From Cyanidioschyzon merolae (lineage: Eukaryota): a DNA stretch of 64,000 nucleotides. Positions 1 to 64,000 of the stretch are shown here, piece after piece. Numbering within the stretch: position 1 is the first letter of the stretch; every line of letters starts with the position of its first letter. Made by a program: the position numbers and the translations under genes. The stretch is from NCBI GenBank assembly GCA_000091205.1, contig AP006499.2; one strand, 5' to 3'. The notes below the pieces were generated by a model. The model did not search any database and was not told where the DNA came from. It saw only the letters and a program-made list of their open reading frames with translations.

Positions 1-919
1 TTGGTATCGCTGCTTCATCGTGCTCCGCTTGAGCGAGCAGATCCGCAGCAACCAGCTCAGCGTTGGCGAAGGCATCTGCAACGACAATTGCCTCGGTTGG
101 TCCATAGATTCCATCGATGTCACAGATCCCGTACACCTCTCGTTTCGCCAAAGTGACGTACAGGTTGCCAGGTCCAACGATTTTGTCGACACGGGGTAAA
201 GTCTGTGTGCCATACGCCATAGCCCCGATAGCTTGTGCGCCGCCCAGACGAAAGACCTGGAACGAAAGCGCCTCATCACGCTTCGTGAGAGCATGACGAT
301 GACGCTCCTCGAGCATTTGCTTGCAGAGGGCGCACGCAGCGAGCGTTACGGGGCTAATGTCATTGCTTTCGCGGGAAGGCGGCGAGGTCACCACGAAACG
401 TCGACACCCCGCCACAATGGCGGGAATCATCGTCATCAGCGCTGTGCTAGGGAGCGCTGCGTTACCTCCGGGAACGTAGAAACCAACAGCTTGAAGAGGT
501 CGCACCAGCTGCCCTACTTGGCCCCCGAGTTTCGTCGTAAACCAGGAGTTGACGGGCTGCTCTTCATGGAACGCTGCGATACGTCGTGCTGCAATGTGCA
601 ACGCCTCATATAGGGACGGTTCGGTCTTTTCCAAACTGCATAGGGCGTGATCCAGCTCCGCCGCAGGTACCTCAAGCGCTTTGGGTGAGTCCACGACAAC
701 TCCGTCTAGCCGCGCGGTCCAGTCCAGGAGTGCGATGTCACCTTGCGTGCGTACGGATTCTAGGATTCGCTGCACTGCCTCCCGGGGGGAAAGTGCCTCA
801 CCGAAGATTTTCAGGATTCTTTCCTGTTGCAGTGCGCTTACTTGATTGAGATCGAGCGGCTTCCGTTGAAGAATGGAGCCAAGAGCCTCCTCCGCAGTAT
901 AGATAGGCACGGGAACCAT
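1..919 (-). CDS. hisD: Histidinol dehydrogenase, N-terminal ~306 codons; the gene continues beyond the window start
   Basis: Manual minus-strand translation from the ATG at 919..917, which is preceded by an in-frame TAG, reads MVPVPIYTAEEALGS...LVRPLQAVGFYVPGGNAALPSTALMTMIPAIVAG...AIGAMAYGTQTLPRVDKIVGPGNLYVTLAKREVYG...LLAQAEHDEAAIP with no stop down to position 1. These are the conserved HisD blocks. It is absent from the ORF track only because it runs off the edge. Confidence 0.85.
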   Translation of the reverse strand, partial: MVPVPIYTAEEALGSILQRKPLDLNQVSALQQERILKIFGEALSPREAVQRILESVRTQGDIALLDWTARLDGVVVDSPKALEVPAAELDHALCSLEKTEPSLYEALHIAARRIAAFHEEQPVNSWFTTKLGGQVGQLVRPLQAVGFYVPGGNAALPSTALMTMIPAIVAGCRRFVVTSPPSRESNDISPVTLAACALCKQMLEERHRHALTKRDEALSFQVFRLGGAQAIGAMAYGTQTLPRVDKIVGPGNLYVTLAKREVYGICDIDGIYGPTEAIVVADAFANAELVAADLLAQAEHDEAAIP

Positions 920-1289
920 TTCCGGTGCAGGTTCCCAGACCTAACCGCCGACGCCCAGTGCTGCGTTTTCCCCCGCTAGTCAAAACCTAAGGTTTGCAGG
1001 CGTGTCTGCGAGTTTTTTGTCGAACTTCACCCCGCACCCGCGAGACTTGAACACAGAACAGGACGAGTGACTCTGGCGGTGGCGAGTAGTGCCTCGTGCT
1101 GCACTCGTGCTCACGCGCTCCGGGTTTCCAGGCAGGCGCGTATCCAGGCCCTACGGCGGTTAATGCTGGAAGCGCACGCTCCACGGGCGTTGTGCGCTCA
1201 CGCTTTGTCGGGTGAACGAGCAGCGCAGTACTCGTCCCTGGTTCGCAACGCTATGTGTCTACCGCTGTCACCTACACGGTTTTTAGTGA

Positions 1290-1740
1290 TGTAGAACTGA
1301 CAGGTAGAAACCGAGGCCCTTGGATACGCGATTGCTGTGTATCGGGAGAACAACAGCTCCACATTGATTGCGCTGCACACCGAACAGCGCCGCCGATTTT
1401 TTTCATTGACAAAACGTGTACTTGTGCCAGCGTTCTCCGATTATGCGGGTTCTCCTTTCTTTTTTGTGTGTTTTCTTTCAGTGCGCGGCGACGTATCCAC
1501 CAACCCCCTACCTCCAAGTTACATACCCTTTACTGATTCCAGGATATTCTGGTCGTTTCATACGTCCCATCGCGTGTGCCTCGTACCTGCCGTTCCGTAT
1601 TCGCCTTTGCGCTTGAACGCTGGAGCAGATAGTTCATGGAGCTGGAACAGCTTTTCTACACCACAGAGGGCGTCGGCTCGAGGCGTGCTTCACCCGACGT
1701 AGAATCGGATCTCGTCGTCAGTTTGTGCTCGGACAGTCTG
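1290..1740 (+). repeat. Dispersed ~450-bp repeat family X, copy 1 (second copy at 56270..56740, same orientation, ~75-80% identity)
   Basis: Direct comparison of the two stretches: ttcattgacaaaacg..cagcgttctcc....ccctacctccaagttacat..ggtcgtttcatacgtcc.atcg.gtgtgcctcgt/ggtgcctgcc..gagggcgtcggctcgag are shared. The spurious ORFs 1337..1702 and 56417..56890 translate the same conserved stretch (PLPPSY..SRIFRSFHTS.RVCLVPA). Confidence 0.6.
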
Positions 1741-1827
1741 CGGATGCAGGCTTGTCTTCGCTGCACGACACGCTGGAGAAACTTGGTTGTTAGGATATAT
1801 CGTGGAAGCCGCCTCTCTCCTTTGTGA

Positions 1828-4740
1828 TCATGCATGGAATGCGTTGTTGTCGGTTGGCAATGCGGGTTTGTGCTTGACACCCACCACAGTGGGTAGGCGC
1901 AAAGAGCGCACTGAGCCCATGTGCGCATCCGATTCGCTGGACCTTCCGCCTAGAAGGTAGCATGTGAGTTTGTTCGCCACTAATGAGCGCTGAGGCTCGG
2001 TTAGCGGACCATCAGTTGCCAGTGCTACACTCAGGGTGAGTGTCCGGCCTTTTGCTATCACGGTGATGTCCAGCTGCTGCTGTCCTTCAAGGAGCTCGCT
2101 GCGCTCCTGCTTCGAGCGCGGGCACTGTAAGCCCAAATATGTCAGCGTCTCGGGGGTCTGGTCTCCAGAGCAGGGACAGTGTGACTCCCAGTGCGACTCC
2201 AGTGTTCCTATACGGCTTAGAGCCGGTGCTGGTAGCCAGATGCCACCAACGCGGATTTTGGCGAGCCACTGGGTACCTCGAGCAAGTCCCGGGAATTCCA
2301 GCGCCTCCCACCAGTACTTGCACGTGTTTGCTAGGTTGTAGTTCCGGTATACAGTCAAGCCGGCGTTAAGGGCGCGATTTGTTCCGTGTCTACGTTCCCA
2401 TATTGTTTGGACCGTTCGCTTGAGGCGGCGGGAGCCTTGTACATTTCTGGGGAACGATTGGAGCGCATTTTCGCCTAAGAGGCGCTTCAGCCAAATCTGC
2501 GCTGATTTCATCCAAGTGTTCTAGCGGTGCGTTGGGGTCTGCATGAAAATCCGACTCAAAGAGGTGCGCATAGTGGGCCCTTTGGCCCGTATACATGCCC
2601 GGCAGCCTGCTGCTATCGCTTCTGTCGAGGCTATTTGGAGTTCAAGTCCGAGTGCCAGCGCGGTGGTTGCTCTGCTCTGCACTGAGCATCCAACAACAAC
2701 GAGTCGCATTGCCCTGTTGGCGGCTGTCTGCGGACGCGAGGCATTTGTGTGCTTCATGCCGCACCACCCAGCACCCCAGGTCGTAGGCTGGATGATACAC
2801 ATCCTTAGTGCCCTCGTACGGATTGCTAAGGGGATAGAGGGGTCGGATAGGACTGGGCGTGCGATCGCTGTACGTCTACGCATCTTGGCGATCATCTCGT
2901 TAACGTGTGCCTTTTCGTCGAGCGTCAGCATGCGACAGACCCTGCAGATAGCGATATTTTTCCCCGATCGGACTTTCCTGATTCTGCAACCGCCACGAGC
3001 GATTGCGAATGCTCTGCGAGTCTCCATGGATGACCATGACGCCGCACTTCGATGCTCCTACGTTCATCTTCCAGCGATCGACCCAGGCGCTGACTTGTTC
3101 CATGCTACCCGCAAGCGTTTCCGGGGCGGGTGCCAACAACACGACATCGTCCGCGAATAGAAGGCCTGCGAGGCGGTTCCTATGCGAGGGCTCTTTACCG
3201 GGCTCTCCGCAGTCTATCCACGGCACCTCAAGTCCGTATTGTCTGCAGTTGTTCAGCGGATCGTTGATGAAGATGTTGAAAAGGAGCGGGGATGCGGGGT
3301 CGCCCTTTTGTAGTCCACGGCGGATTCTTATACAAGGGGTTCTTGAGCTGTCGCCCAGTCGGATGCGCATCCATGAGTCTGCATAGAGCGCACGGAAGAA
3401 CGCTAAGCACTTTCCGGAGACTACGGCACGTTCCATCTTCAAAAATAGAACCTCGTGCGGGACCGTGTCAAAGACCTTTTGGAAGTCGGTGAAGCATACG
3501 TAAGTTGGTTGTCGGTCACGAATAAAGCGACGTTGCGCCACTTCAATGAGGGTCAGGGCATGGCTCATGTACTCCTCGCGGCTCCGGAATCCAGCCTGCC
3601 CTGGGGCGAAGAACTTGCGTTGCTCGAGGCCCCTCTGAGTCCGGTTCGTGGGAATGGCGCAAAGTAGCTTTATGATTGACGGGATGAGGCGCATAGTCCG
3701 GTAGTTGTTCATGTCTGTGTGGGAGTCTTTTTTGAGGATCGGTACGACTTCGGCAGTCCTCCATACATCCGGGATGTACGTTTCTTCGAACATGCCTTGG
3801 ATGAGCTCCACAAGGCGTTTGCCTAAGCTTGTGTCAGGTTCATCTGGTATCGATGGTGTCCCTGTTGTCCCGTCTTTTGGGGTCGTCAGTTTCATCCACT
3901 CCGCAGGGATACCGTCGATGCTAGGTGTTTTGCGGTTGCATGACCTTAAGAGGGTCCGAACAGATTCAGGCCAGAAGATTGGCTCGTTCCATTCCGGTAC
4001 CGGGTCGAGGCGCGGTAGTTCTGCGGCATACTGGTGCCAATAGATTCGGTTTTGGCAGTGCCCAGTTGCGTCTTCATGTAATTCTGTGCCGTGGTCCGTC
4101 CAGGCCTCATTCACTGAGGCACCCTCCGTCCTCAGCGCTTCCTTATAAACGATTGGTGTGAGCCCCAGACACTTTTTTGGTGGGTCAAGTCTCGATCGGA
4201 TATAGCGCTAGGTCTCATCTTCGTTGGTGCTCTCGAGCATAGATTTCGCCAGGGAGGCGATTTTGCGGTTTCGATCCTCCTGTTTGTCTTCTCTGGAAAG
4301 TTTCTTCTTTCTTTTGATAGCTTCCTCATGTTGCGCCTGTAGCGCCGGTAGCGCTGCCTTCGCTTCCTTGTCTCCGGCGTTGGCGCGTATGGCGGTGCGT
4401 TTGACGATCTTATAGAGTCGGTGGCATTCATCAATCCGAGTTTTGGTACATCGTTTCAGGTACTGCGGTTTGCAACTGTTGCGTTCTGGTGCAAGCCGTC
4501 CCGGTTGGTCTAATGATTTGCATGCACGGCTTTTCGGTTCTTCAGCGCTGTGGGTAGGTGACTGAGTTGGGTGACGGCTTTCTTGAGTTCCTGCAGGGGT
4601 GCCCTTTCGGGGGATGACTTGTGATGGGCTCGTTTCGGAGTTCTTCTTTCTAGTCTTCTGTTTTTTCTCGTTGGGCTTCTTCTTCTTCGGGCGCTTTCCT
4701 GAGCTGCTTTCTCTGGATATTTTGCATCTAGGTGGATCAT
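1828..4740 (-). mobile_element. Degenerate non-LTR (LINE-like) retrotransposon: basic ORF1-like peptides, RT ORF, and downstream Cys/His-containing segments split over three reading frames
   Basis: Minus strand, 5' to 3': arginine-rich peptides (ORFs 4510..4740, 4132..4434); the RT ORF 2900..4114; then ORF 2521..3027 (overlaps the RT ORF end in another frame, contains CRVCRML...H) and ORF 1828..2511 (HCPCSGD...C) in a third frame. No AP-endonuclease-sized ORF lies upstream of the RT. Confidence 0.7.
2900..4114 (-). pseudogene. Reverse transcriptase domain of the non-LTR retrotransposon; the frame is broken at both ends
   Basis: Canonical RT blocks in order: SIDGIPAEWMK, NYRTMRLIPSIIKLL, QAGFRSRE, VCFTDFQKVFDTVPHE, LQKGDPASPLLFNIFIND, LLFADDVVLLA (FADD box). 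The continuation requires frameshifts into ORFs 2521..3027 and 1828..2511. Confidence 0.8.
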
Positions 4741-5026
4741 GAGGTTTCTGTGCCTCCTTCTCCGTATCTGGTTGGGTCTCTTTCGCTATTGTAGAGTCCT
4801 CTATTGGTGTCTCTTCTTCGTTAATGTACTGATATTTCGTTAGCTTTTCTCGGAAGGCTGCAAGTGACCTGTTGGTTACTCTCCGGGCTTGGTGGTATGA
4901 AGCGATGCACTGCGTTGCACCGGCGCGCCGCTGCTACCCAGAGGCCGCGCCCTCGACCAGCGTCGCCGCCAAACCGTGCGCGCCCTATCTTGTACTTCGA
5001 GTCGGTTTCATCGTTCTTGTCGAAAA

Positions 5027-5523
5027 TGGCAGACGACGATGCTACTTTCGAGCAGGTATTACGCATGTACGGCAGCAAAACACCAAAATCACAAAAGATG
5101 CTCGCGTTTGTAGACTCCTTGATCCTTTTTCTCGTACCGCTGCTCGCGTACTGCGGGTTTCTGTTCCAGGTGGACGGACGCGATCCACTAATACTGGGAA
5201 CGCTGCTCACCAGTGCGTTGATTGTTATTCCGCTGCTATGGGTTTCTCACATTCGGTATGCACGTGCTAAGCTTGTGCAGCTCCAACGCACTGCAGCCGC
5301 GCCCCAGTCGGACGAAAAGCGTCTGGTACAAGTTGCCATGCTGCGGGCACTCGCTAGCAACAACATCTGGTACTTGGGACTCGTCGCGCTCTGCTGCGGT
5401 CACATTTTTAACGGGCGCTTCTTCGATGCGCTGAACTTTGGCATATCATCGTTGCTGGGAGCGTCGTTTCTTCTGGTAAACGCCTCTGCAGCAATGCAAG
5501 TTGCTCGCGAGAAACGTGCGTAG
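5027..5523 (+). CDS. Small four-helix membrane protein; topology resembles TRAP-gamma/SSR3 (tentative). An in-frame upstream ATG at 4897 would add an Arg/Pro/Ala-rich extension
   Basis: ORF 4864..5523 uses a GTG start. The ATG at 5027 gives MADDDATFEQV..., followed by four hydrophobic segments (LAFVDSLILFLVPLLAYCGFLF, ILGTLLTSALIVIPLLWV, IWYLGLVALCCGHIF, ISSLLGASFLLV) with a charged loop between helices 2 and 3. Confidence 0.4.
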
Positions 5524-5801
5524 GAGCCGCTGAAGCACTTCCGTTCGACTCTGGAAACAAGGCGAATCGCGCGTGTACCAGTTTTACATATGGAAAATCT
5601 CGCAGTTCATTCGTTCATTCAACAGATGCAGCCATTCGAGGATGATGCGTCCCGCTGCCGCGCTGAACACGCAGCCAGCAACAGCCAGCCTTTGGCGAAC
5701 GCACAAAAGAAAAAGCACGAGAGCACCCCAGACTTAACAGGATGCATTGAATGCAACGGATAGGTCTTGTATTTGGACGACGGATGTGCATGTCGCGGAA
5801 G

Positions 5802-6533
5802 CTATCGAGTAATGCCATGCGAGAGGTCCACGAGGCCGCGATTGGGCTCCAAGCCTTTGGCCTTTAGCAATTCCAGAACCTTGGGCAGGGAGTCTCGTTG
5901 GCGCTTTCTATGGAGCTGACTCGCAACAGCGGTAAAGTGCGACGGTCGCAGACAGCTCGGTGGACTCTCCTCCAAAGCTCTCAAGGCGACTGCGGGGGCC
6001 TCTAGCTGACACGCTCGTCGCACGAAGTCTGAAACAAGAACCGAGTTCAGCAGCTTGGCGTTACAAAGCGCTTCCCAGAGCTGCGCAAGCGCCTCGGCGT
6101 CTTGCAACTTCGCAACCGTATAGCGGAGTGCTTGCGTGGCGATCAAGTTCTTGCAACCGAACTGTTCGGGGTTTTGTACAAGTTCTAAAATGCGATCGAA
6201 ACGTCCAGCGCGCAGGCAAGCACGCACGTATAGGCTCCAGGTATACTTGCTTAGCGGGATAAAGCGCCGGTGAAACTCCTTCTGTAAACGCGTGGCAGTG
6301 TCCAGGTCCTCTGAGTTTTCAACTTTTCGCAGAATCTCGCGAAAGACCTTTCTCCCAGGAGCTTGATCAGCAACCAGGCTTCTTTGTGCACGCTGAACTA
6401 GCTCAACCAGACTTCCCATGCAAGCTCTAGGTATATTTGGGTGCTGCAGGGTGCCAACAGCCAACTTTGCAACCAGTGCTCGGGGCAAGGCACTGGAACG
6501 GAGCGGGGGGCGCCCAGGGTGCCGCGGACGCAT
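5802..6533 (-). CDS. Hypothetical alpha-helical protein (possible helical-repeat organellar protein)
   Basis: 243-codon ORF starting at an ATG. Leu/Ala-rich with helical-repeat character (LYVRACLRAGRFDRILELV..., LAQLWEALCNAKLL...). No recognisable catalytic motif. Confidence 0.35.
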   Translation of the reverse strand: MRPRHPGRPPLRSSALPRALVAKLAVGTLQHPNIPRACMGSLVELVQRAQRSLVADQAPGRKVFREILRKVENSEDLDTATRLQKEFHRRFIPLSKYTWSLYVRACLRAGRFDRILELVQNPEQFGCKNLIATQALRYTVAKLQDAEALAQLWEALCNAKLLNSVLVSDFVRRACQLEAPAVALRALEESPPSCLRPSHFTAVASQLHRKRQRDSLPKVLELLKAKGLEPNRGLVDLSHGITR

Positions 6534-6849
6534 TCGGCGTCGTCAGCGCCACCGCCGAGAATGCAGGGCATGTGGGCATTACGCTCTTGCGGCGTGTGGC
6601 GTTGTGCTTCAGGAAACGAGGACTGGGTACAGAGAACGGGGCGGGGAGCAGGGTTGCAGGGTAAGCAAAGGCATCTTGTGGCTGTTTCTGTGCGGGCTTA
6701 CGTCGGACAGTCGCCGCAAGCCAGCCGAGACGCGAGACCTTGCGGTAAAACGGCCACAGCTGCTGCCTCTGCAGCAAGCCGCGCGATCCCACGGAGTAAG
6801 ACGAACGCCTGCGACCGTGGACGCTACTAGCGCCATTAAGGTTTCCAGT

Positions 6850-6990
6850 CCGTGCTGGTGACCTATGTATAGTGTGTCGTAGACGCCAGGGTAGATGCTG
6901 CTGCGTTCTGGAGCGCCCATGCCGTGCTGGCAACCTATAAATCGCATTTCGTGGACGCCGAGGTAGATGCTGCTGCGTTCCTCTGCCAGC
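6850..6990. repeat. Tandem duplication of a ~71-bp unit (2 copies)
   Basis: ccgtgctggtgacctatgtatagtgtgtcgtagacgccagggtagatgctgctgcgttc is followed by ccgtgctggcaacctataaatcgcatttcgtggacgccgaggtagatgctgctgcgttc. It is also visible as a repeated ERSSIY.GV...IG.QHG in ORF 6609..7004. Confidence 0.6.
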
Positions 6991-8178
6991 CTTTTTTCGA
7001 ACAAAGCAGCGACTGCATGAAGCGCTTCACGGTCTCAAAACCGCTTCAAGTAGCAGCCTTGGAAGCGACCGACTTGTCTTCTTGTTTTCCAGCGCATCAA
7101 GACATACACGTGCACGAAGGACAAGCCAGGAACGCACCGTAGCCCCATGGTACTGGCAGCCTCGTAATCAAGCCGCTCCCGCATGCAACCAGAGCGCGCT
7201 GCAAGTGATGAAAGCTTTACGATACTCAGCTCACCCCGAGTATTGCATACAGTGAAGACCGTATGTGACAAGCATATGTCTGATGCAGGTGCGCGAATAG
7301 TTGTTCAGGGCTGAGCCACTCCAACCATGTAAGCGACATAGAGTCTATGACCCTTGTCCGGACAGCGCGTCTCCGTATGCATCTGTTACGATGATGCTCA
7401 TGACGTACTGCCATCAGTCCAGGTTCCTGGTTGGACCGCAGCCGGCACCGTGCCGCCTGTGCGCTGCTGGACTCGTCTGAGCCCTTGCTAGAATGATCGG
7501 TTCAACGTTCGTGGCGGGCGCTTGCATGCCGTATGCCTCTCTCAAAAAAGAGACCCGCCTGGAGAACCCGGGGGCGCCTCCATTTGGTCAGCTCGAAGGG
7601 TCGATACGCCTAAACTGGCTCATTTGGATACACGAACGCCGTCGTTCCCTGGTACCGCGATTCTCATCACTTGTTCCGCCGACGCCTGGCGACGCCGAAG
7701 ATCCGAACGAGTGGAGCGCACCCGCGCTCCACCAGCGAAATTCCTCAAGTGTCACGAGAAGCCTACAAAACAAGCTCGACGTCTGGTAGTCGCCTCGTGT
7801 CGTCGGAATGAGCTCCAACAGCGGAATCCCGCGACTATCGCGAGGATCTTCCGCTTCAGGCTCGCCATCGAGCCATAGACCCCTGTCATTGCATCCAGCA
7901 AGCCTCTATCGCCGACTGGATGATAATGCGCGGGCTCATGGAAAGCGGAAGCGTCCAGAGCGGCATCATGGTCGCTTGACCGGCCACCGACAGATATCAC
8001 GCGCATCCTAGGGGTCCTCGCTGGATTCATAGATCGTGCCGCATAAGGAGCGGTATTCCCGGTATGCTCGATTCCGAGACGCTCCTCTGAACGTGAAACA
8101 TTCACAGGCGTGTGTCGCACCGGGTGACAGCGTTTCTTTACGGGGAAAGCGGGATTCGACTCGGTTCACTGAACCACG

Positions 8179-9087
8179 CTAAGCGTTACAGGGCGGCGCT
8201 CTCCAGAATGCAATCGGTTGCTCTTTCCAGAAACGCCTATCTCCAATATCCGTAACGACGACACGCAGCATATAATGGACAGAGAAGAGACCACAAACAT
8301 CTTCATAGGTTGGTGTAAGGTCATCGAATTGTCTCAAGAAGATGCGGATCGGTAGCTTGCAGGCTGGTTTCGGTGAGCCAGCGAGTACCTGAAAACTCCC
8401 CACGAGCACAGATTGCATCGGCAACGAGAAACCGCTTTCCTGCCGCCGTATCTCGATATCCGCTCGGCGAATGGCGATATGGTTGTCTAGGAAAGTGAGT
8501 GAGCCAACGATGACGTCCTCAATGGAATACGCTCGGCGATCTAACTGTAGCTCCAGGTTCAGAATATCTTCGAGACCCGCGTTGAAGTGAATGGCGGGGA
8601 AGAACCTGGGGGCTCGCTGCGATAATCGAACTACAACTTCCACACCAGTACTCCGTGAAGATAGACCGGAATATCCGTGAAAACTCAACACCACTCGATA
8701 TACGCAGCGAACTCGTGTGCTCTCGTAGGTGTCGTGGACGAGTTCTGCGCACCGGAAAGCGAACGGCAAAGAAACGGCCGCGTGAGGCTCCAGCTTCACG
8801 GACTCCGGTTTAAAGCTCAGTGTGCGCGAAAACACCTCCCAGTCACGTTGAGAAATGCCATACCCAACCGAGACCAGCGCCACCAGCTTCACTGTCAGGA
8901 GCGTGCACGGAAGCGGAAACGTTACCCGAGAGCGCACCACCGCACAGCCCGTGATTTGATCGCCCGTCGTGTAGATAGCCCGATTCTTGGGGTCTCGGGA
9001 CCTGAACGATCCCTCATCTAGCGATATCTGGAGATCAACGCGGTTTTGCAACGCCCAGCGGTACCGCAAGTGACGAAACAAAGACAT
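8179..9087 (-). CDS. VPS26: Vps26-family (retromer, arrestin-fold) protein; a further in-frame ATG lies at 9168
   Basis: The C-terminal half aligns with the recalled Vps26 consensus: IEDVIVGSLTFLDNHIAIRRADIEIRRQE against LKDVIVGKIYFLLVRIKIQHMELQLIKKE, and IPIRIFLRQFDDLTPTYEDVCGLFSVHYMLRVVVTDIGDRRFWKEQPIAFWRAPP against IPIRLFLAGYDPTPTMRDVNKKFSVRYFLNLVLVDEEDRRYFKQQEIILWRKAPE. The start was chosen at MSLFRHL by analogy to the Vps26 N-terminus. Confidence 0.75.
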   Translation of the reverse strand: MSLFRHLRYRWALQNRVDLQISLDEGSFRSRDPKNRAIYTTGDQITGCAVVRSRVTFPLPCTLLTVKLVALVSVGYGISQRDWEVFSRTLSFKPESVKLEPHAAVSLPFAFRCAELVHDTYESTRVRCVYRVVLSFHGYSGLSSRSTGVEVVVRLSQRAPRFFPAIHFNAGLEDILNLELQLDRRAYSIEDVIVGSLTFLDNHIAIRRADIEIRRQESGFSLPMQSVLVGSFQVLAGSPKPACKLPIRIFLRQFDDLTPTYEDVCGLFSVHYMLRVVVTDIGDRRFWKEQPIAFWRAPPCNA

Positions 9088-9472
9088 GGTTGCCGCCTCT
9101 AGAGCCGAGACTCCCCGCGCGGACGCGAGCGTTGCATACGCACTGGTGTCCGCGGTTCCCCCACGCATACCGCACTAAGTTGGCGCGATCCACTCAAACT
9201 GACTCAGAAAACAGTCCGGACTCATGTTCCCAGATGCCACGCGCAGCGCTCACCACTGCTCAACAACAATCAATCGTTACGAATGCATCTGCACACCAGG
9301 GACTGTAGCACCAGCCTGCAGATCGCGCTCCCGAACGGCGACTGTGTCAGGCGGCAGCAATCGGGCATCCCGCCGATTCCTGCGCCAGGATGATCCCGCA
9401 GGCTCGTCGATGCCGTCGATCTTCCGCGCATCGTGTGCACCGCCGCTCGCGCGACGCCGCCGTCGCTGCGAT

Positions 9473-9509
<37 letters not shown>

Positions 9510-9511
9510 CG
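9473..9511. repeat. (ACGC)n microsatellite, ~10 units, in the Vps26/atpC divergent spacer
   Basis: gcgcacgcacgcacgcacgcacgcacgcacgcacgcacgg read directly. Confidence 0.9.
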
Positions 9512-9829
9512 GCGTTTGTAGACGGCGCTTCGGAACAAGGCGGTTTGTGAGCACTCCTTACATTCCCGACTCGGAGAGCAGCTTCGAAAAGAGCGGGGTT
9601 GGGAGCGGAACTCAAGTCGCACGAGTAAACGGGTGCTAAGGAGCGGTCCCGCATAACCGGTGAACGTCCCTGACGCTGAAATTGCGCACCAGCGACTGTT
9701 TTTCGGCAACCAAGTGCGCAGTTCAGTTGCGCTGTGCGTAACCTTTGGAGTCTGCTGGTTTGTACAAGCGAGATACTATATTTTGCACGAAGTGTGACAT
9801 ATTTTCTGGTCGCTCTTGAACCGATTAGA

Positions 9830-10924
9830 ATGCAGGCTTTTGTGGGCACCTTTACTGCCGCACGAGGCGGCTTCGTTTCTGCAAGGCGTGACGCGTTCCT
9901 GTGCGGTGCGGGACAGGTGCGCCCCGCAGCGCCGGTCGTACAGGCCGCGCCTCAGACCCTTGTCATGTCCGGGAAGACGACGGCGCTTCGTGGTAGAATC
10001 CGCACGATAAAAAACACCCAGAAAATCACAGAAGCAATGCGCTTGGTGGCTGCTGCGAAGGTGCGACGCGCACAAGATGCTGTTTTGAGGACGCGTCCAT
10101 TCTCAGATACACTGCAGAAGGTGCTCGGTGGCCTGCTCAGCCGCTTGAACTCTACGGAATACTTCGACCTGCCTTTGCTGAAGCAACGCGAAACAAAAAA
10201 GGTTCTGCTGGTAGCCATCAGCGGCGATCGCGGTCTCTGTGGCAGCTACAACTCGAGCATTCTCCGCAAGCTTCAGCTACGTATCAATGAACTCAAGGCG
10301 CAGAGCCTCGAGGTTGAGCTGGTCACGGTTGGAAGCAAGGTGACGCAGTGGGCACGTCGCCGAAACTACAAGATTCGACGCTCATTTTTATGTACGCAGC
10401 AGCCGACGTCATCCCAGGCGACGGAGATAGCGGATGTTTTGCTGGCGGCGTATCTGGGCGACGATGTGCAGCGGGTGGAGTTGCTCTACACGCGTTTCGT
10501 GTCATTGATCAGTTCCAAGCCCAGTATTCGGACAATGTTACCGCTAACTCCAGTAGGTCTGGAAATGGAAGGTGATGAGATCTTCCAGCTGACAACCGAG
10601 GAGGGCAAGTTCGCTGTCAAACGTTCGTTCCAGAAGCCGTCGCCCGAAGCGATCGAGATTACGCCTGACATGATCTTCGAGCAGGATCCGCTGCAGCTGC
10701 TCAACGCGCTACTGCCGCTGTACTTCAATGGGCAGCTCCTGCGAACGCTCCAGGAATCTGTGGCGGGAGAGCTTGCAGCGCGCATGTCGGCCATGTCGAG
10801 CGCCAGCGACAACGCCAAAGAACTCGCTCGCAAGCTCAACATCGAGTTCAACCGCGCACGGCAGTCCGCGATCACATCGGAACTTGCGGAGATTGTTGGC
10901 GGTGCTGCGGCCCTGGAGGGTTAA
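9830..10924 (+). CDS. atpC: ATP synthase gamma subunit, chloroplast/cyanobacterial type, with a ~55-aa transit-peptide-like N-terminal extension
   Basis: ITEAMRLVAAAKVRRAQDAVLRTRPFSDTL, LLVAISGDRGLCGSYN, ELLYTRFVSLISSKPSIRTMLPLTP, IFEQDPLQLLNALLPLYFNGQLLRTLQESVAGELAARMSAMSSASDNAKEL and ARQSAITSELAEIVGGAAALEG match the plastid gamma subunit block for block, including the plastid-specific insertion. The first ATG is at 9830; the ORF track start at 9734 is GTG. Confidence 0.9.
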   Translation: MQAFVGTFTAARGGFVSARRDAFLCGAGQVRPAAPVVQAAPQTLVMSGKTTALRGRIRTIKNTQKITEAMRLVAAAKVRRAQDAVLRTRPFSDTLQKVLGGLLSRLNSTEYFDLPLLKQRETKKVLLVAISGDRGLCGSYNSSILRKLQLRINELKAQSLEVELVTVGSKVTQWARRRNYKIRRSFLCTQQPTSSQATEIADVLLAAYLGDDVQRVELLYTRFVSLISSKPSIRTMLPLTPVGLEMEGDEIFQLTTEEGKFAVKRSFQKPSPEAIEITPDMIFEQDPLQLLNALLPLYFNGQLLRTLQESVAGELAARMSAMSSASDNAKELARKLNIEFNRARQSAITSELAEIVGGAAALEG

Positions 10925-12025
10925 CAACAGTGCCTTAATGGGAGGCGGCTTCAGCAAGTAGACCATGCGATGCATACGGAACGAAGGTAAACATACATAA
11001 CACTCGCGAATGCGCAGTACGCGTGCTGCCGCCAGCGCGATGCATCACCTACCGCTCCACCTGAGCCGGCGACCCGGAGCCCGGCAACATGCCCGACGGC
11101 GTGTGTGCGTCTTGCCCTGGGCTTACGTCCTTGATGCCGCAAAAGCGACCGCATATGGCAATACTCCCGCTTAGCTACACGTGTGGTTACCTGGTCGATG
11201 TCTGCATCGCTCAGGTCTAAGAAACGCTGCGCAGCACATCGAGGCGAGCGGGTACAGCAGTGCGAAATGCGTCGAGCTGGTCAGTACGCAGCGTGCAGTC
11301 GAGTGCGGCATGGTGCGCGCGCAGGCAATCAAGCAGCGTTCTCCAGAACGTCGACGCATATGCGCAGAGACAGCACTGGGTTTGCGTATCATCGCCCAGC
11401 GTGTCGATGCTCGCTGTCACCGGCTCTAGTGGATACCAAGCGGCGGCGACCTGGCGTCTCAGCGTAGGCCGCGCCGGCTGTGTTGCCGCCTGCCTCAGCG
11501 CGACACGCAGCGTATACACGTTACCAGCCCCGGTATCCTGGCGCCAGGCACAGCACACGCGTCCCGAAACCTCCGGTCAGAACCACCTAGCCCATTCCGG
11601 AAACAGCGTTCCGGACTCCTTCGATACCACGCAGTGCAGGGCTCTTAGCGCTCTGTCACTATTGCCGAATAGTAAGCCTCAAAATCGATGAATCTATTCA
11701 GAGTAATCCCGATGCGCCGTATTCCATCCGAGATCAGGGTACGAGCTCCCACCTCTGCACCAGCCCAGTCATGCACCAATGAAAGCAGTGGATATAACTG
11801 CTTGGCATTCCTCGAGTGTCACTCGCGGCGACTGCCGCCTCATGAGGCGTCTCGCAGGCCGCGGGGGCGTCGCCGCAAAACGGCGCGCTTCCGCGGCGAT
11901 CGTCGCGGCAATCTCGATCTGCGGTGCGCCCGGTGCTCGCCTCTACGCCGATGCTTCTGTGCAGGGCGAAGGCGTAGGCGTACGTTTCTCCGGGGTTGCC
12001 GGTGCTGTGCTCGTGGACGCACGTC

Positions 12026-12898
12026 ATGCTAACAGCGTCGTCACCTGCAAAGACACAGACGGAACGCATCAAAATCATTAGGCCCAGTGGTATGACACTG
12101 GGCCAATTGCACACGCTCATAGAGTATGAGCCGACGATACGAACCCCCTTGGAAACTGTTGCAAGCGATTTCGCAGAGGTGCTCGGTGAACAGGTGGTGC
12201 TAACTCGCGGCGCTGAGGTGGTTGAAAAAGCGCCACCGGTCAAACGGGACGTGCTAGGAGAATGGTTGACCAGCTCTGGTGGCGGTGGCGGTGGCGGTGG
12301 TATTCTGACGCAGCTGCCGGCCTCACAGCGCTTCACCACAGCACCCGACGCGGCGCCGCTGGTGCTGCTGTCGGGCTCTTTCAACCCGTTGCACGAAGGG
12401 CATCGCCAGTTGCTCGAGGCGGCACGGAAAATGGTGGCGTGGGATGCTCGTGGCGGCTTTGAAATATCCGTGCTCAACGCGGACAAGGGGGCTATCTCCG
12501 AGGGGGAACTGCACCAACGCCTGCGCCAGTTCGCAGGCTATCGACCCGTGACCCTTACCAGAGCACCGCTGTTTACCGACAAGGCAAAGATTCTTCCTGG
12601 ACGAGTTTTCGTCATCGGAGTCGATACGATGCTACGGCTCGTCGATGCACGATACTACGGAGGCAACGAAACGAAGATGCGCGAGGCGCTCGAGGAAATC
12701 GAACGCTGCGGTTGCCGCTTTCTGGTAGCGGGACGCAAGGACCCGCGCGCTCCAAACCAGAACGACGCCCCGTTCCTGACCCGTGACGACGTCAGCATCC
12801 CACTGGGGCTCGAGTCGCTCTTCGGCAGCATTCCAGAACGACTGTTCCGGGTCGATTTGCGGTCAACAGATTTGCGCGAGGCGTTTACGCGCTCCTAA
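12026..12898 (+). CDS. Cytidylyltransferase-like nucleotidyltransferase with an HxGH motif (NMN/NaMN adenylyltransferase-like); start uncertain (ATG at 12026 or 12092)
   Basis: LVLLSGSFNPLHEGHRQLLEAARK is the (G)SFNP.H.GH nucleotide-binding signature of the HIGH-class adenylyltransferases. The ORF track start at 11996 is TTG. A (GGCGGT)n microsatellite at 12278..12302 encodes a Gly9 run. Confidence 0.55.
   Translation: MLTASSPAKTQTERIKIIRPSGMTLGQLHTLIEYEPTIRTPLETVASDFAEVLGEQVVLTRGAEVVEKAPPVKRDVLGEWLTSSGGGGGGGGILTQLPASQRFTTAPDAAPLVLLSGSFNPLHEGHRQLLEAARKMVAWDARGGFEISVLNADKGAISEGELHQRLRQFAGYRPVTLTRAPLFTDKAKILPGRVFVIGVDTMLRLVDARYYGGNETKMREALEEIERCGCRFLVAGRKDPRAPNQNDAPFLTRDDVSIPLGLESLFGSIPERLFRVDLRSTDLREAFTRS
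12278..12302. repeat. (GGCGGT)n microsatellite translated as poly-Gly inside the nucleotidyltransferase CDS
   Basis: ggtggcggtggcggtggcggtgg read directly; it encodes SSGGGGGGGGGIL. Confidence 0.85.
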
Positions 12899-12917
12899 TT
12901 GCCAGTCGTTCAGTCGC

Positions 12918-15900
12918 TCAGAGGTTGCCAGCTGCTGCGATGACCAAGGCATCGGGGTCTACCCAGCGGCGAATCGCGGTGTTCACCTCGTCGACGGTCA
13001 GGGATCCGATGCGATCCACGTAGTCGTCAACCCAGGTCAGAGGTCGGCCTTCATCCAAAGTGCTCATGATTGCACCAGCGAGACCACGAGTAGTGGCAAG
13101 ACCCACCTGATAACTACCATACACCGTTGCTTTCTTGGCGTCCAGCTCCGCCTGTGTAACACCATCATGATACCAGCGTTCGACCTGCTCCAAAGTAGCG
13201 GCTACGCCTCGTTCGACGTTCGTGGATCCAAAGGTTGCGCCGATCCGCCACAGGCCGTCGGTACCGAGTTCAGCACCTTCAACACCTGCGCCTATACCGT
13301 AGGTTAGACCGAGCTCGTCGCGAACCACTTGCATTAAGCGCGAGGAAAAGTTTCCACCGAGAATAAAGACGCCCATAGCGAGTGCGTAATACTCGGGGTG
13401 GTTGGAATCCATGCCCAGGGACTGCCCGATCTGCACGTCGACGCTGTCCTTGTCTGGTACACGATACGTTCGCCAGCTGGAAACCGAAGATGGATGTTTT
13501 GTGCTCGCGTTCGCCACGGTGACGCGGTCTAACGCGCGGAGTTCCAGGGGCAACGTTGCGGGAAACCCGCTGCGGCGCCATCCGCTTGGGCAGGTTGCTT
13601 CCAACAGGGACCGCGTTTCCTGCGGATCGACGTCACCTACGGCAATAAAGCGTGCATCGCTACCAAAACCATACATACGAGCGAAACGCTCCACATCGTC
13701 CACCTTGAGTGCACGAAGCGATTCTATGAGCTCCTCCAAAGGATATACAAAGTTGGGATGGCCGCGCGGAAACAGCGCCGCTGAGAAAAGCTCATCGGCC
13801 CGACGGCCTGTACTCTCTTTGGAGGCCTCGAGGTCGCCCAGAAAGCGCAGCTTGGCCATTTCAAAGTCATTCATGTCCAGACGAGGTTCGGTAAGCTGTT
13901 CCATCAGCAAACTTGCAACAAGAGGGAGATCCTTGCGCAAGCAGCGCCCGCGGAAGCGCAAGCGATTGCGGGTAACACCAAAGCTCACACGCGCGCCGAC
14001 ATTCTCCAGGAGTTCCGATATCGCAAACTTGTCCCGGTGGCGTGATCCCTGATCAAACATATCCGACACCATCTCCGCTACCATGAGCGAGCCAAACGGT
14101 TCGCGATCGCCATGATCTGTACCACCGGCTAGGGAGCCGACCAGCGTCACCACCTCCTCGGCTGCAGTGCGTAGCGTGAACTGCGTCAGGCCGCCTTCAA
14201 ACAGCATCTCACGATGTGTTCGCGCTGCTATGCGACTTCGAGGCACAGCCGGAGCTGGGCTCCCCGAAGCCTCCGCACCCGCTGTCGTCGACCGTCGCTT
14301 CTGCGTCGTCAGCGGGAGCGCTGTTGGCGCCACTCGGGTCGCTTCACGCCGCTGCGCGTCCATGGAGCTCTCTGCGTCTTCTACGATCCGACCGGCTGGC
14401 GCTGCTGCAGCGTCTTCATGATCGATAAACGCAGGATCCTCTTGGACATCGTCGTCTTCTGAGCGAAGCGGTACGAACCATCCGGTCGTACTCGCGTCCT
14501 CGCGGAAATATCGTTGAGCAGCTCTCTGAACGTCCTCCAGGCGAACCGGCTCGATACGATTCCGACAGAAAGCCGTCCAGTCGCCCATGGCAAGCGACTC
14601 GTTCAGGCCGTCGGCGATCCCGAACGTACCATCGCGGGAGAACTTGAGATACGCATTCACTTGTGATTTCGCGCGTTCGAGCTCTGCCAGCTCAATACCC
14701 TCCTTCTTGATCTGCTCTATCTCTTCCCAAAGTATTCTCTCTACCGTGGGAGAATCCGCCTGAGGGGTCAGGAAACAGTATATCTGAAAGAGGCCAGGAT
14801 CTCTGAAAGAACTCTCCCAAGCGTAGACGCGCGTAGCCAGTCCCGCATCCACAATGCGTCGATAGAGTCGTCCGGTCTTGCCGCCGGACAGTGCAACAGA
14901 CAGTACCGCTAACGCCGGAGCGTCCTCGTGCAGCCCCGGTGGCGCCTTGAATGCAATACCGATAATATGTTGTCGTCCGCTGCGTTTCACGATGAGTCGC
15001 CGCGGCCCGCGTTGCACGTCCTCTTGCGGGACGACCTGCTTCTCTTGTATCGAATGCGTTGAAGCGGGTAAAGGTCCAAAATACTGAGCTACCCATCCGA
15101 GTACCGTACAGGTGTCAGGTATATCTCCGATGATAGAGAGCGTCGCATTATTCGGATGATAAAAGGTATCATAAAACCTTCGCAGCGCAGCAGCGGTCGC
15201 ATGCTCGATATCGTCTCGCCAGCCGATTGTCGGATGGTGGTACGGATGGGCTTGATACGCCGTTGCCCATATCTCCTTGTCCAACGCTTGGAAATTATCA
15301 TTTTCGCCTCTTTCATATTCGTTTCGGACCACGGTTTTCTCAGCGAGAAGGTCCTCTTCGCGAAGCAGGGCATGACGCATGCGATCGGCTTCAATGGCAA
15401 TGGCCTCTTCGATGAACTCCGACGGCAGGACTGCGTAGTAGTTTGTTCGATCGAACCAGGTGGAGGCGTTAACATTTGCGCCAATGTTCTGGAGCACTGT
15501 CCATATGGGTCGTCCGGTTTCCTTGTTGTAGTGGCGGGAGCCCTTGAACATGAGGTGCTCCAGCAAATGCGTGCTGCCGGTGATCCCCGCAGCTTCGTTC
15601 CTGGACCCGACGAGGTACGTGATCATGACCGTGGCGACCGGTGCAGCGGCGTCCCGACGCAGCAGGACTCGCAGTCCGTTGGCATCGAGCTGGTACTCGC
15701 TGATGCCCGCCACCTGCTGAACGAAGCGGAAAGCGGGGTGTCCCTCGTTCGTCGGCAACGCACTCGCCCCAGTTGATGTTACTTGGTGCGCGTTTTCAAC
15801 AGCTCCGCTGGTGTCTGACGCCGAAGTACGAGGCGTATGGTCCCCTGCGCACGCGCTGATGTGGCGGCTCGTCTCTCGAGCACGTCCACGGCAGCAGCAC

Positions 15901-16580
15901 GAACAACAGCTGCCGCCTTGAGGTGACTGGAAACCTTTCCGAGCGTACTGGGCGCCACGAAAGAGCCGATATGGCAAAGATCGCGCTGCTTTACTCAACA
16001 AGTGTTTGCATGGAATAAAATGCGCAAACATGAGCGCTTTTCTTCGAGTCGAAACCTCTTGACGCTGCATAGAAGTCGTCCTTGCACAGCAAAAGTGGAC
16101 TTGGACGGGAAAGTCTCCGCCGAGGCGCATCGTGCGAGCGCGCACGAACGCTTCATGGAGGCACGCTACGTAGGCACATGTGTACATCGGCAGGTTTCTT
16201 TGGCAAGTAGGCAAACAGTTACGGTGGCAGGCAAGCACACGGGCACACGGGCAAGCACGAGTGTAACGAGTACGCAAGGTACTTGCTGCCAGGAACCCGT
16301 GCGGCACTTTACGGAAACGTAACAAGGGTGCAGGTAGCCTGTGAACCTGTCTGACTGCGGGTACTCGTGTCTCGCCCGCTGGAGGGTTTACGGACCTTCG
16401 GACAAGGTCCAGTTGCTTAAGCGTACGATCATGGTGCGCAAACAGGGAGTTATAGCACACCTTGCACCCGCTGAGCGCAACTGCAACAGCGAAACGTGTA
16501 CCGATGTTTTCGGAACTGCAAAAAGTGACCGAGGGTAGTACGGGAGCCCTGGATGAGGCGCATCTGCTGCCCGGCGCCAT
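12918..16580 (-). CDS. M16-family zinc metallopeptidase with two tandem M16 units (stromal-processing-peptidase/PqqL-like) and a long N-terminal extension; an alternative ATG lies at 16031
   Basis: Inverted zinc-binding motif HLLEHLMFKGS...E in the first unit (VATVMITYLVGSRNEAAGITGSTHLLEHLMFKGSRHYNKE). A second M16-like unit lies downstream, for ~1200 residues in total. The ORF track start at 16679 is TTG; the first ATG is at 16580. Confidence 0.8.
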   Translation of the reverse strand: MAPGSRCASSRAPVLPSVTFCSSENIGTRFAVAVALSGCKVCYNSLFAHHDRTLKQLDLVRRSVNPPAGETRVPAVRQVHRLPAPLLRFRKVPHGFLAASTLRTRYTRACPCARVLACHRNCLPTCQRNLPMYTCAYVACLHEAFVRARTMRLGGDFPVQVHFCCARTTSMQRQEVSTRRKALMFAHFIPCKHLLSKAARSLPYRLFRGAQYARKGFQSPQGGSCCSCCCRGRARETSRHISACAGDHTPRTSASDTSGAVENAHQVTSTGASALPTNEGHPAFRFVQQVAGISEYQLDANGLRVLLRRDAAAPVATVMITYLVGSRNEAAGITGSTHLLEHLMFKGSRHYNKETGRPIWTVLQNIGANVNASTWFDRTNYYAVLPSEFIEEAIAIEADRMRHALLREEDLLAEKTVVRNEYERGENDNFQALDKEIWATAYQAHPYHHPTIGWRDDIEHATAAALRRFYDTFYHPNNATLSIIGDIPDTCTVLGWVAQYFGPLPASTHSIQEKQVVPQEDVQRGPRRLIVKRSGRQHIIGIAFKAPPGLHEDAPALAVLSVALSGGKTGRLYRRIVDAGLATRVYAWESSFRDPGLFQIYCFLTPQADSPTVERILWEEIEQIKKEGIELAELERAKSQVNAYLKFSRDGTFGIADGLNESLAMGDWTAFCRNRIEPVRLEDVQRAAQRYFREDASTTGWFVPLRSEDDDVQEDPAFIDHEDAAAAPAGRIVEDAESSMDAQRREATRVAPTALPLTTQKRRSTTAGAEASGSPAPAVPRSRIAARTHREMLFEGGLTQFTLRTAAEEVVTLVGSLAGGTDHGDREPFGSLMVAEMVSDMFDQGSRHRDKFAISELLENVGARVSFGVTRNRLRFRGRCLRKDLPLVASLLMEQLTEPRLDMNDFEMAKLRFLGDLEASKESTGRRADELFSAALFPRGHPNFVYPLEELIESLRALKVDDVERFARMYGFGSDARFIAVGDVDPQETRSLLEATCPSGWRRSGFPATLPLELRALDRVTVANASTKHPSSVSSWRTYRVPDKDSVDVQIGQSLGMDSNHPEYYALAMGVFILGGNFSSRLMQVVRDELGLTYGIGAGVEGAELGTDGLWRIGATFGSTNVERGVAATLEQVERWYHDGVTQAELDAKKATVYGSYQVGLATTRGLAGAIMSTLDEGRPLTWVDDYVDRIGSLTVDEVNTAIRRWVDPDALVIAAAGNL

Positions 16581-17151
16581 GCGAGCTCCAAGGGACAGCG
16601 TGCGCAGGGCCAGCACCAGAGCGCTTCTCTCCGCTTCGCGTGTGCGAACAGACTTGTCGTGAAGCTGTCTGAAATTCAAACAAAAACTCTCCAGTTTCTT
16701 GCAACGCCACGTCGCAATACGGTTTCATAGAGCGCCTCTGACCGATCCGTCCTGGCGTCGGCAAGTGTGCGAGCGCTTGTGATATCGGAGGTTTACGCAA
16801 ACGGCAACCAGCACTGAGCCCGTCGCCGCTCCGGCCTATGCGATGGACCAAATGCGACGTGATGCTTCAAACGTATGACGGCGTTCTTGGCAACTGGTTA
16901 CCAGCAGTAATGTCTGTGTAATTTGCCGACAATGTTTTTCTAGGTTTCATGATGAACTCTTGCACACAGCGCCAGCAAGCCTGGGCGCTGAATACCTCCT
17001 TCGTTCTCGACACGCAGAAGCGGCCCTGCGTGGTATCGCCACCGTGACCCGCGGCCCCATACTCAAGGGCTATAGCGCATCAGCTCTTCTACGATTCGAT
17101 TGGGCGCAAAAAGAGCTTTTCAGAATCCATTCCAATGCGCCTATATATCCG

Positions 17152-17940
17152 CTAAAACTCCGGGGGTGCGGGTGCATCCTCGAGGCGGTTGTGGCGCTGA
17201 AACCGTCGGTGCCCTCGGCGGGGCGTCAGATGAGGTGGCCAAATCGTGCCCGGTCCAAGCTCATCTTGTACTTCTTCTCGCCCCGCACTAGTTTCCAGCT
17301 GGCGGAGCTGACGACTAGATACCTCATTATCGGTTCTGGCTACAGCCAATTCGGTTTTTAGGTGAGCAATCTGCCGCAACAGGTTCTCTTCGCGGACAGA
17401 TGCCTCTTCTCGGACTCGTTGGAGCTCCTCCTGCAGAACTCGGAGTGATTCTCGCTGGTTGCGCACCAGTTCCTGCATGAAGCCTTGCAACTCAGAGCGT
17501 AACACTTCCTGCTGGGTGCGTGCGTCGTCAGCAGGGGTCGTAGCCGCTGGCGCTGCTGAGTCCAGCAAACGCGACTGCAGCGCAGCGAGTTGCTCTTCAA
17601 TGCGTGTGCTGCGCCTGCGCTCCGTCTCCAGTTGCTCCTCTAGCGCCTTTTTTGTCATCTGAAGACGGTGGACCTCGTCATCAGATTCGCGTAAGTAACT
17701 TGTAGCCAAAGCATAAGTTTCACGAATTAGCGCCTGTTCACTGTCTTCCCAGAACTGTTGTAGCTTCGCGGTGGCGTCGTGCACCACTTGCTTCCATTGC
17801 TCCAGGTTCTCTGGTTTGGCCTGTTCCACAGCTTGACGGACCAAGTCTGCGTCCAGCCTCTCGGCACTTGATATTCTCTCCTCTTCGAAAGCGTTTGCAA
17901 GACTAGTGAGCTCAGCTCTGAGCGAAGCGGCTCGGCTCAT
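17152..17940 (-). CDS. Coiled-coil protein of unknown function
   Basis: 262-codon ATG-initiated ORF dominated by heptad-like E/Q/R/L-rich sequence (LEEQLETERRRSTRIEEQLAALQSRL..., LQEELQRVREEASVREENLLRQIAHLKTELAVAR). Confidence 0.45.
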   Translation of the reverse strand: MSRAASLRAELTSLANAFEEERISSAERLDADLVRQAVEQAKPENLEQWKQVVHDATAKLQQFWEDSEQALIRETYALATSYLRESDDEVHRLQMTKKALEEQLETERRRSTRIEEQLAALQSRLLDSAAPAATTPADDARTQQEVLRSELQGFMQELVRNQRESLRVLQEELQRVREEASVREENLLRQIAHLKTELAVARTDNEVSSRQLRQLETSAGREEVQDELGPGTIWPPHLTPRRGHRRFQRHNRLEDAPAPPEF

Positions 17941-18040
17941 GGTGGCGGCTGAGCACGCACCAGCACCGCCGCTCTAAGTCGAACGACGCCAACGGTGCAC
18001 AGTAGTGGCGATAAACCCTCCCTAGACAAAACGTCTCCAA

Positions 18041-18081
18041 CTGACGTGTAGACGCCTCCCCGTGTTTTTTGACCGGCCACC
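18041..18081 (-). other. Conserved 3'-terminal non-coding motif of Fanzor family copy 1 (candidate right end / omega-RNA-associated)
   Basis: Element-strand sequence gggtGGCCGGTCAAAAAACACGGGGAGGCGTCTACACGTCAG, 35 nt after the stop of the RDFNAAINI fragment. It is alignable with 47709..47748, 58478..58516 and 62110..62148. Confidence 0.45.
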
Positions 18082-18103
18082 CACTACTGTTTCCAATTTC
18101 TTC

Positions 18104-19310
18104 TCATATAGTTAACCTTTTGGGAGGTTGTCTCACAAAATTCTCTCTTGTCATCTCTGGAAGTCTTTTTTCCATCACCACACATTTCCTGATATTAATT
18201 GCGGCGTTAAAGTCTCGGTTCACAAACTCCATCCGTTTCTTGCCATCATTGATTGTACTTACTAATGCAAGTCGCCCATGAACGTTCGCCCTCCTTTCCA
18301 TTTGCTATCCCGTCAGCGGTCCGTATTTTTCATATCCTCAGGGCTCCGCTGGCACTTTTCCATCTCGAATCTCTGAAGTGTGCATCCCAGCTCATGGTGT
18401 ATATACAATGCTCGGAACTCATCGATCGGTAGCGGAACGAAACGCCTTGCGCACTCCTTGTACGTTCTCGCCGGTGGAGCTGGTGTAGTCCCTTTTTGGG
18501 TCTTCCAGCGTCCTGCTCCGTATGCCACTACGAGCCTCTGACGTTCATCCTCCTTCAAGCCACTCAACTGATTGAAAAAGTTGGCAAACGCCCGCTGCTT
18601 CCCACAATACAGATTCATTCGCAGACGAGCCCACCGAGGCTTTGTATACCCTTTCCACAGCGCATCCCAATGAGCAACGCGACCTTCCATGAATTTTCGA
18701 AAAGCTTCAAAGTCCGCTCCTCGACTCGTCACCTTGCTCAAAGCCTCCAGGTGCTCTTTCACTTATGCGTTCCACGTCTCGATTTTATTCCTTGCATTCA
18801 TGATTCTGGAGTCTCGATAGTATCTTGCTCTCGAGAACTTTAAAATACTCATGCCTTTCTGAAGTAAGTTGCCGTGGATACCATCTTCCGCACGCTTGGG
18901 TACTGCGATGGTTATGATACTTGTGCCCCAGGGTCCGCGCCAACGACAAAGTCGTTATCCTGCACTTTCTGCGTCGCAGAATCCGCCTCCTTCTCATCTT
19001 CATGCTTCGTTACGGGCGAGGCCGAGCATGGAACAAGACGATCCGCCTTCAAGCGCCGACGGTGTACACACATGGATACCCCATCGGTTTCGATCACCCC
19101 AGTGAATACCTTTTGTTCGCTGACTTTCAAACGTTTGATTTCGAAGATATTCTTCTGGTACTTCTCCCGGTTTACACCGGTGAACTCCTTCCTGCTAACC
19201 TTGAACTCCGGACAGATCTCCCTCATGATGCCATGAAGGACTGCGGAATCGATGGTCACGAAATGTGCCCTGATGTTGCACAACGGAACCACGTTGAAGC
19301 GCTTCTCCAT
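18104..19310 (-). pseudogene. Fanzor/TnpB-like nuclease ORF remnants (RuvC-I, RuvC-II region, Zn-ribbon/RuvC-III) split over three frames by stops and frameshifts
   Basis: ORF 18912..19310 ends ...[19 protein letters not shown] 18313..18762 ends ...PIDEFRALYIHHELGCTLQRFEMEKCQRSPEDMKNTDR*. ORF 18104..18301 contains FVNRDFNAAINI. The gaps between segments are under 20 nt and contain in-frame stops, so they are not introns. Confidence 0.65.
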
Positions 19311-22300
19311 TAGGAACGCTTCCGTCTCTCAGACGCTTCATTGTTCCCGCGATTCAGCTCCATCTCCGCCTTGGGTTCGAGCTCTCGGTCTAGGTGCACG
19401 AAATAGCGCATAATTAGGGGATATCATCATTTTTTCACCTTTTTTCATATCTGATACCTTTTCTGCTGGGTTGACCGGCCTCAAGGGTGCACGGTGCTCA
19501 TGAATAGTCGCACGGATTATAGAATCCTCATTCGTGCACCTGCGTGATGTCTTCTTGTCGACGAACTCGATCTCCTGTTCAAGCTGGCGATCGTCCGTCA
19601 TCCCATTGGTGATGGCCCATCTTTCCTTCGCGAGAGAGACCCGGTTGGAGTGCAAACACGGCGCATATCATGAAGCCCTGGAGGTTCATGGTTAAACGGT
19701 CTCCAAGTTCGTTAGGTACCGCATGGCCCCGTGGGTGTAAATATTCCAGTCCCTCTGCATCGAGTACCGTAGAAGCTGTAGAAGGGATGCTTTTCGTGGA
19801 GGGCATGCACCCGCTCATTTCCCCTCGAGGTTTCCCCTGTGGCGAGCACCAGGTGGCGGAGAAGGGTCCTGCTGAAAAATTCTTCCGGAACCTCGGCTGT
19901 TTCGATGTCGGCCACGTCTTCATTCATCTCCTTCACCAAATGCATTAGCCCTGACGAAGCCTTTATAACACTCATGGAGTAAGACGCAACACGGTTTCTG
20001 GGAGTCTCTTGCAACGCTTCCTTGGACGGATGCTTGATATGTATAAGATGGCAGGCTTTGACAACCATCACGTCGTTGTGCCGTCTTTCTTGCAGCCTTT
20101 GACGTCGGGCCTCCTTCATTCGCTTCTTTGTCTCGTCCTGTTCCTCTTCGCACTGGACTGTGTGTTCGTTTGTATCCGCCAGCTGGCGACACTGGGCCTC
20201 CAGGAGCCTCCACTTTCACTCGCATAACTTTCCTTTTTAGTTTTTTTTCTGAGAAAGAACGCACTTTGAATGCTTCAGGTATAAACAGCGAAAAATCACT
20301 TGAATACACTTACTTGAGGGTTGGAATACGATTGAACTGAAAAGCATACTTTGCTACGACTTCAATGCAAATACACCGCGTGCAGCAGAACAACACGCTC
20401 TTGATACCGATCGCGTTTCCGTTCAAGAGCAGCATGCGCGAAGTGTCTCGTGTAACTGGCTGATGTCTCTGGTGCACGTGTCCAGCCCCCTACAGAAAAA
20501 AAAACAGAGACTCACGACTAACTGGCAACGATATGACAATTTCTTTCCCCCCTCTAAGGTAAACGTTAAAAGGCGAAAAGGTTTCCATATTGTCGAAAGT
20601 TTATTTTATAGGCGAAACGTCCCGCGAGCCGGACGTGTCTGCCAGACCAGTGCTTCATGCGACCCCAGTGGAAGGTGCTTGCTGGAAACCCGAGCAACTC
20701 GTGCGAAATGCAGTTTATTATGGGACTAGGAGCGGGTATGCTGCGTCAGGGCGTCGGCCTGGTCGCAGTTATCTCCTTACATATCGCTTGGCGCTGCCGC
20801 AGGCACTAGGTCTGTCTGCAGAGCTTGCAGGCTCCCAGAAAGATTATGTACTCTGGCGCTGTATCGGGAAAAGCGCTCCTCGATTGGACGCCCTCTGTGG
20901 TACGGTAACGCGGTTTTGTCTCCGCGATCCATCTGTTCCAGCGGTTTAGGCGCCACTACGGGTGCTCATGGTAGGTACTCGCGCTCGCTAGAACGTAAAA
21001 ACCGACCAGTATGTCCGCGATGAAGCATAGGTAATGTAACTTGGGAGTAGGGAGTTTGATGGATACTTCAATGCGCACTGAAAAAAATAGGAAAAGAAAA
21101 AGCGCATAATCGGCGAACGCTGGCCAATGTCAACGTTTTGTCAATTAAAAAAATCTGCGAATACCTGACCACAACGAAATGGCACCGATGCGACGGGCGC
21201 GCTCAGTTTCCACCCCGAAAAGACGGGAATGACAAGCGCTGCACAAACCGCAACGACCGCTTGTGCGTGATACGTATGAGCAAGAGCCTGGAGCAGTGAG
21301 ATAGGGACCTGGACGCTGCCATCAACATTCTTCGACTGCTGCGAATGAAGCTGGAGTCAAAACGAGAGACCAACGAATTAAAAACCGGAGGTATGAGGGA
21401 GCGAAAGGAGGCTATTGCAGAAAAGGTCCACAAATCCAAAGTATCAATGACTACAGGAAGAGACCAAAACTCTAGCGTGCGCACCCGAGTGAGTAACGCG
21501 GAACCTTCCATGGTAGTCTGCCGTGGGTACCGGGGAGCCCCGTGTCCATCGCGAGACACTCTCGCAGAGCGTCCGCCTTGTTTTCGGAGGAAGCAGGCGG
21601 AAAAGCGGCAACGCCATGCAAGCCTCGTTATGGCGGTCACGTCGCGGGAACATACACACAGCAATGACCCAGCAGTCACGTGCCGTCCGCGGAACCTTCC
21701 GCCAAGGCAGCCACGTTCGAGTGTGGCCATCACGAACGAGCGCTGCAACTCGGGCACGATGACGGCATCCAGTGGGCACAACGGCCATTCACACCCAGTC
21801 TGCGTTTCGCGTTACTTCTGAGGCCTGGAATGGAGTCGAGCTCAGTTCCCCGGAGGCCAATGGAAATCGACTATTCGGCGGATTTCCGGTCCCGCGAGTA
21901 TTGGTCCTACACCACAAGAAAATCGCCATGAGCGCTCCGACGCTCAACCGTATCCCCCTCGTGGGCTCTGTCGGAGCCCTGAGGCACACAACCGGACACC
22001 CGAGTTCTGACCCAGCCACCGGGCAGCTTGGACGGCAAACGCTCAGCGAGCTTAACGCATCGCATCGCTCTGACGACCACATGCACATCAAGCTGGATGC
22101 AACCGAAAACGAAATGCGTGAAACGCCTACTCATGGCGTTCAGGGGATCCCAACGACCACGACGCGGAAGCGACGAAGCGCTCCGCAATCCGGTCGCGTT
22201 TCCGACACATCTGCAGTAAACTTAGGAATCATCGTCGTTTACGCGTATTGCGAACCCGATATGTCAGTATAATTCCGTCCTTCTGATGCCGCTGCGATCA

Positions 22301-22438
22301 CGTTAGAGGTACCGGGAGACACCGTCCATGGCTCCAAACGTCCACAGGCAGCGTGCAAGAAGCGTGAGCTTCGCCGGAGTGCGCACACTCGCCACCACGA
22401 GTACCAACGCCGCTGTGTTGGGTGTTCGTGTCGTACGC

Positions 22439-22963
22439 TTACGGCACGAGCTCGGGCAGATTCTCCGTCAGGAACTGGGTAAGTGCGGGTTTGCCTATAG
22501 CCCCTTCGTGTCGCGCAACAACATCCCCTTTTTTCATGAGAATTAGGGTTGGAAGCCCTGAAATGCCGTACCGAGTCAAGAACTTGGGGTTCGTATCCGT
22601 ATCCAATTTGTATACCTTCATCTTTCCCGAAAATTCGTTCGCCGCCCAGTCGATCAACGGCGCAATCAGCTTGCAGGGCCCGCACCACTCCGCGTAAAAG
22701 TCTACCAAGACAGGCACATCCGCCTGAAGCACCTCCGATTCAAACATATCATCCGTTAGAGTCGGCGCTTTGCAGACCAGAGTGCGCGCCGAGCCAGCTA
22801 CTCGCCTCTTCTCAAAAGCAGGTACACGACGCGAAGCCCAGCGTTGGCGCTGCGACTGGTTTCGCACCACTGGACAGTGCGAGCTCATCGGCCGTGAGCA
22901 CACTGCTCGCGTACCAGCGTTCCTTCCGCTTGGAGAACTTGGTGCGTTGCCTATGACGAACAT
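22439..22963 (-). CDS. Thioredoxin with a ~70-aa Ser/Arg-rich organellar targeting-like N-terminal extension
   Basis: VPVLVDFYAEWCGPCKLIAPLIDWAANEFSGKMKVYKLDTDTNPKFLTRYGISGLPTLILMKKGDVV carries the canonical WCGPC active site and thioredoxin fold blocks. The ATG start was verified. Confidence 0.85.
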   Translation of the reverse strand: MFVIGNAPSSPSGRNAGTRAVCSRPMSSHCPVVRNQSQRQRWASRRVPAFEKRRVAGSARTLVCKAPTLTDDMFESEVLQADVPVLVDFYAEWCGPCKLIAPLIDWAANEFSGKMKVYKLDTDTNPKFLTRYGISGLPTLILMKKGDVVARHEGAIGKPALTQFLTENLPELVP

Positions 22964-24323
22964 TCTCGAGAAGTGAACTGTTTACCTCGACGCGTGCAGA
23001 GGCGCGTTCAGCGGCTCACGATTCAGAGCCTACACACAACGCAGAAGACCCGCGGAGGCGGACGACGAGGAGGAAGGGTTCCAGGTCGAGAATCCGCGCG
23101 CTCGGCGGATGCGACGCCTCTTTGCGAGCGCGCCTCGTCAGCCGTGCTCGAAGTGCTTTTGCCGATAACGAAGTGTTTACATTGACCACTGGATCCCAGA
23201 TTATGGGGTGTGTATTACGATTCATGTAGTCGTCCACCATGATGCATCATACCTCCCAGTTCCGTTTCCTGTTTTCGGATGTACCGGTCGTTTTGTACAG
23301 TCTATTGTGCGGCGAGTGCCAGCCGTGCGTTATCCGCCTTGGCGCCTGAACACTGCTGGCGCGGATCCGTCTCGGAGACAGAAGGGCCTAGCCATACCAC
23401 TGAGCGCGTCGGCTCGAAAGGTCGTTCACTAGTCACAGAATTAGGATTCTTTATCGTTCTGGGAGCCTGCAAGCTGCGCAGAGAGACGTACTGGCTGCGG
23501 CAGCGTGTAGCGATATACTGGGAGACCACTGCGACCAGGCCGACGCCCCGACGCTCCCTAACTGCCCTAGTCCCAGAATAAACTGCGCTGCGGACGAGTT
23601 GCTCAGTTGCCACTACAGCACGCGCCACTGCAGCGCCGCATGAAGCACGATCCGAGCAGACTCGTCCGGCTCCCGGGGCCTTCCGCCCATGAGGTAAATT
23701 GTCGACAATGCGGAAAACTTTTCCCCTATTTGGAGTTTACCGTAGAACAGGGAAAGAAATCGTAATCTCATTCCTAGCTACTGATTCGTTTCTCTTTTTT
23801 GTTTTCTATAGCGCGCGCTCGATACGCGCATTTACGTATCTGATAGACTTGAGATATGACGCCACAGAGTCTATGACGTTTCGATCTTGCACTGGGAAAA
23901 GCTTCGGTGCATTTCACACTGCAGGCGCACCCGCTCTCGGTGTCACGTTTCAGGGCAGGGTTGCGGTGCGGCTCACGTCGCCGCGTCTGTTTTCTGCAGG
24001 CGCAGCACGAGGTACCTGCGGAACCCCATAATGGATAATTCTGGACCGCTGGTGAGCCCGCATAACGCAATACCTCTACCAACTGGCACGGATCCGATGG
24101 GTATGCCTAGAACACTGCGAACAGTTGAACTCGTCGTTGCCATGTGCTCGAGCGATGCCCCCGGTATCAGCTTCTTTCCATGCCTGGAAACGTGATCGCA
24201 AGAGGCGGGCCATTGATGCCACGAAATCGGGGTCTCTGGTGGGACAGGCTGCTGTCGTATAGCGCATCGTACCCAGAAAACGCGTATGGGCATGGACATG
24301 CCTCTATGACTGCGTTCCTCATT

Positions 24324-24360
24324 GTGTGTGTGTGTGTGTGTACCTGCCTGCCTGCCTGCC
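24324..24360. repeat. Compound microsatellite (TG)9 followed by (CCTG)4
   Basis: tgtgtgtgtgtgtgtgtgtacctgcctgcctgcctgcc read directly. Confidence 0.85.
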
Positions 24361-24649
24361 TACTTGCGTACTTGCTTGCGTGCCCTACAGACCGTCCATG
24401 CATACGCTGCTTGGACGCACGATGGCGCACACACTGGACAACAGTCGCACGTGGAATCCACTCCCGCCGAGGTCAGTCCAGACGCAAGACGTATCTGGTC
24501 GAGCTGGTATCGCGCACACCCCGTGTATAACGTTCGTTGCGCTTGTCCAGCATGCGTCGACTCTGGACGCGAGCAGTGAAGTTTATCGTGCGGCGCAATA
24601 CGCGTTCACGGAATTTGCCGTTCGAAGCGTAAGACTTTCCAAGCCGTTT

Positions 24650-26488
24650 TTACTTGCCGCGCTTCTTTCGTTTATCCACGATCTCGGCGAGATGCGCGGG
24701 AACATGGTACGTACCCGTGAGCAACTCCACAACCTCATCCGCGAAAGAGCCCTGCAAGGTGACTTCGGTGTCAGGGATCCCGCCTTTCTTGGCGCTTCCT
24801 GCGATTTCCGACACGGTTGCTGCTGCGGCAAAACGCCGCTGGGCATCGGCGGCAAACTGCTGGTCGTCAATACCGTACACGCGCATGCGCTGAATACGGG
24901 TGATATGCTTGCGACCTCCCTGGCGATCCTCGACGATAACTTGTATTGGTTTCACACGTCCGCGTTGCAGTTTGCCATCACGACCGATACGGTGCCAGAT
25001 CTCCATGCTTTCCAGCATTCGATCGAAAAGTTCACGGAAGGGCAGTTGCCGCGGTGAACCGGTCGGTGCGCATTGCAGAAACGAGCAGAGATCCTCATTC
25101 ATCTCGACGATGTTCCTGGGGCGCTCGAGTCCATGAGCACGTACGTAGTGTTCAAGCAGCTTGAACAACTGGTCGCTTTGGAAAAACTCAGCGCCCTGGC
25201 TGGTGTCAGCGACAGCGTCCATCACCGAGGGCATCCCAGCAGCGAGTGCCTCGAGGAATGCTCTCTGGTGGGGTTTCGCTTTGAACCATTCCTCGACGTG
25301 AATGACTCGTTCCGTTTCAGCCAGTGACTGCGATTCCCGTGTTTCCGATGCGCTAAACGCCGCGCTATTATGGGACTCGAACGACTGCAAAAGTTCGTGG
25401 TTGCGATCAACCTCAACAATGAGGATGGCACCGCGCTGTTCCTTCGTTTTGATCAGCTTCCGCTTCACCATCGCTTTGAGAAATGCTCCTAGCTTCTTAT
25501 ATGAGGTCGCTTTCAGATCTAGGGCAGTGCCTGCCGGGCGACTTGGCACCACGAACTCAGTGTAAAACTTGCTCGCGTCAATGGGTAGCGCGAGACTGGG
25601 GTGAATTTTCAGCGCTTGCAAAAAGCTCTGGATCAACAACTGATCCGGTTCTACATCGAGAGCGCGTTCGTTCTCCGTCTCAGCTGTGTCGATAATGTGC
25701 TGCGCTTCAAGGTCTTGCGCCACTTCATCGATAGCATGGTTTGCATCCACCGTGGATGAGGCACTCGTTGTGGCGGCGTTATCGTTCCTGGACGGAGGCG
25801 GCGCCTCACCCGCTTTCATGGTGGACGTCTCCAGGCCCGCTTCCTCGCCGCCGGCATTGCGGTCGTTGTCGTCGTCGTCGTCGTCGTCGCCAGGCACTGC
25901 CTCAACGACCTCACCCAAGATAAAGCCACGATTCGGGACTGCTTTCGAACCGTACTCCCAGAGCGCATCGCCAAAAAAGTGCTCTACTGCAAGCACTTTT
26001 CCTTTGGTGTTCTTGTCCGCGCTATCCGAGCCGATCAGTGTCGTCCCAACGGCGAGCGCACACGGGTTGCCCCGCACGCGTACCGCGATTACTTGGGTGG
26101 CACGCCAGGTTAGCGCTGGGTCATCACGAAAAACGCCAGGAAGCATCAGATCGGCACCGCCCAGGAGAAACTTGCTAACTTGAGAGATGGTCTCGAGTGC
26201 GGGCCAGCGCCGCACCTTCCACAGCGTGTATACCGTTGGGTAGTAGAGCGATGAGCGCGCAGGTTGAAACAGCACCGGATCCTGCTCCACGACGTAGACG
26301 CTTGCCTTGGGCGTCGAACACTTGACCAGAATGATGTTTTTAGACTTTGAGTGCGGTAGGATTTGGTCGACCTCCTCTTCCGTTATCCAGTGCGCTTCTT
26401 GGAGCAGAAGCTCCTGGCGCAGTTTCCGCACATCGGATGATCGTACTGGGTTGCTCGTCGAAACTTCAAGGCGTTTCCATGCACCCAT
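24650..26488 (-). CDS. EIF2D: Translation initiation factor eIF2D/ligatin-like (N-terminal PUA-containing region, C-terminal SUI1 domain)
   Basis: The N-terminus MGAWKRLEVSTSNPVRSSDVRKLRQELL...ILVKCSTPKASVYVV resembles the ligatin N-terminal domain. The C-terminus RIQRMRVYGIDDQQFAADAQRRFAAAATVSEI...KGGIPDTEVTLQGSFADEVVELLTGTYHVP is SUI1/eIF1-like. An internal D7 run arises from a (GTC)n tract at 25862..25889. Confidence 0.7.
   Translation of the reverse strand: MGAWKRLEVSTSNPVRSSDVRKLRQELLLQEAHWITEEEVDQILPHSKSKNIILVKCSTPKASVYVVEQDPVLFQPARSSLYYPTVYTLWKVRRWPALETISQVSKFLLGGADLMLPGVFRDDPALTWRATQVIAVRVRGNPCALAVGTTLIGSDSADKNTKGKVLAVEHFFGDALWEYGSKAVPNRGFILGEVVEAVPGDDDDDDDNDRNAGGEEAGLETSTMKAGEAPPPSRNDNAATTSASSTVDANHAIDEVAQDLEAQHIIDTAETENERALDVEPDQLLIQSFLQALKIHPSLALPIDASKFYTEFVVPSRPAGTALDLKATSYKKLGAFLKAMVKRKLIKTKEQRGAILIVEVDRNHELLQSFESHNSAAFSASETRESQSLAETERVIHVEEWFKAKPHQRAFLEALAAGMPSVMDAVADTSQGAEFFQSDQLFKLLEHYVRAHGLERPRNIVEMNEDLCSFLQCAPTGSPRQLPFRELFDRMLESMEIWHRIGRDGKLQRGRVKPIQVIVEDRQGGRKHITRIQRMRVYGIDDQQFAADAQRRFAAAATVSEIAGSAKKGGIPDTEVTLQGSFADEVVELLTGTYHVPAHLAEIVDKRKKRGK
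25862..25889. repeat. (GTC)n microsatellite translated as poly-Asp in eIF2D
   Basis: gtcgttgtcgtcgtcgtcgtcgtcgtcg on the plus strand; it encodes PGDDDDDDDNDRN on the minus strand. Confidence 0.85.
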
Positions 26489-26671
26489 ACTTGGAGTCTC
26501 CTAAAAAGGCATTAGCGACAGGAGTCTGGCTTGCGATATCACAAAACGAGCTGTGAGTGTAGCAGCCGCAGATCCTTGTCCAGCGGTGGTGCGTCGCCCG
26601 CGCCGGCGACGTTTTCATTCGGTGGGCATCGCTGCTGTCGTGCGCTGCGTTTATGCGTCTAAGGAGTACGC

Positions 26672-28031
26672 CCATACCAGAAGTATACAGAATGGAGACT
26701 CTGACCGTACTCGGTCGCCAAAACGCTAGCATTCCGCTCTCCTTCTATCTATTTTCATCAACATCAGCCTGTGCGGGCTTTGAGTGCGACTGATTCCTGT
26801 CCCTCTCGCTGATCACTGGGCTTACAAATGCCGATGTCTGCATTCGCGTCAGCCGCGCTGCAGCAGTCGAGATACGGTGATGCCAGCGTTCGAGTCCGGC
26901 GTTCGCTGTTTCTGGTTCATCCGCAAGCACTGCATCCACAAGCGGTCGTTACGATCCGTGCGTTGCTGGCCATTTGGAGCCCACGTCTCTGGAGCTTCGG
27001 TGCGGCTGCCGCAGCGATGACGCCTGACTGCGTTCAGGTGCTTCCATGGGTCTGACGCCACACACGTGCTCCTTCGAGCACCGCCTCGTGGCACGTGAAC
27101 GCGCGCGTCATCGCTCCTTGCATGCCACTGACCGCTGCAAAAGGCTGCCTTGGATGCCGTACCCAAAGAGCACGGACTTGTTCTGGGCGATCGCCTTGGC
27201 GAGCACGCTATCGACTGCGTATGCAAGCGACCGCTGCCCCGTTCGACAGAGGATTTGCGGTAAGCGACGTCGTTCGGGATCAGGTATGTACCGGGGGCGG
27301 AATCCAGACTGGAGCGCACGCCCAGCAATGTCGATCGGTCTGCGCTCCCTTCTTCGTGCACAGCGGTGACACGCGCTCTGCTGGAAGCGATCGCTACGAT
27401 GCCTGACGTCCGACTCCAGGGCCCTTTGTAATGCAAACAAGGGAGACGAGCACTTGTGGGCGTATTTTCGCATGAGAGGTATGTTGCTGACGATGTTGCA
27501 TGGTGTGTTGTCGATGCCCACAGAGGGAGAGGGCAGGATTTGTCACTGGAGTGAAATCGATGATTTGACGGAACGCGTTCAGAGAGGGTTCGGTATGCGC
27601 TTGAGACGAAGCCTCACAGGCTCGCCGTCGACTTCTCCTTCACTCGCGGAGGCGGTGACCCGAATCGCCCCGCCCGCGAGTCGCCTCGCAACGGACGGAT
27701 CGGGAGCTTGGAGAACGCGGGATCGCAGGATGCTGTTCGTAAGGGAAGCGGAAGAGCAGAGGCTCGCACGCGTACAGCGGGTAACGAAAGCGGATACTGG
27801 ACAAACCATTCTGGATTGCGTCGCGAATGGTCTTGCTTCTAGTCACGTAACGAATTCCTGCTATGAAAGCGGTAGGAACTACTCCGAGGGTTATCACCGA
27901 AAATCCTAAAAGTGCATGCAAATCCCTGAGCCCCAATCGCTGCACGTGGAATGTCGATGCTATGCTTCTGAATAAAAAACTCGGTGAAAATCACGAGGCA
28001 GGAACAGAGCAAACAATTCAGTGTTCCATTT
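26672..28031 (+). repeat. 1.3-kb dispersed repeat family R, copy A (about 98-99% identical to copies at 40822..42194 and 49271..50658)
   Basis: The ORF-track peptides are identical or differ by 1-2 residues across the three copies (e.g. 26745..26939 = 40900..41094 = 50379..50573; the 195-aa ORF differs only at TYLIP/THLIP and LHTQS/LHSQS). Copy A diverges from B and C a few bases earlier at both ends. Confidence 0.85.
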
Positions 28032-28382
28032 TCACCTGGCGCAAAACTCGCGGTCGCTTTCAGACACTATCTCCGGCAAGCAACGAACAAGGCGAGTGTT
28101 TTCTATGGATCGTGCTGGCAAGTGACAGCGGTCTACACGATACCGTACGCTGAGGTATGCGTTCAGTCTCATTGAACACATCTCCTGGGACTCTCCGAAA
28201 GCATGTACAATGCCCAGGGCCAAGTCGACTTGTAAAAGATCTCTGCGGGCCAATATCCATCCCTAGAAACACGGCTCTCGTCGTGGTGCTTTTCCAGAGA
28301 GCCCCCCGCTTATCCCGAATGTCATTTCCCTCATCCCGAAAGCTGCGCGAACACATGGCGGAGCTTCCCAACGGGACCTTAT

Positions 28383-29285
28383 CTAGCGATCTGCATCCAA
28401 GTAGCAGCGGTGCGATGCGATGACAGCCTCCACAATGCGTTTCTCTATTTCCGTGTCCGACTCGGGACACTCGATTTCCTCCATTCGCCCGTTCTCCAGA
28501 ATCCATACCCTATGATGGCGTTCGTGCAGCAGGTTCGCAACCATGATATGGGCTCCGCTGCGGCTAGCAGTCAACTGTGCTCGTTCGTGCAAAGTCTCCA
28601 TACTGGTTTCGAGTTTGAAAGCAACGACAAACGCCTGTGGCGCCCAGAGCTCACGCAACAGGTCCAAAAGCTTTGGTGTGCAGCTCAACTTCAACACCAA
28701 CGCAGAGTCCGAGGTTCGCTTATGACTCTTGAAGTCTTCAAACCGCAGGTAAAAGTCGGAAACTGCCGCAGCCATGTACAGGATAGCATTGCGTTCGAAA
28801 ACAGCAGATGCACTCGCAATCAACTCCAAATACTGTGCGTACTCATAGACGGTGCAGAACGGCACTTCGAGAACTCGCTCCTCCTTGAGCGCGCGTTCGT
28901 ACTGCACAAGCGCTGCCTGCGCATCCGCCGTGACTCGGAAAGACGCAACCCCTTCCTTAATATGGCCCTCTGACACCAAAACAGTGACGGGATCCGTGAC
29001 GAGTTTCGCCAAGCGCCGCTGCAGCGGCCGTAACGAGCCCTCCCTATACAGAAAAACCACTGCGTACTCTGACTCCAGAAAGTATTCGGCTGAAGCAGCT
29101 CCTCGACGCCCTGTAGAAAAGTTGTCCAAAAACCGTACGGTATGCTTCTCCAACGGTACCGTGGTGCCTCCAGAACTCACCACCGCTAGGTTGCGCTGGA
29201 AGCGTCTCTGCCGCTCCAAAAAGTTGCGTATGCTGCTCTGGAGAGGCAGTTCTGCGACATAGTACGCAGTAAACGATGGATCCAT
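28383..29285 (-). CDS. PPCS: Phosphopantothenoylcysteine synthetase (PPCS / CoaB, DFP domain)
   Basis: NLAVVSSGGTTVPLEKHTVRFLDNFSTGRRGAASAEYFLESEYAVVFLYR matches the PPCS nucleotide-binding block (VRFIDNFSSGRRGA). Downstream, ...AAAVSDFYL... resembles the PPCS active-site region. The ATG was verified. Confidence 0.8.
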   Translation of the reverse strand: MDPSFTAYYVAELPLQSSIRNFLERQRRFQRNLAVVSSGGTTVPLEKHTVRFLDNFSTGRRGAASAEYFLESEYAVVFLYREGSLRPLQRRLAKLVTDPVTVLVSEGHIKEGVASFRVTADAQAALVQYERALKEERVLEVPFCTVYEYAQYLELIASASAVFERNAILYMAAAVSDFYLRFEDFKSHKRTSDSALVLKLSCTPKLLDLLRELWAPQAFVVAFKLETSMETLHERAQLTASRSGAHIMVANLLHERHHRVWILENGRMEEIECPESDTEIEKRIVEAVIASHRCYLDADR

Positions 29286-29721
29286 CGGTTCATATGAATC
29301 GTGTGGCTCAAGCCAGTAGCGGTACCAGACGAATCGCCGCTCTTTACGGGATCAGAGCACACCAACAAAGCCAGCCTTGCCGGGTATCGAAGCGCTTGGC
29401 GTCCGTAACGACGTCGCCAGTAACCCTTAATAACGCTACAGCATCCACTGGGTATCCTTGGCGCAATACCTACGAGTATTCTGCCTCTAACTGCTAAAGC
29501 AAGTGCTATATTCCAGGTGGCCAGGTTGCTTCTCGAGTTGCGGCAGCTGGGCGTCGAGCGTTCGGCCGCGACGTCCTTCGGGGCCGCCCCCCGCGCAGCA
29601 GCGCCGCTCTCCCGGTGGGCATGTCGTCACTGCGAGAGCCTTTGAACAGGTTGTTTTTCGTGGCTCTTCACTTTGATCCTTGACGAAAGGCGTCAGAAGA
29701 TCGCTCTACGGCAGCGGTACT

Positions 29722-32457
29722 ATGATCCTGCAGCGAGTGCTGCGCTCAGCGCGGCCGGAGCGGTACGCTGGCAGCCTCGAGCGACTCACTCGTCTGACGC
29801 AGCGTCGACAGTGGACGCTTCCTTTGCGACAGTCTCGCGGGTTTAGCAGCGAGTCTGATGCCGCCGCAGCGGAGAACAAAGAGCCACCAAGCCAACCCAG
29901 TGAGCATTCTGCAAGTGACGCTGTTGCGCAGCCGCCTTCGATTGTGCAACGGGTCCCGTTTCGGGAGCTGGTACTGCCTTGCATCCCGCTGTACCGTCGG
30001 CCGCTCTTTCCCGGAATTGTTGCGCCAATTCTGGTCCAAGACTCGGCTGCATGTGAGGCGTTCCTTGCAATGAAGGATGGTGGTAACCGGTTCGCTGGCC
30101 TCTTCCTCCATAAAAGCGCAGGTCAGGGTCGCCAACAGGGTGGCGGCGAAGCGCCCGGGGGCATCACCGCGCTCCCCGCTGACGGACTCTTGCGCGGAGC
30201 GCCGGATCCGGATCAACTGTTCAAAGTTGGGGTTATTGGTGAACTGCTGCGTATGGCTCCGCGACCGAAGGGTCTCGAGCTCACCTATATGTGTCACCAT
30301 CGAATCCGCGCCACCGGGGTTGCTCGCCGCGAGGCGTTGCTGTTCCTCCACACGGAGCCCGTCCAGGAGGAGAAGGTGGAACAGACCACCTCCATTCGAG
30401 CGTATTCTCTTGCGGTAGTTGAAACACTGCGAGAGCTCTTGTCTGCGGGATCGCTGTACAAGGAACAACTGGAGCTGCTGCTCGAATCCGTGGATGTGAA
30501 CAACCCCTATCATCTTGCAGATCTGGGCGCTTGCCTCGCCTCGACAGCAGACGCTGCCGCTTTGCAAGAAATTCTCGAAGAGCCACGACTGGAAGAGCGT
30601 TTGAGCAAAACTCTTGGACTTCTCAAATCCGAGCTGGAGACCATTCGCGTGCAACGCAAGATCAGTCGGCAAATCGAAGAGAACGTCTCCAATGCGCAGC
30701 GCAAGTTCTTTCTCAACGAGCAATTGAAGTACATTCGCAAAGAACTTGGCTTAGAGAAGGATGAGCGCGAGTCAGTGAAATCCAAACTTTTGGCTCGACT
30801 GGAGCAGAAGCAAGTACCAAAGCAGGCGGCCAGCGTCATCGACGAAGAGATGCAGAAACTGAGCGCCTTGGACCCGGCCAGCTCCGAGTACAATGTGACG
30901 CGCAACTACCTCGACTGGCTGACCATCATACCCTGGGGTGTCTACTCGCAGGATAACCTCGATATCCAGAATGTACGTGCGGTGCTAGACGAGGATCACT
31001 ATGGAATGGATGATGTGAAGAAGCGGATTCAGGAATTCATCGCCATTGGCAAACTCAAGGGCACCGTCGAAGGCAAGATTCTACTGCTGAGCGGACCCCC
31101 CGGGGTCGGCAAGACAACCATTGGCAAGTCCATCGCTCGCGCACTGGGCCGCAAGTGCTACCGTTTCTCCGTCGGCGGTATGAGCGACGTCGCTGAAATC
31201 AAAGGTCATCGGCGAACGTACGTGGGCGCTATGCCCGGCAAGTTCATCCAAGCGCTCAAAGTTGCGCAGACTCAGAATCCGCTCATTCTCATCGACGAAA
31301 TCGACAAACTCGGCCGAGGCTGGCAAGGAGATCCCTCGTCGGCACTCCTCGAAGCACTGGATCCCGAGCAGAATAACGCTTTCCTGGATCATTATCTGGA
31401 TGTGCCGGTGGATCTCAGCAAAACCCTCTTCATCTGCACGGCCAACGTAATCGATTCGATCCCGTCACCGCTTCTAGACCGCATGGAAAACATCTCCCTA
31501 CCTGGATATATTCTGGAGGAAAAAGTTGCCATTGCCCGACGCCACCTGGTACCGCAGGCTCGCAAGGCAGCTGGCCTTACAGCTCGTCAACTGGTGATCC
31601 GTGAAGGCGCTCTGCGGGCGCTCGCACGCGATTACTGTCGCGAGGCTGGCGTCCGTAGTCTTCAAAAACAGATTGAACGCATCTGCCGCAAAGTAGCGCT
31701 GCAGATCGTGAACCAGGACATCGGCCAGATGGTTGTCAACAGCGAATCGCTCCCGGAACTCGTCGGAAAGCCCCCGTACGCAAGCGAGCTCGCTTATCGC
31801 CGCATGCCGTCTGGGGTAGCGCGGGGTCTCGCCTGGACACCTCTGGGCGGAGCAGTCCTCTACGTTGAGAGTATTGATACCGGGCATCAAGGTAGTGGAG
31901 GCGCTTTTACTGGTGGTCCACGCCTCCATACGACGGGCCAAATCGGCAGCGTCATGAAAGAGAGCAGCGATATTGCGCTCTCTTTCGCTAGACGCTTTCT
32001 CCAGGCCAAAGATCCAGCAAATCGCTTCTTTGAACGTGCCTATATCCATATGCACGTTCCCGAGGGTGCCACGCCCAAGGACGGACCCTCTGCCGGCTGC
32101 ACCATGGTGACGAGTCTGCTCTCGCTGGCGTTGAATCGACCGGTACCCAGCGACTTGGCCATGACTGGTGAGATGACACTCACTGGACGCATTCTGCCGG
32201 TTGGCGGCATTCGAGAAAAGGTTGTTGCGGCGAAACGTGCCGGGTTGAAGCGAGTCCTGTTACCCCAGCAGAATATCAGAGACTGGGAAGAACTGCCCGA
32301 CTATATTCGTCGGGGCTTGGAGGTCTCGTTTGTCAGCTCCTACGACGACGTCTATCGCATTGCATTTGCCAGTGCTGGTGCCGGTGCCAGTGCCGGTGCT
32401 AGTGGACCAGCAGACGCCAACGCAGATGACGCACGAGAAACCACAGCGGTTGCGTGA
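29722..32457 (+). CDS. LON: Lon protease, mitochondrial type (presequence, Lon N-domain, AAA+ module, S16 protease domain)
   Basis: Walker A LLSGPPGVGKTTIGKSIARAL and Walker B LILIDEIDKLG, the sensor region, and the protease block PKDGPSAGCTMVTSLLSLALNRPV with the catalytic Ser. The N-terminus MILQRVLRSARPERYAGSLERLTRLTQRR is presequence-like. The ORF track start at 29680 is TTG. Confidence 0.9.
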   Translation: MILQRVLRSARPERYAGSLERLTRLTQRRQWTLPLRQSRGFSSESDAAAAENKEPPSQPSEHSASDAVAQPPSIVQRVPFRELVLPCIPLYRRPLFPGIVAPILVQDSAACEAFLAMKDGGNRFAGLFLHKSAGQGRQQGGGEAPGGITALPADGLLRGAPDPDQLFKVGVIGELLRMAPRPKGLELTYMCHHRIRATGVARREALLFLHTEPVQEEKVEQTTSIRAYSLAVVETLRELLSAGSLYKEQLELLLESVDVNNPYHLADLGACLASTADAAALQEILEEPRLEERLSKTLGLLKSELETIRVQRKISRQIEENVSNAQRKFFLNEQLKYIRKELGLEKDERESVKSKLLARLEQKQVPKQAASVIDEEMQKLSALDPASSEYNVTRNYLDWLTIIPWGVYSQDNLDIQNVRAVLDEDHYGMDDVKKRIQEFIAIGKLKGTVEGKILLLSGPPGVGKTTIGKSIARALGRKCYRFSVGGMSDVAEIKGHRRTYVGAMPGKFIQALKVAQTQNPLILIDEIDKLGRGWQGDPSSALLEALDPEQNNAFLDHYLDVPVDLSKTLFICTANVIDSIPSPLLDRMENISLPGYILEEKVAIARRHLVPQARKAAGLTARQLVIREGALRALARDYCREAGVRSLQKQIERICRKVALQIVNQDIGQMVVNSESLPELVGKPPYASELAYRRMPSGVARGLAWTPLGGAVLYVESIDTGHQGSGGAFTGGPRLHTTGQIGSVMKESSDIALSFARRFLQAKDPANRFFERAYIHMHVPEGATPKDGPSAGCTMVTSLLSLALNRPVPSDLAMTGEMTLTGRILPVGGIREKVVAAKRAGLKRVLLPQQNIRDWEELPDYIRRGLEVSFVSSYDDVYRIAFASAGAGASAGASGPADANADDARETTAVA
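32371..32404. repeat. (GGTGCC)n hexanucleotide repeat translated as (Ala-Gly) repeats at the Lon C-terminus
   Basis: agtgctggtgccggtgccagtgccggtgctagtg encodes SAGAGASAGAS. Confidence 0.8.
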
Positions 32458-32555
32458 GCGCGCTCTCGAGGTACGACCAGTGAACGATTGCTGTTCCAGG
32501 AGCGTATACACTCCAGAGGCATATGCTGGTCGCTTTACGCCTTAAACAGAAGATG

Positions 32556-32607
32556 CGACGACGACGACGACGACGACGACTGCTGCTGCTGCTGCTGCTG
32601 CTGCTGC
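32556..32607. repeat. Compound microsatellite (GAC)8(TGC)9 in the Lon/PolE convergent 3' spacer
   Basis: gacgacgacgacgacgacgacgactgctgctgctgctgctgctgctgctgct read directly. Confidence 0.9.
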
Positions 32608-32696
32608 TATGCATATCGTCCATTCATGCATCGTGCTAGAGAATGCAGTTCGTACGTGAACGCGAGGCGTTGACGCGGGAATTCTTGTTCGTGCTG

Positions 32697-32736
32697 TGCG
32701 TGTGTGTGTGTGTGCGTCACATACACACACACACGC
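32697..32736. repeat. (TG)n ... (CA)n inverted dinucleotide repeats (hairpin-capable)
   Basis: tgtgcgtgtgtgtgtgtgtgcgtcacatacacacacacacgc; the two arms are reverse complements. Confidence 0.7.
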
Positions 32737-32866
32737 TCGATATTGCATCTGGTCCGGTTCTTGCAATTGTGTAGAATCAGAGGCTAGGGTGGCCACTGCT
32801 CTTGAAACGCTTGTTTTCCGTGCCGCCCGGGGATTGCAGCGCATGCCAGACCAACTGCGAAACGAT

Positions 32867-35800
32867 TCACGTGCATGGAGTCGGGTTCCAGAACGCGAAC
32901 AAAGACTGCAGTGCTCGACTGGTGGTGCATGTTTCCCAGCGACTTGTCGTGCAACTGCCGCTGCACTCGCATTGATCGCTGAGCAGACGGCCCTGGGCTG
33001 TGCCGCAGCGATCGCACAAACCATCCTGAACGAGATAGGTTTGTAAAAGCGCGGATAAACGTCCCGCGACTCGGTACCGAAGTTGTGCTTCCGATAACGG
33101 ACACGCACATATACGACAGCTTCGCGTTGACAAAGCTTCCGTCGTCTGACTCGACGCAAGCTGGGCCACATTCACTGCAAAGCACCGGCTGCAGACAATA
33201 GGGTCAAGAACGATGACCCGATGGCTAGCGTCCAGCGATTTCGCTTTGTACGCAAACGGACTGCATTTGAGGAAGCGGAAGACCGCATGCTCAACTCCGA
33301 GTAGCGCCTCTTGCCATGGACGATAGAGTAGCAGGAGGCGGAAGAGCCAGTGCGCATCCTGGGCTGCTGCCTGAGGCTCCCGATCAAGCGACCATTGCTT
33401 CACAAGGAAAAAGATTTGATCGGCAGCCAAGGGCGTGAGCGCCGCTGGGGCGGCACGAGCGCCCACGGTGCCGGCTGCTGTCACATGGGGAGCGCGGCCC
33501 TGGCCCTCTTGTCCAGCAAGGGCGAGATGCTGGAGCAGGCCCTGGGCCAAGGCCGCAAACTGTTTGCGGGCAGGCGCACTCCAGTGCTCCGCATCGCGCC
33601 AGCTGTACTCGAGCCGATACGACAGCGCAACGTTCCCATTTGCTGTTCCGTTTGGTATAGCTCCTGCCTCTGTTGTTGTTGTTGTTGTTGTTGTCGTCGT
33701 CGTCGTCGTCGGTGCTTCTGCTTCGGTCTGGACTGGCGTCGTTTCCATGGTCCATGCCCAGTAGTGATCGGAATCGTGCCAGAATGCCGCGCGTATGTAG
33801 CGAAGCACAGGCGCAAAAATGAGGCGCCGCAGCACCGGCCGCGTGCGGCACGACTCGAGCAGGAACCGACAGTAGGCTTTTGCTTCGGATAGCTGTCGCC
33901 GGTGCGTGCAGAGCATCAGCCGGAACGGCGTCGCGTGGATCACAGAGGCATTCATTTCGGCAAGTGTTTCCATGAGATGGTGAAAAGTCTTCCGAATGAG
34001 ATGCAGCAGCTCAGCACAGAGCATGCGACTTGTCCGACCCGCAAGGCCTCGAACGATCCACCGATGCAAGTGACTCGTTAAGAGCGCTGCGCTCTGGTCC
34101 CCGTTCGCTTCGAGGCCGACCCAGGTCTGCACCAGCGGCCGAAGAACTTGTACCAGCAAGCTACCGGACGGTGCTTGTGAGCGATCCATCGCGTAGAGCG
34201 TATCAGCTTCGAGAATGGCAACCAGTGGCAAGTCTTGAATCTCCAGATCAATGCAAATACCCGAATACGCACCCGGAACCGACACCTGGGGCCAGGTCTC
34301 AGCGTCGCTCGTGGTATCCACATCCAAGGCCAGGGAGTCACCTCGATGAAGCCAGTCCAGCGGCCAGCCTCGCTGCAGCAGCGCCCTCGCCACGGCCACA
34401 TCAAGCGTCTCTGCAACCAGGTCGCCACTGAGGTTGCCGATCGGCACCCCATATAGGTCACTGAGTTGGAAACGCAGCGGCAGCTGAGCGCACAGCGCTG
34501 TCACTCGCTGCAGGGTGCGCTGCATGGCTGGTGCCTCCCAGCCAGTCGGCTGATAAGAGCAATCCGCGGCGACGTGCGGTACCACAGCGAGCGGGTAATT
34601 GTTCAGCGCCGGAACACGGCGGCGCATCAGCGCGACGGGCACGGCAGTCTGCAGAAACAACAACGGTGGCCGAGCCCCCCCGGGGAAACGATTCGCTAAC
34701 GTGAGTCCGAGCAGGCGGAGGCCTCGCTTCCAGTCCTGAGCGTGAATAATCTCCGTCTGATTGAGTGCGTTTCCGAGCGTTTGCAGTGAACCATCGCCAT
34801 GGACGCTGCTTTCGTGTCGCAGGCGCATCAAGGTGGATCGCGTTTCAGCGTCGGATCGGAACGAACCGACCAGGATCAGAATGATGCGGTCGGGACTGAA
34901 GATGACCCAAATGCCGCGGCCAGAACGGTCTTTTGCGTGACTACCGCAGACTATGATCCATGAAGGAGAAGCGAAGTCTGCGGGCTTCCGTTTCTCGACC
35001 GAGTCCAGGTCGGTGAGCGCGATGCCCTGCAGCTGAAGCGCACGTAACGTCTGTTTGGCTGCATCCGGTTTCAGCACACAAACAATGCCCAGCGAGGCAA
35101 CGGCAAGCAAGAGCGGTGACACCTGCACACCATAAAGTCCAACCAGATAGCCAGCGTGTAGACAGAGAGCGTCCCGGGCCATTGTGGTCAACTGGGCCTC
35201 GCTGACGCTCGCGTCACGGACGGTGAGCGTGTGCACGGCAAGCTCGTCACTGCACCAGGCTCTGTTCCTGCTCGTTTCGATCGGTTGACCCAGTGCGTCG
35301 GGCGGGAGTCTGCGGTAGAGCAACCAGAGTTCGTGCGGCACGTGGACAGGCAGCGAGAGCACACGTCCCCTGCTCGTTTGGAACCAAACTCGACATGTTT
35401 GGAAAGTTCCTGTTTCGCGAATACCAAGGACGAGAAGCGGTTCGACAAGGTCGGCGTGCTCGAGAACCAGTCCGCTGAGGCGGCAACGTAGACCTGCTGG
35501 GTGCGCTGCTGCACTTCTCCTGGCTCGCCGCTGGCGGACCCAGAGACGCCACTGCGGCTTGGCAACCGCTTCAAGCCACTGCTGGTACGATATCGGTCGC
35601 AATGACGGCGGCTCGCCACGGGCTGCTGCGTCCGAATGAGGTCGACAACGGCCTGGCTGAACCACCTGTTGCACACCGGCCCGAAACGGAGCCAAACGTG
35701 AACCTGATGCGTCACGCTCAGTAACTTGTTCCTGAGCGCTATGAGCAAACCCAACCGACGTACCAGCAGCAGTCCACTTCAACGAGGTGCTCACAGTCTC

Positions 35801-38800
35801 AAGTACGGTACGAGCAAGGTCAACCGACGACGTAGCACCAGCGGCACCAGCGGCACCAGCGGCAACTGCTGCGTTCAACAAAGACGTGTTCGCAATGCCG
35901 CGAGCATCGCTGCAAGGCTGCCTGCGCGGCAACGGTCCGGTTTTGACGACAACGATATCCTCGAGGTCGGGTGTGGCCTTCTGGTCGGCTCTGAAGAAGC
36001 TCTTCAACGTAGTTTGCTTCTGCGCGCAGGCAAGGTCTCGCAAGCGCCGTCGCAACCAGTCGGGATGCTCAATACGAGGCACCGGATTCGGTACGCCTTG
36101 GCAAGCTGCTGGAATGGAAATGATCCGCTGCACGGTGTTCGCGAGGCGGCCGCGATAATAATCCCAGTCCAGGATTTCGCGGAAATTGTACACGGGCTCC
36201 CGTAACCACTTGCGCAACAAAGCCTGGCGTTGCTCGAGGTCTGCGGAAAAGATCTGCACGGGAATAGCTCGCTCCGTCACTTGCGTTCCCAGAGGATACC
36301 GCGCAATCACGTAGCGACAGGCGAGGCCCTTGTCGCGAACCATGTCCTTGCCCAAGAATTCCTGTATCCGTTTCGCACAGGTTATTGCGCTGCTCTTCTG
36401 GCCAGCTTGTATGTATGCTGCTAGCGGCTTGCTCATATGTGTCTGCTCTGCAACGAGTTCGAGAAGCTCAGCATCACTGAGCAGGCCGCCATTACTGTCG
36501 AGCACATCGAGCCAGAGGTTCGCAGTCTCGCCAACGGCAGCATAGCATTCGGCTAGGGTGCTGCCTTCTAAAAAACGCCCAAAGATCTCACTCTGAAGCA
36601 CCTTGATCAGTTTCAGTTCGCCTCTTCTTTTCAGCTCAAAACCTTTGATTTCGGCGAGACTCCCATCGCGCTGGAATACGGCGTAACGTTTCTTGATGCT
36701 TTTCCCCTCCTCGCGACTGGCGGGGAGTACCATCGCTCGATATGGTCCGTCTATCTCGAAAAAGATACTAAACTCGGAGCGCTGCTTGTATGTTCCCTCG
36801 TCCGGTGACCACTCCTGGTATTGATGGTTCGTATACTGTGCGGCGACTTTGGTGTTGAGAACGGTGCAGAGCAAAGAAATGGAAATCTCTCGACCACTGC
36901 GAGTATGGAGTGTTATGTCGTTCGGAAAGGTAGCTGGGATCGCGCACCATATACCGTCAGTGTCGAGCTCAAGTGGCAAGCCGACGCGCTCGATCCACTC
37001 GCGGGCGAGGCGAATGATACTCGCACCGGTCTGTGTGACAACACCCGCCATTTCCATGGAGTACCAGCGAGCAGCTCTGCGCATGACGTAGCCGTAAAAG
37101 GAGTTCAGGATACACTTGTGCGCGAGTTGCATTGAATCATAGACGATGCACATGTTGCGCGCTTCGATGGAGGCGCCGCCGCTTTCCGCCAGCGCTTTGC
37201 GCCACTGCTTGAGTAGCCGCTTGTATTCGTAGCGACGGTCCCGAAACGCTCGCACGGTGTCTACGTAGAAGGGATTCTCGCGCTGACATATCCAGGCTTC
37301 TCGCGTCTGAACGGTCGGTTCGAGGACTCTTTTGTGGACCTTCATGCAGTACTCCCGTAGTCGTTTCCTGTACATGGCCTCAGCGTCATCATCCGAAACT
37401 TTCTCTCCTTGCCGTCGACGGGCCCGTACGGTCGTCAGGACTGAGGCGCGGATACTCTGCACCTCTCCAATGGTTGCAGGATAGCACTCTCCTCGCCAGA
37501 CCCAGTGCATCTTGCGGCGGCAGTCAGACGTGCCGTTAAAATCACAGGCTGCGCAAGTTTCCCGCGTGACGCAAGCGTGCGGCTGCAACCGGTTCGTCAG
37601 GATAATATTCGGGTACATGGCGCCCACATCCAGGTGGAGAATCAGGGGGCGCTCCTGCAGCAGCGGCTGCTCGGCAAGGCGTTTGAGTCGTTCCGCGAGG
37701 TCTGCCCGCACATTTTCATAGTCCGTAATTTCCTCCAGATGCAAATCCTGTTCACGCTCGATTGCGAACTGAAGGAACTGGTCCAAGTTTTCTTGCAGCT
37801 CCCGAACAGCCGCTGTGTCAATTCTGAATGGGATGGGAAGGTCTGCACGGTAGATACCTGACTGCAGTGCCTCAACATGTCCACCAATGTAGGTCTCATT
37901 GGCGAGCAAGCGGCTTTGAAACGTTCGTTCTGTCGCATTGTTTTTGAACTTGTTTGGAGCTACGATGTTTCTCCGATGGGCCTCACACATCAAGAGGCTT
38001 TCGCAGAGAGTGCCCGAGCCTTTTCGAAGAACATCATCCGGTCCAAATGGCAAAATGTTGCACAACGAAAATATGAAAGGTTGGACATACTTCATATACA
38101 ACTGATAGGTGGCGACTGCATCGGACACCGAGTAGGCAGCGAGTTCCTGAGGCCGTGTCCGCGCAGCTGTTAGCATCTCCTCGGGGTCGAGTTCGTGCGG
38201 TTCGTAACCTAGCAAAGCCCTGGTCACTGCTTTGAGACCACGGGAGCCTTGCGGAAGGTAGCTATCTCGATTCACCCAATGGATGCAATCCATGTGGACT
38301 GCAGCGCGTCCGCGGCATAAGCCTCTTGCTGCCGAGAACGACATTCCGATCTTGTCCAGAATGTTGATGCCTAGACGGCTAGCACGGACATGCACGAAAA
38401 ACCAATCGAAGGCGTCTCCGTTGTACGTTACGTAGACCCGCGGTTGTGCGGCTCGCGCCTCGGCGAAAAAGCGCCGCAGTAGCGATGCTTCATCGGGTTC
38501 GTTGAAGACGACAAAGCTAGATTCAAACTCAGGCTTCGGAGCGTATGTAAACCCGTGGATGTCCTCTGCTATGATCTGGCGATTTACGCCTAGATAGCCT
38601 CGGCCGTCTAACATCCATGAAATCATCATGATTTCATCATCCGCATATGGGTCGGGAAACTTCAGCGGGGCCTTGGTGCACTCGATGTCGTACGCGAGCA
38701 CGGTAGGATTCGCACGCTCGACGAGCTCGGACAAGAGGTGTAATTTTGGAGCAGCCCCTCCCGAGGATAATGAATGTTCCACGCGATACCAATAACCGCA

Positions 38801-39538
38801 GCGAATGTCGCAATCGATGCAGACCCGCGTCACATAGGGGACGTCGTATTCGCGGAGTTCCACGATGTTTTCGTACGGATCTGTTCGACGAATCCGCTGT
38901 GCCGCGCTCGAGAGGGAAGCGGATGCGTCTGTACTGAGATCCCCAGGTATGAGGCTGGGGTTTTGCTTACCATTCGCATAGGACAGCAAATGACTGCGGA
39001 TTCTTACCAAATCATCGGTTGTAAACGTTTCCACACGAAGGAACAAACGTCGGGCTCGCGTCGCCAAATGATTGAGCATATCCAGGTCCTCGAGTTCGGC
39101 CCGATGAATCCCACTGAGCACATCGCTGAAATCCCGTTTCAGCGCCGACTCTACATCAGTCTCCTTTCCTGGTGTACATCCCACATAGAAATAAGGCCTA
39201 TAACACAGCGTCACACGAAAGTCGCCACCACCTTCATCCCCGGAAAGGAAGTAACAATCCAATGCGCTCACTTGGCGGCCACTCGCTGGGTCATGTACGG
39301 CTGCAACGGCCACATTTAGCAACCATCCGATCCTTTCTGGTGCTCGAAAACCGTCCAGAACCGGGGGCAATGGGAAAAATCCAGCCATCCGATCCCGAGC
39401 ATCCAGCGCAGCTCGCGAGTCTCTTTCTACCTGCGTGTCGTGCGCAGGCAACGTCCGCACGTCCACTTCAGCGTCTTCATCTTCAGCCCCAGAGGAAAGT
39501 TGTTCCTCATCAGGGTCAAGATACCCGTCCAGTGCCAT
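32867..39538 (-). CDS. POLE: DNA polymerase epsilon catalytic subunit (Pol2/POLE) as one uninterrupted ~2220-codon ORF
   Basis: Pol-epsilon-specific blocks: RMAGFFPLPPV...RIGWLLN (N-terminus), exonuclease motifs, LHLDVGAMYPNIILTNRLQP, CAACDFN...WVWRGE, ELDTDGIWC, and C-terminal Cys clusters (CRICACPLS..., CDRCG..CECSGSC). The ORF track start at 39601 is GTG; the first ATG is at 39538. Confidence 0.9.
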   Translation of the reverse strand: MALDGYLDPDEEQLSSGAEDEDAEVDVRTLPAHDTQVERDSRAALDARDRMAGFFPLPPVLDGFRAPERIGWLLNVAVAAVHDPASGRQVSALDCYFLSGDEGGGDFRVTLCYRPYFYVGCTPGKETDVESALKRDFSDVLSGIHRAELEDLDMLNHLATRARRLFLRVETFTTDDLVRIRSHLLSYANGKQNPSLIPGDLSTDASASLSSAAQRIRRTDPYENIVELREYDVPYVTRVCIDCDIRCGYWYRVEHSLSSGGAAPKLHLLSELVERANPTVLAYDIECTKAPLKFPDPYADDEIMMISWMLDGRGYLGVNRQIIAEDIHGFTYAPKPEFESSFVVFNEPDEASLLRRFFAEARAAQPRVYVTYNGDAFDWFFVHVRASRLGINILDKIGMSFSAARGLCRGRAAVHMDCIHWVNRDSYLPQGSRGLKAVTRALLGYEPHELDPEEMLTAARTRPQELAAYSVSDAVATYQLYMKYVQPFIFSLCNILPFGPDDVLRKGSGTLCESLLMCEAHRRNIVAPNKFKNNATERTFQSRLLANETYIGGHVEALQSGIYRADLPIPFRIDTAAVRELQENLDQFLQFAIEREQDLHLEEITDYENVRADLAERLKRLAEQPLLQERPLILHLDVGAMYPNIILTNRLQPHACVTRETCAACDFNGTSDCRRKMHWVWRGECYPATIGEVQSIRASVLTTVRARRRQGEKVSDDDAEAMYRKRLREYCMKVHKRVLEPTVQTREAWICQRENPFYVDTVRAFRDRRYEYKRLLKQWRKALAESGGASIEARNMCIVYDSMQLAHKCILNSFYGYVMRRAARWYSMEMAGVVTQTGASIIRLAREWIERVGLPLELDTDGIWCAIPATFPNDITLHTRSGREISISLLCTVLNTKVAAQYTNHQYQEWSPDEGTYKQRSEFSIFFEIDGPYRAMVLPASREEGKSIKKRYAVFQRDGSLAEIKGFELKRRGELKLIKVLQSEIFGRFLEGSTLAECYAAVGETANLWLDVLDSNGGLLSDAELLELVAEQTHMSKPLAAYIQAGQKSSAITCAKRIQEFLGKDMVRDKGLACRYVIARYPLGTQVTERAIPVQIFSADLEQRQALLRKWLREPVYNFREILDWDYYRGRLANTVQRIISIPAACQGVPNPVPRIEHPDWLRRRLRDLACAQKQTTLKSFFRADQKATPDLEDIVVVKTGPLPRRQPCSDARGIANTSLLNAAVAAGAAGAAGATSSVDLARTVLETVSTSLKWTAAGTSVGFAHSAQEQVTERDASGSRLAPFRAGVQQVVQPGRCRPHSDAAARGEPPSLRPISYQQWLEAVAKPQWRLWVRQRRARRSAAAHPAGLRCRLSGLVLEHADLVEPLLVLGIRETGTFQTCRVWFQTSRGRVLSLPVHVPHELWLLYRRLPPDALGQPIETSRNRAWCSDELAVHTLTVRDASVSEAQLTTMARDALCLHAGYLVGLYGVQVSPLLLAVASLGIVCVLKPDAAKQTLRALQLQGIALTDLDSVEKRKPADFASPSWIIVCGSHAKDRSGRGIWVIFSPDRIILILVGSFRSDAETRSTLMRLRHESSVHGDGSLQTLGNALNQTEIIHAQDWKRGLRLLGLTLANRFPGGARPPLLFLQTAVPVALMRRRVPALNNYPLAVVPHVAADCSYQPTGWEAPAMQRTLQRVTALCAQLPLRFQLSDLYGVPIGNLSGDLVAETLDVAVARALLQRGWPLDWLHRGDSLALDVDTTSDAETWPQVSVPGAYSGICIDLEIQDLPLVAILEADTLYAMDRSQAPSGSLLVQVLRPLVQTWVGLEANGDQSAALLTSHLHRWIVRGLAGRTSRMLCAELLHLIRKTFHHLMETLAEMNASVIHATPFRLMLCTHRRQLSEAKAYCRFLLESCRTRPVLRRLIFAPVLRYIRAAFWHDSDHYWAWTMETTPVQTEAEAPTTTTTTTTTTTTTEAGAIPNGTANGNVALSYRLEYSWRDAEHWSAPARKQFAALAQGLLQHLALAGQEGQGRAPHVTAAGTVGARAAPAALTPLAADQIFFLVKQWSLDREPQAAAQDAHWLFRLLLLYRPWQEALLGVEHAVFRFLKCSPFAYKAKSLDASHRVIVLDPIVCSRCFAVNVAQLASSQTTEALSTRSCRICACPLSEAQLRYRVAGRLSALLQTYLVQDGLCDRCGTAQGRLLSDQCECSGSCTTSRWETCTTSRALQSLFAFWNPTPCT
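33669..33712. repeat. (TGT)n(CGT)n tract translated as a 13-residue poly-Thr insertion in PolE
   Basis: tgttgttgttgttgttgttgttgtcgtcgtcgtcgtcgtc on the plus strand; it encodes ...APTTTTTTTTTTTTTEAG on the minus strand. Confidence 0.85.
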
Positions 39539-40821
39539 AGGTAAGCACAGTCCCTGGCGCTCTCTAGTCGTTCGCAACGACGGGGCGCGGGAAACGCACA
39601 CGTCTCACAAGGCCTCGAGCGCAGTGCGCTCTCGAAGTTTCCCAAGCGATGTAGTGCAGCTTCCTCCTCAGAAGCTTCGAAGCGCGCACGGCATCAAAAC
39701 ACACGCGCCACTGGCCCCCGGAAGAGCTGCAACGATTGTCCAGCCGCCTCCGTCCAGCTCTCCCAAAGTCGCCTCACGTTCCGAAGCTGCCAGGCTTGGC
39801 AAAGATACGAGAGGCACCTTTGCGACGAGAGTTCCGCGTTACCCTGTCTCGTCACAAGATGAATCAGTTGTTCCCTACTTGCACTCACGCCTCACACACG
39901 GCCTCGAAAGAACACCAATAAGCACCGCAACTAGAGCGCTTCCTATGCACGCATACTCTTCGTGGAGCGCGGAAGCGTGTCTCCGGTGCACGCATACGTT
40001 CCCGCGACGACACGCATCGCCCCGCCGCAGAGACACGTATGCATTCCAGGTAGAAGGTGTCAGACAAAGCGCGCCGCCGTCCACTGTGCGCGAATTTTTC
40101 GCGCGCTTTTTCGCTGTCGCCTCCAGACACGATTTTGAGTTTGGCACAGGGATCGGGCGATTGCGTGCCCGGGGTGTTGCGACGCGCGAGTTCTCAGTGG
40201 ATAGTGCGATATCCCGCATGGTCATGATGGCCGGCACACCGGCACCGGTGTAGCTCGGTTCGATCAAACAACTGATCTTTCGATAAATAAGACGACAAGC
40301 GAATCAACAGTAGGGTCATTCGTGCTGCTGTCTAGCGTAAGCGAAATACCCCGGGGAATGCCTTATTAGAGAGCGCTGGTGCAAGCGCACCGGACGGTCC
40401 ATGAATGCGAGCATCGCGAAAAAGAGATCTCGTTGCTGAGACCGCGAGCACAACCACACGCGTGCTGCTTACATACGTTCTCTGGGATTCTTCCGAGCGA
40501 CCTGCCTCTTCTGTGCAGAGCCATTTGATACTGTCCGCAGCATTACTGAAGGCGCTAATACCATGCTTCAGAAGCACAGCTTCCCGCCGAGATGCAGAGC
40601 GTTCATCCTGGAATGGTCGCCGGCTTCCCGGTGTAACGTTACTGGGTCGATAATTCAGAAAACAAACATATCCAGCGTGACGCCGGCGACAGCAGCACAG
40701 GAGGCGAGGAGAACATGTTGCAATCCGCACGGGAAACGCTCGTCTGTTGCTGTGTCTCTTTTTGGCACATTTCTTTGGGAATTCACCAACTGCATGACGA
40801 GAAAGGCGACGACTTTCTCGA

Positions 40822-42194
40822 TACACCCATGCCAAAATAAAATGGAATGGGTCCAGTTAGCTAACTCGGTCACCAAAACGCTAGCATTCCGCTCTCCTTC
40901 TATCTATTTTCATCAACATCAGCCTGTGCGGGCTTTGAGTGCGACTGATTCCTGTCCCTCTCGCTGATCACTGGGCTTACAAATGCCGATGTCTGCATTC
41001 GCGTCAGCCGCGCTGCAGCAGTCGAGATACGGTGATGCCAGCGTTCGAGTCCGGCGTTCGCTGTTTCTGGTTCATCCGCAAGCACTGCATCCACAAGCGG
41101 TCGTTACGATCCGTGCGTTGCTGGCCATTTGGAGCCCACGTCTCTGGAGCTTCGGTGCGGCTGCCGCAGCGATGACGCCTGACTGCGTTCAGGTGCTTCC
41201 ATGGGTCTGACGCCACACACGTGCTTCTTCGAGCACCGCCTCGTGGCACGTGAACGCGCGCGTCATCGCTCCTTGCATGCCACTGACCGCTGCAAAAGGC
41301 TGCCTTGGATGCCGTACCCAAAGAGCACGGACTTGTTCTGGGCGATCGCCTTGGCGAGCACGCTATCGACTGCGAATGCAAGCGACCGCTGCCCCGTTCG
41401 ACAGAGGATTTGCGGTAAGCGACGTCGTTCGGGATCAGGTGTGTACCGGGGGCGGAATCCAGACTGGAGCGCACGCCCAGCAATGTCGATCGGTCTGCGC
41501 TCCCTTCTTCGTGCACAGCGGTGACACGCGCTCTGCTGGAAGCGATCGCTACGATGCCTGACGTCCGACTCCAGGGCCCTTTGTAATGCAAACAAGGGAG
41601 ACGAGCACTTGTGGGCGTATTTTCGCATGAGAGGTATGTTGCTGACGATGTTGCATGGTGTGTTGTCGATGCCCACAGAGGGAGAGGGCAGGATTTGTCT
41701 CTGGAGTGAAATCGATGATTTGACGTAACGCGTTCAGAGAGGGTTCGGTATGCGCTTGAGACGAAGCCTCACAGGCTCGCCGTCGACTTCTCCTTCACTC
41801 GCGGAGGCGGCGGCCCGAATCGCCCCGCCCGCGAGTCGCCTCGCAACGGACGGATCGGGAGCTTGGAGAACGCGCGATCGCAGGATGCTGTTCGTACGGG
41901 AAGCGGAAGAGCAGAGGCTCGCACGCGTACAGCGGGTAACGAAAGCGGATACTGGACAAACCATTCTGGATTGCGTCGCGAATGGTCTTGCTTCTAGTCA
42001 CGTAACGAATTCCTGCTATGAAAGTGGTAGGAACTACTCCGAGGGTTATCACCGAAAATCCTAAAAGTGCATGCAAATCCCTGAGCCCCAATCGCTGCAC
42101 GTGGAATGTCGATGCTATGCTTCTGAATAAAAAACTCGGTGAAAATCACGAGGCAGGAACAGAGCAAACAATTCAGTGTTCCATTTTATAATCT
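40822..42194 (+). repeat. 1.3-kb dispersed repeat family R, copy B
   Basis: Near-identical to 26672..28031 (same orientation) and to the reverse complement of 49271..50658. It shares extended ends with copy C (aata.aatggaatgggtccagttagctaac at the 5' end, ccattttataatctaa at the 3' end). Confidence 0.85.
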
Positions 42195-42326
42195 AAAAGA
42201 GGTTAAGGAAAGTAGCACCAATTGACAGGCAGTCATCGCAGCTGGGATGCTGCACCAGCCGCTACGAAGAGCGCAGCGAGCATGTCTTTGTCCTGCATTG
42301 ACGACAAGTTCTGTTAGAGTCCGGGA

Positions 42327-42349
42327 CGCAGCAGCAGCAACAGCAGCAG
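42327..42349. repeat. (GCA)n microsatellite
   Basis: gcagcagcagcaacagcagcag read directly. Confidence 0.8.
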
Positions 42350-42602
42350 TTCTGCAAAAGCGTGCAGTGTCCTTGACGATGAGCTCGCTGCGCTCACAAA
42401 ACGCAGCTCGCGGACACTAGCAGGTGTGAGAAGGTCGATCCTGTGAACCCGCTAGCGACTTCGAGCGCCTCGGTCGTTGCAGCAGCCGCAGAGGCAACCG
42501 TTATTGACCCTTTGGGACCAGAGTGACCCGAGTTTGTTTCTTCTGGTGCAAGTTGCAGCCTAGACGGAGTGGAAACGCGAAAGGATTTCTTCTTTTGGCG
42601 AG

Positions 42603-43457
42603 ATGAGTGCAGCGCCGCCCTATGTGCGTGCAAGTGGGCGTAGAACCAGTGACTCTGTTGTGGACGCCAGCAGAGCAGACACAGCTTCAACAGTGAGCGC
42701 CAACCGTCGTTTGCAGACGCTCCTCGATCACTGGATTAGACGGGGCTGTGTCACCGAGGTAAGTGGCCCGCGAGGTGTCGGAAAAACTCACCTTGCGCTG
42801 GCATGTGCATGTCGCGCCATCCGAGACAACGCTGAGGTTATCATTCTGGATACAGAAGGTGGTATGACTTCGGACCGGCTCCAGCGCATAGAGCCTTCTG
42901 TAGCGTCTCGAATGCACCGTATACAGTGCTTCCGTCCTAGCTCGATGACAGAAGTATTGGCGCTGGCTTACTGCATGGATGCAGGTGTAATCGATACAAG
43001 TCAGGTCGCTTTAGTTATTGTAGACACCCTCGCGTCGGTTGTGCGAAGCGAATTCGTGCCGGATCGATCACTGGCACGACTTGGTCTGCTCCTACAGCGA
43101 CTGGCGCATCAGACGAATGCTATCGTGCTGGTGCTGAACCATGTCAGCTTTCGCATTCTTGAAGCCGAAGGCCCACGTGAAGTTCCGTGTGTCGAGAGAA
43201 TATGGGCATCTCTCTGTACGGTGCGCATACAGCTGATAGGACGGGACCAGTACATTGTATGGAAAGGTCATCAGCTTGATCACGGGGGTGTTGTGTCCGA
43301 ACGCTCGCAAGGAGACGGCTCAGTCGTTGGCTATTCGCAACCGCACAGATCAGGGAACGATACGCAGCCTTTCGATGCATCTGGAGCTGAGAATCCGGCC
43401 TCGCAGCCAAGCGCTCAATCGGATACTTCTTGCAAGGAGCCTAGTGGATCCAATTAG
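42603..43457 (+). CDS. RecA-fold ATPase, Rad51 paralog of XRCC2-like minimal architecture
   Basis: Walker A EVSGPRGVGKTHLALACA, then AEVIILDTEGGMTSDRLQRI, and a Walker B-like QVALVIVDTLASVVRSEF. It is ~284 aa with no N-terminal HhH domain. The order and spacing resemble XRCC2 (GPEGTGKT...EVLFIDTDYHFDMLRL...LLILDSLSAFYW). Confidence 0.55.
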   Translation: MSAAPPYVRASGRRTSDSVVDASRADTASTVSANRRLQTLLDHWIRRGCVTEVSGPRGVGKTHLALACACRAIRDNAEVIILDTEGGMTSDRLQRIEPSVASRMHRIQCFRPSSMTEVLALAYCMDAGVIDTSQVALVIVDTLASVVRSEFVPDRSLARLGLLLQRLAHQTNAIVLVLNHVSFRILEAEGPREVPCVERIWASLCTVRIQLIGRDQYIVWKGHQLDHGGVVSERSQGDGSVVGYSQPHRSGNDTQPFDASGAENPASQPSAQSDTSCKEPSGSN

Positions 43458-44812
43458 ACCAGAGTTGCGTCCGATAATAGGCATCGCATCCGTTGCGACA
43501 GCAACGACGTGTTCCGATCGGTTGCTGCATAGATAATAGAGCTTGTTCAGGATTCTTGCCCGGTTGTAATGTCCTTCTGGGGACGACCGGGCGTGCACCT
43601 TCGAGTTTGTCGCGAGCTGGGAAACTGCACTGTGCGATTGATTGCACTGCACGTACACCTCTCGGGATACACGAAAAGAATGTGAAAGCTTCGTATGGAG
43701 GCGCATTTGCGCAGAACCGAAAAGTGCGCTCCACCGTATTCGGTCAACGATGCGGGATGAATCCGTCTCATGATAGCTGGCGAAATCTTTCTGCCCCTTT
43801 TTAGCCGGGTGGTTGTTCAGCGAACACTTGTGTTTGCGTCGAAAAAGTGGGAGCGCGCATCCTTGCACGAGCGCTTTTGGGTATCGGATATGTGCATTTG
43901 CGCACCCGTGTCCGTATACGTATCTGTATCTGAATCTGGGGGCGCGCCTGGACCAGTGCCTGTGTACGTGACTGTAGATGCATCGATGCAAAAATGCATC
44001 TACATCTTTGCGCATTCGGATACCGGGACCTAGAAATGTGTGTGTATATATAGAGGAGCCCATCTAGGAGCCTCTGAATTCGTGCATAGTTTCATTCAAT
44101 GCCCCGTTCGTGCCCAGCGACATTGCAGTGCAATGGAGAAGCTTTTTCAAGGTGGCTATTTCTGGGACAATTCTGTCTTCAAATTCTGATTGGCATTCGC
44201 ATGCTTCCAGATCTTGTCGAAAATCGCTGCTAGAGTTTCGCACACCCCAAACTGTACATCAGATGCGCTCAGTATAGCCATTTTGAGAATCCTAATTGGC
44301 AATCGCGCTTGATGCACAGGGCCAAGGAACGAGATGGAGTCGACCACGCGAACGCCCCTTGCAAAGTAAAACCCTTCTGTGCGCTGATTGGACTCATTCA
44401 CGATCAGGAACAACAGATTCAAGGAAGGTTTCCGTGCTCGTGCACTGTATGTCCGGCAGTGTGTTGTCGTGCGGGATTGTTTGCTGTGACGTGAGAGACT
44501 CGCTCAATTCTAGTCCCGAACGCAAGGCCAATAGGGCCTGGCATGGCTCGCGTTCGTCGGCCACCATTGCACGCTTATCTGAGAGTATGATGGAAAACAT
44601 TTCACGCGATCGTGGCTTCATTCGTATGCGGAGTTCCGACCACTCATCTACGATATAGTTCTGCTCCAGCTAAAAGCGGCGGTGGTCCTGTGTCTCACAG
44701 GAAACCAAAATCCACTTGCATCCCTTTGTGCACGACAGGCGCCCATGTCACTGGAATACTTTGCTGTCCAGGTCGCTGCAGCCTTCGCCACAGCGCGTGG
44801 GGTTTTTTCGCT

Positions 44813-46978
44813 TCACGCGGCAGCAGCCTGACCTCTTTTGCGCGGGTCACTCGCTGCGTACATGATACCGTCTTGGACAGTGCCGCGCTGCACCGGCTCG
44901 TTTGAATGCAGAGCAAATAGCGGCAAACCAGCATGGGGTCGCACGACAGCCTGCACACAGCCAACCATTTCTGGTGCAATACTCTCATGGTCTTGGCTTC
45001 CCTCAATTTCGTGACCGACACGACGCATGTATTGGCACATCTGAGTCCAAATACCGCTATTCTTTTCCTGTGCAGATCGAACTCCTCCGAGCTCGCATTT
45101 TTGACCAACCGCTTCCATCCAGAGAACATTCGGTAGCAGCTGATGGTGTACGCGTGGCATAGAAATGGCCTCTACCAGGCCATCAGCAAAGTCGAGCACA
45201 TTGATCAGCACCTGCAGCGTCGATGAAATGATTCGGGGCCCACCGGATCCGCCAACAACAAGCACGGTACGTCCGTTGCGTACGACAATTGTAGGTGACA
45301 TCGAGGAAAGTGGTCGCTTTCCAGGCACGGGAAAATTTGGCTCTGAGGGTGATATATCGAAGGCATTCGGATGCCCGGCCACGGAAAAGTCGTCAATCTC
45401 GTTGTTGAAGACAATGCCTGTCGAGCGACTTCGAATCATGGAGCCAAATTCAGTATTGATGGTGGACGTGAGCGCGACAGCATTGCCTTGTGCGTCAAGA
45501 ACGCTCAAATGGGTAGTGCCGTGGTCATCGACTCCGCCGATAGTCGAATGAATACGCTCGGCGTCAAAGTAATAGTCCGCAGGATGCGTTTGCAGGGTAT
45601 CCAGAGTTTCGCGCAGACGCGCGGCTGCCGCTTTGTTCACCATGTAGTCGCTGACGTGAACTGCTGCTTCAGGCACAAAGTCCGGATCTCCTAATTGCGA
45701 ACGGCTCGCAAAAGCGTATTTCAGGGCTTCGGTCACAAGCTGCAGACTCTCATTGGAATGTCCACGAGATGGCATATTGTAGCCCTCGAGGATGTTCAGC
45801 GCCATAGCGATCGCCGGTCCACCGGAGCTCGGAAGTGAAGAACCGAGAATCTCAAAGCCCCTGTAGAAGCTTTGCAGAGGCTGTCTCCGTTTCGGTTGAT
45901 ATCCACTGATGTCCTCGGCAGTCATTAGTCCACCTGCCTCCTGAATTTCTTTCGCCAGAGTCGAGGCCGAGTGATTGTACAAGTAATCAGCGCCGTGAAG
46001 CGCAATCTGCGTCAGGAGTTCTGCCAGCGCCGTCTGGACGAGCGTCTCGTTTTCCGCCAAGACACGAGAACCGCTGGGGTCACAGAACACTTCACATAAA
46101 GTAGGCGATTTGAGAATTGTTGGAGCATTCTGAGCCAGGCGATATGCGAGCATGGTTCCAACCGTCGCGTTACGAGCGAGAGGGATCACTGGCAACACAA
46201 CATCTCTCCAAGAAAGCTTCCCGTATAGGGCATGCATGAGCTCGAGACCTCGAAGTTCACCAGGAACCGCGATGGAGAGTCCGCCATGGCGCGTACTTTC
46301 CGGGCCCCGTTCGCGTAGAAGCTGGTGCGTTAGGTTCATTGGCGCCGTCTCCCGTGCGTCAATGAAGTCCGTTGACCCGTTCTGCAGCCGAACGAGCGCG
46401 AAGCACCCACCTCCGATTCCAGATGCAAATGGCGACAGAACTCCTTGGCAAAGGGCAGAGGTCACAGCGGCGTCCACGGCGTTTCCGCCCAGTTCCGATA
46501 GAACCTGCAGTCCTAGTTTCGAACAGACGGGGTTGTCCGCTGCAACCGCTCCATATCGCTCACCACGTGCCAAGATGCTTTTGCCAAACGGAGCAAAGTT
46601 TTCTACAAGTGACGCTGCAGTGGTGTCGTCGCCACGAGCGCCTTTGTGGGCATCAGAACCTCCAGCGACAGGGCCTCCCTTTGAATCGTGAGTCGAGTCA
46701 GCCGCCTGAGATGGCGTACTCGTTCCAGCACGCTCATCACTTGGTGGCAAAAAGATCGGGATGCTCAAAACTGCCGCGGCGAACAGTACAAGAAAGAAGA
46801 AGAGTAGCGCATACTTTCGCAGCTCGCGAGGGTCACGCTCGCCTTCCCACCACGAAGGCAACTCGAGCCCTGAGCGAACCAAGAAAGGCTCGCGTTGCTG
46901 TTGGGACTCAACATCCAGAAAAGTCGTCCGTCGATCAATCTGTTTGCGTGGACTCAGAACAGTGATCTGGTCGGTCAT
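44813..46978 (-). CDS. GGT: Gamma-glutamyltranspeptidase, type II membrane-anchored
   Basis: GGNAVDAAVTSALCQGVLSPFASGIGGGCFALV, TTHLSVLDAQGNAVALTSTINTEFGS (Thr nucleophile region) and PGKRPLSSMSPTIV are GGT hallmarks. An N-terminal TM helix KYALLFFFLVLFAAAVLSIPIFL is present. The ORF track start at 47068 is GTG; the first ATG is at 46978. Confidence 0.85.
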   Translation of the reverse strand: MTDQITVLSPRKQIDRRTTFLDVESQQQREPFLVRSGLELPSWWEGERDPRELRKYALLFFFLVLFAAAVLSIPIFLPPSDERAGTSTPSQAADSTHDSKGGPVAGGSDAHKGARGDDTTAASLVENFAPFGKSILARGERYGAVAADNPVCSKLGLQVLSELGGNAVDAAVTSALCQGVLSPFASGIGGGCFALVRLQNGSTDFIDARETAPMNLTHQLLRERGPESTRHGGLSIAVPGELRGLELMHALYGKLSWRDVVLPVIPLARNATVGTMLAYRLAQNAPTILKSPTLCEVFCDPSGSRVLAENETLVQTALAELLTQIALHGADYLYNHSASTLAKEIQEAGGLMTAEDISGYQPKRRQPLQSFYRGFEILGSSLPSSGGPAIAMALNILEGYNMPSRGHSNESLQLVTEALKYAFASRSQLGDPDFVPEAAVHVSDYMVNKAAAARLRETLDTLQTHPADYYFDAERIHSTIGGVDDHGTTHLSVLDAQGNAVALTSTINTEFGSMIRSRSTGIVFNNEIDDFSVAGHPNAFDISPSEPNFPVPGKRPLSSMSPTIVVRNGRTVLVVGGSGGPRIISSTLQVLINVLDFADGLVEAISMPRVHHQLLPNVLWMEAVGQKCELGGVRSAQEKNSGIWTQMCQYMRRVGHEIEGSQDHESIAPEMVGCVQAVVRPHAGLPLFALHSNEPVQRGTVQDGIMYAASDPRKRGQAAAA

Positions 46979-47059
46979 CGGGTGTTGCCAGTCCACGCTG
47001 AGCAGGTTCAGAGGCGTGGCGAAGGTTGCAGCGACCGGGCAAGAAACCCCTCGATGAGC

Positions 47060-47340
47060 CCAGCACACGCGTAGCGTTCGCAGCGGCTCACGCCTGAGCG
47101 GATGAGGTACGCATCTCCTTCGTCATTGGGAGTTTCGTTAGGTTTCTTGTTCGTTAAAAAATACTCACGACACGATTCATGTGCATGTATATACGTTTAT
47201 TCCTGATGCTTGTAATGCAACTTTATCGGACTATGGATGGTGAACTGTTTTGGATTGCACTGCTATCGGGCGTTATGGGCTGGCACTGATGACACTACAT
47301 GTTGTTGCCGTACTGTCGTCGTTGTCTAGGTCATGGTGCC
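47060..47340 (+). repeat. ~280-bp dispersed repeat family Y, copy 1 (second copy at 63040..63310)
   Basis: Shared aacgcgtagcgttc.cagcg.c.cacgc.tg.g.ggatgaggtacgcatc ... cgtttatt.cctatgcttgt.atgca ... catgggctgg.actg.tg.ca.t.ca.gt..ttgcc.t..tcgtcgt between the two loci. Confidence 0.6.
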
Positions 47341-47689
47341 TGCTACTTTCCCCGGATCCGGCGATCTTGGCAGAGATGCAGCGCGCTTTCAGCGTCGATA
47401 TGGACCACGACGTGCGAGCCTTGTACATCACATGGCAGGATCGAGGCACCCGACAAAAGCAGATACTGCATTTTGGTCTACGCTATTGGTGTACTGGCGA
47501 GAGCGTACCCGGAAGGTCGTGGCGCAATCGCCAAACCGTGAAGTGATTCTTACTCCCGCCAGTCATATGCGCCCGGATATTCGTTGGCTACCTGCTGATT
47601 TTTCACATCAAGTAGGAATACTTTGGAACGTACGGATTTTCTCTCTTTCCGTTTATACGTCCAGTGAGGCGGAACAGGTTCACAGCGAT

Positions 47690-48180
47690 GGAAGGTAAAA
47701 ATATCTGTCCAATCGCAGACGCCTCCCAACGTCGTTTGACCGGTCGCCTGGTATCGGCTTCAGATTTTCCTCACATACTGCGCGAAGAGGCTGCCCCATA
47801 AATAAAGTAAGCTCGCCTCAGATCCCCGAGTCTCCTCTTCGGCACCGCACATCGTCTCATATTTGTGGCGGCGTTGATGTCACAGTTGACAAACTCCTTG
47901 CTTTTATTGCATCCGGGCGAAATAACCAAAGCAAGTATTTCTAGAGCTCATGTCCTCTGCGCCACGACAGTCTCGTCATCGTCCCGCTGGGTAAACACCT
48001 TTTCTCAACTTTTCCCCTTCTTCTGCTTCTTCGTCACTTGCTCCTCTTCTCACGATGGTATCGGAGAAGAGAATTTTATTGGTTTTCGTCCAACCCGGTG
48101 ATGATGGCCCTCCGAGATCCTCGAATTATACGCCCATACCATCGCATTTTATTTTTTATTTTGGAACATGAACACCCTTC
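47690..48180 (-). mobile_element. Internally deleted Fanzor-family derivative, copy 4 (5' region + RuvC-III relic + conserved 3' motif)
   Basis: Minus strand reads ...KEFVNCDINAATNMRRCAVPKRRLGD (RDxNAAxNI-type relic, ~47800..47990). The 3' motif ggcGACCGGTCAAACGACGTTGGGAGGCGTCTGCGATTGG is at 47709..47748. The 5' portion 48000..48180 is homologous to 20100..20230 and 62400..62545. Confidence 0.6.
47709..47748 (-). other. Conserved 3'-terminal non-coding motif, Fanzor family copy 4
   Basis: See the alignment in the findings; it carries the same GCCGGTC...GGGAGGCGTCT core. Confidence 0.4.
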
Positions 48181-48513
48181 TTCATGTCCTGAGGTGAAAC
48201 CCCTTCACGGAGGGAGAAGGACTTGCGGAAGACAGACGGAATGTGCCCCGGTGAGTCAAAGTTGTGAAAGCTTGATCAGTTCGCCCAGCGTAGCGTTCAT
48301 TACGTTTCACGGTACGACACATTCCTTCGATGTGTTGAATCACGTAGAGGAAGCATTAATGAAAAGCAGCTCTATCCGGATAGAATCCGCAAAAACTCGA
48401 ACCCAAAGGGCATCATGAAATACCAACTTGTATAGTTGAAGGACGTTACCAGATGTCAGGGAAAAGTCTTCAATGATTCGGCTAATTTGTACATGGTGTT
48501 GTATGAGACTTCT

Positions 48514-48951
48514 CTACGAGCGACGCTGAGGCCGCCATACGAATCCCTTGTAGCTAGACCAGATGATATCCTCGTTCTCTTCGAGTTCGGTCGTATATAA
48601 CATAATCCCTCCCCGCGAACACCCATATATGCGCCAACGGTATCGCCTGAAGGAACCATCATCAACTGAAAAAAGAAACCGACGTCCCTGTGCCTCATAC
48701 CGGTCGTGAGGTACCAGGAACACTTTCTTTGCGATTTCGTTGGAAGATGGACATGCTGTAACTAGTACCTTTTTGGGACTGTATCCCAGTGTTTTCAGGA
48801 CAGGATGAAAAAGCTGGTGAGGTGCAGAGACGCCCGTAGTGGCTACTGTTGTCGCTTCTACCTTCCGGAAGGTGAACGACGGTTCGCTGTCTGCCATTGA
48901 CCGCCAGCATTCTATAAAACTATCGGTTTCTGGCGTAAAGCGCACATACAT
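48514..48951 (-). CDS. Hypothetical protein in an AT-richer island between Fanzor copy 4 and repeat copy C (may be TE-associated or spurious)
   Basis: ORF only: ...KKVFLVPHDRYEAQGRRFLFSVDDGSFRRYRWRIYGCSRGGIMLYTTELEENEDIIW, with no motif I can assign. The ORF track start is GTG; the first ATG is at 48951. Confidence 0.25.
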   Translation of the reverse strand: MYVRFTPETDSFIECWRSMADSEPSFTFRKVEATTVATTGVSAPHQLFHPVLKTLGYSPKKVLVTACPSSNEIAKKVFLVPHDRYEAQGRRFLFSVDDGSFRRYRWRIYGCSRGGIMLYTTELEENEDIIWSSYKGFVWRPQRRS

Positions 48952-49270
48952 CTTTCTTTCCACGTTCCTCAACCATCTGAGTGTCACGGTGTGACTGATC
49001 TGAAGGAGAACTGCAGTCTTCCTTGCACTGTTCAGTACAAAGTATACCCTACAGACAATTCATCGACGATCTATAGAGCACACTGCAGAGTTATTTCGAT
49101 CTGCTGCTCTACACCGCATCCGCCGAGAAATAAAATTGAGTTGGAAGACTAATGTAGCCCTTGGGCCAGCGTCCGGCGGATACCGCTGCTTCTTGTACAC
49201 GCTCTTCGGGATGCATGCGGCAGGTACGCATCAACTCTGCATGACATGCATCCGCTTTGAGATCCAAAAC

Positions 49271-50658
49271 CCCCTATTAGATTATAAAGTGGAACACTGA
49301 ATTGTTTGCTCTGTTCCTGCCTCGTGATTTTCACCGAGTTTTTTATTCAGAAGCATAGCATCGACATTCCACGTGCAGCGATTGGGGCTCAGGGATTTGC
49401 ATGCACTTTTAGGATTTTCGGTGATAACCCTCGGAGTAGTTCCTACCGCTTTCATAGCAGGAATTCGTTACGTGACTAGAAGCAAGACCATTCGCGACGC
49501 AATCCAGAATGGTTTGTCCAGTATCCGCTTTCGTTACCCGCTGTACGCGTGCGAGCCTCTGCTCTTCTGCTTCCCTTACGAACAGCATCCTGCAATCGCG
49601 CGTTCTCCAAGCTCCCGATCCGTCCGTTGCGAGGCGACTCGCGGGCGGGGCGATTCGGGCCGCCGCCTCCGCGAGTGAAGGAGAAGTCGACGGCGAGCCT
49701 GTGAGGCTTCGTCTCAAGCGCATACCGAACCCTCTCTGAACGCGTTACGTCAAATCATCGATTTCACTCCAGAGACAAATCCTGCCCTCTCCCTCTGTGG
49801 GCATCGACAACACACCATGCAACATCGTCAGCAACATACCTCTCATGCGAAAATACGCCCACAAGTGCTCGTCTCCCTTGTTTGCATTACAAAGGGCCCT
49901 GGAGTCGGACGTCAGGCATCGTAGCGATCGCTTCCAGCAGAGCGCGTGTCACCGCTGTGCACGAAGAAGGGAGCGCAGACCGATCGACATTGCTGGGCGT
50001 GCGCTCCAGTCTGGATTCCGCCCCCGGTACATACCTGATCCCGAACGACGTCGCTTACCGCAAATCCTCTGTCGAACGGGGCAGCGGTCGCTTGCATTCG
50101 CAGTCGATAGCGTGCTCGCCAAGGCGATCGCCCAGAACAAGTCCGTGCTCTTTGGGTACGGCATCCAAGGCAGCCTTTTGCAGCGGTCAGTGGCATGCAA
50201 GGAGCGATGACGCGCGCGTTCACGTGCCACGAGGCGGTGCTCGAAGGAGCACGTGTGTGGCGTCAGACCCATGGAAGCACCTGAACGCAGTCAGGCGTCA
50301 TCGCTGCGGCAGCCGCACCGAAGCTCCAGAGACGTGGGCTCCAAATGGCCAGCAACGCACGGATCGTAACGACCGCTTGTGGATGCAGTGCTTGCGGATG
50401 AACCAGAAACAGCGAACGCCGGACTCGAACGCTGGCATCACCGTATCTCGACTGCTGCAGCGCGGCTGACGCGAATGCAGACATCGGCATTTGTAAGCCC
50501 AGTGATCAGCGAGAGGGACAGGAATCAGTCGCACTCAAAGCCCGCACAGGCTGATGTTGATGAAAATAGATAGAAGGAGAGCGGAATGCTAGCGTTTTTG
50601 CGACCGAGTTAGCTAACTGGACCCATTCCATTCTATTCTGGAATGAATATAAGACGCG
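49271..50658 (-). repeat. 1.3-kb dispersed repeat family R, copy C (inverted relative to A and B)
   Basis: The ORF-track peptides are the same as in A and B but on opposite strands (e.g. 49882..50469 + matches 41004..41591 -; 50379..50573 + matches 40900..41094 -). Confidence 0.85.
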
Positions 50659-51100
50659 CAACGCATTCGCAGAAGACGTACTGCGATGTCTAGCGCCGAA
50701 AATTGTCCAGAGTTCTAGGTGCTTCGCCAAATGCTCCTACAATGCATATCGAAGACTGCCGATTTGTGAGCATTAGGCCTCCTGTGCCATAGAGTGCGCC
50801 TCTCTTCCTCAAAGCAGGTACAGGTATCTCTTCCTCAAGAAATTCCGATCAGAATCACTTAAGAAGAATGCTATCCACATTGCGGCTCACCTGACCTTTT
50901 AAAAACTTCACACAAGAGTGCGCGTCGGTGACCCACATCAGACGCGTACCGATAACTGCAGCCGCTCCTCATGGACCTTGTCCAGGAACGCGTCTCTGCA
51001 GTAAATCAATCGCCTCTGCCGCGTAGCCACGCAGGATCGTTTATCGCGAATTTTTGCTCCTAGGCAGCACTACTCACTCTGTCCAGCAATCACGCGAGTG

Positions 51101-52084
51101 CTACAGACTCTTCCTATCGACGGAGTCCGCTGGAGCGCTGCGCCAAACGTAGAGAATTCTCTCATAAAAGGAAGCGGTGACACATTTCAGATTGTGCCCC
51201 AACCCCGGAAGCCAGCTTGCGGCATAGACGAGCGAATGATCCATATGCTGCCCGAGATGGACTTGAAGTCGCGGTAGCGGCCCCAGGAGATCGACGATCG
51301 CGGCGTGTCCTTGCATGCAGGCCACCAGCAGCGAGGTGCCGCGCACCTCAATACGCCATGGCCCGCCAGGCATCTGCAGCGTTTGCCACGAGCGCCCGAG
51401 CATACGCGTGTCCCAAAAACGCAGCTTTTCATCGAATCCACCGGAAACAAAAACGTGCTCATCCAAGAAGCACGCTCTGGTCACGCCCAGTGCTTCATGT
51501 GCTTGGTAGCTTGATACGCAAGGGTCCTCCTGCGGTCGCAAACGCGAATCCCAAAGGCGTAGGTACCCGTCATCGCCACCGCTCATGATCAGATACTCCT
51601 GCGCTCCGAAGCACGCGAACCAAGCCTCGTGGGCGTGCGCTTGCGTTCGTTCCCAGAGCCAGCTGGGAGAATCCAACGTCGCCAGCGCGATCGCTCCGTC
51701 AGCAAAACTGGTGACGATCTTGCCCTCGCTTGCTCCCGCCCCAAGACAAACCGATAGAGCGATAGCTGGACCGTCTAGATGTTGCTGTACTGTCCAGCCT
51801 GAGGCTCCATCTTGCACTTGCAACGCACGGATCCCGCCGTCAGCTGAGGCTACCACCAGGCTGTTTTCGTTGAACCAGTGCAAGTCGAGGACGCCGAAAT
51901 CCAGCGCTTTCCAGGCTAGTAGCGGCTTGTCTTCGGGAGAAAACTTGATGAGGCCAACACCGCCGATCCGCCTGTTTTCGTGGAGCTCGTACGCCCCGAA
52001 AGCCAGACAGGCGCCCCGCTCTAGGCACCTGGTAGCGACCGCGTCTGGGCAAGATGGCACGGTAATCTTACACCATTCCTCCAT
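51101..52084 (-). CDS. DPH7: Diphthine methylesterase DPH7/WDR85-like WD40-repeat protein
   Basis: QAHAHEAWFACFGAQEYLIMSGGDDGYLRLWDSR, VSGGFDEKLRFWDTRML, GGPWRIEV, LLVACMQGHAAIV and HSLVYAASW follow the order and wording of DPH7 blocks (QAHEFEAWIAAF..LYSGGDDGLLRGWDTR; SYDEHILLWDTRNM; GGVWRIKWHP; DSLVYGADW). The ORF track start is GTG; the first ATG is at 52084 (MEEWCKITVPSCPDAV...). Confidence 0.7.
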   Translation of the reverse strand: MEEWCKITVPSCPDAVATRCLERGACLAFGAYELHENRRIGGVGLIKFSPEDKPLLAWKALDFGVLDLHWFNENSLVVASADGGIRALQVQDGASGWTVQQHLDGPAIALSVCLGAGASEGKIVTSFADGAIALATLDSPSWLWERTQAHAHEAWFACFGAQEYLIMSGGDDGYLRLWDSRLRPQEDPCVSSYQAHEALGVTRACFLDEHVFVSGGFDEKLRFWDTRMLGRSWQTLQMPGGPWRIEVRGTSLLVACMQGHAAIVDLLGPLPRLQVHLGQHMDHSLVYAASWLPGLGHNLKCVTASFYERILYVWRSAPADSVDRKSL

Positions 52085-52529
52085 GAGGGCCCCGATTTGC
52101 TCTAGCCCCTGTCCCGTAGGACTCAAAACCGGAATTGGATCGACTCCCTCCCCATGCTGAGGCCGGTCACCGAGCAAACCACAAGCACTACAAAAGCGCC
52201 ACCGGGCTGGACGCACTGGCACGAGAACGGACTCTGGTCCATCCGAGTGCTGTGGCTGGCACGAGTTACCTGAGGAGGACGCGCACGGTCGGTGGTTCCA
52301 ACGATACTCGCGACCTGGTTAGGAAGCGTCCTAGCAACAGTTAGTTGATTCTCGATACTTGGGTAGCGAGCGCAGCGTCTGCAGTTAGAGTCGCACCGAT
52401 AGGCGAGTTTGTAAGCACCGCGCCTCCAGGGACAGGTGCAAGCACGAACTTGGAGAACCTCTGCAACAGGCGGCGTGTCTGGAACATTTCCTGTTTCTCT
52501 GATAGAAGATTGTTGAGAACTTGTACACT

Positions 52530-53228
52530 ATGAAGAAGCAACTCCGCGTTTTAGATCTGAAACAGCGACGAGCGCGTCTGGCCGAACTAGAGGCTACACT
52601 GCTTGCTCAGAGTGCTACTGAGCAGGAGCACGTCGAATCCCTGTCAGAAGAGCAGGCGGCTGCCGACTTCATCGAGCACTTGGTATGCCTCCGTACACCT
52701 CAGCCCATCATCCTGGAGTCTATTTTGAGCTGCGCGCTGCGCAAGCTGCGAGAACTTGTGATATATGCTTCAGAAACAAACCTTTCCGCCTCGGACCCGG
52801 ATGTGAAGGAGGCCTTGCAAGCTTTCCGGAGGGTCATTGTACTCTGTTTTAGGAGCTCCACCATACACAACTTTCTCACCCGCTCGAACATGGCATGCAT
52901 CGATGAACTTGCGCGGCTTACTGTCTACCGCCTTCGGCAGGAGCTGGCTACACATCAGTCGTTACACATCGCTGCGCTGCAGTGTGCGCAGGAAGTGTTT
53001 TCGTCCTGCAACCCAACCATCGATGCTTTTTCAGCGCCACAGGAAGATGAAAAGCTTGCTCATCTTCGAGCCATCCTTCAGGTCTGGGATTCTCCCGAAC
53101 TCGAGACAGACGCAGCCCGCATCGCTGCCTGGATGAACCTGGGCGGGCCGGTCGCACACGCGCTCGCCTCCGCGTGGGCGCGTAGCGCGCCAGCACCAGC
53201 GGCAACTGCGAAACGCTGTTCCTCCTAA
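52530..53228 (+). CDS. Hypothetical protein, divergently paired with DPH7
   Basis: ORF only, helical/acidic, with no recognisable motif. The ORF track start is TTG; the first ATG is at 52530. Confidence 0.35.
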   Translation: MKKQLRVLDLKQRRARLAELEATLLAQSATEQEHVESLSEEQAAADFIEHLVCLRTPQPIILESILSCALRKLRELVIYASETNLSASDPDVKEALQAFRRVIVLCFRSSTIHNFLTRSNMACIDELARLTVYRLRQELATHQSLHIAALQCAQEVFSSCNPTIDAFSAPQEDEKLAHLRAILQVWDSPELETDAARIAAWMNLGGPVAHALASAWARSAPAPAATAKRCSS

Positions 53229-53264
53229 CCGTAAAACTTTGCGACGGTTTGCCATGTACTGTCC

Positions 53265-54893
53265 ATGAGGGTTCGTAGAGAGACGCGCGGAAAAGCTGAA
53301 GGTGACCCCGACGATGCGTTAGACGGTTTTGTGCCGCCTTCGCTGGTGTGCAAGGGCACTGCGTTGGCTGTACTGAAGCGTGTCAACGTGCTAGCAGAGT
53401 CGAACGCTCTGGCGTTGGACATAGGCGGCTCGCTCGCGAAAATACTGTACTTCCAGCCCAATACGCGAGGAACTGCAGAGAGACAGCTATGTATCGACTT
53501 TCTGGAGCCGGTAGCGGCGGCACACCGCTCAGCGCTGTCAGTAGCCGTGCAGGAGCTCGGGGGTACGTTCCACTTTTTTGCTTTCGAAACGAGAAACATT
53601 GAGGAGTGCGTGCAGTTTATTAAAGAGCACTGGATGCCAACGAATACGGAGAAACCTTATGTGATTCGCTCAACCGGTGGCGGTGCGTACAAATATCGAG
53701 AGCTCTTTCGCGCGATCGGTGTAGAGCTTAGCACCCAAGATGAGATGGCTTGCACGGTGGCTGGGTTGAACTTCCTTCTGACTCATTTCGAGCATGAGGT
53801 GTACTCTGTGACTGTTGCCCCAGATACGCAAATAGGCTCTCCGAATCCCATCATTCAGCGGAACTACTTGGACGCTCGACCGGATCCGTATCCTTATCTG
53901 TTGTGTCATATTGGCTCGGGAGTGAGCTTTATTAAAGTACAGGGGCCGCGCAGCTTTCGTCGCGTCAGCGGCACCTCGCTGGGCGGGGGAACCTTCTGGG
54001 GCCTCTGCCGAATTCTCACTAACTGCAAGACATTTGACGAGGTGATCGAGCTCACGAAGAAAGGAGATAACTCGCGCGTCGACATGCTTGTCGGGGACAT
54101 CTACGGGGGCGCCTACGAGAAACTGGGCCTCGATGCAAATCTAATCGCAGCCTCATTTGGAAAGGTTACCATGAGGAAGGAGCCATCGCCGACTTTTGAA
54201 AACTTCCGACGCGAGCTGCGCCGCTTCATCGTCGGAACAATGTCGCTTTTCGTGCAGCTCCTCATTGCGCTTCCGTTCCTCGGCCAAATCTTCCGGTGGC
54301 TCGGTCTGGAGCGAAGGGCACACGCCACCCTGAGCAATGTCTATTTCAGTCGCCATTTCCATGCCGAGGATGTTGCCTTGAGTGCATTGCGCATGGTGAG
54401 TTACAACGTCGCCCAACTGGCCTACCTGAACGCTGTCATTGAGAACGTTCCACGAATCTATTTCGGGGGCAGCTTTGTCCGTGAGCATCCTTTCACGGTA
54501 TCTGCAATATCCTATGCGGTAGAATTCTGGAGTAAGAAAAATATGCAGGCGCTCTTCCTAGTGCATGACGGGTATCTCGGTGCCCTAGGAAGCTACCTGG
54601 GCGTCGACTGGACCGAATCTGAACAATTTGCGGATGAACAGATCCCTACAAACGCGATTTCACAGATGCATTCGCATGTGGCGATGAACCGCGTCATCTT
54701 TAACCCGGCGGCGAACGGCTCAAGTCGGAAGAACAAAAGGCAAAGGCGCAAGCAAAGCCTCGCTTCAGCGCCGTCATCTGCGGCTGCACCGATGCACTTC
54801 AGCAAAGCACGATCCCAACAGCGTAGCGCCCTCGGCGACGAACATGGACCCGAATTCGAAGGCACCGGAACCGAAACAAGTCGTCTGGACTGA
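53265..54893 (+). CDS. PANK: Pantothenate kinase, eukaryotic type II (fumble family)
   Basis: LALDIGGSLAKILYF (actin-fold phosphate-1), STGGGAYKYRELF, LLCHIGSGVSFIKV, VSGTSLGGGTFWGLCRILT and FGGSFVREHP are the conserved PanK-II blocks. The ATG was verified. Confidence 0.85.
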   Translation: MRVRRETRGKAEGDPDDALDGFVPPSLVCKGTALAVLKRVNVLAESNALALDIGGSLAKILYFQPNTRGTAERQLCIDFLEPVAAAHRSALSVAVQELGGTFHFFAFETRNIEECVQFIKEHWMPTNTEKPYVIRSTGGGAYKYRELFRAIGVELSTQDEMACTVAGLNFLLTHFEHEVYSVTVAPDTQIGSPNPIIQRNYLDARPDPYPYLLCHIGSGVSFIKVQGPRSFRRVSGTSLGGGTFWGLCRILTNCKTFDEVIELTKKGDNSRVDMLVGDIYGGAYEKLGLDANLIAASFGKVTMRKEPSPTFENFRRELRRFIVGTMSLFVQLLIALPFLGQIFRWLGLERRAHATLSNVYFSRHFHAEDVALSALRMVSYNVAQLAYLNAVIENVPRIYFGGSFVREHPFTVSAISYAVEFWSKKNMQALFLVHDGYLGALGSYLGVDWTESEQFADEQIPTNAISQMHSHVAMNRVIFNPAANGSSRKNKRQRRKQSLASAPSSAAAPMHFSKARSQQRSALGDEHGPEFEGTGTETSRLD

Positions 54894-56269
54894 GGCTTTA
54901 CGGAAAACTTGTTCCGCGAGATAGTATCGAATCTCCGCGAAATATTCGTAAGCATCACGATGAGGACAAGCGTTTCGCGCAGCGAATGGATAGCATCACC
55001 GTTTCCCTGATGTCTCGCGAGTTGGTTTCGACTTGTGGACGATGCCCGGCGAGCATGTCGTACACGAGGATTCCCCAAGTCTCGAGAGGACTCACGCGAG
55101 CTCGGCAGGAAAGCTTGCGCTCCGTCAAAATCCCTTCATCGTCCGCAGGCACTTCAGTACCATGTGAGCATGCCCCGGTTGATTACCGTCCATGCAGCCG
55201 CGCATCAAGCGTCTGATCGGGCGACCCTCGTGATCTGGCAACGTGCAAGACGCTTCCCATAAAGTGCCCTCGTCTCTGATATTTCGTGCTTGTTTCGCAT
55301 CGAGTCGATATAAAACGAACAATGCCAGCGAAGCGATATACGCGCCACAGAGTCCGGGGACGGTTCGCGTACTCGTTGAGCGGTCGCTCCAGGAACGCGC
55401 GCTTCGACTTGAAGGCATGCCCCAACTGATTGGCACCATTAGTTTCCAGGGTATGTGGAACAAAATTCATCACGAGATTGTCGGTAAACTCCCAAAAGGG
55501 TTCAATCAACGTAGGCAGTGCACCCCGAAATACTTGATCGTGAATGTAGAGCTCGGTCAAACTTTGCTCTCTGCACTAGGACGAGTCCGACTGCAATCAC
55601 CATCATGTCCTACCACATTGAGAATGTCCAGAGACCGCATGACGCAGCGGTGACGGTCTTCGCTGTGGCATGTTTGCGCAAAAGCAGCATCCATACCGAT
55701 GCATCCGCACAAAGCGGGAACTCGTTGCCAAACACTCACCGTTCCGGCGGGTATAAGTGCCGTGAATGGTACCAGGCCCGAGGCTTCCCCGACTCCAGCG
55801 CTGTGCAATGACCTTCAAACAAAAACGCTCAAGCCGACTCCTGAGGCAAATTGCCACCCCGAACGAAATGCAGGGAACTCGCGTCCACGCAAAGGATCGC
55901 GTCCTATTTCACAGGATACTTGCAAGCGACACGCGTGTCTCTTAAACATAATGAAAACATCCACAGAGACCAACGATCGGGTTGCCTGGCTGGGGAGCAC
56001 GCACCTTACCATGCACACCCGCGCGAATGCATATTTTATTCCTCATCGACAATGAAACGTGCAGAGGTGCCGTGCTCGGTGCTTGAGTGAAATCAAATAG
56101 CAGAACTGCCCGGCACTTGCCATGCCGCGATCTCACAGGCACTGAACAGACGCCGGGTAAAGCGGCTCCCTTGGGTCGAGGCGTCAATTGTCCGTATCCG
56201 TCGAAAATGGAAGGCTGACATGTTCGCTGGGCTCCCGGCTATCGATGTTTTCCGACATTGTTTCCATGT

Positions 56270-56740
56270 ACAGCATCGAGTATCGAACTGCAGCAATATG
56301 GGCGTACGAATTCATACGTGGTTTAAGATTCGTGGTTGTCTTTATCGGAATGGCTTTTACGAATCTATGCTGCGGAAATTTGTTTTGTTTATTTGTTTCA
56401 TTGACAAAACGTTTACATGGGCCAGCGTTCTCCAATTGTGCGCTCTTTCTGCTCCCACATTTTTTTGTGTTTTTTCCAGTACACGGTGAAGTATCCATCA
56501 AACGCCCTACCTCCAAGTTACATGTCCCATACTTCTTCTCGGATATTCAGGTCGTTTCATACGTCCTATCGTGTGTGCCTGGTGCCTGCCGAAAGCGACC
56601 GCAATGGAGTCTTTAGCGCCGATGCGTTCGCTGCACGGAGACAGAATGGCGTTGCCGTACCACACAGAGGGCATCGGCTCGAGATTCGTTCTGGTAAGGG
56701 AATCGGGAAGATTCGCGACGCACTCGAAAAAGCGTTTGAA
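56270..56740 (+). repeat. Dispersed repeat family X, copy 2
   Basis: See the feature at 1290..1740. Confidence 0.6.
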
Positions 56741-57799
56741 AAAATAGATACCATCATCCAATTGAGTTTTGCATGCCCCCACTCTTCTCCTTTCGTTAAG
56801 CGTGGCGTGCTCAAATTATGCCTTCTAAATGTTTTCCATCCTTCTGTTTCACCACAACTCGTAAGAGCAGGAATTCGCACCGCTATATAGAAAAGGAAAA
56901 GAACTCGACAGTTTCAGTTGATGAGCGTTTTGTGGAAGCACCTGCCGAAAGCTATTTTGACTTTCCTTTATCAAATAATCGAGACAATTCGAATAACGAA
57001 TCCTCCTACTTTGCGGCCAGCGACTAGACGGTGTTCGACAAGATCACGCTACCTCTCACAGGGTTTGCGCGCAGAGGCACCAGTCTCGTCTGTTTAGATG
57101 TAACAGGGTCGTAGACTGCGGCTCGAGACATCGCAGCAGTTGCCCCATTGGGGAGCGCGTCACCGCTTCACACGACGAGAGCGTAGACCAATCGAATCAT
57201 TTCGATGTGCTATGCAGTCAAGGTTCCCCTTCCTGCACTGGTTTCATCAGGAGCAACATCGCGCTCCACAAAAAGCCTCTTTTATTCGCAAAATAGCAGA
57301 GGGCAGAATATAGGTCATCTTGCCTACTTTAACTTTTTCTCCGTTGTTCGACGCTATTCAGAGCTTGTTCCGGACCATGGCAAACATATTCATGGATTTG
57401 AATTACTTTTTCGGCAACCCGGATCGCCCTCGACACGACCAATACTCAGTGCTTTTGGCGCCGAAACTGCTGCCACTGGGCTCCTCCGCACCTGTTTGGC
57501 GCAATTTGTTCCCGTTCACGGATCGGGGACTTCCAAATAACCATGAACGATAGCGATGAACAAGATGTACAGAATGAATATGTAATGCATTCTTATCAGT
57601 AGAGGCACATGGCCGATGCGCACCTGGTACACCGAGGTAAGAACTTTCTCAGAGCAACAATGAAATCCCGGAGTATTTCGCTTAGAGGCGCATACCATCC
57701 ATACAGAACGTCGCCCATGTCGGACGCAACGCCTTCCTCCACGAAGCGCGTCGCATGGGCATCTTCTCGAACGAGGAGCTGTCTTCATCGCTACTCTAC

Positions 57800-58570
57800 G
57801 GCACTGCGGTCGTGACGGCATATCTCGGACCACACTAGCTTATGCCGTGACATCGAGCCCGAAGAGAAGAGCGGGAACTCCATCGCCGCATTCTGAAGCA
57901 ACGCGATTGCCTCAAGCTCAAGCGCATGCACAGCTTGTGCGGCGTAGACCTTGGAGTCCTTCACCGCAATTGTGTTCCACCTCCGGGTACGTGTCATCAA
58001 GCGCTCTTTAGCGGTCTATATCAGACTTGCTCAGAGTGCGTTCATTTGAAGAAATAAAAAATCTAGGGGACAGGTATCGACATGAAAGTTGGAGATATTG
58101 CAGGGGATGTCGTCGCCGGCTGCCTGTAGAAAACGAAAAAAAAAATCCGCTTCTCGTCAGCTATCTAGCGAAGAAGGGCATATGCTGAAAAAGAAGAAAA
58201 AGAAACAAAGAGAACGACGAGTCAAGGGGCTTGCCCAACCGAACGACAACGAGACTGTGGTGGCATAGAGGGCACGAGTTCGGGGACTCCTTCCAATAGT
58301 GAGTTCACCCGGAGGCCCTGCACGCAGGGAGTTCGCGAAACGAGACTTCAACGCCATCATCAATGTCAAGAGATATGCGGCGCTGAGGACGACACCCGCA
58401 TAGCTGACGCGATCTGTCGTCGTGGGGCAGCTCCTCAGGCTCAAGATCTACAGGGAGATGCTGAAATCGATAGCATACGGCCGGTCGGAAAAAACTGGGA
58501 GGCGCCTGTGACTGGGTGTAAACATATACAATCTACGGTAGAAAAAGGTTTTTTCGCTCCATGGACTGTA
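57800..58570 (+). mobile_element. Internally deleted Fanzor-family derivative, copy 2
   Basis: The plus strand reads *RARVRGLLPIVSSPGGPARREFAKRDFNAIINVKRYAALRTTPA* (58260..58402). The 3' motif acgGCCGGTCGGAAAAAACTGGGAGGCGCCTGTGACTGGG is at 58478..58516. The 5'-end homology (57900..58075, ..caagcgctctttagcggtctatatcagacttgctcagagtgcgttcatttgaagaaataaaaaatctagg) aligns with the reverse complement of 20225..20340. Confidence 0.55.
58478..58516 (+). other. Conserved 3'-terminal non-coding motif, Fanzor family copy 2
   Basis: See the alignment in the findings. Confidence 0.4.
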
Positions 58571-60258
58571 ACACGGACAAGTGATTCTAGATTGCGTGGT
58601 TGTTATCGGGGCCTGAGAAAACGTCCACCATTACGCAACATCCTTCAAGTTGCTCCAGACATCATCTATGCTTTCCTTCGGAGATGCTGGATCGTTCTGG
58701 CGATCCTCTGGAAACCGAGTCCACTGTGAGTGCCAACAATGGCATCTTATGCACCAGTACAGACGCCAAACGGAGACAGAGCGGCTTTAATGTGCTTTTG
58801 TGAGCGTCGGTTCGAGGGCTGCTCGCGCGAGAGGTCCCCGTCACAAGCAAGCGCAAACGCACGTCACCGTGGATATAGTGCAACCGGGGAATCTGGTTCA
58901 CATTATCGACGTTTCACACCATGGGGAACCAGGGTTTCATCTCGCGTAGATGCCCTTCCAGGTGCCGTTGAGCCACGCCGTCGCCTCGTGCGGCGAATGC
59001 GTCGTCACTGTACGGATCCAATCCCCAGCGCTGATGGGAGGTGCTGTTTACGGTTCTTCGAATGTGCTTATATTCGGACAGAAGCAGTGATCCCTCGACT
59101 GATCTCCACTGGCAATAGCGAATGCTGGGAATTCATGTCCAATGTTTCAAGCGTATACCATAAAACATTTTATCCGGCATATGATGCCGTTCTAGCAGCA
59201 GTGAGAAAGCCGCTCTATGTTTCTCGAATTACTGCTCATCAAACGCGTAACGCGGCCGGCAACTCCCGTGTTCCATCGCACGAACTGATGCACCATGACG
59301 GTCTCGTGCAGCGTCCTCGCTCGTGACTGTGTCGCCTTTCATGTCCGACGACTTCTGCGCCAGGTACTCAAGTTCGCAGCAATGTGGACGATAGATGCAG
59401 AGGGCCGAATTCGCAAATCCAATCGACTTCGAGCGAGCAGATGCCGCGCATCCTGAATACCCCTGTTGTTCCGTTCTACTATCGCGCACAGATAATAACC
59501 GCCGACGATGAGCTGGTTTCCGATGAACGAAGCTTGGCGAATGCAGGCTCGGGCGGTGTCTTCTTCAGATACGCAACCCATATCCGAACGCTAGCTGTGC
59601 CGATCCCCGCGCAGAGTGCGTCTCTGTGCCCGTGAGCCTCTGTGAGGGCAAAAGTTTACGCGCTAGCGCTCGGAAGCTAACGCTCAGCCTTGCTTCTTCG
59701 TGTCTCCGAGCTCGATCTCGCCTCAATACATAGCATGCAGCGCTATAACTCTGTGGGCTTCTTCGCTTCGCCTGGAACGTCCTCGGCGTCTGCGAGGCCA
59801 CTGTTGAGGAACGCGGTCCAGAAAGCCTCTGCTGTCCCTGGTGCGGCGTCATCCGACGTTCGTTCAGCGAGTTCCATGATGCCGTCGGGATTCACATAGT
59901 CCTCGCCACTGAGCCACCAGAGGTTCGCGTGTTCGTCGGCCCCGCTCTGCGCACGACCAAACAGCGTTCGAGCGCTCTGTTTGTGTTTCGTTAGAAGGCG
60001 TCGTATGGCGGGCGGAGCGCTCGCAAAGTCTTCATCATCTGACGACAACTCTGCGCGCAAAAGCACCCTTGACTGTGAGCACGTTGACACTAGTACTGGA
60101 CGAGACCTTTGGCAACCCAGCGGTACGGACTGTGGCACGAACATGTTATCGATGCAGTACGTCCCAACAAAGAACAGTGTCATCGCCAGCTCTCGCGCGC
60201 CGTTCGAGCACGCGTGTTTACAGTTCTCGAACGTGCTTCGAGGACGGTTTTGGAAGAA

Positions 60259-60948
60259 ATGAGCGACGCTACGAACAACGCAGTTTTGGTAAGAAATTTG
60301 TCCCCCGAGGTGACTAAACAGACTCTCTTGGACTTTTTCTCGTTCTGTGGCGAAATCTCCGCGGTGAAAATTCGTCCATCCGTAGGGGAGGGGGGTTCTT
60401 CCAGCTCTGGGAGCCCAACGGAAGCGATGGAGGCCCTGGTGATTTTTGAAAACCAGTCAGCGAAGAAAACCGCTCTAGTCCTGGATTCTGCTACTCTTAA
60501 GAAGCGAAAGATTAGTGTTATGGATGCAACCGAGGAGCTCGTCTCCTCTTTTAAAGACGTCCGGGAAGTGGACCTCGCGAGGGACAGCACCGACGTTCCA
60601 GAGACTGCTACCGCTCGCCAGGAACGGCTGCAGGGCCTCCGCGAAGAGTTCGACCGCGCCATCAAACGCGCTTCCGACAAGCTCAGCGATTTCAATGAAA
60701 AGCACCGAATAACGGAAAAGGTCCAGGAGTTTGGCGACTTGACCAAACGCAAAACGCAGGAGATCAATGAACAGTACCGTCTAACGGAGCGAGCTCGCGA
60801 AGGCTGGCAGACCGTGCGTGAGAAAACACGCGAATTGGATGAGCGCTTGCATCTCAGCGAAAGTGCTCGGGACGGATGGAGATCGTTGAAAGCATCTGTG
60901 AGTAAGATTATGCAGAAAGATCGCGGCGGAGAGGTTGATAAAGCGTAG
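60259..60948 (+). CDS. RRM-domain RNA-binding protein with a C-terminal coiled/charged region
   Basis: The ATG at 60259 gives MSDATNNAVLVRNLSPEVTKQTLLDFFSFCGEISAVKI...ALVIFENQSAKKTALVLDSATLKKRKISV, an RNP-type RRM with VLVRNL as the RNP2-like element. The ORF track start at 60109 lies further upstream. Confidence 0.6.
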   Translation: MSDATNNAVLVRNLSPEVTKQTLLDFFSFCGEISAVKIRPSVGEGGSSSSGSPTEAMEALVIFENQSAKKTALVLDSATLKKRKISVMDATEELVSSFKDVREVDLARDSTDVPETATARQERLQGLREEFDRAIKRASDKLSDFNEKHRITEKVQEFGDLTKRKTQEINEQYRLTERAREGWQTVREKTRELDERLHLSESARDGWRSLKASVSKIMQKDRGGEVDKA

Positions 60949-62054
60949 GGACTCAGGGAATTCGTACTATTGAGACCGCCTGCTCTGAAACTCGAGCGAA
61001 GTTGCACCAGCAATGGATTTGGGTTTCAAATCTGATCCTCCGATTTGTGATGGCGAAGCTCCCATATCTGTATCATACATATGGTACCGTGATCGGAAGG
61101 CTCTGGCTCTGGGACAGGAGCTACCCAGCAACAAAGTGTCGAACGCGAAGAGCCCAGCCTTCTGGCGCGGCACCGACACCCGTCACAATTTTCTGCGTGC
61201 GCGGCACTGCATTTCGCGTTGATTTACGTCACTGCACAGTACTGGACGAGGGGCCATGCCATCAGCGAAACGTCCACGGGAGACGACAGCTCAAATTGCG
61301 CGTCTTCTATGTATACGATTCTGGAACGCGGCTGGGTCGAATCACGACAGCGTACGGATTCTTTGTCTGTGGACACTTTTCGACGAGTGCTTTCGAGTGG
61401 CTGGAGAATTCGAACCCTAGTCGTGGAGATTCGTCGTTCTGGTATAGCCGTCCGAATGAGCTAGAGCGGTGCCTCTGACAGAGAAAGATGTGTGATTGCA
61501 TTCGAGCGGACGAGCTGCGGAGGTCTCCATGCCGGAGACCTAGCGCCAAACTGAGCACACAGCACAGACCTGCGGGCGCTCACATAGAGGAGAAGATTAC
61601 GCGCCGATTGCGCTCGATTTGCGAAACGGCGCCTGCAGATAAATGGTGGCATTCAGGGCTCGCGCTGTAACCACGGAGAATGCTCCGCCCAAACAGTTGC
61701 TACAGAGACACGAATACCCGTATCACGGGAGCAGATAGGGACTTGCGGTGTAGCTGTTGTATGAAAAGATCGTTTAGATTCATTTACTGTGCAGGAAGGC
61801 AGAACCAGAATCCCATCATGTAATCTAAAGAATACGATCGCCCTGGGGTTTCTGAGGTCTTTGGAGATTTTGCGTAGGCTCGCGCATGTTCTCCAGAAGA
61901 ACGATTGAACCGCAAATCTACGAACTGATAGCTTTACCTCGGAAATAAACGCCTATTCGCTACAAACACTACAGATCACAGTATGTATCGGACGCAAGAA
62001 CAGAGTGCTGGGAAACCATACGACGCGAGGTGGAGGACACAATCTCGACGAATT

Positions 62055-62765
62055 ACATGCATCCCCAGGGCGAAGAACAACTTTTTACATCTATGGAGCG
62101 TATGGAAACCCATACGCAGACGCCGCGCAGCATTTTTGACCGGCCTCCTGCCACCGATATCAGTTTTTACCCCAGCACACTTTGAGCTTGAGAGTCTGGG
62201 CCACGAAGTTGAATCGCGTCGGATCCTTGGGTCTCGTCTTCTGCACCGCACACTGTCTGATATTAACAGCGACTTTAAGTCTCAGTTCATAAACTTAATG
62301 CGCGTATTGCCCCTGGCTGAACTCACCAGTGGACGGACTGCTAGAACTCGCGCCTTCTGTGCCACTACGGTCTCTTCAGTGTTCCGTCGGGCACACACTT
62401 TTTCCCGCCTATTTCCACTCTTCCTCTACGTCACATGCTCGGCTTCGCTCGATGCTAGGTGACAAGACAATTTTGTCTGTTTTTTCTTGAACCCGGCGAC
62501 ATCGGTACTCCAGGATCGTCGACTTGCTTTTCCATAACTTTCCTTTTCTAATTTTTGTCTGAAAAAGAACGCTTTTTGAACGCTTCTTTTATAGACTGCA
62601 AAAAACCAATCGAATACACTTGTTTGAGGTTTGGAACTCAAATGAATTGAAAGACTGTACTTTGCTTCGACCCCAACGCAAATACAACTTTTTCCGGTAG
62701 AACAACACGCTAATTGATCGGGATCATGTTTCCCTCCAACGGCGACATGCGCGTCGTGTCTCATG
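62055..62765 (-). mobile_element. Internally deleted Fanzor-family derivative, copy 3 (both ends retained, ~0.7 kb)
   Basis: The minus strand reads ...EETVVAQKARVLAVRPLVSSARGNTRIKFMN*DLK(frameshift)VAVNIRQCAVQK, collinear with copy 1's RLALVSTINDGKKRMEFVNRDFNAAINIRKCVV. The 3' motif aggagGCCGGTCAAAAATGCTGCGCGGCGTCTGCGTATGGG is at 62110..62148. The 5' end 62465..62765 aligns with 20150..20465 (cataactttcctttt...tctgaaaaagaacgc...atacactt..ttgagg.ttggaa...actttgct.cgac...gcaaataca...agaacaacacgct). Confidence 0.6.
62110..62148 (-). other. Conserved 3'-terminal non-coding motif, Fanzor family copy 3
   Basis: See the alignment in the findings. Confidence 0.4.
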
Positions 62766-63039
62766 TCTGCCCGATCTCCCAGGTGCGCTCACCGCCGCGA
62801 CGCATGCACCGCGCGAGACGGTACTCCGATCGATGAAGGACACGTGTCCGATGCCGCACTGGCACATGCGTGTTCTCACCAGCGCACTGCAGCTGCAATC
62901 CAGTGTCCTAAATCGGAAACTCACGTAGAATTATCTCCTGCTATAGGCCATGTCGCTGGTGCCCATCGCAGTACCGACCTGACATACAAGGAGATGTTGG
63001 GGCCTCCCACAAAAGCCCTGCAACGATTCCAGCAAACGC

Positions 63040-63310
63040 GTAGCGTTCTCAGCGACACACGCTTGTGTGGATGAGGTACGCATCACTCTACTCAATAGGA
63101 ATTTCATCAGTTTTATTGATCGTAATCAAACAATGTACGGCAGGGTTCCCGAACACGGATATGCGTTTATTGCCTATGCTTGTTATGCATGCTGCACGGA
63201 CGCTGGAGTATGGAACTGATTCGAATTCTGCTGGTATCCTGCGTCATGGGCTGGAACTGGTGGCAGTTCAAGTCATTGCCATGTCGTCGTCGTGCGTCGG
63301 ATTGTATTCG
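63040..63310 (+). repeat. ~280-bp dispersed repeat family Y, copy 2
   Basis: See the feature at 47060..47340. Confidence 0.6.
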
Positions 63311-64000
63311 CTGAAAGGAAGCCGCAGGACTTGTGTAACGTATTCAAGAAGAAACTCACGATGCTTTTATTCGATCTATTTCCAGACACTACCGCTCCCG
63401 AGCCTAAATTTCTGGACAAGCGTCAATATACTGTCCTTCAATCCCCAAACTGCCTATTATCAAAGCCAGCGGGGCGACGAGGGGCTAAACGAGCCCAAGA
63501 GCCACCGACACCAGTTTTACGGCTGGGCACCTTGCTGAGCACATCTTCCAGCGTTGCCGTTGTGCCGAAAGGGTTTGACTTCGGGCCCGCACCGCTCAGC
63601 TTATCTTTCCACTGCCCCTGCAGGTCCCAAGGCTTTCTTTGCTTGGGCACACGATCAAGATAAGACTCAGAGCCGTCCCGAGGGGTCGCGCGGCCTCCGA
63701 TGCCGCCAGCCCGAGCTCTGGCAATTGTGCGCTCCGCAGAAGGCGAACGGGGCTTCGAGTTGCCCTGTCGCGCTAGAACGTCGCTCCATGCAAGCGGTTC
63801 ATTGTTCAAGAGATCTTGCAGATCTGCCGCACCTCTCACGAATACCTGGACAGCTATCTGCGAACAAGACACCAAACCGAGCGCTCCGAAACTCAAGGAA
63901 GCCATGTCACCACAGTCGAGTCCGAACAAGGGTAAGCGAACGGCGCCTCGCGAAGCGTGACCTGGGAGGTGCACTGCGAGATCTCGAACGAATGTTGACA

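Follow-up and report, generated by a model that had tools for sequence, protein, structure and literature searches.

A decayed retrotransposon copy of Cyanidioschyzon merolae, probably from a LINE family of L1-like ancestry without an AP-endonuclease

A broken LINE copy between two genes

The window, a stretch of 64,000 nucleotides of contig AP006499.2 of Cyanidioschyzon merolae 10D (assembly GCA_000091205.1), contains a single decayed non-LTR retrotransposon copy located between a HisD gene and a membrane-protein gene, on the minus strand, from 4845 (possibly 4922) to 1396. The original prediction had recognized a non-LTR retrotransposon at 1828-4740. Its identity was right but its extent was too short, as homology with 15 other copies, retrieved from metagenome loci by blastn, reached from 4845 to about 1396. 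The features are listed below in the order in which they would be transcribed.

4846-4922, minus strand: 77-nt 5' segment, unalignable to the family consensus and common only to copy L001 and the orthologous copies of related strains
1396-4845, minus strand: body of the LINE copy, corresponding to family-consensus positions 806-4310 with 92.5% nucleotide identity (blastn to 15 metagenome copies)
4211-4845, minus strand: Lys/Ser/Thr-rich N-terminal segment and pre-RT linker, in the RT frame, where relatives have the AP-endonuclease (APE)
4208-4210, minus strand: premature stop TAG, by which the Trp of the consensus DETWRY is lost
3020-3736, minus strand: reverse transcriptase (RT) domain, Pfam RVT_1, with the catalytic FADD at 3157-3146
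2944, minus strand: 1-nt insertion, which shifts the reading from the RT ORF to the 2521-3027 ORF and gives rise to a spurious "CRVCRML"
2524-2943, minus strand: post-palm (thumb) region, homologous to the same stretch of relatives
2521-2523, minus strand: premature stop (Lys to stop), splitting two ORFs of the same frame
1831-2520, minus strand: C-terminal domain, helical, resembling the C-terminal region of human L1 ORF2p, followed by the family's own stop at 1830-1828
2122-2178, minus strand: degenerate CCHC knuckle, CPCS-x9-Y-x4-C, with two of the four ligands changed
1396-1827, minus strand: 3' UTR, ending in a tail module of ~295 nt (1690-1396) that also occurs alone elsewhere
1598-1631 (approximate, mapped from alignment columns 63-97), minus strand: 3'-tail hairpin with compensatory changes

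The family consensus is 4.3 kb long and the window copy lacks its first ~805 nt. The 77 nt at 4922-4846 could be either a variant 5' end or sequence foreign to the element. Several traits identified the family as LINEs: an RT of LINE type with an F/YxDD motif, whose PDB matches were R2 and L1 ORF2p, and scattered copies with a shared 3' end, variable 5' ends and no terminal repeats. Searching 900-5500, we found neither LTRs nor terminal inverted repeats (no direct repeats of at least 20 nt, no flanking inverted repeats), and no Rfam family was detected within the window.

The closest matches of the RT, with 83-87% identity, were NCBI proteins named "retroelement, alive [C. merolae 10D]". These proteins and the elements described by Nozaki et al. 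(2007) belong to the same family as the window copy, and they lie in the same genome, as four proteins encoded in the window were identical to C. merolae 10D proteins. The C. merolae genome contains 26 class I elements, which are non-LTR-like and about 4 kb long (Nozaki et al., 2007; PMC1955436); our literature search found no paper assigning them to a clade or describing their domain architecture. Unlike the annotated set, the window copy carries no protein annotation, has two stops and one frameshift of its own and is missing the 5' 805 nt. Conversely, the 348-aa "alive" proteins stop after CGDAR, whereas the window copy keeps the ancestral frame through FADD. The annotation should thus be corrected, as the proteins labelled "alive" end before the catalytic FADD.

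The flanks of the family copies were unrelated to one another, indicating that insertion is not site-specific. No target site duplication was visible at the junctions of the window copy, L004 and L013, in a family whose copies are ~10% diverged, and no telomeric repeats were found beside the copies. Since related strains (L032-L035) already carry the window insertion, they offer no empty site; orthologous copies in these strains decay quickly by deletion. All copies end ...GTCAATGAAAAAAAT; the terminus ...TGAAAAAAAT is common to the 15 copies, whose flanks are unrelated. The hairpin of the tail is 94% paired, with compensated changes in 6 of 10 pairs, and solo copies of the tail were found attached to a different body.

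One reading frame and its domains

The window copy corresponds to one long reading frame, broken by the TAG at 4210-4208, the additional nucleotide near 2944 and the TAG at 2523-2521. These lesions bear out the suggestion that the copy is a pseudogene. The RT frame is open from at least 4924 to the first of them and encodes the Lys-rich segment and the family pre-RT linker, with a 45-nt in-frame deletion near 4506 in the N-terminal segment. Having no start, two stop codons, one frameshift and two mutated zinc ligands, the copy cannot make the family polyprotein. The two ORFs located 3' of the RT (2521-3027 and 1828-2511), described previously as lying in other frames, in fact share one frame and are separated by the stop at 2523-2521. 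The "arginine-rich peptides" noted upstream (ORFs 4132-4434 and 4510-4740) turned out to be out of frame, and we rejected them as an N-terminal or ORF1-like product.

As predicted, the 404-aa ORF at 2900-4114 (minus strand) encodes a LINE-type RT, with a Pfam RVT_1 match over residues 127-365 (E = 5.1e-20) that includes FADD at 3157-3146. The Cys/His motifs reported downstream of the RT were only partly confirmed. The "HCPCSGD...C" motif (2178-2122) stands at a genuine CCHC position, which reads CPCC...(H/Y)...C in other family copies and CPxC-x(7-10)-H-x4-C in relatives. By contrast, "CRVCRML" (2946-2926) is a product of the additional nucleotide near 2944. The true reading is YRYLGVCLTPT, and this site is YRYLGVCLTPTLDEK / YxYLG in the family and in its relatives; "CRVCRML...H" was therefore rejected as a zinc finger, being the YLG region read across the insertion.

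About 100 residues follow the CCHC motif, with only R and GG as invariant positions; neither a conserved acidic/lysine triad nor a PD-(D/E)xK signature was found there. AF2 models of the C-terminal domain were all or almost all helix, and their match to L1 ORF2p was about twice as good as that to R2. A Foldseek search against PDB returned nothing significant. The C-terminal profile had no match among PDB sequences at E<=10, and the alignment of R2 proteins to the family profile ended just past the CCHC. The family has a C-terminal domain of the L1 ORF2p type carrying a CCHC motif.

At the other end of the protein, the consensus ORF has ~155 residues before the shared linker, compared to 340-560 in relatives, and a Lys-rich segment of ~95 aa stands in the place of the APE. 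The predicted lack of an APE 5' of the RT held: Pfam applied to the three sense frames of 5020-1300 returned only RVT_1. No APE was detected by Pfam at E<=10 in the consensus protein and in the 5'-most 1.2 kb translated in three frames, nor by tblastn searches of all Cyanidiales loci with the APEs of Pylaiella and Synchytrium, and BLASTP recovered no APE remnant. A putative APE relic of ~15 residues at the consensus N-terminus (IGFASWNICGIAS) appeared in the MAFFT alignment only, BLAST and HMM searches being blank. No ORF1 was detected in the 5' region of the consensus, which is 738 nt long (stops in all frames, no Pfam match), and Pfam identified no N-terminal zinc-finger or Myb domain. All Cyanidioschyzon-type copies examined lacked an APE and none had a restriction-like endonuclease (RLE). 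An APE-bearing copy could exist among the other 25 copies of strain 10D, since the full-length copies considered here all come from metagenomes.

Relatives of the family

The closest relatives outside Cyanidiales, from Synchytrium, Pylaiella and Ectocarpus as well as many metagenome proteins, all have an APE upstream of the RT. Full-length relatives are 1100-1400 aa long and combine APE and RT; Exo_endo_phos was recovered upstream of the RT at the Synchytrium and Pylaiella loci (E = 2.5e-7 and 5.6e-8), and the seven top matches of an exhaustive HMMER search all had both domains. More widely, this APE-RT-CCHC clade includes members from brown algae (Ectocarpus, Pylaiella, Laminaria), fungi (Synchytrium, Smittium), Galdieria, Chlorella and metagenomes. 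They share with the Cyanidioschyzon family the pre-RT linker, an RT with 33-44% identity and the C-terminal domain with its CPxC...H....C and LLGG motifs, but they have a ~200-aa N-terminal Exo_endo_phos domain where the family has a Lys-rich low-complexity stretch. Weak zf-RVT matches were obtained in relatives, which are named in their sources "LINE-1 ORF2", "Transposon TX1" and also "jockey". As the relatives bear an APE and no Cyanidioschyzon-type copy does, the family appears to have branched off from an APE-type, L1-like clade and to lack the APE of that clade. We thus consider the window copy to be, in all likelihood, a dead member of a C. merolae LINE family that has no APE, no RLE and an L1-like ancestry.

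The original prediction had favored an R2/NeSL/CRE-like LINE with an RLE after the CCHC, 3' of the RT. The failure of Pfam and tblastn to detect an APE and the position of the CCHC after the RT are compatible with such an element, and R2 proteins were the top PDB sequence matches of the RT, with an alignment extending through the CCHC. We nevertheless regard it as highly improbable. Its nearest relatives all bear an APE, the ~100 residues past the CCHC have no conserved D, E or K and no PD-(D/E)xK signature, the models of the C-terminal domain are helical and fit L1 ORF2p about twice as closely as they fit R2, the C-terminal profile matched no PDB sequence, the flanks differ from copy to copy, and "CRVCRML" results from a frameshift. 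The match scores placed the window RT among APE-bearing elements (E = 1e-46 to 1e-53, compared to 2.5e-15 for R2), the very placement that had been named as evidence against an RLE-type element.

The named clade is not fixed by these comparisons, because R2 scored slightly above L1 ORF2p with the RT and the order was reversed only for a full-length relative. Thus, R2 and L1 matched the window RT with E-values of 2.5e-15 and 1e-11, the RT alone gave 59 bits with R2 proteins and 47 bits with L1 ORF2p, and the profile from RT to C-terminus gave 139 and 124 bits, respectively, whereas L1 ORF2p was the best PDB match of the full-length relative from the pre-RT region on (103 versus 68 bits for R2). 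The family shares with R2 and other RLE-bearing LINEs a similar RT, a CCHC after the RT and the lack of an APE, but differs from them by the absence of an RLE and of an N-terminal zinc-finger/Myb domain, by APE-bearing relatives and by insertion that is not site-specific. With L1/Tx1-type LINEs, such as human L1 ORF2p, it shares the order RT-thumb-CTD and the C-terminal CCHC. It differs from L1 by the lack of an APE, by the absence of a detectable ORF1 in the 738-nt 5' region and by a 3' end of constant sequence, including an A7 run, instead of a long poly(A), and scores based on the RT only give L1 no advantage over R2.

Possible mobility of a family without endonuclease

The family encoded a single polyprotein, in which a Lys-rich N-terminus and the linker preceded the RT, and the thumb and a C-terminal domain resembling that of L1 ORF2p, with a CCHC, followed it. 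Active members probably used target-primed reverse transcription, in which their RNA was copied from a chromosomal 3'-OH, and the RT presumably recognized the specific ~295-nt 3' tail with its conserved hairpin and its end ...TGAAAAAAAT, and not a long poly(A). An element that does not nick its target would have depended on a priming end from another source. This end could quite possibly have been provided by pre-existing breaks or nicks, in a retrotransposition independent of endonuclease; with similar reserve, we can imagine an APE-bearing master acting in trans, since lost or unsampled.

The 4.3-kb APE-less elements might accordingly be non-autonomous deletion derivatives, mobilised by a master of their own family that was full-length and bore an APE, a serious possibility though not a probable one. 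Mobilisation in trans is evident here, as a subfamily comprising 10 of 14 copies, together with the "alive" proteins, shares a 1-nt insertion that stops the frame before FADD and was nevertheless amplified, and there are elements that have only the LINE tail in common. The rapid decay of orthologous copies by deletion also fits this reading. However, 15 loci, some 70 protein fragments from Cyanidiales and the exhaustive HMMER search yielded no APE-bearing close relative, the best long matches being only 27-34% identical, and no APE was seen beside the linker of L031, a second lineage with 54% aa identity. The comparison of the L031 RT with the family consensus gave a dN/dS of ~0.2, and this purifying selection between two lineages without detectable APE argues for autonomous elements, in which the in-frame subfamily, including the window copy, used its own RT on existing nicks or breaks. 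Such autonomy, which we propose tentatively, is also consistent with an APE-less architecture found in all copies of a family whose ancestral ORF can otherwise be reconstructed, with the new ~95-aa Lys-rich segment in the place of the APE, with the low copy number (26 per genome; PMC1955436) and with a host that lacks classical NHEJ (PMC6635534), C. merolae being the only free-living protist reported to do so. On the other hand, the mobility itself is deduced from sequences, the APE-less state of L031 could result from a 5' truncation, no clear target site duplications are visible at ~10% divergence, and the copies have no association with telomeres.

Taken alone, the window copy is unremarkable: it is an old, broken LINE, and the 26 retroelements of this published genome had already been counted. 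What stands out beyond this is the architecture of the family, which seems to belong to an APE-bearing, L1-like clade and yet has no endonuclease in any copy examined.

Known endonuclease-deficient retroelements comprise EN-minus Penelope-like elements at telomeres and endonuclease-independent L1 insertions; like the Cyanidioschyzon family, they encode an RT and no nuclease domain. The window copy differs from EN-minus Penelope-like elements in being internal, between two genes, and no copy has telomeric repeats beside it. Morrish et al. reportedly observed in 2002 that L1 can retrotranspose without its endonuclease in NHEJ-deficient cells. It is conceivable, though rather unlikely, that the Cyanidioschyzon family (perhaps with L031) lost its APE, gained a Lys-rich segment and, with an RT kept under selection, multiplied on breaks that it did not make. 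If self-mobile, these elements would make C. merolae, whose 16.5-Mb genome has 26 copies and which lacks classical NHEJ, a compact and genetically tractable system for endonuclease-independent retrotransposition, and the family would be a natural counterpart of the endonuclease-independent retrotransposition of L1.

Extent, reading frame and decay of the LINE copy

The element, a member of a C. merolae non-LTR retrotransposon (LINE) family, is located on the minus strand between two genes:

1-919, minus strand: histidinol dehydrogenase (HisD) gene (Pfam, E=2.6e-80)
2900-4114, minus strand: reverse transcriptase (RT) ORF, 404 aa (Pfam RVT_1, E=5.1e-20, residues 127-365)
3157-3146, minus strand: FADD motif of the RT
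5026-5523, plus strand: divergent 165-aa gene, ATG at 5026

The RVT_1 match and the FADD motif bear out the identification of this ORF as an RT in the original prediction. The HisD ATG lies at ~919, with ~477 bp between HisD and the 3' end of the LINE. On the other side, the ATG of the 165-aa gene, which has no Pfam match, lies 104 bp from position 4922. In a search of 5.8 billion proteins, the top named matches of the RT were two C. merolae proteins annotated "retroelement, alive" (83-87% identity), followed by many hot-spring metagenome fragments.

The window contains a single RT copy, and a metagenome scan yielded 15 close copies (L001-L015), whose blastn homology to the window spans 4845 to ~1396. 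Every copy terminates in ...GTTTTGTCAATGAAAAAAAT followed by unrelated DNA, thus placing the 3' end of the window element at 1396/1397. In seven copies the element begins ~770-800 nt upstream of the point where the window copy starts, and their 5' flanks are also unrelated. The majority consensus of the copies is ~4.3 kb long, and its positions 806-4310 are matched by the window copy at 92.5% identity. A 77-nt segment (4922-4846), common only to L001 and to the orthologous copies of related strains, may be a variant 5' end of the element or sequence outside it. A 20-nt imperfect palindrome around GGCGCGCC (window 4910-4941) sits exactly at the upstream edge of this segment. Neither direct repeats nor flanking inverted repeats were found around the element.

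Projected on the consensus, the window copy is a single long frame which has lost its first ~22 codons, ATG included, and carries the following lesions:

near 4506, minus strand: 45-nt in-frame deletion
4210-4208, minus strand: TAG stop
near 2944, minus strand: 1-nt insertion
2523-2521, minus strand: TAG stop
near 2407, minus strand: 3-nt deletion

This copy is non-functional. In the RT frame there is no stop over 4924-4211 at least; this part encodes a Lys/Ser/Thr-rich segment followed by the pre-RT linker. The original observation was largely real, with details mis-framed: the "arginine-rich peptides" (ORFs 4132-4434 and 4510-4740) are artefacts outside the RT frame, the supposed Cys motif CRVCRML is the product of the additional nucleotide on YRYLGVCLTPTLDEK, in the YxYLG region of the RT, and ORFs 2521-3027 and 1828-2511 share a single frame.

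Affinities of the family and its C-terminal domain

The element had been read as possibly bearing a restriction-like endonuclease (RLE), as in R2/NeSL/CRE-type elements. Against PDB sequences, the window RT scored 59 bits with R2 proteins and 47 bits with human L1 ORF2p. Among its nearest matches beyond the Cyanidiales are proteins of Synchytrium (E=6.5e-53) and Pylaiella (E=2.4e-46), and at both genomic loci an AP-endonuclease (APE) domain, Exo_endo_phos, was detected just upstream of the RT above Pfam's cut-off (E=2.5e-7 and 5.6e-8, respectively). A profile search recovered many full-length relatives of 1100-1230 aa, including Ectocarpus and Galdieria proteins, with APE at ~22-225, RT at ~570-850 and CCHC at ~1075-1110. 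In an exhaustive HMMER search with the N-terminal/linker protein of the family (P0024), the part preceding the shared linker was 340-560 residues long in every long relative, versus ~155 in the family, and APE was found in all seven long relatives checked. The full-length Ectocarpus relative best matched L1 ORF2p in the PDB (103 bits; R2, 68 bits), and weak zf-RVT matches recurred in the relatives. On these grounds, and as judged from sequence comparisons, we call the clade APE-type and L1-like, RT-only scores not separating L1 from R2.

Distant relatives with intact proteins could be aligned to ORF 1828-2511 over their C-terminal regions (alignments A1, A3, and A5). The predicted HCPCSGD...C motif occupies a genuine CCHC position, but two of its ligands are mutated: the knuckle reads CPxC-x(7-10)-H-x4-C in relatives, CPCCG(D/N)ETPETLT(H/Y)LGLQC in some family copies and CPCSGDQTPETLTYLGLQC in the window copy (second Cys to Ser, His to Tyr). 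The proteins stop ~100 residues past the knuckle, where the only invariant residues are one Arg and the GG of "LLGG"; the alignments of relatives contain no conserved Asp, Glu or Lys there that could form a PD-(D/E)xK site. AlphaFold models were all helix for the relative P0180 (pLDDT 92, pTM 0.81) and, for ORF 1828-2511 (pLDDT 81, pTM 0.68), helical apart from a single short hairpin within a lineage-specific insertion. This C-terminal region, together with the APE-bearing nearest relatives, refutes the RLE reading; the family encodes an RT and an L1-like C-terminal domain, and no nuclease.

The missing APE and the 3' tail

The absence of APE 5' of the RT held up: Pfam detected RVT_1 alone in the consensus protein, in three frames of the consensus 5' 1.2 kb and in three frames of the window element, and tblastn with APE sequences of relatives as queries, run on the window, the consensus and every Cyanidiales locus, gave chance matches only. 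MAFFT aligned the start of the consensus, MRYDSIGFASWNICGIAS, to the first APE strand of relatives (e.g., LKAVSWNIAGLEG); ~190 residues of the relatives are then absent, replaced by ~95 Lys-rich residues, and homology restarts at LDQLAREFVDG. MRYDSIGFASWNICGIAS is a lead, as a putative relic of the first APE strand; the window copy lacks this part of the consensus. Another LINE lineage of Cyanidiales, more distantly related (L031, 5427-8141; RT 54% identical to the family in amino acids), has the linker and no adjoining APE, at a locus that may be 5'-truncated. Its RT ORF compared with the consensus gave pN 0.28, pS 0.67 and dN/dS ~0.2.

The terminal ~295 nt of the LINE (1396-1690, minus strand) recur without the rest of the element at two further sites in the window, where they adjoin a different body. 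Solo tails were recorded at:

56391-56683, minus strand: solo LINE tail
20864-21159, plus strand: solo LINE tail
23250-23417: solo LINE tail

The tail copies have a common start point and all end in ...GTCAATGAAAAAAAT; the different upstream body joins the tail at 20490-20864 and 23276-23811. These tail-sharing elements look like a non-autonomous partner of the LINE. A hairpin in the tail (~1598-1631) exhibits compensatory changes between LINE copies and solo tails, with 94% of cells paired (slid controls, 25-57%) and both-side changes in 6 of 10 pairs.

The 3' ends of the family are fixed. Insertion would proceed by target-primed reverse transcription, during which the 3' tail would be recognised. 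The priming 3'-OH may have been supplied by a lost APE-bearing master or may come from pre-existing breaks; the latter are attractive because classical NHEJ has been reported absent in C. merolae (PMC6635534).

Other repeats lie in the window:

26709-28032, plus strand: 1.3-kb repeat copy
40828-42202, plus strand: 1.3-kb repeat copy
49271-50645, minus strand: 1.3-kb repeat copy

These three copies share 99% identity; their ends are sharp and their flanks unrelated. The repeat, which has no ORF of at least 200 aa and no Rfam match, may represent a non-coding mobile element that was active recently, or else a converted duplicate. A ~630-bp repeat (L001 1-631; window 19854-20449 and 62469-62794) adjoins the LINE 3' terminus in L001, L010, and L015 and the LINE 5' end in L008 and L012. 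By its size, it is a candidate for TE-N2_CMe, a 635-bp element that makes up the 5' portion of Fanzor element CMe-1A (Bao & Jurka 2013, PMC3627910).

Subfamilies, strains and genome setting

An extra T at consensus ~2493 (window ~3203) is present in 10 of 14 copies and in both NCBI "retroelement, alive" proteins (P0003 and P0006), and brings the frame to a stop at CGDAR*, before the catalytic FADD is reached. Stopping there, the "alive" ORFs cannot by themselves yield an active RT, and it must therefore have been the RT of another element that copied the frameshifted subfamily. The ancestral frame is kept at this site in the window copy, L004 and L005, and likewise in L031.

Related strains, whose flanking genes are 94-99% identical, share the insertion and its 5' junction and differ in their 3' deletions. 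The insertion is old, and none of the related strains offered an empty site. The strain locus L032 (13430-14270 and beyond) keeps only consensus 806-1691, followed by a TCP1/HSF gene region in place of HisD, and in L033 (13428-14997) consensus 2109-3761 is absent; this suggests that the strains differ structurally at this LINE.

Four window ORFs match BAM82004, BAM82010, BAM82011, and BAM82017 of C. merolae strain 10D (1,232,258-bp chromosome) at 100% of residues; window GC is ~55%. The red alga genome paper counted 26 class I elements in C. merolae; BLASTX placed all of them nearest to non-LTR retrotransposons, their size was taken as ~4 kb, and for three the RT reading frame was intact in transcripts (PMC1955436). 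The 26 include the window copy. It is an element of a known kind in a known genome, in which the APE-less architecture of an L1-like LINE family is modestly interesting.

Follow-up and report, generated by a model that had tools for sequence, protein, structure and literature searches.

What is the short block of sequence that recurs near the 3′ end of each of the four Fanzor-family copies in the window, the whole 64-kb stretch of DNA analyzed here? A first-pass annotation described it as a conserved non-coding motif and a candidate for the transposon right end or an omega-RNA scaffold. The block (GCCGGTC, an A-rich spacer, then GG(G)AGGCG(T/C)CT) is present as reported, at 18041-18091 (-), 58468-58520 (+), 62105-62150 (-), and 47700-47750 (-). 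The four sites are homologous copies, so chance resemblance does not come into question: against a profile of related 3′ ends, nhmmer gave E values of 2e-75 for copy 1, 1.4e-15 for copy 2, 1.6e-14 for copy 3, and 2.7e-15 for copy 4. A fixed-spacer DNA pattern for the motif matched copy 3 only, because the spacer length differs between copies. The motif is not non-coding: it consists of the final twelve or so codons of a Fanzor nuclease gene that has decayed. We consider it highly probable that the locus combines such a Fanzor1 coding tail, within a multi-copy element, with a real 3′ end that lies past the stop codon and would provide the right end and the likeliest omega-RNA scaffold.

The setting is eukaryotic and nuclear. 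Pol epsilon, eIF2D, and Lon are among the nuclear genes of the window. The host is a hot-spring red alga of the Cyanidiophyceae, with Cyanidiococcus yangmingshanensis as the closest host that has a name, and its nuclear genome carries the element in multiple copies; the 64-kb window alone has four, and metagenome contigs yielded 313 related stretches. None of the window’s four copies is intact: copy 1 is a full-length but frameshifted pseudogene, and the other three are pseudogenes shortened by internal deletion. Copy 1 (17958..20478, minus strand) retains a 5′ leader, a broken ORF, and a 3′ tail; its 3′ limit comes from the nhmmer profile, and its 5′ limit of ~20478 is approximate, set by comparison with copy 3 and loci outside the window. 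Three-frame translation scatters its ORF across frames, with stops inside. Copy 2 (57952..58575, plus strand; limits by nhmmer against copy 3) is short, internally deleted, and decayed, and can be aligned with copies 3 and 4 across its whole length, with the same architecture. Copy 3 (62049..62790, minus strand) has its tail running to ~62049, and its 5′ ~330 nt are homologous to the 5′ ends of full-length elements. Copy 4 (47669..48176, minus strand) is likewise short and internally deleted, with a tail to ~47669.

The copies had been called Fanzor-family relics, and a predicted structure indicates that this assignment is right. The AlphaFold2 model was made of the homolog P0004, which is 71% identical to copy 1, rather than of a broken window copy (pLDDT 85.7, pTM 0.80). 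Its best Foldseek match in the PDB was SpuFz (9cey; E 3.5e-13, TM 0.64), and the top seven PDB matches were all SpuFz, PpFz, or GtFz (E 3.5e-13 to 7.7e-9; PpFz and GtFz, 1e-12 to 8e-9), with Cas12 and TnpB ranking lower. Searching PDB sequences with a profile returned no match, so membership is shown by fold instead. Pfam assigned no significant family to the reconstructed copy-1 protein or its homologs, with PF07282 alone appearing below threshold (E 0.15 for P0004, 0.0023 for P0133), and the best 120 protein matches carried no informative annotation.

The sequence motifs point the same way. Fanzor1 proteins are marked by a RuvC-I DPG, a C-terminally shifted RuvC-II glutamate, and a RuvC-III RDxxxxxN (Yoon et al.). 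Copy 1 carries GADPG, (V/I)DEFRT, and NRDFNAAINI, the last encoded by the RuvC-III codons N-R-D-F-N-A-A-I-N-I at 18191..18220 (-) as read from the translation. In an alignment of 85 homologs, DPG, DEFRT, and RDxNAAxNI are conserved; D122, E294, and D363 are invariant or nearly so, as is the RD..N of RuvC-III. The shifted position of the RuvC-II glutamate was judged from the motif and not by structural superposition. The family thus resembles the Fanzor1 references (SpuFz1 of Spizellomyces punctatus, PDB 8GKH and 9CEY; GtFz1 of Guillardia theta) in its fold, in its DPG, shifted-glutamate (DEFRT), and RDxNAAxNI motifs, and in being a eukaryotic nuclear, multi-copy element. It differs from them in several respects. 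The zinc-finger/TNB region between RuvC-II and RuvC-III appears reduced to a degenerate H/C set (…THHELGC…EKCQRS…), and the PF07282 matches are sub-threshold. Variable acidic tandem repeats lie upstream of RuvC-I, and a clade-specific basic tail, GGRSKKTGRRLHVSWRRFV, ends the protein. The 30-nt terminal inverted repeat of the references is missing: searches on the four window copies and two outside loci gave short chance-level matches, none of them involving the motif or the 3′ terminus. Finally, an intact full-length ORF was found in none of 80 related loci, which may mean that the system no longer works in the genomes sampled. The elements make up a Fanzor1 family in cyanidiophycean red algae, in which the motif is an ordinary coding relic; our literature search found no specific work on Fanzor in these algae.

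The motif had been called non-coding, yet it shares the reading frame of the nuclease relic, and the ORFs of intact homologs continue straight across it. Its translation is GGRSK(K/N)TGRRL(H) or, more loosely, G(G/D)RSxxxGRRL. In copy 2 and related loci the frame is that of RDxNAAxNI; in copies 1 and 4 it is the same frame after single frameshifts. The motif core of copy 1 (18046..18081, minus strand), identified by frame reading, intact homologs, and codon-position identities, has the codons GGT GGC CGG TCA AAA AAC ACG GGG AGG CGT CTA CAC and encodes GGRSKNTGRRLH. In copy 2, frame 0 translates as ...KRDFNAIINV...SIAYGRSEKTGRRL followed by a stop, with RDFNAIINV at 58341-58367 (+) and the motif codons Y-G-R-S-E-K-T-G-R-R-L plus the stop at 58476..58511 (+), the TGA itself (58509-58511, plus strand) coming directly after the motif. 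Copy 4 encodes GDRSNDVGRRL at 47716-47748 (-). The intact homologs end in ...VVGGRSKKTGRRLHVSWRRFV before their stop; P0004, P0005, P0006, and P0008 terminate in ...GGRSK.TGRRLHVSWRRFV, and most of 44 related loci keep a reading frame through the motif to a stop at a fixed position. Two outside loci with the B-type 3′ end that copies 2-4 have (L070 and L075) read HDINAAINI...VVGGRSRKTGMSL in frame, with the stop right behind the motif. Differences among the four window copies are of the synonymous type (TCA/TCG, CGT/CGC, CTA/CTG).

Across 51 non-redundant copies, identity at codon positions 1, 2, and 3 is 0.81, 0.82, and 0.74 in the motif against 0.82, 0.85, and 0.74 in the 45 codons upstream, and third positions are as free in the motif as elsewhere. 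The first-pass annotation had placed the block 35-75 nt from the RDxNAAxNI relic; the spacing is in fact ~105-115 nt in all four copies, and the intervening sequence aligns too. The motif is the end of one continuous homologous coding stretch of ~170 nt (profile positions 1-170 of 178), and alignability between the two lineages of the family ends where coding ends. It looks conserved among the four copies because it is the last part of this C-terminal stretch, which can be aligned between two diverged lineages. Since the motif is conserved no more than its neighboring codons, its apparent conservation while the coding parts decayed does not point to a right end or an RNA scaffold. What it encodes is the basic C-terminal tail (…VVGGRSKKTGRRL[HVSWRRFV], then the stop) of a Fanzor1-type, TnpB-like RuvC nuclease. 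The peptide is probably disordered, as far as structure prediction indicates. It is specific to the clade, being absent from relatives at less than 50% identity, and its role may lie in contacts with nucleic acid or in nuclear import.

The motif is also not the 3′ terminus that it had been taken for, as the element runs on for 88 nt beyond it in copy 1 and ~65 nt in copy 2. Variable guide sequence had been expected immediately past the motif; the next tens of nucleotides are instead conserved in the full-length lineage (identity 0.70-0.84), homology reaches ~88 nt beyond the motif, and the variable flank begins only at an offset of ~260 from the RDF codon. The part of the 3′ end that is truly non-coding begins past the stop codon, at 18021..17958 in copy 1 and 58512..~58575 in copy 2. 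The ancestral ORF of copy 1 stops at TAG 18022..18024 (-), a position common to most of 44 related tails, and its candidate right end or omega-RNA scaffold is the post-stop tail at 17958..18021 (-). This tail holds a small hairpin relic, a conserved ACTACTGTGCACC block, and then a long terminal hairpin, CACCGTTGGCGTCGTTC-GACTTA-GAGCGGCGGTGCTGGTG, at 17958..17997 (-), which adjoins the element boundary. The full-length lineage has tails of this kind (A-type): ~64-70 nt with a small hairpin, a conserved ACTACTGTACACC block, and an imperfect hairpin of 17-25 bp. A conserved non-coding 3′ segment thus does exist at the end of each copy, lying in copy 2 at 58512-58570 within the interval first annotated; it was the motif that did not belong to it.

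The boundary of the A-type tail is sharp. The outer arm of its terminal hairpin (...TGGTG) coincides with the end of inter-copy homology, and across 51 copies identity falls within 10 nt from ~0.62 in the tail to ~0.30 right after ...TGGTG. The terminal region has a mean folding z of -2.10, and single hairpins of at least 12 bp occur in 36 of the 51 copies. Compared with coding, motif, and flank windows, the difference in z has a Wilcoxon p of ~5e-9, a value inflated by the relatedness of the copies. A covariance model (R1) of the 19-bp terminal hairpin found a sole match in the window, at 17954-18008 (-) (51 bits, E 3.5e-8), and gave one match per element, always at the 3′ end. Two sequence types of the terminal hairpin, …CGTCGTTCGA-CTT-TCGAACGGCG… and …AACGTTTTTC-TTTT-GAAAGACGTT…, both fold into long hairpins, and insertions in one arm have their match in the other. 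The terminal hairpin showed no significant covariation: in the covariance-model alignment 72.8% of cells were paired, compared with 71.9% for shuffles, and the covariation score was reached by 55 of the 500 shuffles, in a sample of young or decaying copies with few informative substitutions whose two types pair in different registers that an alignment cannot score. Hairpin 1 showed no covariation. A plain MAFFT alignment of 50 tails, which puts the hairpin arms out of register, yielded -1.7 kcal/mol in RNAalifold without any covariation, and the tail had no Rfam match.

Copies 2-4 end differently (B-type), with the stop directly behind the motif and then a different tail of ~65 nt. The sharing beyond the motif that had been seen between copies 2 and 3 was borne out; it extends for ~50-65 nt and is found also in copy 4 and in two outside loci, L070 and L054. 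This common tail contains a small hairpin, GAAAAA-GG-TTTTTC in copy 2, where alignments place the tail at 58512..58575 (+; end approximate). B-type tails fold no better than shuffles (z -0.7 for copy 2, -0.5 for copy 4), in a sample of few and decayed copies. A-type and B-type tails part exactly where the motif ends, which is also where the solo tail of locus L030 starts; together these two observations suggest a functional tail module that begins behind the motif.

The post-stop tail, with its terminal hairpin and sharp boundary, occupies the position expected of an omega RNA, as seen in identity, folding z, and covariance-model matches. Its position would make it the right end of the transposon and the best candidate for an omega-RNA scaffold, and the first ~15-20 nt of the flank would be the guide. 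The layout resembles that of SpuFz1, with its 75-nt scaffold, and the short derivatives resemble the Fanzor1 ‘ghost’ loci, which are ORF-less or ORF-deleted but keep their ends. A stem-loop flanking the guide is conserved in Fanzor and TnpB guide RNAs (bioRxiv 10.1101/2023.08.09.552727). A fuller proposal can be made tentatively: the ~65-90-nt tail is the omega-RNA scaffold of an uncharacterised Fanzor1 clade of the thermoacidophilic Cyanidiophyceae that lacks terminal inverted repeats, the C-terminal peptide is an RNA-binding or nuclear-import adaptation, and copies 2-4 are ‘ghost’-like carriers of guide RNA.

The tail and its hairpin might instead act only on DNA, as an end recognized by a transposase or recombinase, or in the mRNA, as a termination or 3′-processing signal, with no role as a guide scaffold. 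We regard this as possible, if rather doubtful. The hairpin sits exactly at the boundary, terminal inverted repeats are absent, and a hairpin at a transposon end could equally well be a DNA-level recognition site; the lack of significant covariation in the hairpin is in keeping with this. A hairpin-like GCGCTCnGTGAGCGC near the 5′ limit of many copies also fits such a role. Fanzor1 genes are, moreover, known passengers of Helitrons and other transposons (PMC10530073). On the other side, the element showed no transposase gene, its 3′ terminus reads ...TGGTG where a Helitron would have CTRR, and every experimentally studied Fanzor makes RNA from exactly this stop-to-right-end interval. The two roles are also not exclusive, as right end and scaffold overlap in TnpB and Fanzor systems.

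Two known transposon types bear comparison. Helitron 3′ ends have a hairpin 10-12 nt upstream of a CTRR terminus, and autonomous Helitrons encode a Rep/helicase. The red-algal elements share with them a palindromic hairpin near the 3′ end, the lack of terminal inverted repeats, and no obvious target-site duplication, but their hairpin reaches the boundary itself and no Rep/helicase gene was seen in or beside the elements examined. Helitron membership was rejected on the wrong terminus and on the lack of a Rep/helicase ORF inside the element. At the ends of IS200/IS605 elements, subterminal hairpins are the site of transposase recognition. The family shares with ISDra2 and its omega RNA a RuvC nuclease ancestry (fold match 8h1j, E 4e-4), the expectation of a guide RNA from the 3′ end of the gene and the right end, and hairpin-containing ends without terminal inverted repeats. 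It differs in its eukaryotic host, in a much larger protein with Fanzor1-type REC expansions, and in lacking a TnpA (HUH) gene, and IS200/IS605 membership was not adopted for want of that gene. On their 5′ side the elements are mosaics, with at least four alternative upstream modules and one 70-nt segment that only some of the copies have.

Could the motif, although coding, double as the 5′ part of an omega-RNA scaffold or as a processing site, so that the guide RNA overlaps the last ~12-19 codons? There are precedents: the GtFz1 guide RNA overlaps the last 17 codons of its gene (PMC10432273), and the ISDra2 scaffold overlaps ~100+ nt of the ORF. All three short derivatives keep ~250 nt of 3′ coding sequence, motif included, and the whole 142-nt 3′ region of copy 1 has a folding z of -2.9 through a 9-bp helix, CAGTAGTGG/CCACTACTG, that encloses the motif. 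That helix was rejected, as it lacks covariation, equals shuffle controls, and is confounded by 3-periodic sequence; a control slid by +3 pairs even better because the sequences are 3-periodic. Two other helices, one pairing the GGCGTCT of the motif with AGACG and one pairing AGAC with GTCT across the stop, likewise showed no covariation and equaled shuffle controls. The compensatory covariation that had been proposed as a check on the motif was therefore found in no helix tested. In folding, the motif window is no more stable than expected (z -0.01, compared with 0.08 for coding sequence), and its freely varying third codon positions reveal no extra constraint at the nucleotide level, so that neither the constraint nor the conserved structure of a scaffold is apparent. 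The parting of the A-type and B-type tails exactly after the motif, where the L030 solo tail also begins, argues against an overlap as well. We found nothing here in support of a guide RNA that reaches back into the last codons, and such an overlap is unlikely.

The original reading, in which a non-coding motif is itself the right end or scaffold, drew on visual conservation among four copies only and is now hardly credible, given a motif that is in frame and read through by intact homologs, has an ordinary codon-position pattern, lacks structure and covariation, and is separated from the boundary by 65-88 nt of conserved, not variable, sequence. One prediction that could have counted against that reading did not do so: the 5′ end contains neither the motif nor the 3′ end in inverted form, and the motif is not part of a terminal inverted repeat.

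As first stated, the finding carries little weight, a decayed gene’s coding tail having been misread as non-coding. This is a general pitfall: where TnpB or Fanzor copies have decayed, sequence conserved immediately before the right end can be coding and not RNA scaffold. The corrected element map, with its sharply bounded 3′ tail and terminal hairpin, marks exactly where a guide RNA should be sought. Cyanidiophycean hosts grow at 40-56 °C and very low pH, and any active member of the family from such hosts would be a possible source of a robust, compact genome editor. If the tail is an omega-RNA scaffold and active members exist, the family would represent a heat- and acid-adapted eukaryotic RNA-guided nuclease carried by an unusual, hairpin-ended transposon.

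The block formed by GCCGGTC, an A-rich spacer and GG(G)AGGCG(T/C)CT was found at all four sites named by the first-pass annotation, each at a Fanzor-family relic: copy 1 (about 20478..17958, minus strand), copy 2 (57952..58575, plus), copy 3 (62049..62790, minus) and copy 4 (47669..48176, minus). That annotation was borne out only in part; its reading of the block as a non-coding candidate right end or omega-RNA scaffold is not supported. The motif is in frame, is read through by intact homologs, and represents coding sequence at the 3′ tail of a Fanzor1 gene. Three-frame translation gives ...VVGGRSKNTGRRLHVSWRRFV* for copy 1, ...SIAYGRSEKTGRRL* for copy 2 and ...IPGDRSNDVGRRLRL... for copy 4. 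The motif peptide and KRDFNAIINV share one frame in copy 2, and a single frameshift lies between the RDxNAAxNI-type codons and the motif peptide in copies 1 and 4. With the reconstructed copy-1 protein as query, 191 relatives were retrieved, and the intact homologs P0004, P0008, P0005 and P0006 end in ...RDFNAAINIRRCAVLETRPPEWTRENFVGQPLKVELYKKKLKLVVGGRSKQTRRRLRFSWRRFV, ...GGRSKETGRRLHVSWRLLG, ...GGRSKKARRHLHVSWRLLL and ...GARSKKTGTRLHVSWRRFV, respectively. In most of 44 related genomic tails the frame stays open from RDFNAAINI across the peptide and closes at a stop whose position is fixed. In a second lineage (metagenome loci L070 and L075) the frame reads HDINAAINI...VVGGRSRKTGMSL*, with the stop directly 3′ of the motif.

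Nor is the motif an isolated island. Against a profile of related 3′ ends, copies 2, 4 and 3 align without a break, starting at the RDxNAAxNI codons and running up to the motif end (profile positions 1-171, E = 1.4e-15; 2-170, E = 2.7e-15; and 2-178, E = 1.6e-14, respectively), and copy 1 covers the whole profile, from 18217 to 17958 (E = 2e-75). The motif lies about 105-115 nt past the RDxNAAxNI relic in all four copies, rather than the 35-75 nt first proposed. Synonymous changes are seen between the window copies (TCA/TCG, CGT/CGC, CTA/CTG). Among 51 non-redundant copies (less than 95% identical), the 12 motif codons have mean pairwise identities of 0.81, 0.82 and 0.74 at their first, second and third positions, against 0.82, 0.85 and 0.74 in the 45 codons that precede them. 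Because these values match, the motif carries an ordinary coding signature with no added nucleotide-level constraint.

Assignment to the Fanzor family was correct, and is supported by fold matches together with the catalytic motifs listed for the family by Yoon et al. (bioRxiv 10.1101/2023.08.09.552727). Pfam gave only sub-threshold matches to a Cas12f1-like TNB domain, and a sequence-profile search of the PDB gave no match. Relatives numbered 1,481 in an exhaustive profile search; many of them are 600-700 aa long and have in common the motifs DPG, ...AYGxA..., DEFRT, VRGLLWCxST and NRDLNAAxNIRRC...ERPxxLxR. An 85-sequence alignment yielded a confident AlphaFold2 model (pLDDT 85.7, pTM 0.80), whose best structural matches are solved complexes of SpuFz (9cey, 9cez, 8gkh, 9ceu), PpFz (9cf1, 9cf0) and GtFz (9cer), with E of 3.5e-13 to 7.7e-9 and TM of 0.50-0.64; Cas12 and TnpB rank behind Fanzor. 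The motif-encoded peptide, the last 20 or so residues, is predicted to be disordered (pLDDT 43-54) and is absent from relatives less than 50% identical. It is thus a clade-specific basic tail, which could conceivably contact RNA or act as a nuclear localisation signal. Elsewhere in the protein, one to about six acidic tandem repeats of about 25 aa, with the unit VTKDEE(K/N)KEADPATQEV(Q/E)DNDFVV(D/G)A, stand just before the RuvC-I DPG motif (GADPG) in homologs P0001, P0002, P0005, P0008 and P0009, their number varying, and in copy 1 at about 18930-19010. The last unit supplies the 11-residue catalytic strand.

The motif shows no folding beyond shuffle expectation. In length-matched comparisons with dinucleotide shuffles, motif windows have a mean folding z of -0.01, upstream coding windows 0.08 and flank windows -0.14. 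Copy 1's whole 142-nt 3′ region gave a z of -2.9 and pointed to a helix of CAGTAGTGG with CCACTACTG. Pairing in that helix and in two others involving or enclosing the motif (GGCGTCT with AGACG, AGAC with GTCT) was at shuffle expectation, and changes mostly break pairs.

A conserved 3′ non-coding element was rightly expected, and it lies downstream of the motif. In the full-length A-type lineage, that of copy 1, the motif is followed by eight codons, the stop and about 65-70 nt of non-coding sequence, and mean identity falls from about 0.6 to about 0.3 within ten bases just past ...TGGTG. In copy 1 the stop is at 18024..18022 and the tail at 18021..17958, all on the minus strand; the flanking gene starts at 17940. 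The B-type lineage (copies 2-4, L070, L054) parts from A-type exactly at the motif end, which is the B-type stop, and carries a different tail of about 65 nt (58512..~58575, plus strand, in copy 2, inside the interval originally marked). The further 50 nt or so reported as common to copies 2 and 3 are real, and occur also in copy 4, L070 and L054. In some outside copies (L053, L060, L027), (GCT)n/(GGT)n and (GCGT)n microsatellites start directly at the 3′ boundary.

The terminal 41 nt or so of the tail fold with a mean z of -2.10, with 45% of copies below -2 and a single hairpin of at least 12 bp in 36 of 51. Wilcoxon p-values from comparing this region with the coding, motif and flank windows overstate independence, as the copies are related. 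Two sequence types form equally long terminal hairpins, each insertion in one arm being matched in the other. A covariance model built on the terminal hairpin gives one match per full-length element, in every case at the 3′ end, and its single match in the window is at 17954-18008 (minus strand). Covariation was not significant, with 72.8% of cells paired in the model-based alignment against 71.9% in shuffles and a score reached by 55 of 500 shuffles. Hairpin 1, a small hairpin after the stop, shows no covariation, and no Rfam family matched. Structure in the tail is thus supported on thermodynamic and positional grounds rather than evolutionary ones.

Fanzor guide RNAs come from the 3′ non-coding region adjoining the right end (PMC10530073), and a guide-flanking stem-loop is conserved (bioRxiv 10.1101/2023.08.09.552727). 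By analogy with these systems, the right end and omega-RNA scaffold would most plausibly be the post-stop tail, a reading that we hold tentatively and just short of probable; the guide would then be drawn from the flank past ...TGGTG. The RNA might also overlap the motif codons, as the GtFz1 guide RNA overlaps the last 17 codons (PMC10432273), but this is unlikely and found no support here. The point where A-type and B-type diverge suggests that the tail module starts downstream of the motif, as does a solo A-type 3′ tail in L030 (1027-1121), whose first base is the first base past the motif. That junction is the same point at which the two tail types part; the solo tail adjoins an unrelated repeat that recurs in L042 and L047.

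Neither the motif nor the 3′ end has an inverted counterpart at the 5′ end; the element has no TIR, and its non-coding 3′ tail is sharply bounded and ends in a hairpin. On the 5′ side, alternative upstream modules form a mosaic. Repeat 'X' (about 20480-21160, minus strand) lies directly upstream of copy 1's 5′ limit, with an inverted partial copy at 23453-23833 and partial copies at 1391-1697 and 56391-56591. It also precedes the 5′ end in roughly half of the related metagenome loci; in the remainder, three or more other upstream modules are seen. Two explanations fit: the element may come with alternative 5′ modules, or it may insert preferentially into repeat 'X'. A short palindrome, GCGCTCnGTGAGCGC, lies near the 5′ limit of many copies (L024, L013, L006 and others, locus position about 1830-1900; copy 1, about 20440-20478). 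In L078 and L081 the segment of about 70 nt that holds it is missing, between ...AAT| and |GCCGCAGTTGAAGGG; it has the look of a left-end module that some copies have and others lack. The window also holds two tandem 64-nt units (6845-6908 and 6917-6980, 80% identity) and a repeat of about 1.37 kb in three copies 98-99% identical, two direct (26673-28032 and 40828-42202, plus strand) and one inverted (49271-50645, minus). The 1.37-kb repeat resembles a young repeat or mobile element with no relation to the Fanzor copies; the single frame tried contains many stops.

The host DNA is intron-poor eukaryotic nuclear DNA, with an intron-free 2,244-aa ORF for the DNA polymerase epsilon catalytic subunit (32867-39601, minus strand), large intron-free nuclear genes for Lon protease (29680-32457, plus), eIF2D (24650-26488, minus) and plastid ATP synthase gamma (9734-10924, plus), and genes for pantothenate kinase and gamma-glutamyltranspeptidase. 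Identity of the ATP synthase gamma subunit is 99% to JGI metagenome proteins and 88% to its counterpart in Cyanidiococcus yangmingshanensis, the nearest organism with a name; the source is therefore another cyanidiophycean alga, akin to that species but separate from it. Copy 1 is full-length, its ORF split across three frames. Copies 2-4 are derivatives of about 0.5-0.75 kb with one common architecture, in which an internal deletion leaves the 5′ leader and the initial codons fused to the last 80 or so codons and the tail, and resemble the 'ghost' loci of S. punctatus. None of 80 related metagenome loci (L005-L084) has an intact full-length ORF (longest, 629 aa), and neither do L001-L003. Even copies whose C-terminal 425 aa are intact have the N-terminal third broken into several ORFs (in L001, ORFs of 85, 89 and 114 aa, then 425 aa), a pattern that decay, introns or recoding might produce. 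The motif itself is of low interest and the downstream tail of modest interest; the element is a Fanzor1 element in cyanidiophycean red algae, an addition to the already known Fanzor1 kind.

Follow-up and report, generated by a model that had tools for sequence, protein, structure and literature searches.

An old ORF-less subfamily of the Fanzor1-carrying repeat CMe-1 in Cyanidioschyzon merolae, probably derived from a single internal deletion

Fanzor-family copies in the window

The window, that is, the whole 64,000-nt stretch of Cyanidioschyzon merolae 10D DNA that was analysed, was gene-dense and carried long intron-less ORFs together with several repeat families visible by self-BLAST. Six of its ORFs coincided exactly with annotated C. 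merolae 10D proteins. Five copies of a Fanzor-family repeat lay in it (Table 1). Copy 5 ran off the end of the window, and the rest of it was visible in contig L014 (13494-13840), which was 99.6% identical to the window.

Table 1. Positions of the Fanzor-family copies and their parts in the window (S, the ORF-less subfamily described in the text)
Feature	Position	Strand	Remarks
Copy 1	17958..20475	-	Decayed full-length CMe-1A-type Fanzor1 element; ATG 20225
TE-N2_CMe-like 5' module of copy 1	20490..21160	-	Matches published 5' 635 bp of CMe-1A
Module X fragment	47027..47486	-	Head-to-tail with copy 4, starting about 175 nt beyond its 3' end
Copy 4, S type A	47661..49148	-	About 1.49 kb; 5' terminus TCTTCCAACTCAATTT (49148); 3' terminus ...CGCCTCACTGG (47661)
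Copy 4, internal marks		-	ATG 48137; junction about 47986/47985; RuvC-III relic 47893-47843
Copy 4, segment Y (type-A-specific)	most of about 48200-49070	-	About 870 bp
Copy 2, S type B	57957..58565	+	609 bp; 5' terminus TCCTTCACCGCAATTG; 3' terminus ...CGCTCCATGGA
Copy 2, internal marks		+	Degenerate start ATC 58076; junction about 58240/58241; RuvC-III relic 58332-58373
Copy 3, S-family unit	62065..62654	-	5'-UTR-like segment, ATG (62535-62533), N-terminal relic, C-terminal relic
Copy 3, S-type 3' terminus ...TTCGCCCTGG	62065	-	
Copy 3, motif CCGGTC...GGCGTCTGCG	about 62143-62110	-	
Copy 3, RuvC-III relic	about 62296-62244	-	Inside the C-terminal relic
Copy 3, junction	62385/62384	-	GCCCGACG/GAAC
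Copy 3, extra 5' UTR	62655..62786	-	First about 130 nt of full-length 5' UTR (GCACCTGGGAGATC...)
Module X at copy 3	62787..63293	-	5' extension common to full-length copies L023 and L027
Copy 5, fifth Fanzor-family copy, 3' tail	63905..64000	-	Runs off window end

The ORF of copy 1 (read from 20475 to 17958 on the minus strand) was interrupted by frameshifts and stop codons, and GADPG, IDEFR and NRDFNAAIN were all kept despite the broken frame. Its terminal 45 nt bore a hairpin. Bao and Jurka (2013; PMC3627910) described CMe-1A as a Fanzor1 family of about 150 copies, about 80% identical to a 3,169-bp consensus, without TIRs, with the TSD undetermined and the class left unassigned; the 5' 635 bp of this element is TE-N2_CMe. 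The same authors reported that Fanzor1 genes are frequently captured by diverse transposons. By direct reading, not by alignment score, copy 1 agreed with the printed CMe-1A consensus and the CMe-1 protein in its 5' module, around its start and in its 3' region. It shares with CMe-1A the TE-N2_CMe module, the start (MEKEVEDPGGPVSPA...), the ORF and the 3' region, and is on its sequence a member of that published family.

The label "Fanzor-family" for the parent element is sound, because the conserved RuvC residues are accompanied by an AF2 model that matched solved Fanzor1 structures, in keeping with the TnpB/Fanzor (WED-REC-RuvC) fold. A profile search recovered about 1,500 relatives, and intact relatives, 60-78% identical, were abundant in hot-spring metagenomes. 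Of the RuvC catalytic residues, D318 was invariant in an alignment of 85 sequences and E490, R558 and D559 were nearly so. The model of one intact relative (P0005; pLDDT 84.2, pTM 0.79) returned SpuFz, PpFz and GtFz Fanzor1 structures as its top seven Foldseek matches (E 6e-13 to 1e-9, TM up to 0.62), followed by Cas12, Fanzor2 and TnpB. Searches of the ORF and its profile against Pfam, NCBIfam and PDB sequences gave no TnpB match, and one distant relative gave a sub-threshold match to Cas12f1-like_TNB in a sequence search. Pairwise differences among full-length copies were 0.15, 0.14 and 0.31 at the three codon positions, and this third-position bias indicates purifying selection on Fanzor, as judged from codon comparisons.

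Copies 2, 3 and 4 had been described in an earlier note as short, MITE-like internal-deletion derivatives of this element retaining both ends. Three short, mutually collinear copies were indeed found near the places given there: BLAST aligned copies 3 and 4 over 316 nt at 68.7% (E=5e-29), copies 2 and 3 over 289 nt at 67.5% (E=1e-18) and copies 2 and 4 over 299 nt at 66.9% (E=2e-16), and the collinear stretch of all three reached about 550 nt by MAFFT. The sizes of 0.5-0.8 kb did not suit copy 4, in which homology with five other copies ran about 950 nt further 5', and copy 2 was redrawn. For copy 3 the span covered the S unit and set the 5' limit too short, as homology extends to 62786 and, through module X, probably to 63293. 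The relic peptides quoted for copies 1, 2 and 4 were recovered exactly, and the (E/T)VVA.(R/K)ARV block was present in all three short copies; the copy 3 peptide FMN*DLKVAVNIRQCAV spans a 1-nt deletion and is therefore no single reading frame.

Against copy 1, a profile built from copies 2-4 matched in two blocks, profile positions 8-300 at 20343-20061 (E=3e-33) and 278-547 at 18323-18049 (E=3e-26), and the same two-block match recurred in other full-length copies. The C-terminal relics were also recovered by tblastn with the C-terminus of copy 1 (copy 4, E=9e-8; copy 2, E=2e-5; copy 3, E=3e-3). A 23-nt pattern lying just 3' of the junction between the two blocks occurred in the three short copies only, with 0 occurrences expected by chance. 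The 5' part of copy 3 was 73.8% identical to copy 1 at 20475-20185 (blastn, E=2e-42), and its module X plus UTR matched full-length copies L023 and L027 at 78% over 830 nt. Copy 3 differed from other S copies in that it alone held the opening stretch, about 130 nt long, of the 5' UTR found in full-length elements. With the S junction and S tail joined to a whole 5' UTR and module X, it looks like the least-truncated form of the group.

A deletion junction common to unrelated loci

Measured on copy 1, the segment absent from the short copies ran from 20102 to 18322, with breakpoints at 20103 and 18321. These correspond to about 1027 and 2812 of the published consensus, so that the deleted stretch occupies about positions 1028-2811 of its 3,169 bp, as hand-counted from the printed sequence. 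In copies 2, 3 and 4 the 5' part ended in GCCCGACG and the 3' part opened with GAAC/GGAC..TGA.GAGAC, and both parental breakpoints ended in ACG, a microhomology of three nucleotides. On the 5' side of the junction the UTR, the start codon and about 41-47 codons were kept, and on the 3' side the last about 65-100 codons together with the 3' region.

The junction was not confined to the window. A metagenome scan covered 80 loci (about 1 Mb) on C. merolae-like contigs, many of them from the same sample as the contig that is 99.6% identical to the window. Within that about 1 Mb, at least 10 non-redundant same-junction copies and at least 5 further type-A copies were found; with the three in the window, the subfamily, which we call S, counted at least 18 copies, at least 15 of them elsewhere. 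The identical junction occurred in L052, L062, L059, L081, L102, L097, L111, L094, L078 and others. All 12 S copies analysed had the same 3-nt (one-codon) deletion, and all 12 read VAQRARV where full-length copies read MERRAKV. No synteny was detected between the window flanks and the loci of other S copies, which marks the copies as non-orthologous. Because the junction, the one-codon deletion and VAQRARV were held in common at unrelated loci, copies 2-4 are best read as one amplified ORF-less subfamily and not as independent deletions. Our preferred reading, with a probability of roughly 0.8, is that all three are dead members of an old subfamily of CMe-1, a Fanzor1-carrying repeat, and that this subfamily has no ORF. 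The earlier note's proposal that the 5' and 3' parts belong contiguously to one element was borne out by the recurrence of the junction in at least 15 copies at unrelated loci.

A single ancestral internal deletion took about 1.78 kb out of the Fanzor ORF, and the product was then copied to many loci. Since S encodes nothing, that amplification would have required factors supplied in trans. That old transposon copies commonly suffer internal deletions, and that copy 3 retains the 5' region of full-length elements in its entirety, with module X, could suggest three full-length copies each deleted separately in place, with no amplified short family; such an origin is highly improbable given a junction identical among copies, the 3-nt deletion, S-specific substitutions and S-specific tail common to all S copies, the at least 15 additional same-junction copies, and breakpoints that offer only the 3-nt ACG microhomology to guide repeated events.

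The direction of change was also considered. Remnants of Fanzor codons flank the junction on either side, so the ORF-bearing element came first and S arose from it, in agreement with the earlier description of the copies as non-autonomous derivatives that arose by internal deletion. The opposite order, in which a short ancestral element acquired a Fanzor gene within it and so gave rise to the full-length form, gains something from the frequent capture of Fanzor1 genes by diverse transposons (PMC3627910) and from the defined termini of S itself, but it is scarcely credible, as about 41-47 decayed N-terminal codons and a C-terminal RuvC-III block (FVNRDFNAAIN) flank the junction and a capture would leave no such coding relics broken by stops and frameshifts. 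An origin of the junction from spliced mRNA (a retrocopy) was ruled out: GT-AG was absent at the breakpoints, so the event was a genomic deletion. The junction pattern had no match in viral contigs.

The parent of S is probably a sister lineage of copy 1 and not the copy 1 type itself, because the S-type 3' region of about 250 nt occurs in one decayed full-length copy, L041 (about 1059-4100). Compared with CMe-1A, S consisted of no more than the 5' UTR/N-terminal segment and the C-terminal/3' segment and lacked about 1.78 kb of ORF. It started about 130 nt inside the 5' UTR (except in copy 3), stopped about 36-45 nt short of the 3' end, and carried 3' about 250 nt of the sister type, found also in the one full-length copy just named. 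The paper on CMe-1A (PMC3627910) gives no account of such ORF-less derivatives, and no description of the S subfamily was found in the searchable literature. The CMe-1A family itself was already known (2013), as were bacterial PATEs, which are ORF-less derivatives of TnpB-family elements with the guide-RNA region kept, and copies of this sort had been hinted at in Chlamydomonas.

Decay and the retained 3' region

S copies differed pairwise by 0.33, 0.33 and 0.35 at the three codon positions, a flat profile, and 8 of the 12 relics contained stop codons. Median identity was 0.61 among S copies and 0.79 among full-length copies. These codon-position comparisons show that S has decayed without coding constraint since its amplification, and the S copies in the window look dead. 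Taken by itself, S is an example of the usual decay of transposons, in a family on record since 2013.

The main interest of S lies in which part was retained, as this is the usual site of guide-RNA encoding in Fanzors. In characterised Fanzors the guide RNA arises from the 3' region, immediately next to the right end, with conservation extending into the ORF, and in C. reinhardtii 20 extra fRNA copies were reported (PMC10530073); omega RNAs are a frequent feature of bacterial PATEs (Meers et al. 2023, 10.1101/2023.03.14.532601). The 3' about 320 nt retained by S are where characterised Fanzors encode their guide RNA. For the full-length 3' region, RNAalifold with RIBOSUM scoring predicted a multibranch structure closed by AGUAGU.GGUGG/CGCCACUACU, and the 3' strand of this predicted closing stem ended at the position of the S 3' terminus. 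Another RNAalifold run on the 3' region predicted no structure, and an Rfam scan of the whole window gave no match.

Covariation in this region depended on which copies were included. In 52 full-length copies alone, 8 double-change cells were counted against 4.2 expected, a result reached in 26 of 500 shuffles and not significant. When S copies were added, 17 pairs had double-sided changes against 6.9 in shuffles (0 of 500), in an alignment that was fitted to the model. The covariance model matched copies 2, 3 and 4 weakly (18.8, 15.2 and 14.7 bits; E 0.004-0.05), with inconsistent alignments. The signal obtained with S copies is biased by the fitting of the alignment to the model. Fold z-scores against shuffles were +0.12 for copy 2, -0.12 for copy 4 and -1.61 for copy 3, none better than shuffles; L078, which belongs to S but has a tail of the full-length type, scored -3.7 and copy 1 scored -1.85. 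Conservation by block within S did not exceed column shuffling (359 of 2000), and no conserved 5'-flank motif (TAM) was obvious in 10 S copies. A guide-RNA scaffold in the retained 3' part is plausible, on evidence that is suggestive only.

S copies may once have supplied guide RNAs to a Fanzor protein made elsewhere. Carried further, this would make S elements, now or in the past, hitchhikers that supply nothing but a guide RNA, each expressing a Fanzor omega/fRNA scaffold with its own 3' flank as guide and borrowing Fanzor protein from full-length copies for homing or retention. C. reinhardtii (PMC10530073) and PATEs (10.1101/2023.03.14.532601) offer precedents. In favour of the proposal, S kept the region to which Fanzor guide RNAs map along with the 5' promoter/UTR region, it stops at the 3' side just where the predicted closing stem ends, flanks differ among copies, L078, an intermediate copy, gave a good fold score (z = -3.7), and covariation appears once S copies are added. 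Against this stand the decay of the S copies (61% median identity) with no region-specific conservation, folding energies no better than shuffles, the bias that model fitting introduces into the covariation evidence, and the lack of an obvious TAM in 10 copies. We consider the proposal possible, although on balance doubtful. If it were true, S would offer a natural setting in which to study what a eukaryotic transposon gains from Fanzor.

The comparison with PATEs, which are derivatives of IS200/IS605 elements, can be drawn in some detail. Like S, PATEs are ORF-less, derive from the TnpB family and keep the end region that encodes the guide RNA, and both would rely on nuclease and transposase supplied in trans. 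However, PATEs retain both palindromic ends, which are recognised by a known TnpA, whereas no transposase is known for S, and S ends inside the copy-1-type ends, about 130 nt short at the 5' side and about 45 nt short, including the terminal hairpin, at the 3' side. PATEs often encode omega RNA, while in S an RNA function is putative. That S is a eukaryotic equivalent of omega-RNA-bearing PATEs, a gene-less parasite of Fanzor whose right end would be the scaffold end, each insertion bearing its own guide in its 3' flank and borrowing the nuclease of full-length copies so as to be retained or copied, is an analogy that we offer tentatively and hold to be rather unlikely.

Ends, movement and distribution

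The termini of S were well defined and lay inside those of the full-length element. The 5' terminus, (G)TCTTTCA.CTCAATTG, corresponded to an internal point of the full-length 5' UTR (about 20345 in copy 1). The 3' terminus, ...TTCG.TTCACTGA/CTGG (also read as ...CACTGA/CTGG), matched the full-length CGCCACTACTGT, which sits 36-45 nt ahead of the full-length 3' end; its equivalent in copy 1 was at about 17999. Two subtypes were recognised. Type B, about 600 bp, comprised copy 2 and four others, and type A comprised copy 4 and at least 10 others, with the same 5' terminus as type B but followed by segment Y (about 870 bp), for which no similarity to the Fanzor protein or to full-length DNA was found. 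The claim that both ends were retained did not hold: the last 92 nt of copy 1 were not detectable in copies 2-4 (nhmmer --max, window), and at the other end of the copy-1-type element the outermost about 130 nt were missing from copies 2 and 4.

No inverted repeat joined both termini of copy 2, 3 or 4, and none was present in a 12-copy alignment; direct repeats flanking copies 2, 3 and 4 were not found either. The longest k-mer common to the 20-nt flanks was 3-5 nt in 10 copies, which is at chance level and leaves no sign of the target-site duplications that the earlier note had proposed to look for. The term "MITE-like" applies only loosely. S resembles MITEs, which are elements of under about 800 bp, in being short (type B), non-coding, multi-copy (at least 18 copies) and the product of an internal deletion in a longer element, but the TIRs and TSDs that define MITEs are absent, type A reaches 1.5 kb, and the parent encodes no transposase. 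Searches for empty sites or presence-absence polymorphisms returned none, as orthologous contigs, about 99.5% identical, already held copies 2 and 3, and because empty sites were not found the mobility of S is read from the distribution of its copies only.

Because S units have defined termini yet lack TIRs and TSDs, we infer that the S/CMe-1 machinery is not of the cut-and-paste DDE/MITE type. S would have been moved in trans by whatever machinery moves CMe-1 elements, and that S used the same machinery as CMe-1A is an assumption, because its termini differ from those of the copy 1 type. Members of the family sometimes adjoined head-to-tail. In L084 an 80-nt tail fragment stood directly before module X and a full-length copy, and in the window copy 4 was followed by a module X fragment and copy 5 by module X and copy 3. 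Separately, the idea that full-length units are inserted within a repeated "host" element was rejected, as no vacant site (the 5' UTR start directly joined to the 45-nt tail) occurred among the loci.

A strand-specific, one-ended or HUH-like (rolling-circle-like) process is possible, and it would fit the constant 3' end, the variable 5' regions (types A, B and copy 3), the TC/CTRR-like ends and the head-to-tail pairs. Classifying the whole family, full-length and S alike, as non-autonomous elements of a Helitron-like or another rolling-circle (HUH) kind goes a step beyond this. TIRs and TSDs were absent, 8 of 10 S copies opened with TC at the 5' end and most closed with a CTRR-like CTGA/CTGG at the 3' end, 5' regions were heterogeneous around a constant 3' end, members adjoined head-to-tail, and direct reading of the alignment showed a subterminal hairpin in the full-length tail; a precedent is provided by CRe-1/2/3, the Fanzor1 elements of Chlamydomonas (PMC3627910). 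However, the 5' flank was mostly G and the 3' flank variable, so that insertion was neither between A and T nor after TTTT. A clear GC-rich hairpin was lacking before the S terminus, where the hairpin was weak, full-length copies ended in ...GGCGTTGGTGGTG and not in CTRR, and the family was left unclassified by Bao and Jurka (PMC3627910). Membership of this class is improbable on these grounds, more so than the guide-RNA role discussed above. CRe-1/2/3 of C. reinhardtii are similar to the C. merolae family in being transposase-less Fanzor1 elements with ORF-less or internally deleted copies that keep the 3' guide-RNA region (PMC10530073; PMC3627910). They differ in that they are non-autonomous Helitron2 elements with asymmetric TIRs, sometimes TSDs, and young copies, whereas S is old (about 61% pairwise identity) and unclassified.

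In Fanzor1 elements such as CMe-1A an RNA-guided nuclease is present but a transposase is not. S spread after losing the nuclease gene while keeping the promoter-proximal region and the guide-RNA-encoding segment; the sequences it retained were therefore sufficient in cis for propagation. The functional ends are thereby confined to about 600 bp, and a TIR/TSD cut-and-paste mechanism is argued against. The genome of C. merolae, a small and transformable model, lends itself to the mapping of small RNAs and to assays of excision or homing.

The distribution of copies bears on how the window came to hold several of them. Copy 4 was 70% identical to L102a over 1470 nt and 68.7% identical to copy 3, and copy 2 was 67% identical to L062; copies 2-4 were no closer to one another than to copies elsewhere. 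Local amplification, as had been suggested, is thus unsupported, because the three are not each other's closest relatives. The AT-richer islands in which the copies were said to sit consisted largely of the repeats themselves. The density of the family, five members in 64 kb compared with about 150 in 16.5 Mb, points to an accumulation of Fanzor-family members in a repeat-rich stretch.

Inversion between 1.3-kb repeats

The segment 28033-49285, bounded by the outer, inverted copies of a 1.3-kb window repeat without an obvious ORF, was found in several metagenome strains (L009-L013) in the opposite orientation to that in 10D. The flipped segment is an inversion polymorphism, generated by recombination between the 1.3-kb repeats. 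Copy 4, a short ORF-less relic of the Fanzor family, lies within the invertible segment.

Features of the window and their counterparts elsewhere
Feature	Position	Strand	Remarks
1.3-kb repeat, three copies	26709-28032; 40864-42187; 49286-50609	+; +; -	99% identity
Fifth Fanzor-family copy (c5)	63905-64000 and beyond; L014 13494-13840		Begins at right window edge
Module X	L084 4373-4453		Site of 80-nt solo tail, directly followed by module X
Module X	47027-47486		About 175 nt past copy 4
Module X	62787-63293		About 600 nt past c5
Tandem unit, about 78 bp (26 aa), acidic 'KHEDEKEA...QKVQDN'	18935-19014		In copy 1 ORF; also in proteins P0001, P0002
Retroelement	about 2261-4845	ORFs 2900-4114, 1828-2511: -	90% identity to L002 1-2637
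Solo TE-N2_CMe-like copies	1391-1697; 23276-about 23900; 56391-56683	+ (all)	
RuvC-III-like peptide 'DRDLDAAINILR'	21282-21350	+	Upstream of copy 1's TE-N2 module
15-nt match 'GTACACCGTCGGCG'	19054-19068	-	Within copy 1's ORF

Module X and the fifth family copy

Module X, a 5' extension carried by copy 3 and by full-length copies, was repeatedly found a short distance beyond the 3' end of a different family member, once in the metagenome locus L084 and at two window sites, and these positions suggested tandem or end-adjacent insertion. Contigs of >10 samples all ended at the fifth copy, as expected of a high-copy repeat.

Variation and possible mobility of full-length copies

The tandem unit lies immediately upstream of the RuvC-I aspartate, its number differed among Fanzor copies from 1 to about 5, and AlphaFold confidence at this region (residues 260-302) was <50. 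An identical 449-aa Fanzor fragment (P0013) neighbored an IF-2 gene in some contigs (L024-L029), whereas in L030 its neighbor was a gene with a DAO domain (FAD oxidoreductase), reflecting either very recent mobility of full-length copies or an assembly chimera.

Two small matches were recorded in or near copy 1, the decayed full-length element. As tblastn gave the RuvC-III-like peptide an E of only 0.44, it may be a chance match or what is left of a different TnpB-like gene. The 15-nt match is to the constant segment found after the predicted scaffold in the tails of full-length copies, and is probably due to chance, given its covariance-model E of 0.64.

Solo TE-N2_CMe-like copies and the retroelement

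By eye, the solo copy at 23276 seemed to run on into the first ca. 90 nt of the Fanzor element 5' UTR; because of this apparent extension, no clean boundary separates TE-N2 from the Fanzor unit. The L002 counterpart of the window retroelement contains a reverse-transcriptase domain (PF00078), and in the window the retroelement is adjoined by the first of the solo fragments.
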